NCBI GenBank assembly: GCA_963728205.1
Contig: CAVSIV010000002.1
Span: 32,001-96,000 of the forward strand
From: an uncultured Chloroflexia bacterium
GTDB lineage: Bacteria > Chloroflexota > Dehalococcoidia > UBA2979
Length of the DNA stretch: 64,000 bases
Direction: 5' to 3'
Part shown: positions 1 through 64,000 of the stretch, in pieces
Position numbering within the stretch: position 1 is the first letter of the stretch
How the letters are laid out: every line of letters starts with the position of its first letter
Notes under the pieces: model-generated
The model's database searches: none
Seen by the model: the letters and a program-made list of their open reading frames with translations, nothing else
What the model was told of the DNA's origin: nothing
Position numbers and translations under genes: made by a program

Positions 1-121
1 CGGAGACGAACCAGTTTCCCCACCCCGGCGATCCGACCTGTGACCGGCGGACCAGCCAGTGCAGGGTCTGGAACCCCAGCGTGAACAGGATGGCTGCGCT
101 GAACGCGATGATCGTTTCCAC
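1..121 (-). CDS. Possible small membrane protein, 5' part only (runs off the window edge)
   Basis: GTG at 121 opens METIIAFSAAILFTLGFQTLHWLVRRSQVGSPGWGNWFVS with a hydrophobic N-terminus; not in the ORF track; no homology recognised. Confidence 0.3.
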   Translation of the reverse strand, partial: METIIAFSAAILFTLGFQTLHWLVRRSQVGSPGWGNWFVS

Positions 122-207
122 GCCGGGATCGTGTGCTCAGATCCCCGGCGGGGTCAAGGCGCGGTCGCCCCACCTCTCGTATCGTGCGGAGCGGAAGGGG
201 GCAGCGC

Positions 208-1035
208 GTGGATCCCTACATCTGTCGGACCTGCGGGGTGGAGTACGCGGCGAGCGAGCAGCCGCCGGCGCGCTGCGTGATCTGCGACGACGAGCGGCAG
301 TACGTCGGCTGGGGCGGCCAGCGCTGGACGACGATGGCCGAGCTGATCGCCGAGGGCCATCGCAACGACGTCCGCGAGCTCGAGCTCGGGCTGACGGGCA
401 TCGGCATCGCACCCTCGTTCGGCATCGGGCAGCGTGCATTGCTCGTCCGCACCCCCGGCGGCAACGTGCTCTATGACTGCGTCGGCGTGCTCGACGACGA
501 CGCCCGCGCGGCCGTCGCGGCGCTGGGTGGGATCGCGGCGATCTGCCTCTCGCATCCGCACTTCTACGCTGCCATGGTCACGTGGAGCCACGCATTCGAC
601 GGCGCGCCCATCTACGTGCCGGAGTCCGACCGCGAGTTCGTCACCCGCCCCGACGACGTGATCCGCTGGTGGGACGGCAGTCCCACGGAACTCGTCCCCG
701 GCGCGACGCTGATCCGCACCGGCGGGCACTTCCCCGGCAGCGCCGTGCTGCACTGGCGCGACGGGGCCGAGGGCCGCGGTGCGCTCTTCGTGGGCGACTC
801 GATCACGGTGGTTCCGGACCGGCGCTACGTCAGCTTCATGTTCAGTTACCCGAACCTGATCCCGCTGCCGCCGGCCGCCGTGCAGCGGATCGTGGACGCG
901 GTGGAGCCGTTCGCGTTCGACCGCATCTACGGCGGGTGGTGGGGCCGCGACGTGCTCGCCGGCGCGAAGGACGCGGTGCGCGCCTCCGCCGAGCGCTACA
1001 TCGCGATCGAGGAGGGACGGCGGCCGATCACGTAG
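208..1035 (+). CDS. MBL-fold metallo-hydrolase with N-terminal Cys4 zinc-binding motif
   Basis: GTG 208 after GAAGGGGG; CRTC...CVICDDERQY, SHPHFY, GGHFPGS and GDS motifs. Confidence 0.85.
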   Translation: MDPYICRTCGVEYAASEQPPARCVICDDERQYVGWGGQRWTTMAELIAEGHRNDVRELELGLTGIGIAPSFGIGQRALLVRTPGGNVLYDCVGVLDDDARAAVAALGGIAAICLSHPHFYAAMVTWSHAFDGAPIYVPESDREFVTRPDDVIRWWDGSPTELVPGATLIRTGGHFPGSAVLHWRDGAEGRGALFVGDSITVVPDRRYVSFMFSYPNLIPLPPAAVQRIVDAVEPFAFDRIYGGWWGRDVLAGAKDAVRASAERYIAIEEGRRPIT

Positions 1036-1107
1036 CGCATCCTCGCGCCGCCGGGGCCGCCCGTTCGAGCCCGCCGCCAGTGCCGTCCCGCCAGGTCGGG
1101 AGGGCAC

Positions 1108-1707
1108 TCAGTCCTCGAGGATGCGTCGCGCGGCGGCCCGTGCTTCGGCGCGCGCGGCGTCCAGCGAACCCCCATTCACGACATAACGGAACGCCTCGTT
1201 GACGACGGCGCCGATCATCCGCGTCACCAGCGCCGCGTCGCGGTCGCTGCGCCCCCGCGTGGCGAGCACCTGCGCGACCGGCGGCTCGAGCATGGCCACG
1301 AGGCGCTGGTGGCCCGCGACGATCGCCGCCTGCGTATCCGGCCCAACGACGCTCAACTCGCGGATCAGCTGGTTGCCGATGCCATGCTCGTGCTCGGCCG
1401 TCAGCCCCAGCTGGAAGTCGATCCAGCGTTCCACCTGCTCGGCAGGGGGCACGTCGAGCGCGAGGATCGCCGCGGTGCGCTCGACCGTCGGCGCGAGCGC
1501 GCGCTCGAACCACGCGACGAGGATCTCCTCGGTGCTCGCGAAGTAGCGGTAGAGCGAGTTGCGCGCCAGGCCGACCGCGCGCGCGATCTCCGCGTAGTCG
1601 GTGCGCGCGAAGCCGCGCTCGACGAACAGCGCGGCGGCGGCGTCGAGGATGGCGTCGCGCTGCCGGCGGACGTGCTCGGCGAGCGAAGCGGCCCTAATGC
1701 GGGGCAT
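1108..1707 (-). CDS. TetR/AcrR family transcriptional regulator
   Basis: N-terminal HTH ILDAAAALFVERGF...IARAVGLARNSLYRYF; last gene of the ABC operon, overlapping the ATPase stop. Confidence 0.92.
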   Translation of the reverse strand: MPRIRAASLAEHVRRQRDAILDAAAALFVERGFARTDYAEIARAVGLARNSLYRYFASTEEILVAWFERALAPTVERTAAILALDVPPAEQVERWIDFQLGLTAEHEHGIGNQLIRELSVVGPDTQAAIVAGHQRLVAMLEPPVAQVLATRGRSDRDAALVTRMIGAVVNEAFRYVVNGGSLDAARAEARAAARRILED

Positions 1708-2404
1708 GCTCGGCGTCCCCGGGCGCGGCGGGCGCGGCGTCGAGCAGCGCGCCGTCCTGCATGTGCAGCACCCGATCGGCCCAGTCGACGAGGGCAGGGT
1801 CGTGCGTGACGAGGACCGTCGCCACGCCCCGCCGCTTCGTCTCCTCTGCCAGCAGCCGCGCGATCTCGATGCTGCGCGCGTGGTCGAGCGAAGCGGTCGG
1901 CTCGTCGGCGAGCAGCACGGCCGGCGCGGCCATCAGCGCGCGGGCGACGCCCACGCGCTGGCGCTCGCCGCCGGACATCTCGTGCGGCCGACGCGCGGCC
2001 AGCGCGCCGACGCCGAGCTCGTCGAGCAGCGCCTGCGCGCGGTCGCGGCTCTCGGCCCGCAGCTCGCCGCGGATGTGGTCGACGAGCAGCAGCTGCTCGA
2101 TCGCCGTCAGCGGCGCGAGCAAATTGTCGAACTGGAACACGAGCCCGATCTGGCGCGACCGAGTGCGCGCGCGCGCCCGCTCGTTCGTCGCCGTGACGTC
2201 GACGCCGTCGATGCGCACCCGCCCGGCCGTCGGCTGCAGCAGCAGCCCGGCCACCGCCAGCAGGCTCGACTTCCCGGAGCCTGACGGCCCGAGGATGCAG
2301 ACGAGCTCGCCCGGACGCACCTCGACGCTGACGTCGTCGAGCGCGGTCACGGCCTGCGCGCCGCGGCCGAGCTCGAGGTGGATGGACTCCAGTTGCAGCG
2401 TCAT
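1694..2404 (-). CDS. ABC transporter ATP-binding protein (LolD/HrtA-like)
   Basis: ATG 2404 (MTLQLESI); Walker A GPSGSGKS, MSGGERQR, LLADEPT, VTHD. Confidence 0.93.
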   Translation of the reverse strand: MTLQLESIHLELGRGAQAVTALDDVSVEVRPGELVCILGPSGSGKSSLLAVAGLLLQPTAGRVRIDGVDVTATNERARARTRSRQIGLVFQFDNLLAPLTAIEQLLLVDHIRGELRAESRDRAQALLDELGVGALAARRPHEMSGGERQRVGVARALMAAPAVLLADEPTASLDHARSIEIARLLAEETKRRGVATVLVTHDPALVDWADRVLHMQDGALLDAAPAAPGDAEHAPH

Positions 2405-3513
2405 CGGCGCACCCCCAGCGCGAGCAGCGGGTCGACCGCGGTCACCCGGCGCACGCCGATCAGCGCGCCGACGAGACCGGTCGCGACGAGCAGCAGCGAC
2501 GCCAGCACGACCGGCTGCGCGCGCAGCGCGAACGGCACGGCGCCCGGCACGAGCATGCCCAGCCCCACGCCGATTCCCGTGCCCACCAGCACGAACGCGA
2601 CCATCACGAGCAGCGCCTGCCCGAGCGCGTCGCGCAGCACATAGCGGTTCGACGCGCCGAGCGCCTTCAGCACGCCGATCTCCGGCGTGCGCTGGATCGT
2701 CCACACGGTGAAGAACGCCCCGACCATCAGCGCTGAGATCACGTAGAGGAAGCCGCGGATCAGCGTCATCGTCGACGTCTCGGCGCTGTAACCGGGCGAG
2801 CCGGCGTACGCGCCGCTCTTTGTCACGCTCTCGGTGCCGAGCTTCGCGTCGATTGCCGCGACGTCCGTGGCGGCTGGCACGCGCAGTGCGACGGCGGACG
2901 CGAGCTGGCTCGCCCCCGCCGACAGCTCGCCGTTCGAGGCGAGCCCGTAGGTCGCGCGCTGCCACAGCGCCAGCGACGCGTACGCGATCGGGACGTGCCC
3001 GTACGACGCGCGCGCCGCCGTGCCCACGACGCGCACCTGCAGCGCGACCGGCTCGAGCGTGAGCGTGTCGCCGATGTGCACGCCCTGGTCGACCAGCTGC
3101 TGCGTCACCACGATGCCGTCGTCGGCCGCCCCGATCGGCCGGCCGGCCGCGGCGCCGGGGTCGATGAACGAGCCGGGCTGGATGCCGAACATCGCGATGT
3201 CGACGGCGACGCCGCCCGCGGTGCGCCCGTTGAAGATGGTGCTGCCGAGCGGAGCGGCCTGGACCCCGGGCTCGGTCGCCCAGCCCTGCCACATCGTCTG
3301 CTTCACGGTCGACCGCGAGAACGTCGCTTTCGCGCCCGGCTGGAACGCGAGGTGCGTCACGGGGAGGGCGCGCAGCCCGCTGATGCCGTCGTCGACGAGG
3401 CCCGTGGCGAGGCCGGACAGCAGGACGGTGAGCACGCCGACGAGCGCGACGACGGCGCCGATCAGCACGAAGCGGCCGCGGGTGAACCACAGCTCGCGGA
3501 GGGACAGGAACAT
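2401..3513 (-). CDS. FtsX/MacB-like ABC permease (HrtB-like)
   Basis: ATG 3513 (MFLSLRELW); one N-terminal TM, extracellular domain, EIGVLKALGAS motif, three C-terminal TMs. Confidence 0.88.
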   Translation of the reverse strand: MFLSLRELWFTRGRFVLIGAVVALVGVLTVLLSGLATGLVDDGISGLRALPVTHLAFQPGAKATFSRSTVKQTMWQGWATEPGVQAAPLGSTIFNGRTAGGVAVDIAMFGIQPGSFIDPGAAAGRPIGAADDGIVVTQQLVDQGVHIGDTLTLEPVALQVRVVGTAARASYGHVPIAYASLALWQRATYGLASNGELSAGASQLASAVALRVPAATDVAAIDAKLGTESVTKSGAYAGSPGYSAETSTMTLIRGFLYVISALMVGAFFTVWTIQRTPEIGVLKALGASNRYVLRDALGQALLVMVAFVLVGTGIGVGLGMLVPGAVPFALRAQPVVLASLLLVATGLVGALIGVRRVTAVDPLLALGVRR

Positions 3514-3533
3514 CCGCTTGCCCTTCGCAGATA

Positions 3534-3561
3534 GCGACAGGTTGTCGCGACAGAGTGTCGC
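3534..3561. promoter_or_regulatory. Two overlapping 15-bp palindromes GCGACA-N3-TGTCGC, putative TetR operators
   Basis: GCGACAggtTGTCGC (3534-3548) and GCGACAgagTGTCGC (3547-3561), about 20 nt upstream of the permease start. Confidence 0.65.
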
Positions 3562-3585
3562 GACCATCGGATGCACGGGCAAGCG

Positions 3586-3613
3586 ACGGGGCGGGCCGTC
3601 TGGCCCGCCCCGT
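3586..3613 (-). terminator. GC-rich hairpin after dppC, putative terminator
   Basis: Perfect 12-bp stem ACGGGGCGGGCC/GGCCCGCCCCGT with 4-nt loop; weak U-tract. Confidence 0.5.
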
Positions 3614-3640
3614 GCCGCGCTCTCGGTCAAACGCGAGAAT

Positions 3641-4603
3641 TCAGCTGCGCATGCGCGGGTCGAGGACGTCGCGCAGGGCGTCGCCGAGCACGTTGAAGCC
3701 GAAGACCGCCATGCTCAGCGCGAGCCCCGGCGCGATCAGCAGCCAGGGCGCGCGGTCCATCCACTGTCGTCCTTCGCGGCTGAGCATGCCGCCCCACGTC
3801 GGGACGTCGGGCGGCACGCCGAGCCCGAGAAACGACAGCGTCGCCTCGAGCAGGATCGCCTGCCCCAGCCAGAGCGTGGCGAGCGTGATCGTGAGCGGCA
3901 GGATGTTCGGCAGGATGTGCACGTTCATCAGCCGGAAGTCGCTCGCGCCGAGCGCGCGCGCCGCCTCGACGTAGGTCGTCGAGCCGACGGACAGCGTGTT
4001 GCTGCGAATCACCCGCGACGCGCCCACCCCGAGCAGGATGCCGATCGAGGCCATCAGCACCACGTTCTCGGTGCGGAAGAGCCCCTTCGCCGGCAGGAAC
4101 GGGATGCGGTAGCCGTGGAAGATGGCGACCACCGCGAGGATGAACACGAGCCCGGGGAACGCCATGAACGCGTCGACGAGTCGCTGGAAGAGCGTGTCCA
4201 CCCAGCCGCCGAGAAAGCCGGACGTCGCGCCGATCGTGACCGCGATGAACGTCCCCCCGAGCACCGCGATCATCCCGATCGTGATCGACACGCGCGCCCC
4301 GAAGACGACCCGGCTGAACACGTCGCGTCCCAGGTTGTCGGTGCCGAAAAAGTGCGAGAGCGACGGCGCGGCGAGGCGTGGGCCGACGCCGAGCGCGTTC
4401 GGGTCGGACGGCGCGATCAGCGGCGCGAACACGGCGCAGACGACGAACAGCAGCACGAGGGCGAGTCCCACCACGCCGAGCGGCTTGCCGCGGAGCAGGC
4501 GCAGGAAGGCGTCGACGTAGAGGTTATGGGCTGCGCGGCCGCGCCCCTGCGGCTCGAGAACGATCGGCGGTGCGAGCGGCGGACGAGCGATGTCTTCGTT
4601 CAC
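3641..4603 (-). CDS. Dpp/Opp-type ABC permease (DppC/OppC family)
   Basis: HFFGTDNLGRDVFSRV, YVEAARALGAS (EAA loop), LSFLGLG, GDALRDVLDPR. Confidence 0.93.
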   Translation of the reverse strand: MNEDIARPPLAPPIVLEPQGRGRAAHNLYVDAFLRLLRGKPLGVVGLALVLLFVVCAVFAPLIAPSDPNALGVGPRLAAPSLSHFFGTDNLGRDVFSRVVFGARVSITIGMIAVLGGTFIAVTIGATSGFLGGWVDTLFQRLVDAFMAFPGLVFILAVVAIFHGYRIPFLPAKGLFRTENVVLMASIGILLGVGASRVIRSNTLSVGSTTYVEAARALGASDFRLMNVHILPNILPLTITLATLWLGQAILLEATLSFLGLGVPPDVPTWGGMLSREGRQWMDRAPWLLIAPGLALSMAVFGFNVLGDALRDVLDPRMRS

Positions 4604-4612
4604 GCGTGCTCC

Positions 4613-5563
4613 CTACTGGTACCGGATCCGCGGGTCGATCGCGCTGTACGTGAGATCGACGAGCAGGTTGACGGTGACGATCACGACCGCGAGCACGAGC
4701 ACGACGCCCTGCACCGACCAGTAGTCGCGCTGGAAGATCGCGCCGATGAAGTAGCGGCCCATCCCCGGGATGTTGAAGATCTGCTCCATGATCAGCGTGC
4801 CGCTGATCGCGAAGCCGACCTGCAGCCCAATCAGCGTGATGACCGGGATCATGGCGTTCTTCATCGCGTGGCGGAGGACGACGGCTGAGGCGGTCAGCCC
4901 CTTCGACTCGGCCGTGCGGATGTAGTCCTGCCGCATCACCTCGAGCATCATCGTGCGGGTCGTGCGCATCACGCTCCCGGTTCCGTTGATCCCGAGCAGC
5001 AGCGCCGGCCAGAAGAAGAAGTAGAGGTGCCGGACTGGACTGTCCGACCACCCGATGTATTTCAGCGGCGGCGCCCAGCCGAACCAGATCACCGGGAAGA
5101 TGACGAGGCAGAGCGCCGTCACGAAGTACGGCACGGAGAGCGCCAGGATGGCGAAGCTCCTGGCCACGTAGTCGACGTAGGTGTCCTGTTTCACCGCCGC
5201 GATGATGCCGACAGGGATGGCGACGAGCAGTCCGATCAGCACCGAGTAGGTCCCGAGCTCCAGCGTCACCGGCAGCCGCGTCTTGATCTCGCTGCCGACG
5301 GAGCGCTGCGTCCACGGCGATGAGCCGAGGTCACCGTGCGCCACACCTTCGAGGTAATGGACGAACTGGATCGGGATCGGCTGATCCAGCCCGAGATTCG
5401 CGCGCATCGCGTCCATGTCGGCCTGCGTCGCGTAGGGGCGCTCCGACATGATCATCTGAACGACGTCGCCCGGCACGAGCCGGACGATGGCGAACGTCAT
5501 GAAGATGACCAGGAAGATCGTGGGCACCGCCAGCCCGACCCGGCGGATGATGTAGCGCTGCAT
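4613..5563 (-). CDS. Dpp/Opp-type ABC permease (DppB/OppB family)
   Basis: ATG 5563 (MQRYIIRR); GDLGSS, QDYIRTAESKGL, HAMKNA, IDPRIRY. Confidence 0.93.
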   Translation of the reverse strand: MQRYIIRRVGLAVPTIFLVIFMTFAIVRLVPGDVVQMIMSERPYATQADMDAMRANLGLDQPIPIQFVHYLEGVAHGDLGSSPWTQRSVGSEIKTRLPVTLELGTYSVLIGLLVAIPVGIIAAVKQDTYVDYVARSFAILALSVPYFVTALCLVIFPVIWFGWAPPLKYIGWSDSPVRHLYFFFWPALLLGINGTGSVMRTTRTMMLEVMRQDYIRTAESKGLTASAVVLRHAMKNAMIPVITLIGLQVGFAISGTLIMEQIFNIPGMGRYFIGAIFQRDYWSVQGVVLVLAVVIVTVNLLVDLTYSAIDPRIRYQ

Positions 5564-5676
5564 CGTCGCCTCCTCGATCGGCCCCACGTGCGAGCCGATC
5601 CCCGTGACGGCGGGCCAGCGCGACTGGATGTTCGCGCCGGCCCGCCGCCGGGTGGGTGTCCGAGAGCGGCTCTGCG

Positions 5677-7359
5677 TTATGCCTTCCGGTCGAGCCAGAG
5701 CGACGCCCAGTTGTTCTCGTACCGGTCGAGCGAGTACCACCAGCCCTTCACGGACTGGTCGAGGAACTCGTGAATGTTCGGCGTGAACATGAACGCCATC
5801 GGGAAGTCCTGGACGATCTTCTTCTGCGCGTCCTGCACGACCGACTGCCGCTCCTTGAAATCGACGGTGACGGCCTGCTTGTCGATGAGATCGAAGATGT
5901 CCTTGTTGTAGTGCTTGAAGTACGTCGAGTTCTTGCCGAAGTAGGCAGACAGGTCCTCGTCTGGTTCGGGACTGTTGAGCGGGACGTGGTGTGAGAACGT
6001 GTAGTCGTACTTGTAGGTCTGGTTGTAGTACGCGGCGAGCTCCATCGGCTTCAGCTCGATCTGCGCGTTGATCTTCGACAGCTGCTGCTTGATCACCTCG
6101 CCGATCTGGTCGGCGTCCGGGTTGGTCGCCCAGATCATCGGCCCGGCGATGGACGGGTTCCCCGCCGCCTTGAGCAAGTCCGCCGCCTTCTTCGCGTCGA
6201 ACCCGGCGAGCTCCTCGGTCAACGTCCAGTTCGTGAACTGCGGGAGGATCGGGCCCTTCGTCAGCTGGCCGTCGCCGGAGTACACCAGGTCGAGCACGGA
6301 CTTCTTGTCGATCGACCGCACGATCGCCTCGCGCACGCGGATGTCGTCGAACGGCTTGACGTAGGGTTTGTCCTGCGTCGTCGGCATCATGCGGAACTCG
6401 CGCCAGAACTGGCTCGGCACCGCCTTGTACTGCGAGTCGCTGCTGCGCCCGTTCTTCACGCGGTCGAGTTGCTGCTGCGTCGTCGTGAGTGCGTCGACCT
6501 TGTGGTCGAGGTACAGCGTCGCCTGCGTGTCGGGCTCGGTGACGAGGAGGACGACGATGTTGTCGACGTACGGTTGTCCCGACACGAAGTAGTCGGGGTT
6601 CTTTTTCCAGGTGATCTGCACCGCCTTCTGCCACTCGTCGAAGATGAAGGGACCGGTGCCGACCACGTGCTGAGTGAGGTCGCCGTACTTCTCGACGGCC
6701 TCGCGGTTCACCATGCAGGTCCACGGCGAGCTGATGTAGTTCTGGAAGGGTGCGTACGGTCCCTTCGTCTTGAAGATCACCGTGTGGTCGTCGGGCGTCT
6801 GGATGTCGTCCAGCTTGTCCTTGAAGTAGTAGGCATGCTGGAACTTGCCCGGGTCGTCCGTCGCCTGCCGCTGGATGCTGTACTTGACGTCTTCTGCGAC
6901 GAATTCGCGCCCGTTCACGGGCTCGATGTTCTGGAACTTGATGCCCTTCTTGAGCTTGTAGACGTAGGTCTGCGCGTCGGGGACCTCGGGCAGCGCCTCG
7001 GTCATCTCCGGCTCGATCTTCGTGAGGTCGCCGGTGAAGCGTGTGAGGATGTTGTAGCCCATGCGCATCGGCCAGAACGTGTCGAAGGCCGGGTCGAGGC
7101 TGCGTGGTTCAGAACCGGTCACCGTGGTGAACGTGCCGCCGCTCTTCGGCTGCTGGCCGGCCGCGGCCGTCGAGGCGCCGGCGGTGGCTGAACTGCCGCC
7201 GCTGGACGTGGCGCCCCCGCCGCTCGTCGCGGTCGGCGTGGATGAGCTGCTGCCGCATCCGATCAGCGCCGCCCCCGCGAGCCCGGCGGTTGCCAGGCCC
7301 GCCCCGCGCAGCGCGGCGCGCCGACCCACGGCCCGCGTCCAGTAGTTCCCCTCGCGCAT
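5677..7359 (-). CDS. Family-5 ABC substrate-binding lipoprotein with Tat-type signal
   Basis: RRAALRG twin-Arg, LIGC lipobox, Ser/Thr/Gly linker, GTGPF and family-5 motifs; GAGGAGGG RBS. Confidence 0.92.
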   Translation of the reverse strand: MREGNYWTRAVGRRAALRGAGLATAGLAGAALIGCGSSSSTPTATSGGGATSSGGSSATAGASTAAAGQQPKSGGTFTTVTGSEPRSLDPAFDTFWPMRMGYNILTRFTGDLTKIEPEMTEALPEVPDAQTYVYKLKKGIKFQNIEPVNGREFVAEDVKYSIQRQATDDPGKFQHAYYFKDKLDDIQTPDDHTVIFKTKGPYAPFQNYISSPWTCMVNREAVEKYGDLTQHVVGTGPFIFDEWQKAVQITWKKNPDYFVSGQPYVDNIVVLLVTEPDTQATLYLDHKVDALTTTQQQLDRVKNGRSSDSQYKAVPSQFWREFRMMPTTQDKPYVKPFDDIRVREAIVRSIDKKSVLDLVYSGDGQLTKGPILPQFTNWTLTEELAGFDAKKAADLLKAAGNPSIAGPMIWATNPDADQIGEVIKQQLSKINAQIELKPMELAAYYNQTYKYDYTFSHHVPLNSPEPDEDLSAYFGKNSTYFKHYNKDIFDLIDKQAVTVDFKERQSVVQDAQKKIVQDFPMAFMFTPNIHEFLDQSVKGWWYSLDRYENNWASLWLDRKA

Positions 7360-7470
7360 CCGTTCCCTCCTCTGGACACGCCGCGGCCGGTGGTGGCCGG
7401 CGGCGATATGCGCGGAGTTTATACACGGATGTAAAGCAGCGATGTGATAACGAGTCGACGAGCGAGGCGC

Positions 7471-8880
7471 CTACTGGCGCGTCTGCAGGAACGCCACCAG
7501 GGCGCTGAGCTGATCCGGCGACAGCGTCTTCGCGAACGCGGGCATGTTGTGCCCGCCGTTCAGGATCCGCCACGTCATCTGGTCCGACGACAGCCGCCGC
7601 CCGACGGTCGACAGGTTCGGCCCGCGGTCGCCGCCCACGCCGCCGATCGTGTGGCACGCGATGCAGCCGTGCGCCTGGAAGAGCTGCGCTCCGGTCGCCG
7701 GCTCGCCGCTCAGCGACGCCGTCACCGCGGTCGGTAGCGCCGGCGGCGGCAGGGCGGGCGACCACGGCGCGAGGTGCCCCTCGTAGATCAACGCGGCCAT
7801 CGCGATCACCAGCACGCCGACCGTGCCCACGGCCCACGGCCGGCGCCGCAGGCTGCGCTCGCCGCGCGGGAACACGAACGGCACGAGGAACAGCACTGCC
7901 GCGGCCAGCGCCGGTAGCCCGATGATCAGCCAGTCCTCCAGCTTCGGCGGGATCAGCGCCAGCAGCGCGAACAGCCAGAGGAAGTACCAGTCCGGCCGCG
8001 GGTCGGCGTGGAGGTTCGCCGGGTTCGCCCGCGCCGCCAGCGCCTTCGGCCCCACGAACACGGCGAGCGCCACCACGATCACGCCGATGCCGAGCGCGAA
8101 GACGACGTCGCGCCACGCCGCGTCCGGCCAGAACGGGATGCCGTCGCGGCGCAGCAACTCCTCGTACTCCTCCTCGTAGGTCTCCGGGTCCACCGTCGCG
8201 CCGGGCCGCGGCGGCTCGGAGATGCCGTGCCGCACGACCAGGAAGAGGTGCACGCCGACCGTCCCGAAGATCAGCGCCGGCAACAGGAAGACGTGCGTCG
8301 CGTAGAAGCGCGTCAGCGTGGCGCCACCGATGGTCTTGCCGGCGATCACGACGTGCGCGACGAGGTTGCCGATCACCGGCGTCCGCGCGCCCTGCTCGGC
8401 GGCGACCGCGATCGCCCAGTACGCGTCCTGGTCCCAGCGCAGCAGCTGACCGGTGAACGCCATGCCGAGCGTGAGGAACAGGAGTACGACGCCGGTCAGC
8501 CAGTTCAGCTCGCGCGGGAACTTGAACGCGCCCGTGAGGAAGACGCGGATCGCGTGGAGCGCGATCAGGATCACCATCGCCGACGCGCCCCAGTAGTGGA
8601 TGCCGCGGATCACGCGCCCGAGCGTCGCCGTCTGCGAGATGAACTGCAGACTGTCGTAGGCGTGCGCGGTGGTCGGCACGTACGTGAAGGCGAGCGCGAC
8701 GCCCGTGATCACCTGCATCACGAACGCCACGAGCGTCGCGCTGCCCAGCACGTACCACCAGTTCACGTTCCGCGGCACCGGGTGCTGGATGACCGGCAGC
8801 ATCCAGCGCGAGAACGCCAGCCGGTGGTCCAGCCACCGCGCCACGGCGCGTACCCATTCCGTCGCGGTGTGCATGGTCAC
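7471..8880 (-). CDS. Cytochrome b (b6 plus subunit IV) fused to C-terminal cytochrome c
   Basis: GTG 8880 overlapping the Rieske stop (or ATG 8874); RGIHYWGAS, LHAIRVF, YATHVF, GVHLF heme ligands; PDWY Qo motif; CIACH and MPAF. Confidence 0.93.
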   Translation of the reverse strand: MTMHTATEWVRAVARWLDHRLAFSRWMLPVIQHPVPRNVNWWYVLGSATLVAFVMQVITGVALAFTYVPTTAHAYDSLQFISQTATLGRVIRGIHYWGASAMVILIALHAIRVFLTGAFKFPRELNWLTGVVLLFLTLGMAFTGQLLRWDQDAYWAIAVAAEQGARTPVIGNLVAHVVIAGKTIGGATLTRFYATHVFLLPALIFGTVGVHLFLVVRHGISEPPRPGATVDPETYEEEYEELLRRDGIPFWPDAAWRDVVFALGIGVIVVALAVFVGPKALAARANPANLHADPRPDWYFLWLFALLALIPPKLEDWLIIGLPALAAAVLFLVPFVFPRGERSLRRRPWAVGTVGVLVIAMAALIYEGHLAPWSPALPPPALPTAVTASLSGEPATGAQLFQAHGCIACHTIGGVGGDRGPNLSTVGRRLSSDQMTWRILNGGHNMPAFAKTLSPDQLSALVAFLQTRQ

Positions 8881-9350
8881 GGCACCTGCAGCCCGCGCGT
8901 GAGCAGCTGCACGTGTCCGCCCTGCACGCGCGTCTCGTAGTGGAACAGCGCGTGCGGCGGCGGCCCGGCGGCCACCTCGCCATCCGCGTAGTACACGCCG
9001 CCGTGACACGGGCAGAGGAACAGCCCCGCGTCCTGGAGCCACGACACGGGACAGCCGAGGTGCGTGCAGTTCACCGCGAACGCCGTGAACCTGTCGTTCG
9101 AGTCGCGCCGCAGCCACGCGCCGATCGTCGCGGTCTGGCCGGCCCACGGCAGCGGCGACGGGTCCTGGAACGTGACCTCGACGGTCTTTCCCACCTCGAA
9201 CTGATCGACCGCCCCGACGTCCTCCCAGCGGTCCGCCGCCGGGTGGATCAGCGGCTCGAGCAGGTAGCCGACGATCGGCACGATCACGACCGCGCCGGCG
9301 AGGCCGCTGAGCCCGAGCATCGACACGTTGAGGAACCGCCTGCGGTTCAC
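8877..9350 (-). CDS. Rieske 2Fe-2S subunit of menaquinol:cytochrome c reductase
   Basis: GTG 9350; NRRRFL Tat anchor; CTHLGC and CPCHGG boxes. Confidence 0.93.
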   Translation of the reverse strand: MNRRRFLNVSMLGLSGLAGAVVIVPIVGYLLEPLIHPAADRWEDVGAVDQFEVGKTVEVTFQDPSPLPWAGQTATIGAWLRRDSNDRFTAFAVNCTHLGCPVSWLQDAGLFLCPCHGGVYYADGEVAAGPPPHALFHYETRVQGGHVQLLTRGLQVP

Positions 9351-9556
9351 GCGATCAGCTCCCGCACCCAGCCGCCGATCGCGAAGGCGATCAACGCGAG
9401 CCCCACGCCGGTGAACGCGTACGACGACGTGAAGCCGAACGCGAACAGCGTCACGCCACCGGCGAGCACGAACGGCCAGATCGAGGGCGCGGTCTCGCCG
9501 CCCTCGCGCGCAGCCGCCTGGTCCGCCGCCGGCTGGTCGACCGACTCGTACGTCAT
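9347..9556 (-). CDS. Small two-TM subunit (cytochrome c oxidase subunit IV-like)
   Basis: ATG 9556; PSIWPFVLA...GGWVRE; 4-bp overlaps with both neighbours. Confidence 0.7.
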   Translation of the reverse strand: MTYESVDQPAADQAAAREGGETAPSIWPFVLAGGVTLFAFGFTSSYAFTGVGLALIAFAIGGWVRELIA

Positions 9557-11856
9557 CGCAGCGACCCCAGGTAGACGACCGTGAAGATGACGATCCAGAC
9601 GGCATCGACGAAGTGCCAGTACGTCGCCACCGTCGTGACGCCGGCGTGCCCGCGACCGCGTCCCACGTCCCCGCGGAAGCCGAGTGCCGCGACCACGCAG
9701 AGCGCGATCACGCCGAGCGTGACGTGCAGCGCGTGGAAGCCCGTGAGCGTGAAGAACGCCGAGGTGAAGATGTTGCGCCCGAGCGTGACGTGATCGGCGT
9801 ACAGCGCGCGGAACTCCGTCGCCTGCCCGTAGAGGAACACCAGGCCGAGCACGATGGTCAGCACGATCAGCCACCGGAAGCCGCGCGCGTCGTCGCGTCG
9901 CAGCCGGAGCTCCGCGAGCACCGCGGTGCCGCTGCTCGCCCACAGCGCGAGGCTGAAGAGCGCGGTGCGCGGGACGTCGAGCGCGGATGCCGTGGGGCCG
10001 GCGGCCGGGTGCTGGTACAGGAGGTACGCGACGATCAGCGCGCCGAAGAAGATCGACTCGGTGCCGATGAACGCGAACATGCCGAGCACGGGGGCGGGGA
10101 AGCGCCGCGCGCCGTCGGTCACGTCTGAGTCGGTCTCCGTGGACGCGGCGACGGAGGCCGGCGTGACCCCGGCAGCGGGCGTGCCGGGATCGTCGCGGCG
10201 CGTATCGGCGTCGTTCGTCGCGCGGCCGTCGCGCTCGCGCGCGGACGCGAGGTCGGCGAGCGGCCGGAACGACCGAATCGGCGGCAGCGCGTCGAAGTTG
10301 TGCGCGGGCGGCGGCGAGGTGGTTGCCCACTCCAGCGTCGCGCCGTCCCACGGGTTGTCGCCCGCCCGCTCGCCGCTGCGGAGGCTCACCCAGATGTTCC
10401 ACAGCAGGAGCAGCACCGACACCGCGAGCACGAACGAACCGACGGTCTCGAGCAAATTGAGCGCAGCCCATCCGGGCAGGTCCGGGTAGGTGAAGACGCG
10501 GCGCGGCATCCCGAGCACGCCGAGCACGTGCATCGGGAGGAACGTGAGGTTGAAGCCGATGAACGTGAGCCAGAAGTGCCACTTGCCGATGCGCTCGCTC
10601 AGCATGCGGCCGGAGATCTTCGGGAACCAGTAGTAGGCGGCGGCGAGCATCGCGAGCGCGGTCCCGCCGAACAGCACGTAGTGGAAGTGGCCGACCACGT
10701 AGTAGCTGTCCGTTAGCTGCCGGTCCGCCGGAGCCAGCGCGAACTGGACGCCGGTGATGCCGCCGATGGTGAACATCGGGATGAACGCGATCGCGAACAG
10801 CATCGCGGTTGTGAAGCGCAGCTTGCCGCCCCACATCGTCGCCAGCCAGTTGAAGATCTTGATGCCGGTGGGGATCGCGATCAGCAGGCTCGCGGCCGAG
10901 AAGAAGCCGTTGAGCAGCGGGCTCATGCCGACGGCGAACATGTGGTGCGCCCACACGAGGAAGCTGAGGAAGCTGATGCCGATCCCCGCAGCGACGAGGA
11001 ACGCGTAGCCGAACGCCGGCTTGCCGGAGAAGGTCGCGATCACCTCGGTGATCATGCCGAAGGCCGGCAGCACCATGATGTAGACCTCGGGGTGCCCGAA
11101 GAACCAGAACATGTGCTGCCACAGCAGCGCGTCGCCGCCGCCGGCGACGTTGTAGAAGTCCGTGCCGAGGTGCCGGTCGAGGAACAGCGTGATCTGCGCC
11201 ATCGCCAGGCTCGGCATCGCGCCGATGATCAGCAGCGCGTCGATCAGCGACATCCAGACGAAGATCGGCATGCGCCCGAGCGTCATCCCCGGTGCGCGCT
11301 CGCTGATGATCGTGACGAGCAGGTTGATGCCGGTGGCGATCGTACCGGCGCTGGTCACAAGCAGGGCCAGGATCCAGTAGTCCGTGGCGGGGTTGCTGCT
11401 GAACGGGCGCTCGGTGAGCGGCGCGTACGCGAACCACCCCACGTTCGGGACGTCGCCCGGCAGGAACGAGTAGTAGAGCATCAGGCCGCCGAACAGCAGC
11501 AGCCAGTAGCTCATCGCGTTGAGACGCGGGAACGCCATGTCCCGCGCGCCGATCATGAGCGGGACGAAGTAGTTCGCGAAGCCGAGCAGCATCGGCATCA
11601 CGACGAGGAAGATCATCGTCGTCCCGTGCATCGTGAAGAGCGCGTTGTACGCCGCCGGCGACAGCACTCGCGCGTTCGGCAGCGCCAGCTGGATGCGCAT
11701 CACCAGCGCTTCGATGCCGCCCAGGGCGAAGAAGACCAGCGTCGTCACGAGGTACAGGACGCCGATCCGCTTGTGGTCGACGGTCGTCATCCACTCCCAC
11801 GCCCGGGAGCGCGTCGTGCCCCCGTCGCGCGCGCGTCCGACTGCGGTCGCCGCCAT
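9553..11856 (-). CDS. ctaD: Cytochrome c oxidase subunit I fused to subunit III
   Basis: TVDHKRIG, WFFGHPEVY (A1 type), VWAHH, HFH; after an acidic linker, a COX3 part with TGFHALHV and YWHFVDAVW. Confidence 0.95.
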   Translation of the reverse strand: MAATAVGRARDGGTTRSRAWEWMTTVDHKRIGVLYLVTTLVFFALGGIEALVMRIQLALPNARVLSPAAYNALFTMHGTTMIFLVVMPMLLGFANYFVPLMIGARDMAFPRLNAMSYWLLLFGGLMLYYSFLPGDVPNVGWFAYAPLTERPFSSNPATDYWILALLVTSAGTIATGINLLVTIISERAPGMTLGRMPIFVWMSLIDALLIIGAMPSLAMAQITLFLDRHLGTDFYNVAGGGDALLWQHMFWFFGHPEVYIMVLPAFGMITEVIATFSGKPAFGYAFLVAAGIGISFLSFLVWAHHMFAVGMSPLLNGFFSAASLLIAIPTGIKIFNWLATMWGGKLRFTTAMLFAIAFIPMFTIGGITGVQFALAPADRQLTDSYYVVGHFHYVLFGGTALAMLAAAYYWFPKISGRMLSERIGKWHFWLTFIGFNLTFLPMHVLGVLGMPRRVFTYPDLPGWAALNLLETVGSFVLAVSVLLLLWNIWVSLRSGERAGDNPWDGATLEWATTSPPPAHNFDALPPIRSFRPLADLASARERDGRATNDADTRRDDPGTPAAGVTPASVAASTETDSDVTDGARRFPAPVLGMFAFIGTESIFFGALIVAYLLYQHPAAGPTASALDVPRTALFSLALWASSGTAVLAELRLRRDDARGFRWLIVLTIVLGLVFLYGQATEFRALYADHVTLGRNIFTSAFFTLTGFHALHVTLGVIALCVVAALGFRGDVGRGRGHAGVTTVATYWHFVDAVWIVIFTVVYLGSLR

Positions 11857-12909
11857 TTACTTGAGCCCTTCGAGGTACGCGGTCAGCGCCTGCGCGTCGG
11901 CCGCGGAGAGGCCGAGGCTCGGCATAAGCACGCCGGGCTTCACCGCGTGCGGGTCCGTCAGCCAGCGCGTCATGTTGGCGGGCGTGTTGTCGAGTACGCC
12001 GCCCGCGATCAGCGCGCGGCTTCCGACGTGCGTCAGGTTGGGGCCGGCCGTCCCGCGCGCCCTGGTGCCCGCGACCGTGTGGCAGCTCGCGCACGCCAGC
12101 GAGGTGAACAGCTGCTCGCCCCGCGCCGCCGGCCCACCACTGGGCACGGCCGCCGGCGCCTCCTGCGCCGTGAGCCACGCCTGGAAGTCCTGCGGAGATT
12201 GCGCGACGACCTGCAACCGCATCCATGCGTGCTCGAGCCCGCAGAATTCCGTGCATGCGCCCTGGAACGTGCCGGCCCGGTCGAGCGTGATCGAGAGCGT
12301 GTTCGGCTTGCCTGGAATCGCGTCCTGTTTCCACCCGAAGCGCGGCACCCAGAAGCTGTGGATCACGTCGTCCGACGTGACCGTGATCGCGATCGGCGTG
12401 TTGATCGGCACGTGGAGCTCATCGGCCGTGACGACGCCCGACCCGGGGTAGCGGAACTCCCACCACCACTGGTGGCCGACGACCTGGATCTGCAGCGCGT
12501 TGGGGCCGGACGTCGCGTCGACGGTGCGCATCGTGCGCACCGAGATGACGAAGAGCGTCGCGACGATCGCGAGGGTCGCGAGCGTCCACGTGACCTCGAG
12601 GCGGCGGTTCCCGGCGACGTCGCTTGCTGCCTCGCGCACGCTCGCGCGGTAGTGGACGAGCACCCACCCGAGCAGCCCGACGACGATCAGGAACAGGATC
12701 GTGCCGATCGCGAACGAGATGCCGAAGAGCCCGAGGATCGCGTCGCCCCGCCCGGAGGCCGGTTGCATCGCGTCGGGCAGCGTCGCGCACCCGGTGGCGG
12801 TGAGCGCGATCGCGATCAGCGCGACCGCGCCCCGAGCGTGCTTCCTCGGTCCGAGCCCCGCGCCTCGGGAGGCACGGGAGCCACGCTGCCGGGATGGAGG
12901 GGCATCCAT
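11857..12909 (-). CDS. coxB: Cytochrome c oxidase subunit II with C-terminal cytochrome c (caa3 type)
   Basis: LTATGC lipobox; QWWWEFRY, DVIHSFW, CTEFCGLEHAWM CuA site; CASCH heme c. Confidence 0.95.
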   Translation of the reverse strand: MDAPPSRQRGSRASRGAGLGPRKHARGAVALIAIALTATGCATLPDAMQPASGRGDAILGLFGISFAIGTILFLIVVGLLGWVLVHYRASVREAASDVAGNRRLEVTWTLATLAIVATLFVISVRTMRTVDATSGPNALQIQVVGHQWWWEFRYPGSGVVTADELHVPINTPIAITVTSDDVIHSFWVPRFGWKQDAIPGKPNTLSITLDRAGTFQGACTEFCGLEHAWMRLQVVAQSPQDFQAWLTAQEAPAAVPSGGPAARGEQLFTSLACASCHTVAGTRARGTAGPNLTHVGSRALIAGGVLDNTPANMTRWLTDPHAVKPGVLMPSLGLSAADAQALTAYLEGLK

Positions 12910-13236
12910 GCGGCATCACTCTCGCCGGGGTGGGATGAGGCCAACGGATCCACCGTACTCGCCCCGTGCCACCCCGATGCCCGCGTGGACGGCGCCGTGC
13001 TCCTCGGTGCGCCGCGGCGCATTCCGGGCGATGCGGGCGCGCCCGACCAGGGCGCCGCGCTGCCCCGGCGTCCGCGAGCCCGACGCCGGGTCGCGCACTC
13101 GCGGGCGCGACCTGTGGCATCCTCGGCGCGATCCCGGCGACGGCCGGGCGCCGCGGAGACGGCGCGGCCGGACCGCTGCGTGCCCGCGCGCACCGCTCGG
13201 GGGACGTCGGGACTGCGGGCTGCGAGGAGGTGCGAC

Positions 13237-14262
13237 GTGCGAGTGACGGTCACCGGCGGCACGGGGTTCGTGGGCTCGCACACGGTGGCGGCTCTGCGCC
13301 GCGCCGGTCACGACGTCCGCCTGCTGGCGCGGACGCCCGAGCGCGTCGCCGACGCGCTGGGACCGGTGGGGGTCGACGCCGGCGCGGTCGACGTCGTCCC
13401 CGGCGATGTCACCGACGCCGCGAGCGTCGCACGCGCGGTGGACGGCGCCGACGCCGTCGTCCACGCCGCGTCCGTCTACTCGCTCGACCGCCGCGCCGCG
13501 GAGGCGATCGAGCGCACGAACGTGGAGGGCACGCGGATCGTCCTCGAGGCGGCACACCGCGCGGGCGCGCGGCGGATCGTGCACGTCTCCACGCTGGTGG
13601 CGCTGGCCGGCGTGCGCGGCGCGCGCGTTGGTCCCGACACCCCGCCGTTCGACGCCGTCGGCGCGTACCAGCGCTCGAAGGCGGCGTCCAATCGCGTGGC
13701 GCGCGCGATGCAGCACGCGGGCGCGCCCGTCCGCATCTCGTACCCCGGGATGGTGTGGGGCCCGCACGACCCGAACTTCGGCGAGACGAGCATCCTCGTG
13801 CGCAACGCGCTGCGGGGGCTGTTCCTCGTGCTGCCCGCGAGCACGTGGCCCGTCTGCGACGTACGCGACGTCGCGGAGCTGCACGTCGCGCTCGTCGAGC
13901 GCGACACGCCGGGATCCCGCTACCTCGCGCCGGTGCACACGCTGCGTGAACGCGAGCTCATGCACGCGATCGCGCAGGCCACCGGGCGCCGCCTGCCGGT
14001 CGTGCCGGTCCCGCGCACGCTCGCGCTGCTGGTCTCGCGCGCGTCGGACCTGGCGGCCCGCGCGACCCCGTTCGCGACGCCCTTCCCGTACGAGGGCACC
14101 TGGTTCGTCGCGCAGCGCGTGCGTCCCGACGACGAGTCCACCCGGCGCGACCTCGGCCTGCAGCCGCGTCCGCTGGCCGAGACGGTGTCCGACACGATCC
14201 GCTGGCTGGCGGATGTCGGGTACGTATCGCGACGCTTGGCGGGCCGCCTCGCGCCGTCCTGA
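13237..14262 (+). CDS. NAD-dependent epimerase/dehydratase (extended SDR)
   Basis: GTG 13237 after GAGGAGG; TGGTGFVG, HAAS, YQRSK. Confidence 0.9.
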   Translation: MRVTVTGGTGFVGSHTVAALRRAGHDVRLLARTPERVADALGPVGVDAGAVDVVPGDVTDAASVARAVDGADAVVHAASVYSLDRRAAEAIERTNVEGTRIVLEAAHRAGARRIVHVSTLVALAGVRGARVGPDTPPFDAVGAYQRSKAASNRVARAMQHAGAPVRISYPGMVWGPHDPNFGETSILVRNALRGLFLVLPASTWPVCDVRDVAELHVALVERDTPGSRYLAPVHTLRERELMHAIAQATGRRLPVVPVPRTLALLVSRASDLAARATPFATPFPYEGTWFVAQRVRPDDESTRRDLGLQPRPLAETVSDTIRWLADVGYVSRRLAGRLAPS

Positions 14263-14293
14263 GCTCGGTCCGGGCCTCCGGGCGCCCGCACCC

Positions 14294-14321
14294 TTGCGAA
14301 GGCGAGCGCGGCCGGTATGCT
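14294..14321 (+). promoter_or_regulatory. Possible sigma70-type promoter
   Basis: TTGCGA-N16-TATGCT upstream of the oxidase/DyP cluster. Confidence 0.3.
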
Positions 14322-14665
14322 GGCGCGAAGCGCAGAGGGCCGGCGCGAGGAGCCTCTATTGAGATCACCCCTTCGAGCCGCGGCCCGCCCTGCTCGCATG
14401 CGCCCGCGTCGCGACCCGACGTCGCACCGCGGCCCGGCGGGCTCGCGTTCTGCGGGCTCCCCCTGCTCGCCCGGCTCCACGGCCTCGCGCGTGATCATCG
14501 GCGACGGGCGGTTCGCCGACGACGCGTGCGAGGCGTGCGGACGAGCAGAGCTCGACCGGATCGGCCGCAGCCCGTGCTCGCTCGTCATCGTCCAGCATCA
14601 CCCGTTGGTCCGGGCCGCGCTGCGGGGCCCGGGGCGCGGGTACGCAGCGCGGAACGAGGATCGCC

Positions 14666-16099
14666 GTGACCGCCCCACCGCCGAACTCCCACCCCATGGG
14701 CCCCGCCGGCACCCCCGGCTCCGCTGACAGCGGATCGCACCTCGCCGCGCACGGCGAGCGCGTGACGAACTGGGGACGGGACGTCGTCTCGTTCCCCCGC
14801 TCGGTCGTGCAACCCGAGAGCGTCGAGGAGATCGTCGCGATCCTCCGCGATCGCGAGCGCTACCCGTCGCCGGTGCGGGCCGTCGGCTCGAACCACTCGA
14901 CCACGCGGTGCGGCGTCGCGGACGAGGGCACGCTCGTCAGCATGCGGCGCATGAACCGCATCCTGCACATCGGCGACGACACCATCACCGTGCAGGCGGG
15001 CGCGCTCTACATCGACGTCGCCAAGGAGCTCGAGCGCCGCGGGCTGCAGCTGTTCGTGAACGTCGAGCTCGGCAACCTGAGCATCGGCAGCGCGGCATGC
15101 GGCGGGACGAAGGATTCGTCGATGCCCGGCGAGTTCGGGCAGGTCGCCTCGTACGCCATCGCCATGAAGCTCGTGACGCCGAGCGGCGAGCTCGTCGAGA
15201 TCGACGAGTCGGATCCCGAGCTGCTCCAGGTCGCGCGCTCGAGCTACGGCCTGTTCGGCATCGTCTACGAGGTCACCTTCCGCGTGCAGCGGCTGCGCCC
15301 CCTCGTCGTCCACCACGAGACGTTCGACATCGACGAGTTCGCGACGCGCCTCCCGGAGCTGCGACGCCGCAACGAGGCGATGATGATGTACATCTCGCCG
15401 AACCTGCGGACCGTCACGGTCGAGTTCCGGCACTATCGCGACGCGGTGCTGAAGCGGCCGAGCCGCTGGCAGTGGCGGCTGCGCGACATGGTCTGGAGCA
15501 AGACGGCGCCGTCGTACGGACGGCTGGTGAGCATGCTGGTCCCGTCGCGCCGCGCGCGCTACTGGTTGGTCGACCGGCTCGACCAGGCCATCAACATCGT
15601 GCTCAGCCGATTCCTGAAGGGCGACAACACCTCGCCCGCCGACCAGATGATCCGCTACCCCTCGATCGGCGGCTTCAGCGCCTACACCTTCAGCATCTGG
15701 GCGTTCCCCGACGAGCGTTACGGCGACGTCCTCCGCGAGTACTTCGCGTGGGTCGAGGACTACTACCGGCAGACGGGCTATCGCTGCGACCTGCTGCACG
15801 TCGGCTACCGCATCGCGGAGGACACGAACTCGCTGTTCTCGTACACGTCTGAGGGCACGGTGATGACGATCGACCCGGTGTCGACCGGCGGGCCGGGCTG
15901 GGACCAGTTCCTCGCGGCGTACAACGACTGGTGCAGCTCGCGCGGCGGCATCCCGTTGTTCAACCAGACGAAGTGGCTGACCCGGGAGCAGGTCCGGCGC
16001 GCCTTCGGCTCGCGGCTCGAGCGCTTCGGCGCCTACCGGCGTCGCTACGACCCGGACGACCGCATGCTCAACGACTACTTCCGCGATTTGATCGTCTAG
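14666..16099 (+). CDS. FAD-linked oxidase, aldonolactone oxidase/VAO family
   Basis: NWG...P..VEEI, RAVGSNHS (His typical of covalent FAD), SYGLFGIV, DPDDRMLN; start may be ATG 14696. Confidence 0.85.
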   Translation: MTAPPPNSHPMGPAGTPGSADSGSHLAAHGERVTNWGRDVVSFPRSVVQPESVEEIVAILRDRERYPSPVRAVGSNHSTTRCGVADEGTLVSMRRMNRILHIGDDTITVQAGALYIDVAKELERRGLQLFVNVELGNLSIGSAACGGTKDSSMPGEFGQVASYAIAMKLVTPSGELVEIDESDPELLQVARSSYGLFGIVYEVTFRVQRLRPLVVHHETFDIDEFATRLPELRRRNEAMMMYISPNLRTVTVEFRHYRDAVLKRPSRWQWRLRDMVWSKTAPSYGRLVSMLVPSRRARYWLVDRLDQAINIVLSRFLKGDNTSPADQMIRYPSIGGFSAYTFSIWAFPDERYGDVLREYFAWVEDYYRQTGYRCDLLHVGYRIAEDTNSLFSYTSEGTVMTIDPVSTGGPGWDQFLAAYNDWCSSRGGIPLFNQTKWLTREQVRRAFGSRLERFGAYRRRYDPDDRMLNDYFRDLIV

Positions 16100-16213
16100 C
16101 GATCGGCGCGTGGGACGCCCCGGCGTCCCCGCCCACGTGTGCGCGGGGGCGGTCTGCGGGCCGGGTCGTCGGGAGGCTGGCGCATCCCGCGCGCCCGGGG
16201 GAGGTCATTCGCG

Positions 16214-16714
16214 ATGGTGGAGTTACCCGGCACGGACGCGCGTGCCGTCGCCCGCAGCTACTTCGACCGCCTGATCAACCAGCACGACCTGGACTTCGCG
16301 GACGAGCTCTTCGATCCGGCGATCGCCTTCCGCGACCCGGCGATCCCCGGGGGTGGCGTCGACGGCATCCCGCAGCTGAAGCGCTTCTTCGCGACCTTCT
16401 TCGCGACGTTCCCCGACGTGCACTTCGCCGTCGACGACTTCTTCGCGGAGGACGACCGCGTGGCGGTGCGCTTCACCTGGACGGGGACGCATCGCGCGCG
16501 CCTCTTCGGGGTCACGGTGGCGCGGCGCAGCGTGAGCGTGCCCGGCATCGATATCTTCCACGTCGCGAACGGCCGCATCACCGAGGTCCGCGTGGCGTTC
16601 GACCCGCTTGATCTCATCGAGCAGATGACCGGCCTGCGCGGGCTGCTCGCCCGCTTCGCGATCCCGCTCGTGCGCGCGCTGTGGCTCGGCCGGCTGCGGG
16701 GGCGTCCGCGATGA
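16214..16714 (+). CDS. SnoaL-like ester cyclase (NTF2 fold)
   Basis: ATG 16214 after GGAGG; FPDVHFAVDD..AEDDRVAVRFTWTGTH, GRITE. Confidence 0.85.
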   Translation: MVELPGTDARAVARSYFDRLINQHDLDFADELFDPAIAFRDPAIPGGGVDGIPQLKRFFATFFATFPDVHFAVDDFFAEDDRVAVRFTWTGTHRARLFGVTVARRSVSVPGIDIFHVANGRITEVRVAFDPLDLIEQMTGLRGLLARFAIPLVRALWLGRLRGRPR

Positions 16715-17970
16715 CGCACCAGGTCGCGCTCACGGTGCGCGCCGCCGTCGGTCCCGGGCAAGCGGACGCGCTGCGCGCGCTGCTCGCGCAGATGCAGCGC
16801 GCGGGCGCGTGCAACGACGTGATCCGCTTCAGCGACCTGCCGGCGACGCACTTCGCCCGGCTGCTCGTCGTCGACGACGAACCGGTCCCGGGTGCCGCGT
16901 CGCTGCTGCTGATGCTCGACTGCGACGCGCCCGCCGGCGACCGCCTGCGGGAGTTCGCGCGCGTCGCGGGCGCAGGCATGGATCGTGTCTTCGGCCACTG
17001 CGTGGACTATCCGCGCGGGACGGTCACTGAGGCGCACCGCGTGCGCTTCCTGCGCACGCACGTCGTCGGGTCGCAGGTGATCTACATCCACCGCGTCGGG
17101 CGCACGCTCGAGCAGGTGCGCCAGGAGCGGCAGCTGCGCGAGGCGATCCGCGACCTCGTCGACCGGTCGGCGCAGGACTGGGCCGGTCGGGGTGCCCGGG
17201 AGGTCCGCGAGACGATCCGGGCGTTCGTCGCGTCGCGCCCGGACCTCGCCCGGGCAATGGACCCGCCCGCCCGTCCCGGGCTGCGCTTCCGCGCGCGCGA
17301 GGCGCTGCAGCGGTTCGGCCTTCCGCTTGTGCTCGTCCTGCTGTCGCCGGTCGTCGCCCCGCTGCTCGTGCTCGTGTTCCTCTGGCTGCGGCTCGAGGAG
17401 CTCCGCGGGCCGGAGCCGGACATCCGGCTCGATCACGGGCGGCTGCGCGCACTGACGGATGCGGAGGACTTCGGCGCCCAGAACGCGATCACCACGGTCG
17501 CGCCGCTGAAGCCCGGCCGGTTCTGGCGCCTGACCGCGCCGCTCTTCCTCCAGGCCGCCGCGTTCGCGACGCGGCACGTGTTCAACCACGACAACCTCGC
17601 CGGGCTGCGCACCGTGCACTTCGCGCGGCTGATGCGGCTCGACGACGGGCGGTTCATGTTCACGAGCTACTACGACGGCAGCCTCGAGAGCTACATGGAC
17701 GACTTCGTCGACCAGGTGGCGTGGGTGTTGAACACCGGGTTCGGCAACGAGGACGGCTACCCGAAGACGCGCTGGCTCTTCTTTGCCGGCGCCCATCGCG
17801 AGCAGCAGTTCAAGGCGTTCCTGCGCGGGCACCAGGTGGCGACGCAGTACTGGTACTCGGCGTACCCGGACCTCACCGCGACGAATGTCGACAACAACTC
17901 CGCGATCCGCGACGGGCTGCGCGGCGACATGGACGACGAGGCGGCGGCCGCATGGTTGCGCCGCCTGTGA
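16711..17970 (+). CDS. Uncharacterised DyP-associated protein with two HFAR-motif domains and a central TM segment
   Basis: ATGA overlap with SnoaL; THFARL...FGHCVDYP and VHFARL...FGNEDGYP; hydrophobic GLPLVLVLLSPVVAPLLVLVFLW. Confidence 0.8.
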   Translation: MTHQVALTVRAAVGPGQADALRALLAQMQRAGACNDVIRFSDLPATHFARLLVVDDEPVPGAASLLLMLDCDAPAGDRLREFARVAGAGMDRVFGHCVDYPRGTVTEAHRVRFLRTHVVGSQVIYIHRVGRTLEQVRQERQLREAIRDLVDRSAQDWAGRGAREVRETIRAFVASRPDLARAMDPPARPGLRFRAREALQRFGLPLVLVLLSPVVAPLLVLVFLWLRLEELRGPEPDIRLDHGRLRALTDAEDFGAQNAITTVAPLKPGRFWRLTAPLFLQAAAFATRHVFNHDNLAGLRTVHFARLMRLDDGRFMFTSYYDGSLESYMDDFVDQVAWVLNTGFGNEDGYPKTRWLFFAGAHREQQFKAFLRGHQVATQYWYSAYPDLTATNVDNNSAIRDGLRGDMDDEAAAAWLRRL

Positions 17971-18015
17971 CGGACCGGCCGCACGCCGCGGTCGAGGGGA
18001 CGACGGGCAACGACG

Positions 18016-19419
18016 ATGGCTGAACGGCTCGAAGTTGGGGACATCCAGGGGCTGGTTGCGCGCGGGTACGGGACGCTGGCCGCCGCGTGCTACGTGCTGC
18101 TGCGCGTCGCGGACGCCGGCGCCGCGCGCGCGTGGCTCGGCGCGCTCGCCGGCGACCTCACGTCGGCGGAGAGCCGGCCCGACGCGACCGCCGTCAACGT
18201 CGCGTTCACGCGCGCGGGCCTCGAGCGCCTCGGTGTCGGGGCGGCCACGCTGAGCGCGTTCGCCCCGCAGTTCGTCGAGGGCCTCGCGCAGCCGCACCGC
18301 TCACGCATCCTCGGCGACGACGGCGACAGCGCGCCCGAGCGCTGGCGCTGGGGCGGGCCCGGCACGCCGTCCGTCGACCTCGTGCTGATGCTGTTCGCCG
18401 CGGACGGGGCGTCCCTTGACGGTCTCTACGACGCGCACGCCGGCCGCCTCGCCGGGGCCGGCATCGAGCAGCTGGCGCGACTCGACACAACGTATCTCGG
18501 CGGACGCGAGCACTTCGGCTTCAGGGACGGCGTGTCGCAGCCGACCATCGATGGGCTCTCGCGGCAGGACCGTCCCGCGAACACGGTGCAGCCCGGTGAG
18601 TTCGTCCTCGGATACCGCAACGAGTACGACGTCGCGGCGGAGCCCATCGCGGTGCCCGCGGGCACCAATCGCGCCGGCGCGCTCGCGGGCGTCGGTGGCG
18701 ACCTCGGGCGCAACGGCTCCTACCTCGTGTTCCGGCAGCTCGAGCAGGACGTGGCTGGCTTCTGGCGCACCGTCGACGCGCTCACCCGCGACGCGGGCGG
18801 CGGTTCCGACCCGGCGGCGCGCACGCGCCTCGCGGCCAAGATGGTCGGCCGCTGGCCGAGCGGCGCGTCGCTCGCGCTGGCGCCGGATCACGACAATCCC
18901 GCGCGCGCGGACGCGAACGACTTCGCGTACCACCAGCAGGACCCGGACGGCCTCGCGTGCCCGATCGGCTCGCACGTTCGTCGCACGAACCCGCGCGACT
19001 CGCTCGAGCCGAAGCCCGGCTCGAAGCAGTCCGTGGCGGCGGCGAACCATCACCGCCTGCTCCGTCGCGGCCGCAGCTACGGCCCGCCGCTTGCGATCCC
19101 CGAGATCTTCGACGCGAACGCCGGCACCGCGGCGCAGGAGCGCGGGCTGCACTTCATCTGCCTCGTCGGCGACATCGCGCGCCAGTTCGAGTTCGTCCAG
19201 CACACGTGGGTGAACAACCCGAAGTTCGGCGGCCTCTATGACGACGGGGATCCGCTGATGGCGCCCCACGGCGATACCGGGGCGACGTTCAGCGAGCAGG
19301 CGGAACCCGTCGTGCGACGCCACGGCGGCCTGCCGCGCTTCGTGGCCGTGCGCGGCGGTGCCTACTTCTTCCTCCCGGGCATTCGCGCCGTGCGCTACCT
19401 CGCCGCGCTCGGGGGGTGA
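18016..19419 (+). CDS. DyP-type heme peroxidase
   Basis: DIQGLV, HFGFRDGVSQP (GxxDG), NGSYLVFRQLEQDV, SHVRRTNPR (proximal His), LLRRGRSYG (distal Arg). Confidence 0.93.
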   Translation: MAERLEVGDIQGLVARGYGTLAAACYVLLRVADAGAARAWLGALAGDLTSAESRPDATAVNVAFTRAGLERLGVGAATLSAFAPQFVEGLAQPHRSRILGDDGDSAPERWRWGGPGTPSVDLVLMLFAADGASLDGLYDAHAGRLAGAGIEQLARLDTTYLGGREHFGFRDGVSQPTIDGLSRQDRPANTVQPGEFVLGYRNEYDVAAEPIAVPAGTNRAGALAGVGGDLGRNGSYLVFRQLEQDVAGFWRTVDALTRDAGGGSDPAARTRLAAKMVGRWPSGASLALAPDHDNPARADANDFAYHQQDPDGLACPIGSHVRRTNPRDSLEPKPGSKQSVAAANHHRLLRRGRSYGPPLAIPEIFDANAGTAAQERGLHFICLVGDIARQFEFVQHTWVNNPKFGGLYDDGDPLMAPHGDTGATFSEQAEPVVRRHGGLPRFVAVRGGAYFFLPGIRAVRYLAALGG

Positions 19420-19469
19420 AGACGGCTGGGTGCTCGGCGCCGGGCGCCGCGCCCGGCGCGACGAGCCGG

Positions 19470-20141
19470 TCAGGCGTTCGCGACGGGATCCTGTGCGCGC
19501 TGCTTCGCGCTTTCGATGCGCGAGATCAGGTCGTGCAGCGGCTTCGTTCCGCCTCCAATCACGAGGCCGGTCACGAGGATGTCGATCGGCACGCTCGGCC
19601 GTCGGTCGGCGATGGCGGCGATCAGGTAGATGCCGATCGTCGCGCTGGCGAGCATCCCGAGGACGGTCGCGGCGGACCACATGATGTACGCGCGGGCGCG
19701 CTGGCGCCGGTCCAGCCGGTCGCGCGCATCGGCCGCGGCCTGCCACCGGGCAGGATCGTCGGGCGCGTTCATGGCCGCGGCCATCGCCACCTCCATCTCG
19801 CCCCGCGCGGTGCGCGACTCCATGACGAACGACGCGAACGGCTCGAGCAGCCGCTCGGTTGCCTGCGCGGCGATGTAGAGCAGCGCGAAGGCGCTCGTGT
19901 CGGACGCCACGCGGATCGGCGCCGCGTGAACGCTCTCCCAGATGGCAATGCTGACGGCGTAGCCGACGATCACCACCAGCGTGGCGATACCGGGCGCGAC
20001 GGCGTCCGGGTGGCGGTACCAGGGCTCCTTGCCCCGCGCGGGAGGCGTCGAGGCAGCAGCAACTGCGCGCGCGCGCGTCCCGGTCGCGTCGCGGCTGGCA
20101 TCGGGGTTCACGACGAGTGTCACGGCATCCCGCCTTCCCAT
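19470..20141 (-). CDS. Hypothetical integral membrane protein
   Basis: About four hydrophobic segments; ERLLEP and TGLVIGGGTKPLHDLI motifs; start uncertain (ATG 20141 or GTG 20123). Confidence 0.7.
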   Translation of the reverse strand: MGRRDAVTLVVNPDASRDATGTRARAVAAASTPPARGKEPWYRHPDAVAPGIATLVVIVGYAVSIAIWESVHAAPIRVASDTSAFALLYIAAQATERLLEPFASFVMESRTARGEMEVAMAAAMNAPDDPARWQAAADARDRLDRRQRARAYIMWSAATVLGMLASATIGIYLIAAIADRRPSVPIDILVTGLVIGGGTKPLHDLISRIESAKQRAQDPVANA

Positions 20142-20539
20142 GACGGCCCGCGCGCATCTTAGCCGGGCGGCGCTCGGCGCGATGGATTGCGGCCGGACGC
20201 GGACGGGCGCCCACGGGCGCAGTCGAGGCGCCCGGCGCGGTCGAGGCGCCCCGGCGCGGTCGGCCGCGCGGTGCGCGGTGGGCGTGGCGCGCACGCAAAT
20301 GCTGTGCTCGCGGCCCCGGCGGGCGCCGAGCGCGATGCGATCGGACGAGCGGTTGAGGGTCCGGAGCGGCGCCTGAAGGCGGCCCGCAAGCTCAACCGTT
20401 GCGAGCTTCACGGCGTGATGCTCGATGAAGTCGGCGCGGCGCTCCCGTGGTCGCCGCTTATTTCGCCGGCCTCGGCCTGATGCATCGCCAGCCGGCGCCC
20501 GCGGCCGGACTCTGATCGTCCACCGTTCTATTATCTGTT

Positions 20540-20568
20540 TATATCTATTGCAGATATATCATCAATAG
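20540..20568. promoter_or_regulatory. AT-rich promoter/operator with overlapping inverted repeats
   Basis: TATATCT-N5-AGATATA (20540-20558) and CTATTG-N12-CAATAG (20545-20568). Confidence 0.5.
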
Positions 20569-20623
20569 TTGCGAAATCTGACCGAAACAATGCGCTGGCA
20601 TCATCCCGCGGCCCGGCTCCCCG

Positions 20624-22261
20624 TTGGCTCGGTCGTGGACCTGGAAACCGGCGAGGACCTACGGGCGCGCGATCGGGGGATGCTTGTCTCGACTTCGTGG
20701 ACGCTTCTTCGCGTCCGCCGTCCTTTCGGCCCTGGTGGCCGCACTGGCAATCGGCGCAGTGTCGGCTTCGCAGGGGAGTCAGTGGAATACGGCGGGCGGA
20801 GACCGCCAGAACACGCGCTTCCAGAATTCAGAGCACCAGCTGAGTCCATCCAACGTCCCCGGTCTCACGCCGAAGTGGGTGTTCGAGACGGGCGGGGACG
20901 TGTCGGCGACGCCTGCGGTCGACGGAGAGACCGTGTACTTCCCCGACTGGGCAGGCAACCTCTACGCGGTGGACCGGCAGACCGGTGCGCTCAAGTGGCA
21001 GGCGAATGTTGCCGCGGTCACGGGTGTCCCCGGAGACAAGGCTCGGGCCACGCCGGCGGTGACGAGTGACAGGGTCATCGTCGGTACGCAGGGCCCGTTC
21101 GGTGGTGGCGGCAAGGTCCTGGCGTTCGACAAGTTCTCCGGCGCGCTCGTGTGGAGCACACAGCTGGAGACGAACCCGGCCGCGATCATCACGCAGTCGG
21201 CGACCGTGTTCGACGGGGTGGTCTACGTCGGAGTCGCTTCCATGGAGGAGGCGCTCGCCGCGATCGTCCCCGGATACCAGTTGTCGTTCCGGGGAAGCAT
21301 GGCCGCCCTCGATCTCGAGACCGGTCAGATCCTGTGGAAGACGTACACCGCGCCGGAAGGCTTTACCGGAAACGCGGTCTGGGGCAGCTCGCCCGCGATC
21401 GACACGAAGCGCGGCCAGCTGTACATCGCCACCGGCAACAACTACTCGGTGCCGCAGTCGGTGCTCGACTGCGTCGCCGCCGCCGGAGACGATCAGGGCG
21501 CGATCGCTGCATGCGTTCCGGCGGATAACCATTTCGACTCGATCCTGGCGCTGGACCTCAAAACGGGCGCCATCCGCTGGGCCACTCGAGCGCTGCCGTA
21601 CGATGCCTTCACGGTGAACTGTGTTCCGGGCTTGATCCCCGGTGTCCCCGGTTTCCCCGACGAGTGCCCCGATCCCGCCGGGCCGGACTACGACTTCGGT
21701 CAGGCCCCGGCTCTCTTCACGACCACTGCTCACGGCAAGCCGCGTGAGCTGGTGGGCGCCGGTCAGAAGAGCGGGCAGTACTGGGCGCTGAATCCCGACA
21801 CGGGCGCCGTCGTCTGGGTGACGCAGGCGGGTCCCGGTGGCCTTGCCGGCGGCCTGCAGTGGGGCTCCGCCGTCGACGGAACTCGCGTCTACACGGCGAA
21901 CGCCAACACGGATTCGAAGGCATGGACGCTTCCGAACGGAACGGCGACGACGCAGGGCGTGTGGAGCGGGCTGGACGCAAGCACCGGCGAGGTGCTGTGG
22001 CAGACGACGCCACCGAGCGGGGGCGGTACGTCCGGTCCGGTCACGACCGCAAACGGAGTCGTCTTCGGGTGCTCCCTCGATCCCGCCGGACACATGTACG
22101 CGCTCGACGCGGCGTCTGGCGCCGTCCTGTGGGATTTCGCGAGCGGCGGTTCGTGCATCTCCGGTGCGGCGATCTCGAACGGCATGTTGTTCTGGGGCTC
22201 GGGGTACACGAACCTCGGGACCTCGAACAACAAGCTGTACGCGTTCGGACTTGCGAACTGA
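20624..22261 (+). CDS. Secreted PQQ-like beta-propeller protein (polyvinyl-alcohol dehydrogenase-like)
   Basis: Signal-like hydrophobic stretch; repeated A(L/V)D..TG...W blades; GPDYDFG, GQKSG and GGLQWG motifs; start uncertain. Confidence 0.85.
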   Translation: MARSWTWKPARTYGRAIGGCLSRLRGRFFASAVLSALVAALAIGAVSASQGSQWNTAGGDRQNTRFQNSEHQLSPSNVPGLTPKWVFETGGDVSATPAVDGETVYFPDWAGNLYAVDRQTGALKWQANVAAVTGVPGDKARATPAVTSDRVIVGTQGPFGGGGKVLAFDKFSGALVWSTQLETNPAAIITQSATVFDGVVYVGVASMEEALAAIVPGYQLSFRGSMAALDLETGQILWKTYTAPEGFTGNAVWGSSPAIDTKRGQLYIATGNNYSVPQSVLDCVAAAGDDQGAIAACVPADNHFDSILALDLKTGAIRWATRALPYDAFTVNCVPGLIPGVPGFPDECPDPAGPDYDFGQAPALFTTTAHGKPRELVGAGQKSGQYWALNPDTGAVVWVTQAGPGGLAGGLQWGSAVDGTRVYTANANTDSKAWTLPNGTATTQGVWSGLDASTGEVLWQTTPPSGGGTSGPVTTANGVVFGCSLDPAGHMYALDAASGAVLWDFASGGSCISGAAISNGMLFWGSGYTNLGTSNNKLYAFGLAN

Positions 22262-22283
22262 GGATGTTCGCGTAGGGCTGGCA

Positions 22284-22320
22284 GGACTGGGGTCGGCCGG
22301 ACACCGGCCGACCCCAGTCC
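22284..22320 (+). terminator. Strong hairpin after the propeller gene
   Basis: Perfect 17-bp stem GGACTGGGGTCGGCCGG/CCGGCCGACCCCAGTCC with 3-nt loop. Confidence 0.65.
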
Positions 22321-22509
22321 CGGTCGCCTACTCGATCCATCTCTTCCGACTCCACACGCCCCGCCGGCAGGGCACAGGCATCGTGTCGCCCCGTCGGCGT
22401 GCGTCGCGACGTCGGTTGGCTCGGACGAGCGCCGCTGTGCAGGAGCATCGGGTTGGGAAGCGTCGGCCCGTCGGCACCCCGGTACCGGATTGCCGCTTCC
22501 CGCACCGAC

Positions 22510-22756
22510 GGCTCCGCGCGCCCCGCCGTCGAGGAAGCGGCGGAGCGGCTCGACTCGCTGCCGCAGGTCTGGGCCGAGGCAACGCCAGACGTTCGCCGGT
22601 CGCTCGCTGCGCTCGTCGTGCACGTCTACGTCGACGTCGACGCCCGCCCGATCGCGGGAATCGATCCGGTCGCGGCGCTTCGCGCGCTGCTCGGGCTGGC
22701 TCTGCGGTCGGTGTCTATCGGTGCCGCGCGGCTGGTCTCACCGGGATGGTGGAGCG
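22510..22756 (+). pseudogene. Probable C-terminal remnant of a large serine recombinase
   Basis: EEAAERLDSLPQVWAEATPDVRRSL...VYVD...I.P resembles large serine recombinase tails; the frame runs into the antisense tRNA end (VEMGGLEP); no catalytic domain. Confidence 0.5.
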
Positions 22757-22832
22757 TGGTGGAGATGGGGGGACTCGAACCCCCGGCCTTCGCATTGCGA
22801 ACGCGACGCTCTCCCAGCTGAGCTACATCCCC
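22757..22832 (-). tRNA. tRNA-Ala(CGC)
   Basis: GGGGATGTAGCTCAG...TCGCG-TT-CGC-AA-TGCGA...GGTTCGAGTCCCCCCATCTCCACCA; G3:U70; encoded CCA. Confidence 0.97.
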
Positions 22833-22946
22833 ACGCCGGAAGACTGAGTATAGGAAGGGCGGCTTGTCAGCGGCAATTCCGCATGCCCGCCCCGGTTCCG
22901 CGTCGGCGCCAGGCGTGACGCCGCTGCGCGAAACGCGCCTGCGCGT

Positions 22947-23444
22947 CTACTCCAGCAGGCCCGGCAACGGGTCGATCGTCATCCGCTTCGCGGCGACGTC
23001 CACCGCCTTGACCACGTCCGGGATCGCCGGAACGAGCACGTCCTTCGCGCCCGGCCGCTGCACGACGTAGACGTCGTTTGCGCCCGTCCGCAGGACCTCC
23101 GACAGCCGCCCGATCACCTCGCCGCCATCCTCCGTCACCACCTCCATGCCGACGAGGTCGTCGATGTAGTACTCGCCCTCGGGCAGCGGCGGCAGGTCCT
23201 CTTCGTCGATCTCGATGACCTCGCCGCGCAGCGACTCGGCGGCGGCGCGGCTGGTCAGGCCCTCGAACACCATCATCGGGTACCCGTATGGCTCCACGAC
23301 CTCGAGCACGCGCCGCCGCCGGCCGAGCACGTAGAGTTCCGCGCCGGCCTGCAGGCGCTCGGGATTCGAGGTGAGCGGGGTGACCTTGACGTGGCCCTTG
23401 AGGCCCCACGGCGCGTTGATGACGCCGACGGCGACGCGAGCCAT
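22947..23444 (-). CDS. rimM: 16S rRNA processing protein RimM
   Basis: VG.I..PWGLKG, EGEYYIDDLVG, TGANDVYVV; rpsP operon context. Confidence 0.96.
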   Translation of the reverse strand: MARVAVGVINAPWGLKGHVKVTPLTSNPERLQAGAELYVLGRRRRVLEVVEPYGYPMMVFEGLTSRAAAESLRGEVIEIDEEDLPPLPEGEYYIDDLVGMEVVTEDGGEVIGRLSEVLRTGANDVYVVQRPGAKDVLVPAIPDVVKAVDVAAKRMTIDPLPGLLE

Positions 23445-23457
23445 GAGGGCGGGCGAA

Positions 23458-23685
23458 CTACTCGATGCTGAGCGAGGCGCGCACGCCGGCCCGCACCGAG
23501 GCCACGTGCAGCAGCGACCGGATCGCGTTCGCGCAGCGGCCGTCGCGGCCGATGATGCGGCCCTTGTCCTCGTCGTTCACGTAGAGGTGGAGAACGATGC
23601 GGTCGCCGTCGTGCTCCTCCTCGACCACCACCTCGTCGGGATGGTCGGCGAGCGCGCGGGCGAGGTATTCGATCAGTGCCTTCAC
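23458..23685 (-). CDS. khpA: KH-domain RNA-binding protein KhpA
   Basis: 75 aa; DKGRIIGRDGR..NAIRSLL; lies between rpsP and rimM. Confidence 0.93.
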   Translation of the reverse strand: MKALIEYLARALADHPDEVVVEEEHDGDRIVLHLYVNDEDKGRIIGRDGRCANAIRSLLHVASVRAGVRASLSIE

Positions 23686-23727
23686 GGGAGCTCCTGGCGA
23701 CGGCGAGGGTGCGCTGGTGGGAACGGG

Positions 23728-24168
23728 CTACTCGCTGGCGGCGGCGTCCTCGGACGCGGTCGACTCCGCGGCGGCGGCGTCGGCGGCGGCCTTCGCGGCG
23801 GCGTCGGCCTCAGCCTTCGCGGCCGCCGCGGCCTCGGCCTCGGCCTTGGCCTGCGCCGCGGCGCGCTCGGCCTCTGCCTTCGCGACCTCGGCCTTCGACG
23901 GCTTCGTCGGGCGCTTCGGCGGCTCGACGGTCGTGATGCCCTGCTTGAAGAGCAAGCGGTGCACCGTTTCCGACGGCTGCGCGCCGACTGCGAGCCAGTG
24001 CTTCACGCGGTCCTCTTTGAGGACGACGGTCTGGGGTTCGCTGCGCGGGTTGTAGTGCCCCACGATCTCGACGAACGCGCCGTCGCGCGGGGCGTCCTGG
24101 TCGGCCACCACCACGCGGTACGAGGCCTGCTTCTTCTTGCCGGTGCGGCGCAGTCGGATCCTGAGCAA
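23728..24168 (-). CDS. rpsP: 30S ribosomal protein S16 with Ala/Glu/Lys-rich C-terminal extension
   Basis: LRIRLRRTGKK...YRVVVAD..APRDG..VE.VG.YNP; GAQPSETV. Confidence 0.97.
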   Translation of the reverse strand: MLRIRLRRTGKKKQASYRVVVADQDAPRDGAFVEIVGHYNPRSEPQTVVLKEDRVKHWLAVGAQPSETVHRLLFKQGITTVEPPKRPTKPSKAEVAKAEAERAAAQAKAEAEAAAAAKAEADAAAKAAADAAAAESTASEDAAASE

Positions 24169-24251
24169 ACCAACCTCCGAGGTCGGAACCGCCGGGCGAT
24201 TCCCGTGATTGTCGCGTTGCGATTGCGGTGCGGTCGCCGGGTTGTGGTCGC

Positions 24252-25586
24252 TTACATCCCGAGCATACGCATGAGACCACCGGCGCCTTTGCCGGTGGCC
24301 ATCGCCTGCATCAGTTTCTTCGCATCCTTGAACTGGTTCAAGAGGCGGTTGACGTCGGCCGGCGTGGTGCCTGAGCCTTTCGCGATCCGCCGCCGCCGCG
24401 AACCGTTCAGCACGTCCGGGTTGTGGCGCTCCTGCGGCGTCATCGACGAGATGATCGCCTCCGCCTGCTTGAAGTACGAGCCGTCGAGGTCGACGCCCGT
24501 GAGCTGCTTCGCCATGTTCCCGCCGCCGGGCAGCATGTCGAGCAGCCCGGAGAGCGGCCCCATCTGCTTCATCTGCTGCATCTGCTGGAGGAAATCCTCC
24601 AGGTCGAACTGCCCCGAGCGCATGCGCTTCGCGACGTCCTTCACGTCGCGGTCGCCCATCGTCTCGCGCGCCTTCTCGACGAGGGACACGACGTCGCCCA
24701 TGCCGAGCACGCGCGACGCGAAGCGGTCCGGGTGGAAGTCCTCGAGCGCCTCGAGGCGCTCGCCGGTCGTGATGAACTTGATCGGCAGGCCGGTGACCTC
24801 GCGCACGGAGAGCACGGCGCCGCCGCGCGTATCGGAGTCCACCTTCGTGACGACGACGCCCGTGCCCTCGATCGCCTCGTCGAAGTCGCGCGCGAGCGTC
24901 ACGGCCTCCTGGCCGGTCATCGCGTCGACCACGATCAGGATCTCGGTGGGGTCGACCTCGTCGGCGAGCTCCGCGAGCTCGTCCGCCAGCGCGTCGTCGA
25001 GCGCGACCGCGCCGCGCGTGTCGATGACGACGGCGTTCGCGCCGGTGCGCGCCGCCTCCTTCATCGCGCGCTTCGCGACGTCGATGGCGGGCGCCGCCTT
25101 CTGCTCGACCCAGACGGGGACGTCGATCTGCTCGCCGAGGACCTGCAGCTGCTCGCTTGCGGCCACGCGCTCGAAGTCGGTGGCGACGAGCAGCGGCTGG
25201 CGGCCCTCCTTCTTGAACTTGAGGGCGAGGCGGCCGGCGAGCGTCGTCTTCCCGGAGCCCTTGGCGCCGACGACCATCACGACCGTCGGCCCCTCCTTCG
25301 CGTACATCAGCGGCTCGTGATTGCCGCCGAGCACCTCGACGAGCTGCTCGTTGACGATCGAGATCACCTGCTGGCCGGGCGTGATCGACTGCAGCACCTC
25401 CTGGCCGAGCGCCCGCTCGCGGACGCGCGCGATGAAGTCGCGCACGACCTTGAAGTTGACGTCGGCCTCGAGGAGCGCGATGCGCACCTCGCGGAGGGCC
25501 TCGTCGAGGTCCTTCTCGGAGATCTTCCCCGAGGACCCGAGGCGCCGGAAGGTTTGCTGGAGGCGGTCGGAGAGTGAGTCGAGCAT
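24252..25586 (-). CDS. ffh: Signal recognition particle protein Ffh (divergent G domain)
   Basis: ALLEADV, GSGKTT, DAMTGQ, SRVLGMGD; M domain SMT..ER..P...SRRRRIAKGSG. Confidence 0.95.
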   Translation of the reverse strand: MLDSLSDRLQQTFRRLGSSGKISEKDLDEALREVRIALLEADVNFKVVRDFIARVRERALGQEVLQSITPGQQVISIVNEQLVEVLGGNHEPLMYAKEGPTVVMVVGAKGSGKTTLAGRLALKFKKEGRQPLLVATDFERVAASEQLQVLGEQIDVPVWVEQKAAPAIDVAKRAMKEAARTGANAVVIDTRGAVALDDALADELAELADEVDPTEILIVVDAMTGQEAVTLARDFDEAIEGTGVVVTKVDSDTRGGAVLSVREVTGLPIKFITTGERLEALEDFHPDRFASRVLGMGDVVSLVEKARETMGDRDVKDVAKRMRSGQFDLEDFLQQMQQMKQMGPLSGLLDMLPGGGNMAKQLTGVDLDGSYFKQAEAIISSMTPQERHNPDVLNGSRRRRIAKGSGTTPADVNRLLNQFKDAKKLMQAMATGKGAGGLMRMLGM

Positions 25587-25757
25587 TGAGCGATCAGTGT
25601 ACCGGGACGCCCCCGGCGACGGCGAGCGGCGGACCGATCACCCGCTGCGTTCGCGGCCCAGTGGCGCGCACACGAACCGCCGTTCTGCCTTCCGGCGGCC
25701 GCGCACGCCGGGTGTAGCCTGATGCGACCATCCGCCGCTCCCGTCGTTGGAGGTGCC

Positions 25758-26450
25758 ATGCCCCAGTCCGACGTCGCACGTGTGAAGCAAGAGATCATCG
25801 ACGCCGCCGAGGCCCTGCTCGAGTCGGGCGTCATGCAGATCAGCCGGCACGGGAACGCCAGCGCGCGCCTGCCCGGGACCGACCGCTTCCTCCTCACCGC
25901 CGGCGGCTCGATCGCCGCGCTGCGGCCCGAGGACATCGCGCTGTTCGCGCTCGACGGCACGCTGCTCGAGGGCGCGGCCGAGCCGACCGGCGCGGAGATC
26001 GTCGACATGCACGCGGCCGTCTACCGGCTGCGCGCGGACGCGGGCGGCGTGGTGCACACGCACTCGCCCGCGGCGACGAGCTACGCCGTCGCCGGTCGGC
26101 CGATTCCGCTGATTTACGAGGCGATGGCGCGCTTCGACATGACGGACGGCGTCCCGGTCGCCGCCTACGGCCCGCGTGGCTCACGCGAGTCCGTCGAGCA
26201 GATCGAGGCGGCGATCCGCGCGCATCGCGACATCGGCGGCGTGCTGCTCGCGAACCACGGCGTGCTCGCGTTCGCCGGCAGCGCCGGCGGCGCCGCGCGC
26301 GCGAACATGGTGATCGAGGAGGCCGCGATCCTCGGCCTGCAGGCAGCTGCCCTCGGCGGCGCGCAGCCGATCCCGGCGGAGATGGTGGGCGCGACGCGCG
26401 CCCGGCGCGACGAGTACGCCGCCGCGGGGACGCGAACGGCCGGCGCCTAG
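25758..26450 (+). CDS. Class II aldolase/adducin family protein
   Basis: ATG 25758 after GGAGG; GNASAR, E...H..VY, HTHS, LANHG. Confidence 0.9.
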   Translation: MPQSDVARVKQEIIDAAEALLESGVMQISRHGNASARLPGTDRFLLTAGGSIAALRPEDIALFALDGTLLEGAAEPTGAEIVDMHAAVYRLRADAGGVVHTHSPAATSYAVAGRPIPLIYEAMARFDMTDGVPVAAYGPRGSRESVEQIEAAIRAHRDIGGVLLANHGVLAFAGSAGGAARANMVIEEAAILGLQAAALGGAQPIPAEMVGATRARRDEYAAAGTRTAGA

Positions 26451-26455
26451 GCAGG

Positions 26456-26487
26456 GGCGAGCGGCGGGCAGCCGCCCGCCGCTCGCC
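26456..26487. terminator. Hairpin between convergent genes
   Basis: 14-bp perfect stem GGCGAGCGGCGGGC/GCCCGCCGCTCGCC. Confidence 0.6.
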
Positions 26488-26498
26488 GGTCGGAGCAC

Positions 26499-27254
26499 CT
26501 ACGTCGCGCGCGCCGCGAGCTCGGTCACGCGCCGCACCACGCGCGCCGGGGCGGCGGCGCCGCCCGGCAGGCCGCCGCCGGCGACGTCGACCCACACCGC
26601 CTGCATCCCCACGCGCATCGGCGCCGCGACGTCCCACTCGAGGTTGTCGCCGACGAACGTCGCCCGCTCTGCCGGCACGCCCAGCGCGGCGAGCGCGGCG
26701 TGGTAGACGGGCTCCTCCGGCTTCCCGGCGCCGAACTCGCCCTCGATCTGGATGTGGTCGAAGTGCCGCTCGAGGTCGAACCGCTCGAGCTTCGCCCGCT
26801 GGTCCGACTGCGTGCCGTTCGTCACGAGCGCCAGCGGGGTGCCCGCCGCCCGCAGCGCCGCGAGCAGATCGGTCGCGCCGTCCACGAGCGCGAGTCCGCC
26901 ATCGCGGAGGTCGCGGTAGTGGTCGGCCACCGCGCGCGGGAGCGCCGCCGGCGCCGCCACGCCCAGGCGCTCGAGCGACGTGCGCACGATCCCGGCGCTC
27001 GCGGCGCGCAGGTCGCGCCGCCCTTCGCGGTGCCGCACCGGGTCGCCCCAGTACCAGTCCGCGACGGTCCGGATCGTCTCGCGCAGCCGCAGCGGGTCGA
27101 GGCCGGACACACGTTCGGCGGCCGCGCGGCATGCCTCCTGCCACGCCCACTCCTGGTTGCCGGTGAAGTCGATGATGGTGTCGTCCAGATCGAACAGCAC
27201 CGCGCGGCCGTGCAGACACGGGTCGAGCGCCAGGATGCCCGTCGTCGTCCTCAC
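26499..27254 (-). CDS. HAD-superfamily hydrolase
   Basis: GTG overlapping the MFS stop; FDLDDT, VTNG, GKP, VGDN...DV. Confidence 0.9.
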   Translation of the reverse strand: MRTTTGILALDPCLHGRAVLFDLDDTIIDFTGNQEWAWQEACRAAAERVSGLDPLRLRETIRTVADWYWGDPVRHREGRRDLRAASAGIVRTSLERLGVAAPAALPRAVADHYRDLRDGGLALVDGATDLLAALRAAGTPLALVTNGTQSDQRAKLERFDLERHFDHIQIEGEFGAGKPEEPVYHAALAALGVPAERATFVGDNLEWDVAAPMRVGMQAVWVDVAGGGLPGGAAAPARVVRRVTELAARAT

Positions 27255-28812
27255 TCGCCGTCGCCTCCGCCGCTCGCGTCCCCGCCGCGCAGCGCCGTCC
27301 CGGCCCCGCCGCCCGCGCGCGCACGGACCACGATCTCGACCGCCGCCTGCTGCGGCCCACGCAGCAACGACAGCACCATGCCGGCGAGCGCGAACGGGAT
27401 CGCGAGCAGCGCCGCGGCGTGCAATCCGGCGATGAACGCGTCCTGGAACGCCGCGAGCTGCGCGGGCTGCCCGGCGACCGCCGCCAGCTGCTCCGGCGAC
27501 GGCAGCCCGCCGAGGTGGAACCCCGACGCCACCGCGAACAGCGCGAACGCCGTCCCGCTGAACGCGATGCCCAGGCTCTGCCCCACGTACCGCGACATCC
27601 CCAGCAGCCCCGATGCGATGCCGCGCCGGTGCGTCGGCGCCGCGGTCATCACCGCGTTGTTGTTCGGCGCGGTGAACGTCCCGAGGCCGAGGCCGAGCAG
27701 GAACAGGCGGATCAGCACGTTCCACAGCGGCATGGCCGCCGTGATGCCCCCGATCAGCCACAGCGCGAACGCCACGAGCGCGAGGCCGCTCGTCGCGATC
27801 CAGCGCGCGCCGACGACGTCCGAGAACCGCCCGGCGGTCGGCGCGCTCAGCGCGATCGCGAACGGCAGCGGCAGCATCACGATGCCGGCGCGCTCGGCGG
27901 AGAAGCCGCGCAGCGCCTGCCAGTAGAAGGGGAAGAGCAGCGTCGCGGTCGACAGCGCGAGCGTGGCGAAGACGCCGGCGGCCTGGCCGGCCGCGAACTC
28001 GCGGATCTTGAACAGCGTGAGGTCGACGAGCGGGTAGCGCGTGTGTGCCTCGTGCCAGACGAAGAGCGTCGAGACGACGAGGCCGACCGCGATCATGCCG
28101 AGCGTGGCGGGCGAGTCCCAGCCCCAGTCCGGCGACTTCGTGATCCCGAGGAGCAGCGGACCGAGACCTCCGAGCAGCAGCCCCGTCCCCGTCCAGTCGA
28201 TCGGCTCGAGCGTCCGGTGCGACTGCAGTGGCGGCAGGATCACCCACGCGAACGCCGCCGACGCGATCCCGACCGGCACGTTCACGAGGAACACCGCCTG
28301 CCAGCCGAAGTGCGTGACGAGGAAGCCGCCCCGAGCGTCGGCCCCACCGCGGCGCCGCCGCTGATCAGGATCGACTGCAGCCCCATCGCGGTGCCGCGCT
28401 GACCGGCGGGGAAGGTGTCGGTGATGATCGCGAGCGTGTTCGCGGTGATCAGCGCTCCGCCGACGGCCTGGATCAGGCGCGCCCCGATCAGCCAGAGCAC
28501 GACCTGCGAGAACGACGCGAGCAGGCTCGCCGACGCGAAGATCACGATACCGATGATGAAGAGCCGCTTGCGCCCCAGCACGTCGCTGATGCGTCCGAAG
28601 AACGGCACGAGCCCCGTGAGCGCGAGCGTGTAGGCGATCAGCGTCCACTCGACCTCGGCGAGCGAGGCGTGGAACGCGCCGGCGATCGTCGGCAGCGCGA
28701 TGTTCAGGATGGAGATGTCGATCACGACCATGAACAGGCCGAGTGCGACCGAGAGCAGCACGAGCCAGGGGTGCTCGGCGCGCTGGTACGGTTCCGCCGT
28801 GGGGTCCTGCAT
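27251..28812 (-). pseudogene. DHA2 (EmrB/QacA) MFS transporter, frameshifted near 28330
   Basis: N-half (DISILNIALP, GRISDVLGRKR) and C-half (GWQAVFLVNVP) are in different frames joined at a G4 run; possible sequencing error. Confidence 0.8.
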
Positions 28813-28900
28813 GGGCGTCCGAGTCTACTCGCGACGCCGAGTCAGTTCACCGGCGCGCGGCGGCCTTCAGGCACGCCGCGCGCAGTGGCTGCTCGACGCG

Positions 28901-28986
28901 CCACAGCGGCGGCAGACATGCCGCCGACAATGCCGCGGCCAGCGGGCTGCGACCCCGCGTCGGCGGCATGTCTGCCGCCGCCGTGG
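28901..28986. repeat. REP/REPIN-like element, copy 1
   Basis: Inverted pair of CAGCGGCGGCAGACATGCCGCCGAC; each arm is an 8-bp hairpin. Confidence 0.85.
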
Positions 28987-28999
28987 CGTCGCCGGCCGC

Positions 29000-30013
29000 C
29001 TACGCCAGGCCGCGTTCTGCGATCAGCGCGCACACGTCGGTGAGGCGGCAGGAGTAGCCCCACTCGTTGTCGTACCACGCCATCGTCTTCGCCATGTTGC
29101 CGTCGAGCACCATCGTCGACGGCGCGTCGTGGATGGACGAGGCCGGGTGACCCTTGAAGTCCATCGACACAAGCTCCTCGCGCTCGTAGTGCAGGTAGCC
29201 CTTCAGCGGACCCTCGGCGGCGCTCAGGTACGCCTCGTTGATCTCGCCGATGGTCGGCGAGTCGCGCAGGTCCGAGACGAGGTCGACCACCGACACCGTC
29301 GGCGTCGGGACGCGGTAGGCCAGGCCGTCGAACTTGCCGGCGAGCTCCGGGATGATCGCGCCCACCGCGTCCGAGGCGCCCGACGACGTCGGCACGATGT
29401 TCAGCGCGGCGGCGCGCGCCCGGCGCAGGTCCTTGTGCGAGTTGTCGACCAGGTTCTGGTCGCCCGTGTACGAGTGGATCGTCGTCATGAAGGCGCGCTC
29501 GATGCCGAACGCGTCGTGCAGCACCTTCACGGCCAGCACCACGCAGTTCGTCGTGCACGAGCCGGCCGAGATCACCTGGTGTGCCGACGGGTCGTACTCG
29601 CCGTGGTTCACGCCCATGATCACGGTCCAGTCGACGCCCTTGCCCGGCGCCGAGATCAGGACCTTCTTCACGCCGTCGTGCAGGTGCGCCCCGGCACCCT
29701 TGCGGTCGCGGAACTTGCCGGTCGACTCGATCACGAGGTCGACGCCGACCTTGCCCCACGGGATCTCGGCGGGGTCGTCGGCGTTGAGGACCGCGACCTC
29801 GTGGCCGTCGACGCTGAAGCAGTCCGTGCCGTCGACGATCTTCGCGGGGAACGGACCGTAGTCGGAGTCATGGCGCAGCAGGTGGGTGCGGACCGAGACC
29901 GGGCCGCGGTTGATGGCGACGATCTCGAAGTCGTCGCGATGGCGTTCCCACCAGGCGCGGAAGGCCTGCCGGCCGGTGCGGCCGAACCCGTTGATCCCGA
30001 CACGCAGCGTCAT
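29000..30013 (-). CDS. gap: Type I glyceraldehyde-3-phosphate dehydrogenase
   Basis: GINGFGRTGR, SCTTNC, DLRRARAA, WYDNEWGYS. Confidence 0.97.
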   Translation of the reverse strand: MTLRVGINGFGRTGRQAFRAWWERHRDDFEIVAINRGPVSVRTHLLRHDSDYGPFPAKIVDGTDCFSVDGHEVAVLNADDPAEIPWGKVGVDLVIESTGKFRDRKGAGAHLHDGVKKVLISAPGKGVDWTVIMGVNHGEYDPSAHQVISAGSCTTNCVVLAVKVLHDAFGIERAFMTTIHSYTGDQNLVDNSHKDLRRARAAALNIVPTSSGASDAVGAIIPELAGKFDGLAYRVPTPTVSVVDLVSDLRDSPTIGEINEAYLSAAEGPLKGYLHYEREELVSMDFKGHPASSIHDAPSTMVLDGNMAKTMAWYDNEWGYSCRLTDVCALIAERGLA

Positions 30014-30118
30014 CGTCTCACCCCCTGCGTCCCTGCCCCTCGGTGAGCAGATTCTAGGGCAGCCTCGCGAGTTGCCTCTATCGGACGTGTTACGCGTGGA
30101 CCGCGGGTGGAGCGTCGG

Positions 30119-31049
30119 CTACAGCAGCAGGCGCTTCGGTGCGTCGGCGGACTGGCGCCGGAACTCGACGACCAGGTGCCGCCGCCGCCCGTCGCCGTCG
30201 GCCACCTCCTCGACGCGGCAGCGCTCCGGCGCGGCGAGCAGCCGGTCGACCGCGTCGGCGTGCGCGACCACGCGCTCGCGCAGCTCCGCCGGCGCCGGGA
30301 ACTGTTGCGGCAGGTGCATCGCCGTGTGCAGCTGCGTGACGCCGACGCGCAGCGTCCAGCCGAGCAGCAGCTGCGCCCAGCCGAGGTGGAACGCCTGGTC
30401 GGCGAAGACGAGCGGGTAGCGCTCGTGGTTGCCCTCGGCGGCGGCGAACAGCGCCGTCGGGCCGAAGTTCGGGCGCGAGAGGTCGCTCACCGCGCGGTAG
30501 ATCAGCGCGCAGGTGCTCGTCGCCGGCGATCGCCTCGCCGCCGAAGTAGTGGCCGACGCCGATCTCGATCGCGCGGTTCGCTTCGTCGCGGCCGTATGCC
30601 TCGTGCGTCCAGCGGCGCCAGGCGTCGAGCTCATGCCCGAGGTTCATCTGCGCGCCGACGAACTCGACCGCCTGCCGCACCAGCGCGACCGCGGCCTGGT
30701 AGCCGCCCCGGCGGGCCAGCCCGACCGCGTCGGACGAGCTGAGGAAGGCGCGACTCCAGAGGCTGGCGAAGCCGGCCATGATCATCGTGCGAGCGGACGG
30801 CGTGTAGCCGGTCTTCGCCAGCGCGGCCTGCAGCTCGAGGTTCTCCGCGATCAGCCGCAGGTCGTCGGCGAGCAGGAAGCCGGTCTGCCGCCATGCATCC
30901 TCGGCGGCGGGGTCGAGGTCCGCGGGCTTGCCGGGCAGCCGCCAGCCGTCGGGGACGCGCATGCCGGACACGCGCTGTGGCGGGTTCGCGATCGGCAGGT
31001 CGCCGTGTCCGTCGCCGTTCGGAGTGGGGGCGCCAGGAGGAGTGGTCAT
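30119..31049 (-). pseudogene. Hypothetical protein, frameshifted near 30508
   Basis: ...GDEHLR (ORF ending 30090) continues as LIYRAVSDLSRPNFG... (ORF ending 30119); both halves have coding-like codon bias. Confidence 0.65.
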
Positions 31050-31140
31050 GCGGCAAGTCTAGGCGCGCGGTGGGCTTCAGGCCCGCCGTGGACCAGAGCA
31101 CCTCCCCGGGTGAGCCGCGCCGTCGTGAGGCTCCGGTCAA

Positions 31141-31215
31141 AGCGGCGGCAGCCATGCCGCCGCCAGATCGCGGCCTCGGGGGCCGCCCGGCCTCGGCGGC
31201 GTCTCTGCACCCGCT
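31141..31215. repeat. REP/REPIN-like element, decayed copy 2
   Basis: AGCGGCGGCAGCCATGCCGCCG plus degenerate inverted arm TCGGCGGCGTCTCTGCACCCGCT. Confidence 0.65.
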
Positions 31216-31235
31216 TGCGCCCCGGCGGCGCGCGC

Positions 31236-33694
<2,459 letters not shown>

Positions 33695-33926
33695 TCCGAG
33701 CCCCCTGTCTTCCCTCTACCTTCCCTGGCGGTGTGGATAGCGGGCAGCGGGCCCGAAGCGTGCGGCGGAGTATACACCCGGGATCCGGGGCGGCCATCGG
33801 CCTATCGGGCCGTCGGCGCCGGCGGGAATCGCCGGTCGCGCGCGGGCGAGGAAGAGGTATAGCCGCGGGGCCGTGCTGTGTCCATCCACGGTCGCCGGCC
33901 GGGAGCGCGCTTACGGTGCACCCGGG

Positions 33927-35789
33927 TCAGATCGACCGCTTCACCGTCTCCGCCAGCCGGCGCGTGAAGCCGACCGTCGTCGCGATGTCGTCGATGCTCG
34001 CCTCGCGCACCCCCTTCAGCGATCCGTACTTGCGCAGCAGCGCGCGCTTTCGCTTCGGGCCGATGCCGGGGATCGTGTCGAGCACCGACTGCGTCGCGCT
34101 CTTGCCGCGCAGCTTCCGGTGGTACGTGATCGCGAAGCGGTGTGCCTCGTCGCGGATGCGCTGCAGCAGGTAGAGCGCCTCCGAGTCGCGCGGCAGCACG
34201 ATCGGATCGAAGACGTCGGCGACGAAGACCTCCTCCTCGCGCTTCGCGAGGCCGCATACCGGCACGTCGCGCAGGCCGAGGTCGCGCATCACGTCGAGCG
34301 CGGCGCCGAGCTGTCCCTTGCCGCCGTCGATCACGACGAGCCCCGGGACGACGTCCCACGGCGACGGCTCGAGGCCGTCGTCGCGCGGCTCCTCGCTCAG
34401 CTCGCGCCGCCGCCGCTCGCCGATCGCCTTGAATCGGCGCTGCAGCACCTCGCGCATCGACGCGAAGTCGTCCTGGCCCTCGACCGTCTTGATGCGGAAG
34501 CGCCGGTACTGCGACGTCGCGGGGCGGCCGTCCTCGAAGACGACCATCGAGGCGACGGTATTCGTGCCCTGGATCGTCGAGATGTCGTAGCACTCGATGC
34601 GTTGCGGCGGCTGCGGGAGATCGAGTTCCTCCTGCAGCGTGGCGAGCGCGCTCTCGGTCTTGTCGCGGTCGGCGATCCAGCGCACGTGGTGGGAGACCAG
34701 CGCCTGTCGCGCGTTCTCCTCGGCCGTGGCGACCAGCGCGCGGCGCTCGCCGCGCACCGGCATCGCCACCTCGACTGCGCCGCGGCGCCGCTCGCGCAGC
34801 ATCTGCTCGAGGTCGTCGCGGTCGGCCGGCTCGGCGGACAGCAGCACCGTGCGCGGCACGTAGGTCGCGCCCTCGTAGAACTGGCCGAGGAACGCGCCGA
34901 GCACGTCGGCGTCGCTCGCGTCCTGCGTGCCCTCGACGAGGAACCAGTCGGTGTCGGCGACGACGGTGCCGCGCACGAAGAAGACCTGCACGCAGGCCTC
35001 GTCGTCCTGGCGCGCCAGCGCGAAGACGTCGGCGTCGAGCGGCGTGGTGGTCGCCATCTGCTGGCGCTCGGTGACGGTCCGGATCGCGTGCGCCTGGTCG
35101 CGCAAGCGTGCGGCGCGCTCGTACTCGAGGCGCTCGGCCGCGACGTCCATCTCCGCGAGGACGTGCTTCAGCACCTCGTCGGAGCGGCCCTGGAGGAAGA
35201 GGATCGTCTGGTGGATGACCTCGTCGTACTCCTCCTTCGTGCAGAAGGCCGTGCACGGCGCGATGCAGCGCTTGATGTAGTAGTCGAGGCACGGGCGCGG
35301 GTCGGTGCCGGTGATCTCCTTCGTGCACGAGCGCCACGGGAAGAGCTTCTTCACGACGTCGAGCGTGCGCCGGACGGATCCGGCCGACGCGTAGGGGCCG
35401 AAGTAGCGCGCGCCGTCGTCCTCCACGCGGCGCGTGATCGTGACGCGCGGCCACGGGTTCTGGACGTCGATCTTCAGGTACGGGTAGTGCTTGTCGTCCT
35501 TCAGCCGGACGTTGTGCACGGGCTGGTGGCGCTTCACCAGCGTGGCCTCGAGGTGGAATGCCTCGGCCTCGGTATTGGTGACGACGTGATCGATCGTGCG
35601 CACCTGGTCGGCGAGCGCGCGCACCTTCGGCTCCATCGAGCGTGAGGAGCCGAAGTAGGAGCGGACGCGGTCACGCAGCCGGCGCGCCTTGCCGATGTAG
35701 ATCACGTCGCCGCTGGCGTCTCGCATGATGTAGACGCCGGGCGTCTCGGGGAGCGCGCGGACCTGGTGCAGGACGGAGGGGTCGGTCAC
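33927..35789 (-). CDS. uvrC: Excinuclease ABC subunit C
   Basis: PGVY, YIGKA GIY-YIG domain, ECYDIS, DGGKGQL, RDEAHRFA, HhH. Confidence 0.98.
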   Translation of the reverse strand: MTDPSVLHQVRALPETPGVYIMRDASGDVIYIGKARRLRDRVRSYFGSSRSMEPKVRALADQVRTIDHVVTNTEAEAFHLEATLVKRHQPVHNVRLKDDKHYPYLKIDVQNPWPRVTITRRVEDDGARYFGPYASAGSVRRTLDVVKKLFPWRSCTKEITGTDPRPCLDYYIKRCIAPCTAFCTKEEYDEVIHQTILFLQGRSDEVLKHVLAEMDVAAERLEYERAARLRDQAHAIRTVTERQQMATTTPLDADVFALARQDDEACVQVFFVRGTVVADTDWFLVEGTQDASDADVLGAFLGQFYEGATYVPRTVLLSAEPADRDDLEQMLRERRRGAVEVAMPVRGERRALVATAEENARQALVSHHVRWIADRDKTESALATLQEELDLPQPPQRIECYDISTIQGTNTVASMVVFEDGRPATSQYRRFRIKTVEGQDDFASMREVLQRRFKAIGERRRRELSEEPRDDGLEPSPWDVVPGLVVIDGGKGQLGAALDVMRDLGLRDVPVCGLAKREEEVFVADVFDPIVLPRDSEALYLLQRIRDEAHRFAITYHRKLRGKSATQSVLDTIPGIGPKRKRALLRKYGSLKGVREASIDDIATTVGFTRRLAETVKRSI

Positions 35790-35843
35790 GCCACCATCGT
35801 AACGCGGAGAGCCGGGAGGACGGTTCGTGCCGCCCGTGGCGTT

Positions 35844-36180
35844 GGCGGCGCACATCGCCTCAGCGGCGGCGCACGCACCGCCTCAGCGGCGGCGCACACA
35901 CCGCCTCAGCGGCGGCGCACACACCGCCTCAGCGGCGCCGCACGCACCGCCTCAGCGGCGGCGCACACACCGCCTCAGCGGCGGCGCACGCACCGCCTCA
36001 GCGGCGGCGCACACACCGCCTCAGCGGCGGCGCACACAACCGTCCCAGCGGCGGCGCACACACCGCCCCAGCGGCGGCGTACACACCGCCTCAGCGGCGC
36101 CGCACACACCGCCTCAGCGGCGGCGCACACCGCCTCAGCGGCGGCGCACACCGCCTCAGCGGCGGCGCACACCGCCTCAG
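35844..36180. repeat. Tandem array of 14 units of 21-24 bp (consensus CGCCTCAGCGGCGGCGCACACAC)
   Basis: Units start at 35856, 35879, 35902 ... 36152; no spacers; last three units are 21 bp. Confidence 0.95.
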
Positions 36181-36233
36181 CGGCGGCAGACATGCCGCCG
36201 ACAGGACGCGGCCGCGAGGCCGCGCGACCTGTC
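36178..36233. repeat. REP/REPIN-like element, copy 4 (left arm intact, right arm truncated)
   Basis: CAGCGGCGGCAGACATGCCGCCGACAGG ... CCTGTC. Confidence 0.8.
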
Positions 36234-36317
36234 CTGCCCGGGCCCCCGACGCAGAGCGGCCGGTCCCCCCGCCGAGGGACCGGCCGCGCCGGAGGGCCGC
36301 ACCAGTGGAGGGGGACG

Positions 36318-36603
36318 TTAGGCGGCGCTCCGGTCTGTCGGGTCGTCGATCCCGGTCACGATGCCGAGACCGGCGGTGTGCTCGAGGCCCTGTGCGGCGA
36401 TTCTGACGCGCGACGGTTTCGAGTGCGCCGCCCTCGTCCGCGATCGCCATGAGCAGGCGCTCGATGTCCCCGTCGTCGAGCGTCTGGCTCTGCATCATCC
36501 CGGTCGTCACGAGCGACCGCTGGATCGTCATCCACGCGTGGTCCGTGCTGGTCACGCCGGAAAGCAGCGTCATCAGGTCGCTGACCGCCTGCGTCTTGAA
36601 CAT
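36318..36603 (-). pseudogene. Small hypothetical protein (~94 aa) with apparent +1 frameshift near 36401
   Basis: AGGAGG RBS; MFKTQAVSDL...ETVARQ; removing one A gives IAAQGLEHTAGLG...RSAA-stop before the REP. Confidence 0.55.
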
Positions 36604-36657
36604 CGCTCGTTCCGTTCCTCCTGCGCCTTCCGCCGCGCGGGGGCGCTCCGCCTCGGG

Positions 36658-36713
36658 ATCACAGCCAAGTGTGATGAAGGCGCCGCAGCCTGAGGATCGG
36701 GGACTACCCCGAT
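36658..36713. promoter_or_regulatory. Two palindromes in a divergent promoter region
   Basis: ATCACA-N6-TGTGAT (36658-36675) and ATCGGGG-N4-CCCCGAT (36696-36713). Confidence 0.4.
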
Positions 36714-36818
36714 TTCTTGACGTAATGCGCGCGGCCATCCGCCGCCCCACGGTGCGCCGAGGCGTAGGATGCCGCCGCGGCGCCGGCTCGCAGCCGCCCG
36801 CCGTGAGAGGGGCGCCCG

Positions 36819-37967
36819 ATGACCACCACCCAGATCCACGGCACCTGCGACGATCGCTTCGCCGCCGTCCGCGACGCCTTCCAGGCGAACTTCGACGCCG
36901 GCCGCGACGTCGGCGCGTCCGTCGCGGTCACGGTCGACGGCGATCCCGTCGTCGATCTGTGGGGCGGCTTCGCGGACGAGTCCCGCACGCGGCCGTGGGA
37001 GCGCGACACGATCGCGAACGTCTACTCGACGACGAAGACGATGACGAACCTCTGCGCGCTGATCCTGGCCGACCGTGGCGCGCTCGACCTGCACGCCCCG
37101 GTCGCGACCTACTGGCCGGAGTTCGCGCAGAACGGGAAGGGTGCGGTCGAGGTCCGTCACCTGCTGAGCCACTCGTCGGGGCTGTCCGGCTGGGACACGC
37201 CGCTGACCGTCGAGGACCTCTACGACTGGGAGAAGGTGACCTCGCTGCTCGCCGCGCAGGCGCCGTGGTGGAAGCCGGGCACCGCGTCGGGCTACCACTC
37301 ACTGACGCAGGGCTACCTGGTCGGCGAGGTCGTGCGCCGCGTCACCGGACGCTCGCTCGGGACGTTCTTCCGCGAGGAAGTCGCCGAGCCGCTCGGGGCC
37401 GACTTCCACATCGGCCTCGCGTCGAGCGAGTTCGGCCGCTGCGCGGACCTGGTGCCGCCCGAGCAGACGGCGGACGTGCTGGCGATGGCCGGCGACTCGA
37501 TCCCCGCGCGCACCTTCTCGAACCCGCCGATGAACGCGCTCGACTCGCGCACGGCCGCCTGGCGGCAGGCCGAGATCCCCGCTGCCGGCGGGCACGGCAA
37601 CGCGCGGTCCGTCGCGCGCGTGCAGTCCGTGCTTGCGTGCGGCGGCGCCGTCGGAGGGACGCGGCTGCTCTCGCCGGCCGGCTGCGCGGTCGTCTTCGAC
37701 GAGCAGACGCGCGGCACGGACCTGGCACTCGGCGTGCCGGTGCGCTTCGGCATGGGCTTCGGCCTCAACTCGCCCGAGGCGCCGCTCGGTCCGAACCCGC
37801 GTACCTGCTACTGGGGCGGGTGGGGCGGCTCCGTCGTGGTGATCGACATGGACGCGCGCGTCGCGATGTCCTTCGTCATGAACAAGATGAACTCGACGAC
37901 GGTCGGCGACGTCCGCTCGGCATCGCTGGGCGCGGCCGTCTACCAGTCGCTCGCCGCTGCCGTCTAG
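36819..37967 (+). CDS. Serine hydrolase, beta-lactamase/EstA family
   Basis: STTK (SxxK), LLSHSSG, GYH, WGGWGGS. Confidence 0.92.
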   Translation: MTTTQIHGTCDDRFAAVRDAFQANFDAGRDVGASVAVTVDGDPVVDLWGGFADESRTRPWERDTIANVYSTTKTMTNLCALILADRGALDLHAPVATYWPEFAQNGKGAVEVRHLLSHSSGLSGWDTPLTVEDLYDWEKVTSLLAAQAPWWKPGTASGYHSLTQGYLVGEVVRRVTGRSLGTFFREEVAEPLGADFHIGLASSEFGRCADLVPPEQTADVLAMAGDSIPARTFSNPPMNALDSRTAAWRQAEIPAAGGHGNARSVARVQSVLACGGAVGGTRLLSPAGCAVVFDEQTRGTDLALGVPVRFGMGFGLNSPEAPLGPNPRTCYWGGWGGSVVVIDMDARVAMSFVMNKMNSTTVGDVRSASLGAAVYQSLAAAV

Positions 37968-37999
37968 CCGGCCGACTCCGCGCCGCGAGAGGAACCACG

Positions 38000-38545
38000 A
38001 TGCCCCGACTCCAGCCGCTCGACCTCGACCACGCCAATCCCGAGCAGCGTCGCGTCGCCGACGAGATCCGCAGCGGGCCGCGCGGCGGCCTCCGCGGTCC
38101 GTTCGACGCCTGGCTGCGCAGCCCCGGATTCGCCGAGCACGCGCAGCGCGTGGGCGCCTACTGCCGCTTCGGCAGCAGCCTCGCCGACGACACGCGCGAG
38201 CTGGCGATCCTGCTCGCCGGCGCGCACTGGCGCGCGCAGTTCGAGTTCTGGGCGCACGCGCGCCTCGCCCGCGAGGCCGGCCTCCCCGACGCCGTGATCG
38301 AGGCCGTGCGGATCGGCGCCGAGCCGGCGCTCGAGCGCGCCGACCTCCGCGCCGCCTACGCGGTCGTCACCGAGCACTTCGCGACACAGCGCGTGTCCGA
38401 CGCGACGTACCGCGAGGCGCTCGCGGTCTTCGGCGAGCGTGGGCTCGTCGACCTGATCGGGACCGTCGGCTACTACGGGATGGTCTCGATGACGCTCAAC
38501 GTGTTCGAGGTCGAGGTGCCGGAGGGTGAGACCGCGCCGTTCTGA
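38000..38545 (+). CDS. Carboxymuconolactone decarboxylase/AhpD-like protein
   Basis: ATG 38000 after GAGG; GPF.AWLRSP, RELAIL, EFWAH, VGYYGMVS. Confidence 0.88.
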   Translation: MPRLQPLDLDHANPEQRRVADEIRSGPRGGLRGPFDAWLRSPGFAEHAQRVGAYCRFGSSLADDTRELAILLAGAHWRAQFEFWAHARLAREAGLPDAVIEAVRIGAEPALERADLRAAYAVVTEHFATQRVSDATYREALAVFGERGLVDLIGTVGYYGMVSMTLNVFEVEVPEGETAPF

Positions 38546-38570
38546 TCCGGCGGCGGGACATCGGCCCCGC

Positions 38571-38602
38571 GGGTGCGGGTGCGGGTGCTGGTGCGTGGTG
38601 CG
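38571..38602 (-). repeat. Short repeats copying the tRNA-Arg 3' end
   Basis: After the CCA: CGCACCA CGCACCA GCACCC GCACCC GCACCC. Confidence 0.8.
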
Positions 38603-38678
38603 TGGTGCGCCCGGGAGGATTCGAACCTCCGGCCTCTGCCTCCGCAGGGCAGCGCTCTATCCCCTGAGCTACGAGCGC
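38603..38678 (-). tRNA. tRNA-Arg(GCG)
   Basis: GCGCTCGTAGCTCAG...CTGCC-CT-GCG-GA-GGCAG...GGTTCGAATCCTCCCGGGCGCACCA. Confidence 0.95.
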
Positions 38679-38774
38679 ACGCGTCCGAAGATGGTAGGTC
38701 GCGGACCCGGTGTGAGCGAACGGCGGGCGGTCGAGGACTCGCCGCCGGTTCCGTCGCTCAACTGCTGGACCGGA

Positions 38775-38861
38775 TGGTGCCGAAGGTGAGATTTGAACTC
38801 ACACGGGGATAAACCCCACTGCGCCCTGAACGCAGCGCGTCTGCCATTCCGCCACTTCGGC
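38775..38861 (-). tRNA. tRNA-Leu(CAG)
   Basis: GCCGAAGTGGCGGAATGGCAGACGC...CTGCG-TT-CAG-GG-CGCAG, long variable arm, CCA. Confidence 0.96.
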
Positions 38862-38906
38862 ACGTCATGCAGTCACCGGCGATCCCCACTCGGTGGGTTT
38901 GTCAGC

Positions 38907-38983
38907 TGGTGGGCGGTACTGGACTTGAACCAGTGACCTCTCGCGTGTGAAGCGAGCGCTCGTACCAACTGAGCTAACCGCCC
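38907..38983 (-). tRNA. tRNA-Val(CAC)
   Basis: GGGCGGTTAGCTCAG...CTCGC-TT-CAC-AC-GCGAG...GGTTCAAGTCC...CCA. Confidence 0.96.
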
Positions 38984-39128
38984 GTGGCTGCGACCTCCCG
39001 GAACGATGAGACTAAGGCCGCGCCGGGCTCGCGTTCAACCGGCGCGCGCCGCGGCCGGCGGTGTAGCATCCCGCCGCCGGCGCCCCCGGCCGCGGGGCGC
39101 ACACGACGTCGACACGAGGGGGTCCGCC

Positions 39129-40064
39129 ATGACGCTCAAGCTCGGGGTGCACACCGGCCAGCAGGACATCGCGATGGATGAGCTGCGCCGCGTGTGGCGC
39201 TTCGTCGATTCGCACGGCTGGGACTTCGTCTCGGTGTGGGACCACTTCTACGAGGCGCCGCCAATCGACGGCACGCACCCGTGCTTCGAGGCGGTCGCGT
39301 CGATGGCGGTGCTCGCCGCCGAGACCGAGCGCGTGCGCATCGGCTGCCACGTGTTCTGCATGAACTACCGCAACCCGGCGCTGCTCGCGAACTCGATCAT
39401 GACGATCGACCACGTGAGCCACGGGCGCGTCGAGCTCGGCGTCGGCGCCGGCTGGCACGCCCAGGAGCACGCGGCGTACGGGTACCCGTTCGACCCCCCG
39501 AAGGAGCGGCTCGACCGCCTGGAGGAGGGCATCCGCGCGCTGAAGCTGCTCTTCTCGCAGGAGGAGACGGACTTTGACGGCCGCTACTACCACCTCGAGC
39601 ATGCGACGCTCTACCCGCGGCCGGTGCAGCAGCCGGTGCCGATCGTCGTGGGCGGGCGCGGCGAGAAGCGCACGCTGCGCATCGCGGCGCGCCACGCGGA
39701 CGGCTGGAACGTGCCCTACATCAACGTCGAGGAGTTCGAGCGCCTCAACGGCGTGCTCGACATGTGGTGCGAGCGGGAGGGCCGCGACCCGGCCGGCATC
39801 GAGCGCTCGGTGAACCTCCACATGCACATGGGCGCGAACGAGGCGGATGCGAAGCGGATCGCCGACGCGCACGGCGCGGCGTTGTCCGCCGGGGGGCGCA
39901 TGCCGTCCGTGGGCGCCGTCAGCGGCACCGCGCAGCGGACGATCGAGACGATCGCGGCGTACCAGGAGGCCGGCGCGTCGCGGGTGAGCATCGCGATTCG
40001 CCCGCCGGTGGAGTGGGACGCGCTGCAGGCCTTCGCGGAGGAGGTGATCCCGGCGTTCCGCTAG
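39129..40064 (+). CDS. LLM-class (probably F420-dependent) oxidoreductase
   Basis: WDHFY, RNPALLA, SHGRVELGVGAGW, GGRGEKRTLR.AARHADGWN. Confidence 0.9.
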   Translation: MTLKLGVHTGQQDIAMDELRRVWRFVDSHGWDFVSVWDHFYEAPPIDGTHPCFEAVASMAVLAAETERVRIGCHVFCMNYRNPALLANSIMTIDHVSHGRVELGVGAGWHAQEHAAYGYPFDPPKERLDRLEEGIRALKLLFSQEETDFDGRYYHLEHATLYPRPVQQPVPIVVGGRGEKRTLRIAARHADGWNVPYINVEEFERLNGVLDMWCEREGRDPAGIERSVNLHMHMGANEADAKRIADAHGAALSAGGRMPSVGAVSGTAQRTIETIAAYQEAGASRVSIAIRPPVEWDALQAFAEEVIPAFR

Positions 40065-40126
40065 CGCGTGCTCGGGGAACAACCGGCGCGCAAGCGCTAG
40101 TGCCGCGGGCGTAGAGTGGATGCGCT

Positions 40127-41116
40127 GTGATGCTCTACGAGCCGACACAGACACTGCTCCACCGCTGGTTCGCCGACGAGGAGATCCGCGCCGTCGCGCG
40201 CGTCGACGGCGGCACGGTCAAGGACGTCTTTCGCGTCGACACCGCCCGCGGCGTCTTTGTCCTGCGCATCGCGGAGCCCGGCACGCGGCTCGACGACGTC
40301 CTGTTCGAGCAGGAGTGGGTGACGCACATCGGCGCGCGGTTGCCCGAGGTGCTCGCGCCGCTGCCGGCCCCCGGTGGGTCGACCGCGGTGGTCGACCACG
40401 GGCGCGTGAGCACGCTGCTCCCCTACGTCCCCGGCGACGCGCCCAGCCGCTTCCGGCCGGAGCACCGCGCCGCCGCCGCGCACACGCTCGCGCGCATCCA
40501 CCGCGTCGCCGCCTCCGTGCACGACCCGCTGCCGCGGCCGGGCTGGCCGGCGTGGCATCACCTGCACTGGGAGCGCAACCACTGGTGGTGCTGGGACGAC
40601 CTGCGTCGCGCCCTGCCGCGTGCCGCCGATGCGCCCGACCATCTCGACCCCGCCGCGATCGCCGCAGCGCTCGGCCGGCACATCGCCGTGCTGCCCATTG
40701 CGCTGCACGAGCTCGCGTACCGCGGCCTGCCGGCGCACCCGCTGCACGGCGACTACGGCGCCGCGAACCTGCGCGTGCGCGACGACCGCATCGTCGGCGT
40801 CTTCGACTGGGACGAGACGCGGCTCGACTGGCGCGCCTGCGAGCTCGCCGACGCGATCTGGGGCTTCGCGCGCCAGGTCGCGCACGACGGCTTCGACCGC
40901 GAGGTCGCGCTCGCGTTCCTCGAGTCCTACCGCGAGGCCGGCGGCGAGGTGTCGCCCCGCGAGCGGGACGAGCTCGTGCTGCTGATGCGGGCGCGACGGC
41001 TGTGGGAGGCGCTGTACTTCCTCGGCGACTGGCAGCGCGGCCAGGAGATCTCCTGGGACTACCTCGCCGCCAACGTCCGCGCGCTCGACGCGCTTGAGGG
41101 GATCGAAGCGCTGTAG
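40127..41116 (+). CDS. Phosphotransferase, APH/type II homoserine kinase family
   Basis: LARIH, HGDYGAAN (Brenner motif), FDWDE. Confidence 0.85.
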   Translation: MMLYEPTQTLLHRWFADEEIRAVARVDGGTVKDVFRVDTARGVFVLRIAEPGTRLDDVLFEQEWVTHIGARLPEVLAPLPAPGGSTAVVDHGRVSTLLPYVPGDAPSRFRPEHRAAAAHTLARIHRVAASVHDPLPRPGWPAWHHLHWERNHWWCWDDLRRALPRAADAPDHLDPAAIAAALGRHIAVLPIALHELAYRGLPAHPLHGDYGAANLRVRDDRIVGVFDWDETRLDWRACELADAIWGFARQVAHDGFDREVALAFLESYREAGGEVSPRERDELVLLMRARRLWEALYFLGDWQRGQEISWDYLAANVRALDALEGIEAL

Positions 41117-41179
41117 CGAACAGCGTTCGCCCCAATCCAACTCCCACCCGCTATCGTCGCCGGCGGAGGTGCCGCCCCG

Positions 41180-41746
41180 ATGGCCGACCGTGTTCGCTGC
41201 CCCTGGGCCGGCGACGACCCGCTGATGGTCGCCTACCACGACGAGCAGTGGGGCGTCCCCGAGCACGACGACCGCGCGCTCTTCGAGTTGGTCACGCTCG
41301 AGGGCGCCCAGGCCGGCCTCTCGTGGCGCACGATCCTGCAGCGCCGCGGCGGCTATCGCGCCGCGTTCGCCGGCTGGGACATCGCGCGCATCGCCGCGTT
41401 CGACGACGCCGACGTCGCGCGGCTCCTCGCAGATCCCGGGATCGTCCGAAATCGCGCGAAGGTCGCGGCCACCGTGGGCAATGCCCGCGCCGCGCTTGCC
41501 GTCGTCGAGGAGTGGGGCTCGCTCGACCGCCTGCTCTGGAGCTTCGTTGACGAGGTGGTGAAGGTCGGCGGCTTCACGCGCGTCGACCAGGTGCCGGCCG
41601 AGACGCCGGAGTCGCGAGCGATGAGCAAGGACCTGCACCGGCGCGGCTTCCGGTTCGTCGGACCCACCATCTGCTACGCGCTTATGCAGTCCGCCGGGCT
41701 CGCGAACGATCACCTCGTGGACTGCTTCCGCTTCCGCGCGGTCTAG
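41180..41746 (+). CDS. tag: DNA-3-methyladenine glycosylase I
   Basis: [35 protein letters not shown]. Confidence 0.96.
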
Positions 41747-41904
41747 CGGGCCGCGCGCATCCCCCGCCGGCAAGTGCCGGCGACCGCGCGCCGCTCGCCC
41801 GGCGGCGGTCCGCCGCCGGACCGTCCGCATCGCCTGCGCTACGATGTCGCCGACGCGCCGCCGGCGCGCCCGGATGTACCACCGGTACCCCTGCGACGGA
41901 CAAG

Positions 41905-44589
41905 GTGAACGCGATGGCGGACTCCATGAACAGCTTCGGCGCGCGCGACACGCTTCGCGTCGGCAACGACACCTACACCATCTACCGGCTCGGGCGCGCC
42001 GCCGAGCAGCTCGGCGTGGACATCGATCGCCTGCCATTCACGATCCGCATCCTGCTCGAGAACATGCTGCGCTACGAGGACGGCCTCAGCGTCACCACCG
42101 ACCAGGTCCGAGCCGTCGCGCAATGGGACGCCGCCGCCGAGCCCGATACCGAGATCGCGTTCCGCCCCGGCCGCATCCTGCTCCAGGACTTCACCGGCGT
42201 CCCCGCGGTCGTCGACCTCGCCGCCATGCGCGACGCGATGGCCGAGATGGGCGGCGATCCCGACAAGATCAACCCGCTGCAGCCCGTGGACCTCGTGATC
42301 GACCATTCCGTGCAGGTCGACTCCTTCGGCATCGCCGACGCCTTCCGGATCAACGCCGAGAAGGAGTTCGAGCGGAACAAGGAGCGCTACCAGCTGCTGA
42401 AGTGGGCACAGGGTGCCTTCCGCGGCTTCCGCGTCGTCCCGCCGGATACCGGCATCGTGCACCAGGTGAACCTCGAGTACCTCGCGCCGGTCGTGCTCGC
42501 CGACGAGGCCGGCAACGCCTACCCGGACTCGCTCGTCGGCACCGACTCGCACACCACGATGATCGACGGCCTCGGCGTGCTCGGCTGGGGCGTCGGCGGG
42601 ATCGAGGCGGAGGCGGCCATGCTCGGCCAGCCCGTCTCGATGCTGATCCCGCAGGTCGTCGGCGTGCACCTCACGGGCACGCTGCCCGAGGGTGCGACCG
42701 GCACGGACCTCGTGCTTCGCGTCACCGAGATCCTGCGATCGAAGAACGTCGTCGGGAAGTTCGTCGAGTTCTTCGGGCAGGGCCTCACCGGGCTGCCGCT
42801 TGCGGCGCGCGCCACCATCGCGAACATGTGCCCCGAGTACGGTGCGACGGTCGGCTTCTTCCCCGTCGACAACGAGACGCTGCACTACCTGCACCTGACC
42901 GGCCGCGACGAGGCGATCGTCAGCCGCGTCGAGACCTACACGAAGGCGCAGCATCTCTTCCGCACCGACGCCACGCCCGACCCCGTCTTCAGCGAGGTGG
43001 TCGAGCTGGATCTCGGCAGCATCGTGCCGAGCCTGGCCGGGCCGAAGCGCCCGCAGGACCGCATCGCGCTCAGCGACATGAAGACCGCGGCCCTCAAGGA
43101 GTTCGACGACCAGGTCGCGGCGGGCGGCGGTCGCCGGCCGGTGGCCGTCGAGCAGGACGGGCAGTCGTTCGAGGTCGGCAACGGCTCGGTCGTGATCGCG
43201 GCGATCACGTCGTGCACGAACACCTCGAATCCCGAGGTCATGGTCGGCGCCGGGCTGCTCGCGAAGAAGGCGGTCGAGCGTGGGCTGCACACGAAGCCGT
43301 GGGTGAAGACGAGCCTGGCGCCCGGCTCGAAGGTCGTGACCGACTACCTCGACGAGGCCGGGCTCACCCCGTACCTCAACGAGCTCGGCTTCGAGCTCGT
43401 GGGCTACGGCTGCACGACCTGCATCGGCAACTCGGGCCCGCTGCCCGAGGCGATCGAGAAGGCCGTCGACCAGGGCAACCTCGCGGTGGCCGCGGTGCTC
43501 TCCGGCAACCGCAACTTCGAGGCGCGCGTGCACAACAAGGTGCGCTCGAACTACCTCGCGTCGCCGCCGCTCGTCGTCGCGTACGCGCTCGCCGGTCGCA
43601 CCGACGTCGACCTCTACAACGAGCCGCTCGGCGAGGGCAGCGACGGCCAGCCGGTCTTCCTGCGCGACATCTGGCCAACGCAGCGCGAGGTGCTGTCGAC
43701 GATCCAGTCGTCGATCCGCTCGCAGATGTTCACGTCGGAGTACGGCGACGTCTTCAAGGGCGACGAGCGCTGGGCGGCGCTGGACGCCCCGGCCGGCGAC
43801 CGCTTCGCCTGGGACCCGGACTCGACGTACGTGCGGCGCCCGCCGTTCTTCGAGAACCTCCCGCGCCAGCCGCGGCCGCTCACCGACATCAAGGAGGCGC
43901 GTGTGCTCGCGCTCCTCGGCGACTCGGTGACGACCGATCACATCTCGCCCGCCGGCGGCATCGCGAAGAGCTCGCCGGCCGCGAAGTACCTGGACGACCA
44001 CGAGGTGCCGGTGAGCGCCTACAACCAGTACGGCGCGCGCCGCGGCAACCACGAGGTGATGATGCGCGGCACGTTCGCGAACGTGCGGCTGCGCAACACG
44101 CTGGTCGACCGCGAGGGCGGCTGGACGCGCCACCTCCCCGACGGCGAGGAGATGACGATCTGGGACGCGGCGGAGCGCTACCAGGAAGAGGGCGTCCCGC
44201 TGATCCTGATCGCGGGCCGCGAGTACGGCACCGGATCGTCGCGCGACTGGGCGGCGAAGGGGCCGTACCTGCAGGGCGTGAAGGCCGCGCTGGCGCAGTC
44301 GTTCGAGCGCATCCACCGCAGCAACCTGATCGGCATGGGCATCCTGCCGCTGCAGTTCCGCGACGGCGACTCCGCGGAGTCGCTCGGGCTGACCGGCAAG
44401 GAGCGGTTCGACGTCGATGGCATCGCCGGCGACCTCAAGCCGGGCCAGGCGCTGACGGTGCGTGCGATCGCGGACGACGGCGCGGAGCAGACGTTCGAGG
44501 TGCGCTGCCGCATCGATACGCCGGTGGAGGTCGAGTACTACCGGCACGGCGGGATCCTGCAGTACGTCCTGCGTCAACTGCTCGACTAA
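41905..44589 (+). CDS. acnA: Aconitate hydratase A
   Basis: [50 protein letters not shown]. Confidence 0.98.
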
Positions 44590-44659
44590 GGGACGGGCGC
44601 GGGGCGTCGCTCCCGCGCCCGAGCCGATTGCGCGCCGCCGCCGCGGCGCCCGGTGGTGG

Positions 44660-45454
44660 TTGCCGGCCGCCGCCGTCGCGCTGATGCTGGCGCTGGCGGG
44701 CTGCAGCGGCGGGCGCGTGGTCATCTCGAAGTCCGCGCGGCCGGAGTCGGCCGGCGGGCGAACGTCGTACATCGTTCTGGCGTCGGTCGGCGCCGGCGGC
44801 GAGGATGCGCAGCCCGCGGTCGGGCAAACCTACACGCGCGTCGTGGCGCCGGACGACCCGTGGGTGCGCCACTGCTACGACCAGGCGCGGGTCGGCGTCG
44901 GCCTGCCGTACTACTGCGTCAGCGGACGCACGCCGCTCGAGGCGCTCCTCATCGCCCTGTCGCTCCTCCCGGTGATCGTCATCACCTGGCTCGCCGCGCA
45001 CCGCTTCGTCGCGCGACTGCCCGAGCCCGCGCCCGTCGCCGAGACGGGTGTCGGGGACGCCGCAGGGAGCGGGGGCGGCGGTGGTGACTGGCTGCTGTCG
45101 CGACAGGCGCGCGAGCGCTCGGCCTTCGAGGCGGCGCGGGGTCCCGCCGCGCAGGCCCGCTTCGCCACCGGCCGCTATGCGCTGCGCTCGGTGGGGCTGG
45201 GCGCGCTGTACGGCCTCGCGGTCACCGCGGCCGCGAGCGCGGTGCTCGGCTGGCGCACCGCCGACGACTGGGTCGTGCTCGCCGCCGCGGCGCACATCCC
45301 GGTCGTGGGCTTCACCTACATCTGGTGGGCGCTCCACGGCCGGGTGGGGAACCGGCGGCACCTCCGCGCGCTGTTCGCGGTCGGCGGGATGATCGGTCTC
45401 GCCACGGCCGGGGTCGTGCTGCTGCTGCTCGAGGGCTCGCACGCGCTGCTCTGA
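44660..45454 (+). CDS. Hypothetical membrane protein, possible lipoprotein
   Basis: LALAGC lipobox-like sequence and four hydrophobic segments; start uncertain. Confidence 0.5.
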   Translation: MPAAAVALMLALAGCSGGRVVISKSARPESAGGRTSYIVLASVGAGGEDAQPAVGQTYTRVVAPDDPWVRHCYDQARVGVGLPYYCVSGRTPLEALLIALSLLPVIVITWLAAHRFVARLPEPAPVAETGVGDAAGSGGGGGDWLLSRQARERSAFEAARGPAAQARFATGRYALRSVGLGALYGLAVTAAASAVLGWRTADDWVVLAAAAHIPVVGFTYIWWALHGRVGNRRHLRALFAVGGMIGLATAGVVLLLLEGSHALL

Positions 45455-45474
45455 CGCCGCCCCACGCCTCTGTT

Positions 45475-45484
45475 CATACGTATG
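45475..45484. promoter_or_regulatory. Palindrome CATACGTATG upstream of the CoA-transferase
   Basis: Perfect 10-bp palindrome in an AT-rich patch about 50 nt before the ATG. Confidence 0.45.
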
Positions 45485-45531
45485 TAATATCTCCCCATCG
45501 CCGCGCCGTTGCGCGACGGGGGAGGTCGACG

Positions 45532-46824
45532 ATGACGAACGCAGTGCAGGGGCCGCTCGCCGGGATCCGCGTACTCGAGTTCTCGCAGATCGTCGCGGCG
45601 CCGGTCTGCGGCGTGAACCTCTCGGATCTCGGCGCCGACGTGATCAAGGTCGAGCCGCCGGGCGGCGAGCAGACGCGCCGCTCGGGGGCGGTCGTGCCCA
45701 ACGAGGGCAAGGGTTTCCAGGCGCTGAACCGCGGCAAGCGTGGCCTCGTCGTCGACCTCCAGGATCCGCGCGGGCGCGCGGTCATCCACCGGCTGATGCC
45801 GTCGATCGACGTCGTCGCCATCAACTACCGGCTCGGCGTCGCGGAGCGGATCGGGATCGACTACCGGACCCTCAGCGCGATCCGTCCGGACCTCATCTAC
45901 TGGCAGAACACCGGCTTCGGTTCCGGCGGCCCCGAGGCGTTCCGCGCCGGCTCGGACATCGTCGCCCAGGGTTACTCGGGGCTGATGGTCACCGACGCGA
46001 AGACAAACGACGACGGCGCGCCTGACCTCGTGGCCACGCCGATCGCCGACATCGCGTCCGGCTTCGCGGCCGCGATGGGCATCTGCGCCGCGCTCTACCA
46101 TCGGGCGATGACCGGCGAGGGTCAGGAGCTCGAGACGTCGCTGTTGCGGACGTCGCTTTTCCTGCAGGGCTCGACGGTGATGCGCGAGCCGGCCAGCGAC
46201 GCGGTGCTGCGCGACCCGCTGATGGAGGAGGTCGCGGCGATCCGCGCTCGCGCCGGCTCGTACGGCGAGATCCTGGAGGCGCGCAAGGGACGCGCCGCGC
46301 TGCGCGCGGCGTTCCGGCTCTACTACGGCGCGTACCGCGCGCAGGACGGCGCGGTCGTGCTGGGCGCACTGACGAAGGCGAACCGCGACGCGATGCGGCG
46401 CGTGCTCGGGGGCGAGGACGAGGCGAGCGACGAGGACGCCTACGACGCCTTCGACCCGCTCAGCCTGGAGGAGGCGGAGCGCTGGAAGCAGCGCTATCGC
46501 GCGCTCTTCCGCACGCGGACGGTCGGGGAGTGGGTCGCGCTGTTCGACGCGGCGCACGTCCCGGTGGCACCCGTGCAGTTGCCCGAGGAGCTCGCCGACG
46601 ACCCGCAGGTGGTCGCCGACGGCGTGATGGCGGAGCTGCATCATGCCGTGACCGGCCCGCAGCGCGTCGTCGGCCCGGCGGTCACGCTGACGCGCACGCC
46701 GACCGCCGCGCGGCGCGCCGCGCCGGCGCTGGGCGAGCACTCGGTCGAGGTGCTGTGCGAGTCGGGCATGGAGCCCGTCGAGATCGCGGAGCTGGTCGCG
46801 GCCGGCGTCGTCGTCCAGCGCTGA
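45532..46824 (+). CDS. CaiB/BaiF family III CoA-transferase
   Basis: PLAGIRVLE, DLGADVIKVEPP, NRGKR, APALGEH; GGAGG RBS. Confidence 0.93.
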   Translation: MTNAVQGPLAGIRVLEFSQIVAAPVCGVNLSDLGADVIKVEPPGGEQTRRSGAVVPNEGKGFQALNRGKRGLVVDLQDPRGRAVIHRLMPSIDVVAINYRLGVAERIGIDYRTLSAIRPDLIYWQNTGFGSGGPEAFRAGSDIVAQGYSGLMVTDAKTNDDGAPDLVATPIADIASGFAAAMGICAALYHRAMTGEGQELETSLLRTSLFLQGSTVMREPASDAVLRDPLMEEVAAIRARAGSYGEILEARKGRAALRAAFRLYYGAYRAQDGAVVLGALTKANRDAMRRVLGGEDEASDEDAYDAFDPLSLEEAERWKQRYRALFRTRTVGEWVALFDAAHVPVAPVQLPEELADDPQVVADGVMAELHHAVTGPQRVVGPAVTLTRTPTAARRAAPALGEHSVEVLCESGMEPVEIAELVAAGVVVQR

Positions 46825-46851
46825 CGCGGCGGCGCGCCGCCGCGCGTCAAA

Positions 46852-47715
46852 TCACAGCAGCTTCTGCGCCGCGTTGCAGGCGTCCGTCACGGCGGCGAGT
46901 GCGCGGTCGGCGGCGTCCCAGTGGCCGCTGCGCGCGAACTGCATCGCCACGAGCTCGCCGTTGAGGCACTCGCTCAGCACCGAGATCTGCTGCTGCTGCG
47001 TCTGCGACTGCTTCTGCGCCGAGTCCAGGCCCGCCTGCAACGCCTGCAGGCGGGCCTGCAGCGCCGTGACCTGCGTCGTCGCGGCGTCCAGCCGGCCCTG
47101 CAGGTCGTCACGCGCCTGCTGCAGCGTCTCGGCCTGCTGCTTCGCCGACTGCGCCTGCGTCTGCAGCGTCGCCTGCGCCGTCGCCTTCGCATCGACCGTC
47201 GCTTGCAGTGTCGCGAGCGTGGCCTGGCTGCGCTGTGCGTCTTGCTGCGCGGCGACGGCGTCGGCGCGGGCGCGCGCCGCATCGCTGCGCGCCGCCAGCC
47301 ACGCCGACCCGACGCCCGCGAGGGCGAGCACGAGGGCAACGACGACGACCGCGGCGATCAGGGGGCCCCGCGCACGGCCGAGCGACGCCCGCGCGCGGGA
47401 GGCGACGCCGGCCGTCCACGCCGGAGCGCTCTCCGTCCACCCGGGTCGCTCGAGCTTCGCGGGTAGCGCGTGCCGGAGGGCCGCCGCCGCCGACGCCGGC
47501 GCGTCCCGCAGCGCGGCGGGCGCGCCGCCGCGCGGCCGCGGCAGCGACCAGCGCGGGAGGTGCGCTCGCAGCCGCCGGAGCGTCTCGGTCGAAACCGGTG
47601 GCAGGATGCGCGGGCCGGTGTCGGCGTTGCGGACCTCGTCGGGCAGGTCGGCGCCGCAGAGGCGGCAGAACTCCCAGCCCGCCAGGACCGGCGCTCCACA
47701 TTGCTCGCAGTACAT
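46852..47715 (-). CDS. Zinc-ribbon / single-TM / coiled-coil protein
   Basis: CEQCG...FCRLCG; TM segment; Gln/Ala heptad repeats. Confidence 0.75.
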   Translation of the reverse strand: MYCEQCGAPVLAGWEFCRLCGADLPDEVRNADTGPRILPPVSTETLRRLRAHLPRWSLPRPRGGAPAALRDAPASAAAALRHALPAKLERPGWTESAPAWTAGVASRARASLGRARGPLIAAVVVVALVLALAGVGSAWLAARSDAARARADAVAAQQDAQRSQATLATLQATVDAKATAQATLQTQAQSAKQQAETLQQARDDLQGRLDAATTQVTALQARLQALQAGLDSAQKQSQTQQQQISVLSECLNGELVAMQFARSGHWDAADRALAAVTDACNAAQKLL

Positions 47716-47863
47716 GGGTCGGACGATCCCCTCGCGCACCCCGCCCTGGAGTGCGGCCGGTCAGGCCGCCGATGGCCGTCGGTACGTGAACGCACGAGCG
47801 TCGCTCACGTTCGGGTTCCGCCCGCGTCGATGGTATCTCGGGAGCGACACCTGTGGCAGCGGG

Positions 47864-49189
47864 TCACAATCCGGGGACACCGGCCGCTGCGGCTCCGCTG
47901 CGCGCCCGCGCCCCGTCGTCTGCGTCGCCGGGCGTCTCCGGCGGCGTCGCGAAGTAGAAGAAGAGCGACCCCAGCCCGGCGAGCACCGCGATGATCGTGA
48001 AGCCGGCCTGGTACCCGCCCGTCGCATCGGCGAGGAAGCCCGCGATCAGCGGCCCGCTCATCAGCCCGATCATGTTCAGCATCGTGGAGAAGCCCATGAT
48101 CATCCCGAACGACGCGCGCCCGAAGTAGTCGGCGCGCAGCGCCTGCATCTGCGGACCGCGGATGCCCCAGGCGAGTCCGTGCAGCGGCACGAACAGGATC
48201 GCCATCCAGATGTTCACGGCGTAGGCGAGCAGCAGCAGCCCGACCATGTGTCCGAGCATGCACACGATGATGATCCGCCGCTTGTTGAAGCGGTCACCGA
48301 GGTAGCCGCCGATCAGCTGCCCGGTGAGCTGCATCAGCGGCAGCGCTCCACCCACGAAGCTCGCCTGCTGCAGCGTCAGCCCGAGCGACCCCGTGAGGTC
48401 GAGCGACAGGTGCAGCATCACGGCGCCGACCACGAGCAGCGCCGACGCGTGCCCGAACCCGATCAGCCAGAACGCGCGCGTGCGCAGCGCCTCGCGCACC
48501 GTCAGGCTCCGCTGCGGCTCGTCGCGTACGCCGTTGCGCTCAGCCTCGGCGCGGCGCTGCTCCGGCGTCACGCCGTCGACGTGCTCGCCGAGCAGTTCCG
48601 GCCGGTGGTGCATCACCTGCGCGATCGGCAGCCCCACGACCAGCACGATCACGCCCGACGCGAACGCCGTCGTGCGCCAGCCGATCGTCGTGAGCGCGTA
48701 CGCGACGATCGGCGTGAGCACGCCGCCGGCCGCGATGCCGACCTGCGCGAGCGAGAGCGCCGTCGCGCGCCGGTGCTCGAACCAGTTCACGATGGTGGTC
48801 GTGATCGAGAGCATCCCGGAGAGCGTCGAGCCGAGCACGACCAGCAGGTAGAAGCCGAAGAACTCGAGCGGCGTGCGCATCTGGCTGAACAGCATGAAGC
48901 CGATGCCGAAGATGACGACGCCCACGCGCATGACGACGCGCGGCCCGAAGCGGTCGAGCAGCCACCCCTGGATCGGCGCGAGCAGCGCGGTCTGCACGCG
49001 GGTGAGCGCGAAGCCGATCGAGAGCATCGACGCGCTCCAGCCGAGCTCGTCGCGCAGCAGCACCGAGTAGTTCGCGAATGCCTGCATCAGGAGCGCGCTG
49101 CGGATCGCGGACATCGACGCTCCGGCGCCGACGATCCGCCAGCCGTAGAAGGCCGGCCGCCGCGGTCGGCGGGGGCGGGGCAGGCGCAT
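47864..49189 (-). CDS. MFS transporter (OFA/MCT-like)
   Basis: FYGW, GWLLDRFGPR, GYLGDRFNKR, ADYFGR. Confidence 0.92.
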   Translation of the reverse strand: MRLPRPRRPRRPAFYGWRIVGAGASMSAIRSALLMQAFANYSVLLRDELGWSASMLSIGFALTRVQTALLAPIQGWLLDRFGPRVVMRVGVVIFGIGFMLFSQMRTPLEFFGFYLLVVLGSTLSGMLSITTTIVNWFEHRRATALSLAQVGIAAGGVLTPIVAYALTTIGWRTTAFASGVIVLVVGLPIAQVMHHRPELLGEHVDGVTPEQRRAEAERNGVRDEPQRSLTVREALRTRAFWLIGFGHASALLVVGAVMLHLSLDLTGSLGLTLQQASFVGGALPLMQLTGQLIGGYLGDRFNKRRIIIVCMLGHMVGLLLLAYAVNIWMAILFVPLHGLAWGIRGPQMQALRADYFGRASFGMIMGFSTMLNMIGLMSGPLIAGFLADATGGYQAGFTIIAVLAGLGSLFFYFATPPETPGDADDGARARSGAAAAGVPGL

Positions 49190-49265
49190 CAGCGCGGCAT
49201 CGGTTCCACCGCCACCTCACCGCGAGCCCCGCTCGCGGGCAAGACGCTGGCTGGATGCGACCGGC

Positions 49266-51815
49266 TCACGACGCCGCGAACTCGCGGCAGCGGATCGCGC
49301 GGTCGAGCTCGTCGATCTGCTCGCGCAGCGACCGGCGCAGCACGGGCATGCTCTCCGGCGTCGCGTCGAGCATCTGCTGCGCGCGCGCCAGCAGGTCGCG
49401 TTCGACGCGGTTCGGGAAGAGCGCGCTGAAGTACGTCTGGCAGAACTCGTTCGGGCGCTGCTCGAAGATGCCGGTGACCTTCTCGAAGAAGCGCTCCTCG
49501 TAGGGGCGCGTCAGGTCGCGCTGCACCCACCACTGGAAGCCGCGCATCGCCGAGGCCGTCAGGTGCAGCGAGCCGTAGCCCTCGCCGTGGAAGCGCTCCC
49601 ACGCCGTCGCCTTCACCGCGGCGTCGGGCCACGACGTCTCGATGCGCCGCAGCGCGCGCTGGCCGCGGTCCGACGGGTCGCGCGCGGCCTCCGCGTCGAC
49701 GCGCGCCTGCGCGCCGTCGAGCCCGAACCCGACGTGCCGCGCCGCAATCTCCCAGCGCATGTCCTGGTCGATGGTGAGTCCCTCGACGGTCAACTCGCCG
49801 TCGGCAAGCCGGCCCGTGAGGCGGATGTCGTCGGGGTTCAGCGCGACGCCGACCAGCGTGCGCGCGAGCGTGATCTGCAGATCGTGGTCGCGCTCCGCCT
49901 GCAGGAGTCGCCACGTCAACTCGAAGAAGCGATGCGCCTCGGCGGCTTTCCGGTCCTCCGGCACGTAGCGCGCAACCGCGCCCGTCATCGAGCCGAGGAT
50001 CGTCTCGACCAGCTCCTGGTCGCGCTCGAACGCGATCTTCTCGCCCGCGAGCGCCAGGTAGTCGGTCGACCGCAGCTGCTGGTCGCGCACCATGTTCCAC
50101 AGCGACTGCCAGATCATCTGCCGCAGCAGCGGGTCCGCGATCGCCTCCAGCCGCCGGCGCAGGAAGTCGACCGACGTCTCGTCGAGCGCGATCCGCGCGT
50201 AGTCGTAGTCGTCGTGGTTGGGGAAGACGAAGCCCGGCGCCGGCTTGCCGACGGCCGCCGGCACGGCCGCGGTCGCGCCGTCGATCGCGGCGGGCACCGC
50301 CTCGACCGTGAGCCCGCCGTCCTGCTCGCGCACCAGCGCGACCGCCGTGCGGTGCGGCCGCAGCGTCGCGTGCGTCTCCGGCGCGGTCTGCGTCAGCGTC
50401 ATCGCGGCCACGCGGTCGCCATCCGCCTCCCACGTCGCCGCGAGCGTGTTCAGCGAGGCCGTCTCCAGCCACGCACGCGCCCACTGCTCGAGGTCCTGCG
50501 GCACGCCCTCGCCGAGCGCGGCGAGGAAGTCGGCGAGCGTCGTGTTCCCGAACGCGTGGCGCTGGAAGTAGCGCCGCATGCCGTCGCGGAACGCGTCCAT
50601 GCCAATCGCGTAGACCAGCTGCTTGAGGACCGACGCGCCCTTGCCGTACGTGATGCCGTCGAAGTTGAGGAACGTCTCGTCGGTGTCGCGCACCTCGCCG
50701 GCGATCGGGTGCGTCGTCACCAGCTCGTCCTGGTGGTACGCCCACGACTTCATCCGCGAGTTGAAGTTCAGCCACGACGTCTTGAAGCGCGTCGCCTCGG
50801 CGAGGCAGAGGTACGACATGTAGCTGGCGAACGACTCGTTCAGCCAGAGGTCGTTCCACCAGCGCATCGTCACGAGGTCGCCAAACCACATGTGCGCCAT
50901 CTCGTGCAGGAAGATCTCGGCACGGCTGAGGCGCTGGGTGTCGGTCGGGGGATCGCGGTAGATGATCCGCTCGTAGTGCGTGACGGCGCCGATGTTCTCC
51001 ATCGCGCCGGCGTTGAACTCCGGGACCGCGATCTGGTCGTACTTCCCGAACGGATACGGGTAGGCGAAGAAGTCCGCGTAGAAGTCGAGCCCCTGCTTCG
51101 TGACCTCCCAGATCTCGTCGATGTCCACGTACTTCACGAGCGACTTGCGACAGTAGAAGCCGAGAGGGATGTCGCCGTGCTGCTCGCGGAACTCGTGGTA
51201 CGGGCCCACGATCAGCGCGAACAGGTATGGGGAGAACGGCACGGTCTCGCGAAAGACGTGCCGCACCCGCCCATCGCCCGCCGCCTCGCGCGACTGCTCC
51301 GGGTAGTTCGCGATCACGACCCACGCCTCGGGGGCCGTCACAGTCACGCGATAGCGCGCCTTGATGTCGGGCTGGTCGAAGCACGGGAAGAGGCGGTGCG
51401 CCTCGTATGGCTCGAAGTTCGAGTAGAAGTACTCCTCGCCGTCCTCGGGGTCGACGAACTGGTGGAAGCCGTCGCCGTCGTGGTTGTAGTCGTGCTCGTA
51501 CTGGATGCGCACGACGTTCGTCGCGGCGAGCGCGTCGGCCGGCAGCGTCAGGCGGTAGCCGGTCCAGTCGGGCGCGTCGATCGCGCGGCCGTTGACCTCG
51601 AGGCGCTCGATGCGCTTGCCGGTGTGGTCGAGGAAGAGCGGGCCGTTGCCCGCGAGCGAGAAGCGGATCGTGACGTCGCCGCGGTAGCCCTCGCGGCCCC
51701 GTTCGAGGTCGATCGCGAGCTCGTAGGAGACGTCCGAGACGCGTCGTGCGCGGTCAGTCGCCTCGTCCTGGGTGAGCACGTCGCGCGCGGCAGGGGTGGT
51801 GGGGGCGGTCGTCAT
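49266..51815 (-). CDS. pepN: Aminopeptidase N (M1 family)
   Basis: FPCFDQPDIKA, GAMEN, HEMAHMWFG...WLNESFA, YGKG. Confidence 0.96.
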   Translation of the reverse strand: MTTAPTTPAARDVLTQDEATDRARRVSDVSYELAIDLERGREGYRGDVTIRFSLAGNGPLFLDHTGKRIERLEVNGRAIDAPDWTGYRLTLPADALAATNVVRIQYEHDYNHDGDGFHQFVDPEDGEEYFYSNFEPYEAHRLFPCFDQPDIKARYRVTVTAPEAWVVIANYPEQSREAAGDGRVRHVFRETVPFSPYLFALIVGPYHEFREQHGDIPLGFYCRKSLVKYVDIDEIWEVTKQGLDFYADFFAYPYPFGKYDQIAVPEFNAGAMENIGAVTHYERIIYRDPPTDTQRLSRAEIFLHEMAHMWFGDLVTMRWWNDLWLNESFASYMSYLCLAEATRFKTSWLNFNSRMKSWAYHQDELVTTHPIAGEVRDTDETFLNFDGITYGKGASVLKQLVYAIGMDAFRDGMRRYFQRHAFGNTTLADFLAALGEGVPQDLEQWARAWLETASLNTLAATWEADGDRVAAMTLTQTAPETHATLRPHRTAVALVREQDGGLTVEAVPAAIDGATAAVPAAVGKPAPGFVFPNHDDYDYARIALDETSVDFLRRRLEAIADPLLRQMIWQSLWNMVRDQQLRSTDYLALAGEKIAFERDQELVETILGSMTGAVARYVPEDRKAAEAHRFFELTWRLLQAERDHDLQITLARTLVGVALNPDDIRLTGRLADGELTVEGLTIDQDMRWEIAARHVGFGLDGAQARVDAEAARDPSDRGQRALRRIETSWPDAAVKATAWERFHGEGYGSLHLTASAMRGFQWWVQRDLTRPYEERFFEKVTGIFEQRPNEFCQTYFSALFPNRVERDLLARAQQMLDATPESMPVLRRSLREQIDELDRAIRCREFAAS

Positions 51816-52151
51816 GCGAACCTCTCTCGCGGCACGGTCAATCGAAGGCGGGAGGTTCGATTCTATCGGAGCCCCCGCCGGGGGCCACCCGGTGAAGTGC
51901 GTGGGCGGCCCCGAACATCGACCCGCGGCGCGGCGAGCACGGGCGACCGATCGCGCAGGGGACGCCGGACGGTACGGAGCGTGGCTCGCCGCCGCGTCGG
52001 CCGGTGCGGCCCCGGTGCCGTGGTTCGGCCGGAAATACGGCGGCCTCGCGGTCCCTGCTCGGCCGGGCGGAGCGGCGCCATGGCCGCGCGCGCGCCGCGC
52101 AGTGGTAGAGTGCCGCCGTCCCCGACGGACGTGATGGATGGAGGAGGCCCG

Positions 52152-52574
52152 ATGGCGACCGCGGACGAACTGCGCGCGAGGATCGAGAAGAACCGCCACG
52201 ATCTGCACGCGGCGATCGAGGCGGCGGCGGCGCGCTGGGACGCCGGCACCGACGACGAGTGGGGCCCGCGCAAGATCGCGGAGCACGCGATCGGCGCGGA
52301 GCGTGCGTTCGCGGGCCGCATCGCCACCGCGATGCAGGGGAAGCCGCCCGAGCGCCAGCCGCTCGAGCTGACCTCGAGCGCCGCGGCGCTCGACGCCGCT
52401 GCCGCGGCGGAGGCCGACTTCAACCGGGTCGCTCGCTACGTCGAGGATCGAGACCTCGCGAAGGCGGCCGAAGTGACGGGCAACTACCCGCAGACCGTCG
52501 AGGGCGCGCTCCAGCTGAGCGCCGATCACCTCGCCGATCACGCCAGGCAGCTGCAGGGGGTCGCGGCGGGCTAG
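52152..52574 (+). CDS. DinB/YfiT-like protein
   Basis: GGAGGAGG RBS; W...KIAEH and H...H..QL metal-binding pattern. Confidence 0.75.
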   Translation: MATADELRARIEKNRHDLHAAIEAAAARWDAGTDDEWGPRKIAEHAIGAERAFAGRIATAMQGKPPERQPLELTSSAAALDAAAAAEADFNRVARYVEDRDLAKAAEVTGNYPQTVEGALQLSADHLADHARQLQGVAAG

Positions 52575-53332
52575 CCGCTCCCGCTCGAGTCCGGCGCCGG
52601 GGCGGCGCGACGACGCTCGCGCTCCTCCCGGCGCGGCACGACCCACAGCCGGATGATCGACACGGCGATCAGCGCCGCCGCCAGCCCGAACCAGGTGGCG
52701 GCGTACTCGAGGTGCGGCGTCGTGTTCTGGAAGCCGATGTACTGCTGCAGCGGCAGCGCGCCGTTGTCGAACTCGAAGTCCTGCACGAGGCGGCCCTGCA
52801 GCACCGCCCAGCCCACGACGGGGTAGGGCAGCGTCTTCCCCATCGCAACCGGGTCGAGGTGCGACCAGGCGCCGTTCGGCAGCAGGTGGCCGCCGAAGTC
52901 GCTGGCCGTCACCGCCATCCCCGCGACGCTGCCCGTCGTCTGCGCCGCGAGCTGCTGCAGCACGGTCGCACGCTGCTGGTCCGGCATCCACCCGCGGTCG
53001 ACGAGCAGGGCCGGACCGCCCGGCGCCAGCAGCAGCGGCGTCACCGCTTCGACGCCGAGCGTGTCGAATCGCACCCGGTTCGCGACGAGCATCGTGTGCG
53101 CGTTGTCCCACGTGCCCGTCGCGGCGACGTGCCGCCATTCGACGTCGCCGGGCGCGCTGTCGAGCAGCGTCGTTGCGTCGACGGGCGCGGCCGTGGTGCG
53201 CGCGGTGCGCTCGGCGATCACGCCCTGCTTCCAGAAGTAGCGGTAGACCTGCCAGGTGCCGAGCGCGGTGAGGCCGAGCACGACCAAGACGACGGCGGCG
53301 ACGGCGGCGGCCGTGCGCGGGCGGACTGACAT
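52571..53332 (-). CDS. SURF1 family protein
   Basis: LGTWQV.R..WK, LVDRGWMP, HLEYAATWFGLA. Confidence 0.92.
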   Translation of the reverse strand: MSVRPRTAAAVAAVVLVVLGLTALGTWQVYRYFWKQGVIAERTARTTAAPVDATTLLDSAPGDVEWRHVAATGTWDNAHTMLVANRVRFDTLGVEAVTPLLLAPGGPALLVDRGWMPDQQRATVLQQLAAQTTGSVAGMAVTASDFGGHLLPNGAWSHLDPVAMGKTLPYPVVGWAVLQGRLVQDFEFDNGALPLQQYIGFQNTTPHLEYAATWFGLAAALIAVSIIRLWVVPRREERERRRAAPAPDSSGSG

Positions 53333-53470
53333 GCGCGATGTGCCTCCGGATGGTCGGGGTATGGCCCAGTCTCGGACCGGTGCTCAGGACGCGCAACGCT
53401 CGGGGCGCCGGAGGTTGCCGCTGGCCCCGCGCGGGTGTCTGATCGGCGTGGCGGAGACCCGGCACCGGGG

Positions 53471-53508
53471 GACACGTGCTCGTCTCGAGACTGAAACATT
53501 GTTGAAAC
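53471..53508 (+). promoter_or_regulatory. GlnR-box-like direct repeat
   Basis: GAAAC-N6-GAAAC (53493-53508) with weaker pentamers in 11-bp phase at 53471 and 53482. Confidence 0.55.
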
Positions 53509-53582
53509 GTCGGTGCCGTAGCTTCTTCCCGTCACCACCCGGATTCAGCGGCGTCCCACGCGCCAGTCGAGATGGAGCATCG

Positions 53583-54635
53583 ATGACCCCTCCGTACCGG
53601 GCCGAATACATCTGGATCGACGGTACGCAGCCCACGGCCAAGCTGCGCTCGAAGACGAAGATCGTCGAGGCCGGCGACCAGCCGCCCGTCTGGGGCTTCG
53701 ACGGCTCCAGCACGAACCAGGCTCCCGGCAGCAACTCCGACTGCGTGCTGAACCCGGTGTTCATCTGCCCGGACCCGATCCGCGGCGGTGACGACAAGCT
53801 CGTGCTCTGCGAGGTGCTGCTCACGGACATGACGCCGCACCCGACGAATACCCGCGCGCCGCTGGCCAAGAGCGCGAAGAAGTTCGCGAAGCACGACACC
53901 TGGTTCGGCATCGAGCAGGAGTACACGTTCTTCGAGGGCGCGCGGCCGCTCGGCTTCCCCGAGAACGGCTTCCCGCCGCCGCAGGGTGGCTACTACTGCG
54001 GCGTGGGCGCGGACGAGATCTTCGGCCGCGAAGTCGTGGAGGCGCACACGAGCGCATGTCTCGCCGCCGGCCTCAAGATCGCCGGCACGAACGCCGAGGT
54101 GATGCCCGGCCAGTGGGAGTTCCAGATCGGCCCGGCCGGCGCGCTCGACGCGTCCGACCACCTGTGGGTTGCCCGCTGGCTGCTGTACCGCATCGCCGAG
54201 GACTTCGGCGTGTCGGCGACGCTGTACCCGAAGCCGGTGCGCGGCGACTGGAACGGCGCCGGCGCGCACACCAATTTCTCGACGAAGGAGATGCGCGAGT
54301 CGTACGACGCCTGCGTCGCCGCGGCGAAGGCGCTCGGCACGAAGCACGACCTGCACATCAAGAACTACGGCTACGCGATCGAGGAGCGCCTGACGGGTCT
54401 CCACGAGACCGCGCACTGGTCGCAGTTCCGCTACGGCGTCTCCGACCGCGGCGCGTCCGTGCGCATCCCGTGGCAGGTGGCCCGCGACAAGAAGGGCTAC
54501 ATCGAGGACCGGCGCCCGAACGCAAACATGGACCCGTACACGGTCACGCGGCTGATCGTCGACACGGTCTGCGGCGCGGCCGACGCCCCCGCGAAGGCAG
54601 CGGCCAAGAAGGCGCCCGCGAAGGCGCGCGCGTAA
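53583..54635 (+). CDS. glnII: Glutamine synthetase type II
   Basis: About 350 aa; AEYIWIDG, LRSKTK, WGFDGSSTNQA, NAEVMPGQWEFQIG, GDWNGAGAHTNFS, EDRRP. Confidence 0.96.
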   Translation: MTPPYRAEYIWIDGTQPTAKLRSKTKIVEAGDQPPVWGFDGSSTNQAPGSNSDCVLNPVFICPDPIRGGDDKLVLCEVLLTDMTPHPTNTRAPLAKSAKKFAKHDTWFGIEQEYTFFEGARPLGFPENGFPPPQGGYYCGVGADEIFGREVVEAHTSACLAAGLKIAGTNAEVMPGQWEFQIGPAGALDASDHLWVARWLLYRIAEDFGVSATLYPKPVRGDWNGAGAHTNFSTKEMRESYDACVAAAKALGTKHDLHIKNYGYAIEERLTGLHETAHWSQFRYGVSDRGASVRIPWQVARDKKGYIEDRRPNANMDPYTVTRLIVDTVCGAADAPAKAAAKKAPAKARA

Positions 54636-54658
54636 GCGCGACGGCAACGGCGAACGCG

Positions 54659-54687
54659 AGAAGGGGCCCCCGCCGGGGGCCCCTTCT
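54659..54687. terminator. Bidirectional terminator hairpin
   Basis: 13-bp stem AGAAGGGGCCCCC/GGGGGCCCCTTCT between convergent genes. Confidence 0.75.
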
Positions 54688-54694
54688 TCATATG

Positions 54695-54726
54695 GCTCGC
54701 TTCGAGCGGCGCCGCTCGAAGCGAGC
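54695..54726. repeat. Perfect 32-bp palindrome
   Basis: GCTCGCTTCGAGCGGC followed directly by GCCGCTCGAAGCGAGC. Confidence 0.85.
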
Positions 54727-54729
54727 TCC

Positions 54730-55632
54730 TTATTCCGTGCCGGCCACCTTGCGCTCCTTCGGCGCGCTGTCGTAGCGGCCGCGGAAGTCGCGGAACGGCC
54801 CGTCGCGCCACTCGAGCGCGGCCTTCAGGCCCTCCTCGCGCACGTGGCGGCCCCACTCGCCGGCAGCCGGACGGTAGGCGCTCAGCGCCTGGATCTCCGT
54901 GCCGGACCACAGCCCGGTCCGGATGCCCATCACCTCGTACTGCCGGTTCACCGAGCGCTTTGAGTACATCAGCATGTCGTTGTCGATGTGCGCCATCCGC
55001 CGCGCGAAGCGGTCCGTGAAGTCCGCGAGCTGCTCCGCGGGGACGGCGTAGTTCGCCCAGCCCAGCCGCTCCATCTCCGCGCCGGAGATCGGGTCGCCGA
55101 CGAACGCGAACTCGCGTGCCTTCGCGGCCGGCAGGTACCAGGGCGCCCACATCATGTCCATCGTCGTCATCGCGCGCACCGGCGGGTAGCCGATCTGCGC
55201 GTCCTCCGCGACGACGCGGAAGTCGCAGATCGTCGCAAGCTCGGTGCCACCGGCCAGGCAGTAGCCCTGGATCGACGCGATCACCGGCTTCGCCAGCTCC
55301 CAGATCGCCCAGTTCGTCATCACGACGTGGCGCGACCACTGCTGCTGGCCGGGGTGCGTCGTGTTCGTGTCGGGCATCAGCGAGTGCCTGTTCACGTACG
55401 CCGAGTCGGCGCCGGCCGCGCGCGCGGGGGAGAGGTCGTAGCCCGCGCTGAAGGCGCGGCCGGCGGCGCGCAGGACGATCACGCCGACGTCCGGGTTCGC
55501 CTCTGCTTCCTTCATCGCGTCGATCATCTCGCCGCGGAGGTTGTTCGAGAGCGCGTTCAGCTTCTCCGGGCGGTTGAGGGTGACGAAGGCGACGCGGCCG
55601 TCGACCTCGTACAGGACGTCGCTGTAGGACAT
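54730..55632 (-). CDS. Enoyl-CoA hydratase/isomerase family protein
   Basis: LNRPEKLNAL, FSAGYDL, KPVIA...GYCLAGGTEL. Confidence 0.92.
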   Translation of the reverse strand: MSYSDVLYEVDGRVAFVTLNRPEKLNALSNNLRGEMIDAMKEAEANPDVGVIVLRAAGRAFSAGYDLSPARAAGADSAYVNRHSLMPDTNTTHPGQQQWSRHVVMTNWAIWELAKPVIASIQGYCLAGGTELATICDFRVVAEDAQIGYPPVRAMTTMDMMWAPWYLPAAKAREFAFVGDPISGAEMERLGWANYAVPAEQLADFTDRFARRMAHIDNDMLMYSKRSVNRQYEVMGIRTGLWSGTEIQALSAYRPAAGEWGRHVREEGLKAALEWRDGPFRDFRGRYDSAPKERKVAGTE

Positions 55633-55728
55633 GGCGCCTCCACGGGCTGCGCGTAACGCGGGTCGGGACGGCGCGATGGTGTGCGCCGCGCGCGAGCGCG
55701 TCAAGCCGGCGCGGGGCGGCGCGCCCCG

Positions 55729-56952
55729 TCAGCCGATAGCGAGGGGAATGGTCATCTCAGCGGGCGAGAGACCGGAGTGCTGCGAGCGCTGGCGGAGGAA
55801 CCGCTCGCCGCCGGGGACGCCGGAGAAGCGCATCACCTCGCCGCCGAGGGCGAGCGCCGTGTAGTCGCCCACGCGCGCCCGCGTCTCGGCGCTGAGCGGC
55901 CCCGGGCCCATCAGGCGCAGCGCGTCGAGCTCGTCGGTCGCGAGCAGCAGCCACGTTTCGCCGAAGCGCTCGCGAAAGGCAGCCACGAACGCATCGTGGT
56001 CCGCCGGCGCGGAGCCCGGGTGCAGGTGGAAGTAGACGGCGCGCACGTCACCGGTCGGGTGGCAGCGGAGGAAGTCGAGCAGGACGTCCCCCTGCTCAAT
56101 CATGCGGTGGCCGCCGTCGACGACGTCGCGATGACCGTGGTCGGCGGTGACGATGAGGCGCGTCGGCGCCGGGAAGTCGGCCAGCCGCTCGGCCAGCGCG
56201 GCAAGCTGCTGGTCGAGCTCGCGGACCGCGGTGATGGTCTGCTCGTCGCCGGTGCCGAGGTCGTGCGCGAGCGTGTCGATGCGCGGCGTGTACCAGTAGG
56301 TGTAGGACGGGCCCTCGGCGGCCTCGATGCGCTCGGCGACGCGCTCCGTCGCCTCGCGCAGCGAGTCGTAGCCCGTGCGCGGGCAGCCGCCGCCGAGGTA
56401 GCGCGAGTACACGGAGTCGGTGATCGCGCGCGGCAGCACCATCTCCGGCGCGAAGCGCATGCGCGGCATCAGCGTCGGAACCGGGAAGACCTCTGCCGGC
56501 GGGATGCCCAGTTCGTCGAGCGGCTGTTCGTCGGCGAGGCGCTGGAACGGCAGCGGGGCGGCGACGACGTCGCGCCCGGGCAGATAGGTCCACCACCCGG
56601 TCGCCGCGTGCTCGGTCACCCAGCGCCCGGTGGCGACGCTCGTCAGTGAGACGGCGGTGGTGGGCGGGAACGGCGCAAGCAGGCGGCGCTCGAGGTGCGT
56701 GCGCAGCCACGACTCGGCCGGGAGCGCGTCGACGAAGTGCGTGCCCAGGCCGTCGGCGAGCACGAGGACGATGTGCTCGGCGCCGGCCAGCCGGGCGCCG
56801 ATCGCGCGCGCGTGCTCGCTCGGCTCGAGGCCCGCCACGCCGGCCGCTCCCGCGATGGCGGTGGCGAGATCGAGGAGGTTCGCGCGCTCGGCCGACGGCC
56901 GGACGAGGCGGCCGTCCGAGAACGCCGCAAGCAGCCGGTCGACGTCGCTCAT
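55729..56952 (-). CDS. Alkaline phosphatase superfamily (nucleotide pyrophosphatase/phosphodiesterase-like)
   Basis: LADGLG, FPPTTA, D...H, TADHGH, HSGLS. Confidence 0.88.
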   Translation of the reverse strand: MSDVDRLLAAFSDGRLVRPSAERANLLDLATAIAGAAGVAGLEPSEHARAIGARLAGAEHIVLVLADGLGTHFVDALPAESWLRTHLERRLLAPFPPTTAVSLTSVATGRWVTEHAATGWWTYLPGRDVVAAPLPFQRLADEQPLDELGIPPAEVFPVPTLMPRMRFAPEMVLPRAITDSVYSRYLGGGCPRTGYDSLREATERVAERIEAAEGPSYTYWYTPRIDTLAHDLGTGDEQTITAVRELDQQLAALAERLADFPAPTRLIVTADHGHRDVVDGGHRMIEQGDVLLDFLRCHPTGDVRAVYFHLHPGSAPADHDAFVAAFRERFGETWLLLATDELDALRLMGPGPLSAETRARVGDYTALALGGEVMRFSGVPGGERFLRQRSQHSGLSPAEMTIPLAIG

Positions 56953-57028
56953 CGGCGCGAATCCCCGTTTCCCGTAGGGCGCTGCCTTGCAGGGTACCCG
57001 GACGGGACATCTGCCGGGTCACCGCAGG

Positions 57029-58351
57029 CTACGGATAGCGGTATTCGCGGATGCCGCGCATCGCACGCCAGATCACGAGCGTGGCGGCCACGCCGATCAC
57101 GCCGCCGAGCAGGAGCGTGTTCTTCGCGCCGATCGCGGCCGACATCACGCCGACCTCGATCGTGCCGGCGTTGTTCGCGCTCTGCGCGACCAGCGACTGG
57201 AAGCTGAGCGCGCGGCCGAGCATGCGGTCGGGGGTCGTGAGCTGCACCGTGACCTGGCGCATCGTCATGCCGACGGCGTCGGCCGCCCCCAGCCCGGCGA
57301 TCACGACGACGCCCATCCAGGTGGCCGTGCTGAACCCGAACGCGAAGAGCAGGAACGCGTAGGCGAGCGTCGCGTAGAGCACGATCATCCCCTTGGGCCG
57401 CACGCGCGCGAGGAACAGCACGACGAAGCTCCCGCCCACCGCGCCGAGCGAGTTCGCCGCGGTAAGCACGCCGACCGCGGCGGCCCCGCCGTGGTAGAGG
57501 CGGTCGACGAGCAGCGGCAGGATCTGCCGGTAGAAGCTCACGACGGTGATGCCGATGTCGAGCACGAACAGGCCCGGCAGGATCGGGTGCTTGCGGACGA
57601 ACTGGAAGCCGTCCCAGATCTGGCGCGCGGTGGACTCCTGCGGGCGGCCGGTCGAGCCTTCGGGGATGCCCGTCACGCGGATCGCGAGCGGCAGCAGGAT
57701 GCTCGGCAGCGAGACGAACGTGGTGACGACGAACGCGGCGGTCAGACCGAGCCACGAGACGACGCCGGCGAACAGCAGCGGGGCGATGATCGCGCCGGCC
57801 TGCTGGGTGACGGTGTTGGTGGTGACCGCGTGCATGAGGTGCGTGCGCGGGACGACCGTGCGGGTGAGCGCCGAGCGCGCCGGCGAGCCGAACACGCCGC
57901 TCACGCTGGTCACCGCGATCACGAGGTAGACGTGCCACGGCGCGAGCCGGCCGGCGACGGCGAGCACTGCGGCCGCCGCAATCAGAGCGGCCGAGACCGC
58001 CTCGGTGCCGGCCATCAGCCGCTTGCGGTCCGCGTGATCGGCGAGCGTGCCGCCGAACAGCAGCGCCGGCACCTGCACCACGAGCTGCACGGCGCCGATC
58101 AGGCCGAGCTGCACCGCCGAGCCCGTCGCCTCGAAGATGAACACGGCCGTGACCAGCAACCGCAGCTGCACGCCGACGATCGACGCGAGCGAGCCGAGCC
58201 AGAGCAGCCGGTAGTCGACGAACTCGAACGCGGACCAGGGGCGTAGCGCCGGCGGGTTTGTCTCGCCGGCGAGCACCGGCGCCGGTTCGAGTTCGGGTTC
58301 GGGTGCCTGCGGGACCGGCGGCGCGCGCGAGGGATCGGGGGCGTCGTCCAC
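57029..58351 (-). CDS. MFS transporter (EntS/DHA3-like)
   Basis: YRLLWLG, GGTLADHADRKR, TPDRMLGR; about 12 TMs; start uncertain. Confidence 0.88.
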   Translation of the reverse strand: MDDAPDPSRAPPVPQAPEPELEPAPVLAGETNPPALRPWSAFEFVDYRLLWLGSLASIVGVQLRLLVTAVFIFEATGSAVQLGLIGAVQLVVQVPALLFGGTLADHADRKRLMAGTEAVSAALIAAAAVLAVAGRLAPWHVYLVIAVTSVSGVFGSPARSALTRTVVPRTHLMHAVTTNTVTQQAGAIIAPLLFAGVVSWLGLTAAFVVTTFVSLPSILLPLAIRVTGIPEGSTGRPQESTARQIWDGFQFVRKHPILPGLFVLDIGITVVSFYRQILPLLVDRLYHGGAAAVGVLTAANSLGAVGGSFVVLFLARVRPKGMIVLYATLAYAFLLFAFGFSTATWMGVVVIAGLGAADAVGMTMRQVTVQLTTPDRMLGRALSFQSLVAQSANNAGTIEVGVMSAAIGAKNTLLLGGVIGVAATLVIWRAMRGIREYRYP

Positions 58352-58359
58352 GGGCGGTG

Positions 58360-60450
<2,091 letters not shown>

Positions 60451-60629
60451 GCGGGCCACGGTACCGCAGGGGAGTGCGCGGGGGCACGGGTGAGGGCGAG
60501 CGCGGGCACACGCACCGGGCTCGAGCGGGGCCGGCAAGGGTCCGGTCCGAACGGCTGCCGGCTGACGAGCGGGGACGACCATCGGATCGAGCACCGGAGG
60601 TACGCCCCGCGCTCCCGTGGTCGATGGCG

Positions 60630-61430
60630 CTATCGGGCGTTGGCGAGGCGGGCCTGCACCGAGCGGCCGTAGCGGCCACGCGCGTCGAACTGCGAGAGCT
60701 CGACGACGCCGATGCCGCCGTCCTCGAGGCTCGAGTCGACCTGCAGGCAAATCCACTCGCCGACGGGCGGGTGGAGCAGGTAGAGCGTGATGTCGGTGTT
60801 GATCATCGAGCGCCCGCCGCCGTTCACGTTCACGTTCGCGAGCGCGTTGCCGAAGTCCGACACGGCGGCGGCGCGCTGGAGCGGGGTGAGGGGCTCGCCC
60901 TCGACGAGCGGCAGCGGCACGCGGAACCACACGGTCGGCGGCGCCTCGTCCCCGCGCCCGCTGACCCAGCGGGTCTCGACCAGCGTGTGGAAGCCCGTCC
61001 GCATGTTCGGCGGCGGTGCGCCGCCGAGGCGACCGCCCATCAGCGAGGTCGTCTCGATGCCGTCCGGGCCGCGCGGCCGCGGTGGGACCGCCGGGTGCGC
61101 ACCCGGCGGCTCCAGCCGTCGCAGGATCAGCGCGTGCGCGCGGGCCACCTCGACGCCGTCGGCGAGCAGCGAGGCGCGCATCGCGACGATGCGCCGCCCG
61201 GCGCGGATCGGCTCCGCGTGGAGCTCGAGCGGCGCGAGCGGGACGGCACGAAAGAGGTCGATGGTGAGTCGGACGACCTGCAGCTCAGGCGCGGAGACGG
61301 CCTGCTCGATGGCGCGCGCGAGCAGGCCACTCGGGGGACCGCCGTGCAGGACCTCGGATCCCCATGGGCTGGCGGCGTGGCGGGTCGGGATGAACCGGTC
61401 GCCGTCGCGTCGGAACACCGCGTCCGCCAA
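60630..61430 (-). CDS. Double hot-dog thioesterase family protein
   Basis: SPW....[20 protein letters not shown]. Confidence 0.88.
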
Positions 61431-61503
61431 GCGGGCTCCTGTCGGGAAGGGCCGCGCGGCCTCGCGCCACGCGGGGCCGGAGGGCGCGCGCCGGGTGGGC
61501 CGT

Positions 61504-61725
61504 CTACTCGGCGGCGGGGTCCGCTGCCTGCGGGTGCGGGTTCACGGGCGCCCAGCGCTTCGGCTCGTCCGGCTGCTCGTCCGTGTCTTCCGCGGCCGGC
61601 TCCGAGCGGCCGATGCCGAGGATGTCCTCCTTGAAGATCCGTGCCTTGTCGCGCACCGTCCGCGAGAACGGCGCGGCGGCGATGAGGGCCGGACCCCAGA
61701 TGTAGACCGGGCAGCCACCGGGCAT
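61504..61725 (-). CDS. Small hypothetical protein (73 aa)
   Basis: GGAGGAG RBS before MPGGCPVYIWGPALIAAAPF; acidic Pro-rich tail. Confidence 0.6.
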   Translation of the reverse strand: MPGGCPVYIWGPALIAAAPFSRTVRDKARIFKEDILGIGRSEPAAEDTDEQPDEPKRWAPVNPHPQAADPAAE

Positions 61726-61816
61726 GAGCGTCTCCTCCACCGTGGTTCGCGAGCGCCTCGTCATGCTAGCAGGGGGCGTCACCTCCGGGAAATGCGCGGT
61801 GCACGCGGGGCCGCGG

Positions 61817-62800
61817 CTAGCCGTGGCGCGATGGGTCCATCACCGCCGCCGCCAGGATCTCGTCGGGCGACACGCTGCCGGGCGCGCCGCCCTCGCGCGC
61901 CACGGTCTCCGCGACCCGCGAGATGGTGCGGTTGATGGGCGTCACCACGCCATGGAGCATCCCGAGCAGCGCGATCTCGCCGTTCAGGTAGTCGGCCTCC
62001 ACGCTGCCGGTCGCGCGCGCGAGGCTCTGCCACGTGGAGCTGCCACCGCGCGGCGCGCCCTCCACCTCGCCGACCGGGACCTCGCGCGCAAGTGCGCGCA
62101 TCTCCTCGTGCGACGCGCAGGCGATACCGGCCGCCTCGAAGCACGCGAGCGCCTCCCCGCGCACGCGACGCATCAGCTCACTCGTCGCCTCTCCGGGCGG
62201 GCACAGCGCGTTGACCGCGTTGCCGAGGTTCTGCAGCAGCTTCCCGTACTTCAGCCGCATCACCGCCGGGTCGGGCCGGCTGACGAAGCCCGCCGCCTGC
62301 AGGTCGGCGCACACGTGCTCGGCGATGGCGTCGATCCCCGAGGGGAAACGGCCGAGGTCGAGCAGCCCGGGCACGCGCGAGCCGTGCAGGACGACCACGC
62401 CCGGCTCGAGGAACGTCGCCGGCATGTAGACGACCATCGCGTAGACCCGCCAGAAGAGGCGCGCGGTCATGCGCTCGTTGTCGACGCCGTTCTGCGCGCA
62501 CACGACCGGCACGCCGTTGCCCGCCGCCGCTCGCAGCGCCGCCAGCGCTGCCGCCGTGTCCTGCGACTTCATCGCGAGCAGCACGACGTCGTCATGTGCG
62601 AACGCGATCTCGGAGGGGTGGCCCACCGCCGGGACGGGGAGCGTGGTGTCGCCGTCGGGCGCGCGCAGGGTGAGGCCATCGGAGCGCAGCCGCTTGAGGT
62701 GCGCCCCGCGGGCGATCAGCACGACGTCGCGGCCGGCGGCGAACAGCCGCCCGCCGATGCCGCCGCCGATCGCACCCGCGCCATAGACGATGTAGCGCAC
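61817..62800 (-). CDS. Ketopantoate reductase (PanE/ApbA) family protein
   Basis: GAGAIGG, ARG.H, MKS, QNG, KL..N, SSTWQS, E.DYLNG. Confidence 0.9.
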   Translation of the reverse strand: MRYIVYGAGAIGGGIGGRLFAAGRDVVLIARGAHLKRLRSDGLTLRAPDGDTTLPVPAVGHPSEIAFAHDDVVLLAMKSQDTAAALAALRAAAGNGVPVVCAQNGVDNERMTARLFWRVYAMVVYMPATFLEPGVVVLHGSRVPGLLDLGRFPSGIDAIAEHVCADLQAAGFVSRPDPAVMRLKYGKLLQNLGNAVNALCPPGEATSELMRRVRGEALACFEAAGIACASHEEMRALAREVPVGEVEGAPRGGSSTWQSLARATGSVEADYLNGEIALLGMLHGVVTPINRTISRVAETVAREGGAPGSVSPDEILAAAVMDPSRHG

Positions 62801-62938
62801 GCCGGCCCCCCTTCCGGCGGATCCTACGGCAGGCGTGGTACCGGGCCACCGGTGAGTGTGCGATGCTCGATGCCCGCCGCCACTCGGTGAGCGCAGCGCA
62901 TGACGCCGGCCCGCGCCGGCGCCGATGGGTGGAGTCGC

Positions 62939-63868
62939 ATGTCCGCGATCGTGCAGGGCCGCCGGCTCGTGCGTGCCTTCGGCGACCTCAGGGCCGTCGA
63001 CGGAATCGACTTCGACATCGAAGAAGGCGCCGTCTTCGGCATGCTCGGCCCGAACGGCGCAGGCAAGACGACGACGATTCGCATGATCTCGTGCGTGATG
63101 CCGATCACGAGCGGCGTGCTGTCGGTCGACGGTCTCGACGTGCGCTACCACGACCGCGAGATCAAGCGCCGGCTGGGCGTGGTTCCGCAGGACGACAACC
63201 TCGACGAGGACCTCACCGTGCGCAAGAACCTCGAGGTCTACGCGCGCTATTACGACGTCCCGCGACGGCTCGCGGAGCAGCGCATCGCGGAGGGCCTCGA
63301 GTTGATGCAGCTCGCCGACCGCGCCCACGCGCAGATCGACGACCTGTCGGGCGGCATGAAGCGCCGGCTCGTGATCGCGCGGGCGCTCTTGAACGAGCCG
63401 CGCGTGCTGATCCTCGACGAACCGACGACGGGCCTCGACCCGCAGGCGCGGCACCTGGTGTGGCGCAAGGTGCGGCTGCTCCGCGAGCGCGGCGTCACGA
63501 TCCTGCTGACGACGCACTACATGGACGAGGCCGAGCACCTCTGCGACCGGCTCATGATCATGGACCACGGCCGCTGCCTCGCCGAGGGCTCGCCGCGGCA
63601 GCTGATCGACCAGTACGCGGGCAAGGACGTGCTCGAGGTCCACCCGACGCCGGCGCAGCGCGACGCCGTCGTCGCCTACCTGGAGCCGGCCGTCGCGGGT
63701 CGCGGCCGCATCGAGGAGATCGAGGACGTGATCTACGCGTTCGGCGCGACCGACGAGCACGCGCACCACCTCGAGCAGATGGTGGGCGATCCGTACCGCG
63801 TGCACTTCCGGCGGTCGAACCTCGAGGACGTCTTCCTCACGCTGACGGGACGGGCGCTGGTCGAATGA
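62939..63868 (+). CDS. ABC-2 exporter ATP-binding protein (NodI-like)
   Basis: GPNGAGKTT, LSGGMKRRL, LDEPTTGLDPQAR, LEDVFL.LTGR. Confidence 0.93.
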   Translation: MSAIVQGRRLVRAFGDLRAVDGIDFDIEEGAVFGMLGPNGAGKTTTIRMISCVMPITSGVLSVDGLDVRYHDREIKRRLGVVPQDDNLDEDLTVRKNLEVYARYYDVPRRLAEQRIAEGLELMQLADRAHAQIDDLSGGMKRRLVIARALLNEPRVLILDEPTTGLDPQARHLVWRKVRLLRERGVTILLTTHYMDEAEHLCDRLMIMDHGRCLAEGSPRQLIDQYAGKDVLEVHPTPAQRDAVVAYLEPAVAGRGRIEEIEDVIYAFGATDEHAHHLEQMVGDPYRVHFRRSNLEDVFLTLTGRALVE

Positions 63869-64000
63869 CGGAACGCACGATGACACCGGAGATCGGCGAG
63901 GCGGCGCACACGGGGGCGCTTGCCCCGGCGGAGTGGGGCGTGATCCCGCTGCTCGGCGTCGCGCTGCCGGGGCGCCATTCGCTGCGCGTCTGGCAGCGCA
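63865..64000 (+). CDS. ABC-2 permease (NodJ-like), 5' partial
   Basis: ATGA overlap with the ATPase; open to the window end with ...LRVWQR. Confidence 0.65.
   Translation, partial: MTERTMTPEIGEAAHTGALAPAEWGVIPLLGVALPGRHSLRVWQR

Follow-up and report, generated by a model that had tools for sequence, protein, structure and literature searches.

A class V DyP peroxidase and an uncharacterised HFAR partner form a conserved gene pair that carries a flavoenzyme–SnoaL add-on in one bacterial lineage

Do four neighbouring genes for a flavoenzyme, a SnoaL-like protein, a protein of the HFAR family and a DyP haem peroxidase make up one self-contained system, or do some of them belong together more closely than others? 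The question is raised by a locus in a 64,000-nucleotide stretch of DNA from an uncultured Chloroflexia bacterium, the whole of which is called the window here. The original prediction read the four genes as an intracellular oxidase-peroxidase cascade with an uncharacterised membrane partner. The features to which we refer are the following.

13243–14262 (start approximate), + strand: extended SDR of the NAD-dependent epimerase/dehydratase family (PF01370, E 8.7e-32), possibly part of the cassette as its fifth gene
14666–16099, + strand: FAD-linked oxidoreductase of the VAO / aldonolactone oxidase (ALO) type, matching PF01565 and PF04030
16214–16714, + strand: SnoaL-like NTF2-fold protein, 166 aa (PF07366, PF12680), translationally coupled to the HFAR gene
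16711–17970, + strand: HFAR partner protein, 419 aa, predicted to fold as an ABM/SchA-like alpha+beta barrel with an internal duplication; its family is covered by neither Pfam nor NCBIfam
17302–17403, + strand: hydrophobic helix-break-helix between the barrel halves of HFAR (residues ~198–231), a putative monotopic membrane anchor
18016–19419, + strand: class V (C-type) DyP haem peroxidase, 467 aa (TIGR01413; DrDyP 8RE3, E 4.8e-54)
18526–18528, 18973–18975, 19063–19065 and 19207–19209, + strand: DyP residues Asp171, His320, Arg350 and surface Trp398, placed by alignment to solved DyPs

The open reading frames run from 14666 to 16099, from 16139 or 16214 to 16714, from 16681 or 16711 to 17970 and from 18016 to 19419, all on the + strand. 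In each, base composition by codon position (GC of 0.93–0.96 at the third versus 0.47–0.54 at the second) is that of a coding sequence in a genome with 70% GC, and each has homologues in other phyla; the four co-oriented genes first proposed are thus sound. So is the ATGA overlap between the SnoaL and HFAR genes: the HFAR start codon, at which its homologues also begin, occupies 16711–16713, and the SnoaL stop codon TGA occupies 16712–16714. For SnoaL, homologues support a start at ATG 16214, which is preceded by a GGAGG ribosome-binding site; GTG 16139 was rejected as the start because homologues favour the ATG. The true start of the flavoenzyme may lie 3' of GTG 14666, because conservation begins near residue 24–33. 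All four proteins lack a hydrophobic N-terminus, which agrees with the reported lack of signal peptides and supports an intracellular location; the one strongly hydrophobic stretch in the four proteins is internal, in HFAR. A fifth co-oriented gene, the SDR, lies 403 nt 5' of the flavoenzyme gene.

The DyP scores 114.2 bits against NCBIfam TIGR01413 (Dyp_perox_fam; cut-off 100.5) and falls below the Pfam cut-offs (PF20628, 18.8 bits against 20; PF21105, 18.9 against 27.5). It belongs to the same superfamily and class V (C-type) as DrDyP of Deinococcus radiodurans (8RE2/8RE3) and DyP2 of Amycolatopsis (4G2C), and it aligns to DrDyP over residues 5–465 with the Asp, distal Arg, proximal His and surface Trp conserved. 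The catalytic motifs are intact, as had been claimed: alignment to DrDyP and AauDyP recovers Asp171 (in FGFRDG), the proximal His320 and the distal Arg350, of which the last two are invariant among 18 family members and Asp171 is kept in at least 90%. By counting, we confirmed that Arg350 aligns to AauDyP R332 and Trp398 to AauDyP Trp377; the counterparts of Asp171 and His320 we take to be D168 and H304. Section 3.2 of PMC9719856 gives Trp377 as the radical site of class V.

HFAR resembles nothing in the family databases, and the original description of the partner as uncharacterised stands: Pfam and NCBIfam gave no match with limits relaxed to E ≤ 10 and E ≤ 1, and PDB sequences gave nothing below E 0.75. 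All 30 of its matches in the ESM Atlas are "hypothetical protein" clusters that share no common Pfam family (the top three scored 0.96). The family itself is large, with 3,567 representative clusters at E ≤ 1e-3. An AF2 model (pLDDT 81.3, pTM 0.81) matches WhiE-ORFI (9LMN; Z 13.8, rmsd 4.2 Å over 222 residues) and the polyketide decarboxylase Abx(+)O (9LTX; Z 9.9, VIA), proteins with which HFAR shares a predicted fold at 10–12% identity and no Pfam match. The N- and C-terminal halves align to each other by hhalign (98% probability, E 2.9e-13), pointing to an internal duplication, and by prediction HFAR is a tandem ferredoxin-like barrel. Unlike WhiE-ORFI and Abx(+)O, it has a hydrophobic hairpin insert and is paired with a DyP. 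The 19-residue Kyte-Doolittle maximum of this segment is 2.96, the model places helices at 191–210 and 212–232, and half-size HFAR homologues on long contigs start with the hydrophobic segment. As a single transmembrane helix it would put the two halves on opposite sides of the membrane, contradicting the barrel model. The membrane partner of the original prediction is thus right in spirit, with the qualification that the model suggests a hydrophobic hairpin within an ABM-like barrel and not a plain membrane protein.

The tie between HFAR and DyP is the strongest in the data. The neighbourhood survey and the structure prediction of DyP with its partner, both proposed alongside the original prediction, identify the two as true partners. 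We surveyed the best 80 of 436 confirmed loci, a sample that for this reason leans to close relatives, and all counts out of 80 refer to it. DyP lies directly 3' of HFAR in 79 of the 80, and the contig of the 80th stops 101 nt past HFAR. All 19 homologues of at least 735 aa are HFAR-then-DyP fusions, and DyP segments occur in 8 of 149 screened top representatives (P0140–P0288, of 150 listed). Models of the complex, built from our own alignments, gave ipSAE values of 0.87, 0.87 and 0.88 versus 0.00 for the best of three controls, with at least 95% of contacts agreeing between runs and a partner pLDDT of at least 86; that mark was reached by 116 of 157 solved complexes versus 2 of 215 mismatched pairs. 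We conclude that HFAR and DyP are very probably an obligate pair and the core of the system.

In the predicted interface, signature residues 322–327 of HFAR meet DyP residues 388–408, which flank Trp398, and 428–435, so that HFAR is predicted to dock on the DyP face around this surface tryptophan. Invariant columns are not enriched there (HFAR, 11 versus 8.1 expected, P=0.16; DyP, 5 versus 7.9 expected, P=0.93). The invariant residues of HFAR include the motif YDGSLESY as well as H47, C97, H289 and H303, the last four kept in 16 of 16 aligned members, and H47 and H303 are pseudo-symmetric, one in the second beta-strand of each half. HFAR might accordingly handle redox equivalents or haem, with H47 and H303 ligating haem or a metal and electrons or haem being passed to DyP. 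The homology of the two halves would suit such a role, and alpha+beta barrels of the superfamily bind haem in several modes, as the available text of PMC4835899 describes. We nevertheless regard it as unlikely: the histidines lie outside the predicted contact residues, and neither WhiE-ORFI nor the Abx(+)O decarboxylase, which match the fold best, is called a haem protein in its entry title.

How new is such a pairing? The solved DrDyP and DyP2 were studied as single proteins, and the portion of PMC10820274 available to us mentions no partner of DrDyP, whereas the window DyP has HFAR. Closest in layout is DyP subclass V4, the P450-transmembrane-DyP fusions (Yoshida and Sugano 2022, PMC9719856), whose arrangement is shared by 2 of the 19 long HFAR homologues and by Sulfitobacter plasmid genes annotated "cytochrome P450". 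For the segment between P450 and DyP, that paper, in the sections available, gives only "some transmembrane regions"; here the linker includes the C-terminal half of HFAR. The window form differs from V4 in being unfused and in having no P450. The claim that the combination belongs to no described pathway stands in part: our literature search found no paper that describes the HFAR family, but oxidase–DyP partnership has a precedent in GlxA–DtpA of Streptomyces lividans, where according to the text available of PMC4736821 the two act together and are genetically linked, DtpA being a secreted Tat substrate. The GlxA partner is unrelated to HFAR, as are encapsulin and EfeUOB, and the DyPs concerned are of other classes; no encapsulin, EfeO or EfeU, or copper oxidase occurs among the neighbours scanned. 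Encapsulin cargo DyPs and EfeUOB are further cases of DyPs with dedicated, genetically linked partners, and in GlxA–DtpA peroxide reportedly links the oxidase and the DyP.

The other two genes are distributed quite differently from the pair. SnoaL occurs in 8 of the 80 loci and the oxidase in 7, all in one clade (SH-aLRT 100) that spans Chloroflexota, Acidobacteriota, Dormibacterota and Actinomycetota. By contrast, 68 of the 80 loci carry no such oxidase and instead encode a lipocalin-like protein without a family, here WQ, which lies immediately 5' of HFAR and co-oriented with it in 58 and is fused to HFAR in two of the 149 screened representatives. The WQ model is a beta-barrel whose top structural match is 4MVE (Z 12.0), with lipocalins next at Z 5–7, and WQ is unrelated to SnoaL (hhalign probability 3.7%). 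SnoaL itself scores 102.5 bits against PF07366 (cut-off 28.4) and 51 bits, below the cut-off, against TIGR02096 (ketosteroid isomerase-related), and among PDB entries it is related to polyketide or ester cyclases, mostly putative ones, of which 3KKG matches best (E 6.5e-9). The 12 loci that lack WQ contain all 8 with SnoaL: in the clade of the window, SnoaL takes the place of WQ, together with an ALO-type flavoenzyme and an SDR. The conserved unit is therefore the haem peroxidase with its putatively membrane-anchored partner, found in thousands of bacteria, and the flavoenzyme and SnoaL are an add-on in one small lineage. The expectation that the oxidase and SnoaL accompany the pair in other genomes holds within this clade but not in the 68 loci with WQ, and the four genes do not appear to be the self-contained unit first proposed.

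What, then, does the flavoenzyme contribute? It matches both FAD_binding_4 (PF01565, 75 bits; cut-off 26.4) and ALO (PF04030, 25.4 bits; cut-off 23.1), domains that it shares with the aldonolactone oxidoreductases GULO, ALO and GalDH as these are presented in the available text of PMC11099136. It differs from them in scoring below the sugar-lactone oxidase cut-offs, and assignment as a sugar 1,4-lactone oxidase equivalog was rejected (TIGR01678, 98.8 bits against 396.8; TIGR01679, 101.4 against 292.25). The closest solved relative is L-galactono-1,4-lactone dehydrogenase (8QNR, E 3.9e-22), to which it aligns well in the FAD domain only. In that alignment the covalent-FAD position, a Leu in GalDH, is taken by His77 (14894–14896), part of a GSNHS motif that 13 of 13 orthologues share unchanged; a His for the 8-alpha-N1-histidyl FAD link is a trait of the H2O2-producing GULO/ALO branch (PMC11099136, same text). 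The flavoenzyme is a plausible, putative supplier of peroxide to DyP.

The original prediction went further: an O2-reducing flavoenzyme would chiefly make H2O2 for DyP and SnoaL would steer the product, the four genes sufficing. The covalent-FAD histidine speaks for this, as do an arrangement kept across four phyla and the presence of other flavin oxidoreductases near the pair (GMC type in 7 of the 80 loci, BBE type in one). Neither SnoaL nor HFAR nor DyP occurs within flanks of up to ~8 kb around flavoenzyme orthologues at 55–60% identity (five loci in four other genomes), but in three of the five (L092, L094, L096) these orthologues lie directly 3' of a haem peroxidase of a different, animal-type family, so that the recurring partner would be "a peroxidase". 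Against the cascade stand the loci with WQ and no such oxidase, the orthologues without DyP, and Val133 at the position of the GalDH gatekeeper Ala113, where oxidases have the Gly that allows reaction with O2, in a register made uncertain by a nearby one-residue indel and a conserved VNVELGNL. In L001, the closest relative, moreover, 5.8 kb and a change of strand separate oxidase and SnoaL from the pair. Overall we consider the cascade possible but somewhat doubtful.

The same separation in L001, the other contexts of the flavoenzyme and the 114-nt spacer that separates the flavoenzyme gene from SnoaL in the window would fit a flavoenzyme–SnoaL pair that is a mere chance neighbour of HFAR–DyP, functionally unrelated to it. 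This we think very improbable, for the arrangement has been kept through 47–61% HFAR divergence in one clade of four phyla, SnoaL sits in the exact WQ slot and overlaps the HFAR start codon, and WQ is absent from 8 of 8 loci of the SnoaL clade. The flavoenzyme and SnoaL genes themselves overlap or abut in L002, L004, L005, L006 and L010.

The explanation that we prefer is a haem peroxidase holoenzyme of the cytoplasm that is tethered to the membrane and, in one lineage, comes with additional tailoring genes; taken whole, with the steps that follow, we give it an even chance, and the mechanistic steps are held with far less confidence than the obligate pair. Peroxide would oxidise the DyP haem, and the oxidising equivalent would pass via Trp398, the putative counterpart of the surface tryptophan for long-range electron transfer in fungal class V DyPs, to a hydrophobic substrate that HFAR keeps at the membrane. 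The small protein encoded just upstream (SnoaL in this locus) may bring the substrate or process the reactive product, and this lipid-like substrate may first undergo alcohol/carbonyl steps catalysed by flavoenzyme and SDR; if reactive with O2, the flavoenzyme could also supply H2O2 to DyP. We count against this explanation the separate modules of L001, the gaps of 114 nt and 403 nt in the window and the interface without enrichment.

That the substrates would be derived from fatty acids or other membrane lipids is suggested by the neighbours of relatives: genes of the animal haem peroxidase (cyclooxygenase) family in 59 of the 80 loci, a small membrane protein in 51, a patatin-like lipase in L002, a weaker patatin-like family in 14 of the 80, and the P450 fusions. 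Three members of the wider cluster are missing from the window (the animal haem peroxidase, the small membrane protein and a ~400-aa uncharacterised protein), so the lipid argument is borrowed from relatives. Oxylipin synthesis offers a comparable tandem in the cyanobacterial COX-like 10S-dioxygenase with its catalase-related partner. Like such pairs of a haem dioxygenase and a second haem enzyme, relatives of the window locus cluster a cyclooxygenase-family gene with DyP, P450 domains and lipase-like genes; the window locus is unlike them in having no animal haem peroxidase gene. Section 3.2 of PMC9719856 also names the fungal Ppo peroxidase-P450 fusions.

A tethered DyP could instead serve stress defence and not biosynthesis, reducing H2O2 or lipid hydroperoxides at the bilayer while WQ or SnoaL shuttles damaged lipids. 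A cytoplasmic DyP without signal peptide, a partner with a hydrophobic hairpin, lipocalin-like and NTF2-like ligand binders nearby and a window locus set amid housekeeping genes (cytochrome oxidase, rimM, rpsP, ffh) are all consistent with this. Yet the conserved companions are oxygenating enzymes (the animal haem peroxidase and the P450 fusions) and not suppliers of reductant, no recurrent thiol or NAD(P)H reductase was seen in the neighbourhoods, and DrDyP, the closest solved DyP, is inactive at pH 7.5 according to the part of PMC10820274 available; a protective role seems to us improbable.

Among NCBIfam models, TIGR03466 (HpnA, hopanoid-associated sugar epimerase) fits the SDR of the preferred explanation best, with 183 bits against a cut-off of 368; the sterol demethylase SdmB model gives it 96 bits. 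In L001 a homologue (49% identity) adjoins the flavoenzyme gene, and in L002, L004, L005, L006, L007 and L010 a classical SDR gene lies immediately 5' of it.

Five co-oriented genes lie on the forward strand at the HFAR-DyP locus, in which HFAR is a 419-residue partner protein and DyP a class V haem peroxidase:

Genes of the HFAR-DyP locus
~13243-14262, + strand: extended SDR, HpnA/SdmB-like, the fifth co-oriented gene
14666-16099, + strand: flavoenzyme ORF, FAD_binding_4 and ALO
16139-16714, + strand: SnoaL-like ORF; homologue-fixed start at ATG 16214, with GGAGG ahead of it
16681-17970, + strand: HFAR ORF; homologue-fixed start at ATG 16711
18016-19419, + strand: DyP ORF, NCBIfam DyP superfamily model

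The original prediction of four co-oriented genes (flavoenzyme to DyP) is borne out by plus-strand ORFs with coding-type positional GC. Third-position GC is 0.93-0.96 versus 0.47-0.54 at second positions in all four, and because this pattern is typical of coding sequence in a ~70% GC genome (the window is ~70% GC), we take the ORFs to be real genes. Its details hold as well: ATG 16711 overlaps the SnoaL stop codon, giving the proposed ATGA overlap with HFAR; the DyP catalytic motifs described as intact keep Asp171, Arg350 and His320; and, as expected of proteins said to lack signal peptides, none of the four has a hydrophobic N-terminus. DyP scores 114.2 bits in the NCBIfam DyP superfamily model (cut-off 100.5), falls below the Pfam DyP cut-offs, and is by sequence an ordinary class V member. 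HFAR has no Pfam or NCBIfam match, even at lenient thresholds. The locus is surrounded by housekeeping genes (cytochrome oxidase, rimM, rpsP, ffh, gap, eno). A scan of the locus returned no promoter-like sites and two weak terminator-like sites, both within HFAR and matched in number by shuffled sequences; Rfam gave no match across 12800-20700 at E<=0.1; and the 120-nt stretch holding the flavoenzyme-SnoaL spacer (16097-16216) folds as shuffled sequence does (z -0.03). Among sequencing runs, none of RNA was listed as containing the sequence, and a single DNA run contained 8% of the sampled words.

At least 720 homologues share words with HFAR, and its family comprises 3,567 representative clusters at E<=1e-3 (1,345 at E<=1e-30), labelled 'hypothetical' in the source databases. 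We scanned one genome per species, confirmed 436 stretches, and analysed the best 80 of the 436. A DyP orthologue (46-60% identity) follows HFAR in 79 of these 80 loci, mostly within a few tens of bases; in the last, the contig ends 101 nt past HFAR, and at one locus (L058) the DyP match covers the C-terminal part only. Further, all 19 homologues of at least 735 residues are HFAR-DyP fusions with HFAR first, two of them also carrying a P450. Together, the pairing and the fusions establish HFAR plus DyP as the conserved core. Fusions of this kind on RefSeq plasmids are annotated as 'Dyp-type peroxidase domain-containing protein' (1,443 aa) and 'cytochrome P450' (1,620 aa). On Novosphingobium aromaticivorans pNL2 (445320-449651), the 1,443-aa 'Dyp-type peroxidase domain-containing protein' includes the HFAR C half; a SARP-family regulator gene lies directly ahead of its gene and a RES/Xre toxin-antitoxin pair after it. 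Fusions were seen in the work on DyP subclass V4, whose middle part is described, in the available portion of that paper, just as transmembrane regions (PMC9719856).

The AF2 model of HFAR (pLDDT 81.3, pTM 0.81) consists of two beta-alpha-beta-beta halves with long helices between them. An all-against-all structure search with VIA matched this model to WhiE-ORFI (9LMN, ABM/SchA-like; Z 13.8), to the polyketide decarboxylase Abx(+)O (Z 9.9), and then to further tandem and single ABM barrels; Foldseek against the PDB returned the same top matches with poor TM-scores (0.31-0.38). In hhalign the N half aligns to the C half as a homologue (probability 98%, E 2.9e-13, 143 columns), and each half contains the HFAR motif with an invariant His (H47 and H303); H289, C97 and YDGSLESY are also invariant. 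That HFAR might be a cofactor-bearing or haem-handling partner is a reading that sits beside these invariant His and Cys residues, and we consider it improbable. The words neighbour, transmembrane and gene context are absent from PMC4835899, a paper about haem-binding alpha+beta barrels. Residues ~198-231, between the halves, are strongly hydrophobic and modelled as helix-break-helix, and because a single transmembrane pass would divide the barrel across the membrane, we read them as a putative monotopic hairpin. Of the 11 half-size homologues examined on long contigs, nine match the C half and start with the hydrophobic segment; the other two look like gene-call artefacts reading into DyP.

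Complex prediction with custom alignments gave ipSAE values of 0.87, 0.87 and 0.88 for HFAR-DyP and 0.00 for each of three controls. Of 157 solved complexes, 116 attain this mark, as do 2 of 215 mismatched pairs. The runs share at least 95% of their contacts, with a partner pLDDT of at least 86. These models support HFAR-DyP binding. The predicted contacts include DyP residues 388-389, 392-393, 396-397, 401-403, 405-406 and 408, and residues 322-327 of the HFAR signature motif. In a pairwise alignment, DyP Trp398 is the counterpart of AauDyP Trp377, the class V radical site, which Yoshida and Sugano, in the part of their paper available, give as conserved in subclasses V1-V4 (PMC9719856). The predicted interface shows no excess of invariant columns in HFAR (11 vs 8.1 expected, P=0.16) or in DyP (5 vs 7.9 expected, P=0.93), which counts against docking around Trp398. 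The folds, hairpin and docking site of HFAR are all model predictions.

The position upstream of HFAR is occupied in two ways. WQ, a protein of ~150 aa with the motif WQGKVF...DYS.TSLVAHWIRDEIR, is found in 68 of the 80 loci and lies directly upstream of HFAR, co-oriented, in 58; two WQ-HFAR fusions occur among 149 top representatives screened (P0140-P0288). WQ matches no Pfam or NCBIfam family, and its model is an eight-stranded beta-barrel (Z 12.0 to 4MVE, then many lipocalins at Z 5-7). WQ is missing from 12 loci, namely L015, L016, L038 (no upstream flank), L041 and the eight that carry SnoaL (L001, L002, L003, L004-L007, L010). SnoaL and WQ show no relationship (hhalign probability 3.7%), so SnoaL takes the place of WQ as a non-homologous protein. 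Such a swap of a lipocalin-like for an NTF2-fold protein amounts to a natural experiment on the role of the third subunit.

Flavoenzyme genes are present in seven of the 80 loci (L001, L002, L004-L007, L010); at L003, whose contig begins 150 nt upstream of HFAR, SnoaL is present and the flavoenzyme was not found. At six loci both genes immediately precede HFAR in the same orientation, and at L001, the nearest relative, they lie 5.8 kb from HFAR-DyP on the opposite strand. An 845-aa CHAT-domain protein (L001 5112-7649, - strand) stands there between the flavoenzyme-SnoaL-SDR module and HFAR-DyP. A quick IQ-TREE run on 79 HFAR sequences (L004 and L038 omitted as partial) places the eight SnoaL-type rows together in a single clade (SH-aLRT 100), which covers Chloroflexota, Acidobacteriota, Dormibacterota and Actinomycetota. 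Overlapping or abutting flavoenzyme and SnoaL genes are the rule in this clade, and six loci have a classical SDR gene immediately upstream of them. We regard it as very unlikely that the flavoenzyme-SnoaL add-on is adjacent by chance. The SnoaL/flavoenzyme variant occurs in the culturable Nocardioides insulae DSM 17944 and Marmoricola sp. URHB0036, and the canonical form in many Streptomyces and Amycolatopsis strains.

Away from the pair, a flavoenzyme orthologue (E<=1e-40) occurs in five of 401 genomes of the phylum, the source genome included. The five loci of the other four genomes contain no SnoaL, HFAR, DyP or WQ within fetched flanks of up to ~8 kb, two of the contigs being short. At three of them the flavoenzyme directly follows a gene for an animal haem peroxidase, and in two of these three a cupin and an SDR come after it; at the other two it adjoins a GMC oxidoreductase. 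The His of covalently flavinylated oxidases (a rule for which we rely on the available part of PMC11099136) is invariant in 13 of 13 orthologues; the position of the oxidase-enabling Gly is Val133 by ungapped alignment, in a register made uncertain by a nearby indel. It is possible, if doubtful, that the flavoenzyme serves purely as a peroxide supplier for DyP.

A further locus, of canonical type, lies on a different contig of the source genome (L085, G000:C6:642000-658000, 4265-13848):

Genes of the second locus
4265-6307: P450-like gene
6359-6808: WQ
7000-8309: HFAR paralogue
8324-9835: DyP
9844-13848: fusion of TPR and animal haem peroxidase, 1,334 aa

The match to the HFAR paralogue switches from one reading frame to a second near 7704-7713, either through a frameshift (pseudogene) or through an assembly error.

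Wider-cluster families were counted within up to 8 kb on either side of the HFAR-DyP pair from GC3-based gene models; single-linkage clustering of neighbour ORFs was set aside, swamped by spurious high-GC ORFs.

Families near the HFAR-DyP pair in the 80 loci
animal haem peroxidase (PF03098): 59
~400-aa protein without a family: 54
~130-aa small hydrophobic protein: 51
weakly patatin-like family: 14
GMC oxidoreductase: 7
clear patatin-like lipase: 1 (L002)
BBE-type FAD oxidase: 1

In the SnoaL clade, both the small membrane protein and the animal haem peroxidase are found at L002, L004, L007 and L010 but not in the window or at L001 and L006; the upstream flank of L005 is too short for a call. 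The ~130-aa protein (sm129) looks like a small membrane protein; a distant relationship to SnoaL or WQ was rejected (hhalign probabilities 0.4% and 0.1%). The ~400-aa family (~390-470 aa; e.g. L022:10725-11888) has no Pfam or NCBIfam match; its genes stand on either strand relative to the pair, and it is absent from the window.

We tentatively propose that HFAR, WQ or SnoaL, and the class V DyP could form an undescribed three-subunit membrane-bound holoenzyme, in which HFAR would pass an oxidising equivalent from the DyP surface Trp to a bound lipid-derived substrate and which, with the cyclooxygenase-family haem enzyme, lipases and P450s of the wider cluster, might make up a widespread bacterial lipid-oxidation (oxylipin-like) pathway. 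Peroxide would oxidise the DyP haem, and the oxidation would be relayed via Trp398 to a hydrophobic substrate on HFAR at the membrane. SnoaL here, and WQ elsewhere, may deliver or finish the ligand; the flavoenzyme and SDR would act on the same substrate, and the flavoenzyme may provide H2O2. Peroxide defence at the membrane, which would employ the same peroxidase and putative hairpin, seems an unlikely role. If the holoenzyme exists, it would provide the first physiological substrate channel for class V DyPs.

What DyP peroxidases do in nature has long been an open question, for which a near-always adjacent, sometimes fused partner predicted to lie over the radical-forming Trp offers a testable handle. 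Encapsulin and EfeUOB are known DyP partner systems, and we rate the HFAR system as a third type beside them. Assays of these DyPs may so far have lacked the true subunit. The nearest solved enzyme, the Deinococcus radiodurans class V DyP, is inactive at pH 7.5 (PMC10820274), and the portions available of that paper and of PMC9719856 both state that natural DyP substrates are unknown. A full-text literature search of main texts found no paper on the HFAR family, WQ or the DyP/WQ/animal-peroxidase cluster.

Among the other genes of the window, a convergent 313-aa ORF (19470-20411, - strand; GC3 0.88) has hydrophobic C-terminal segments and no family match, and is not conserved beside the HFAR-DyP pair in the 80 related loci. 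The PQQ-like beta-propeller gene that follows (20624-22261, + strand; PF13360/PF01011), with a GC3 of 0.83, lower than its neighbours, was not found beside the pair elsewhere. The enolase ORF (31236-33176, - strand) spans 646 aa with enolase domains from residue 217, and has either an over-called start or a long N-terminal extension. Unusual fusions mark the respiratory genes at 7471-12909 (- strand), where COX1 is fused to COX3 (767 aa), COX2 carries a C-terminal cytochrome c domain, and cytochrome b is joined to a cytochrome c domain (558 aa).
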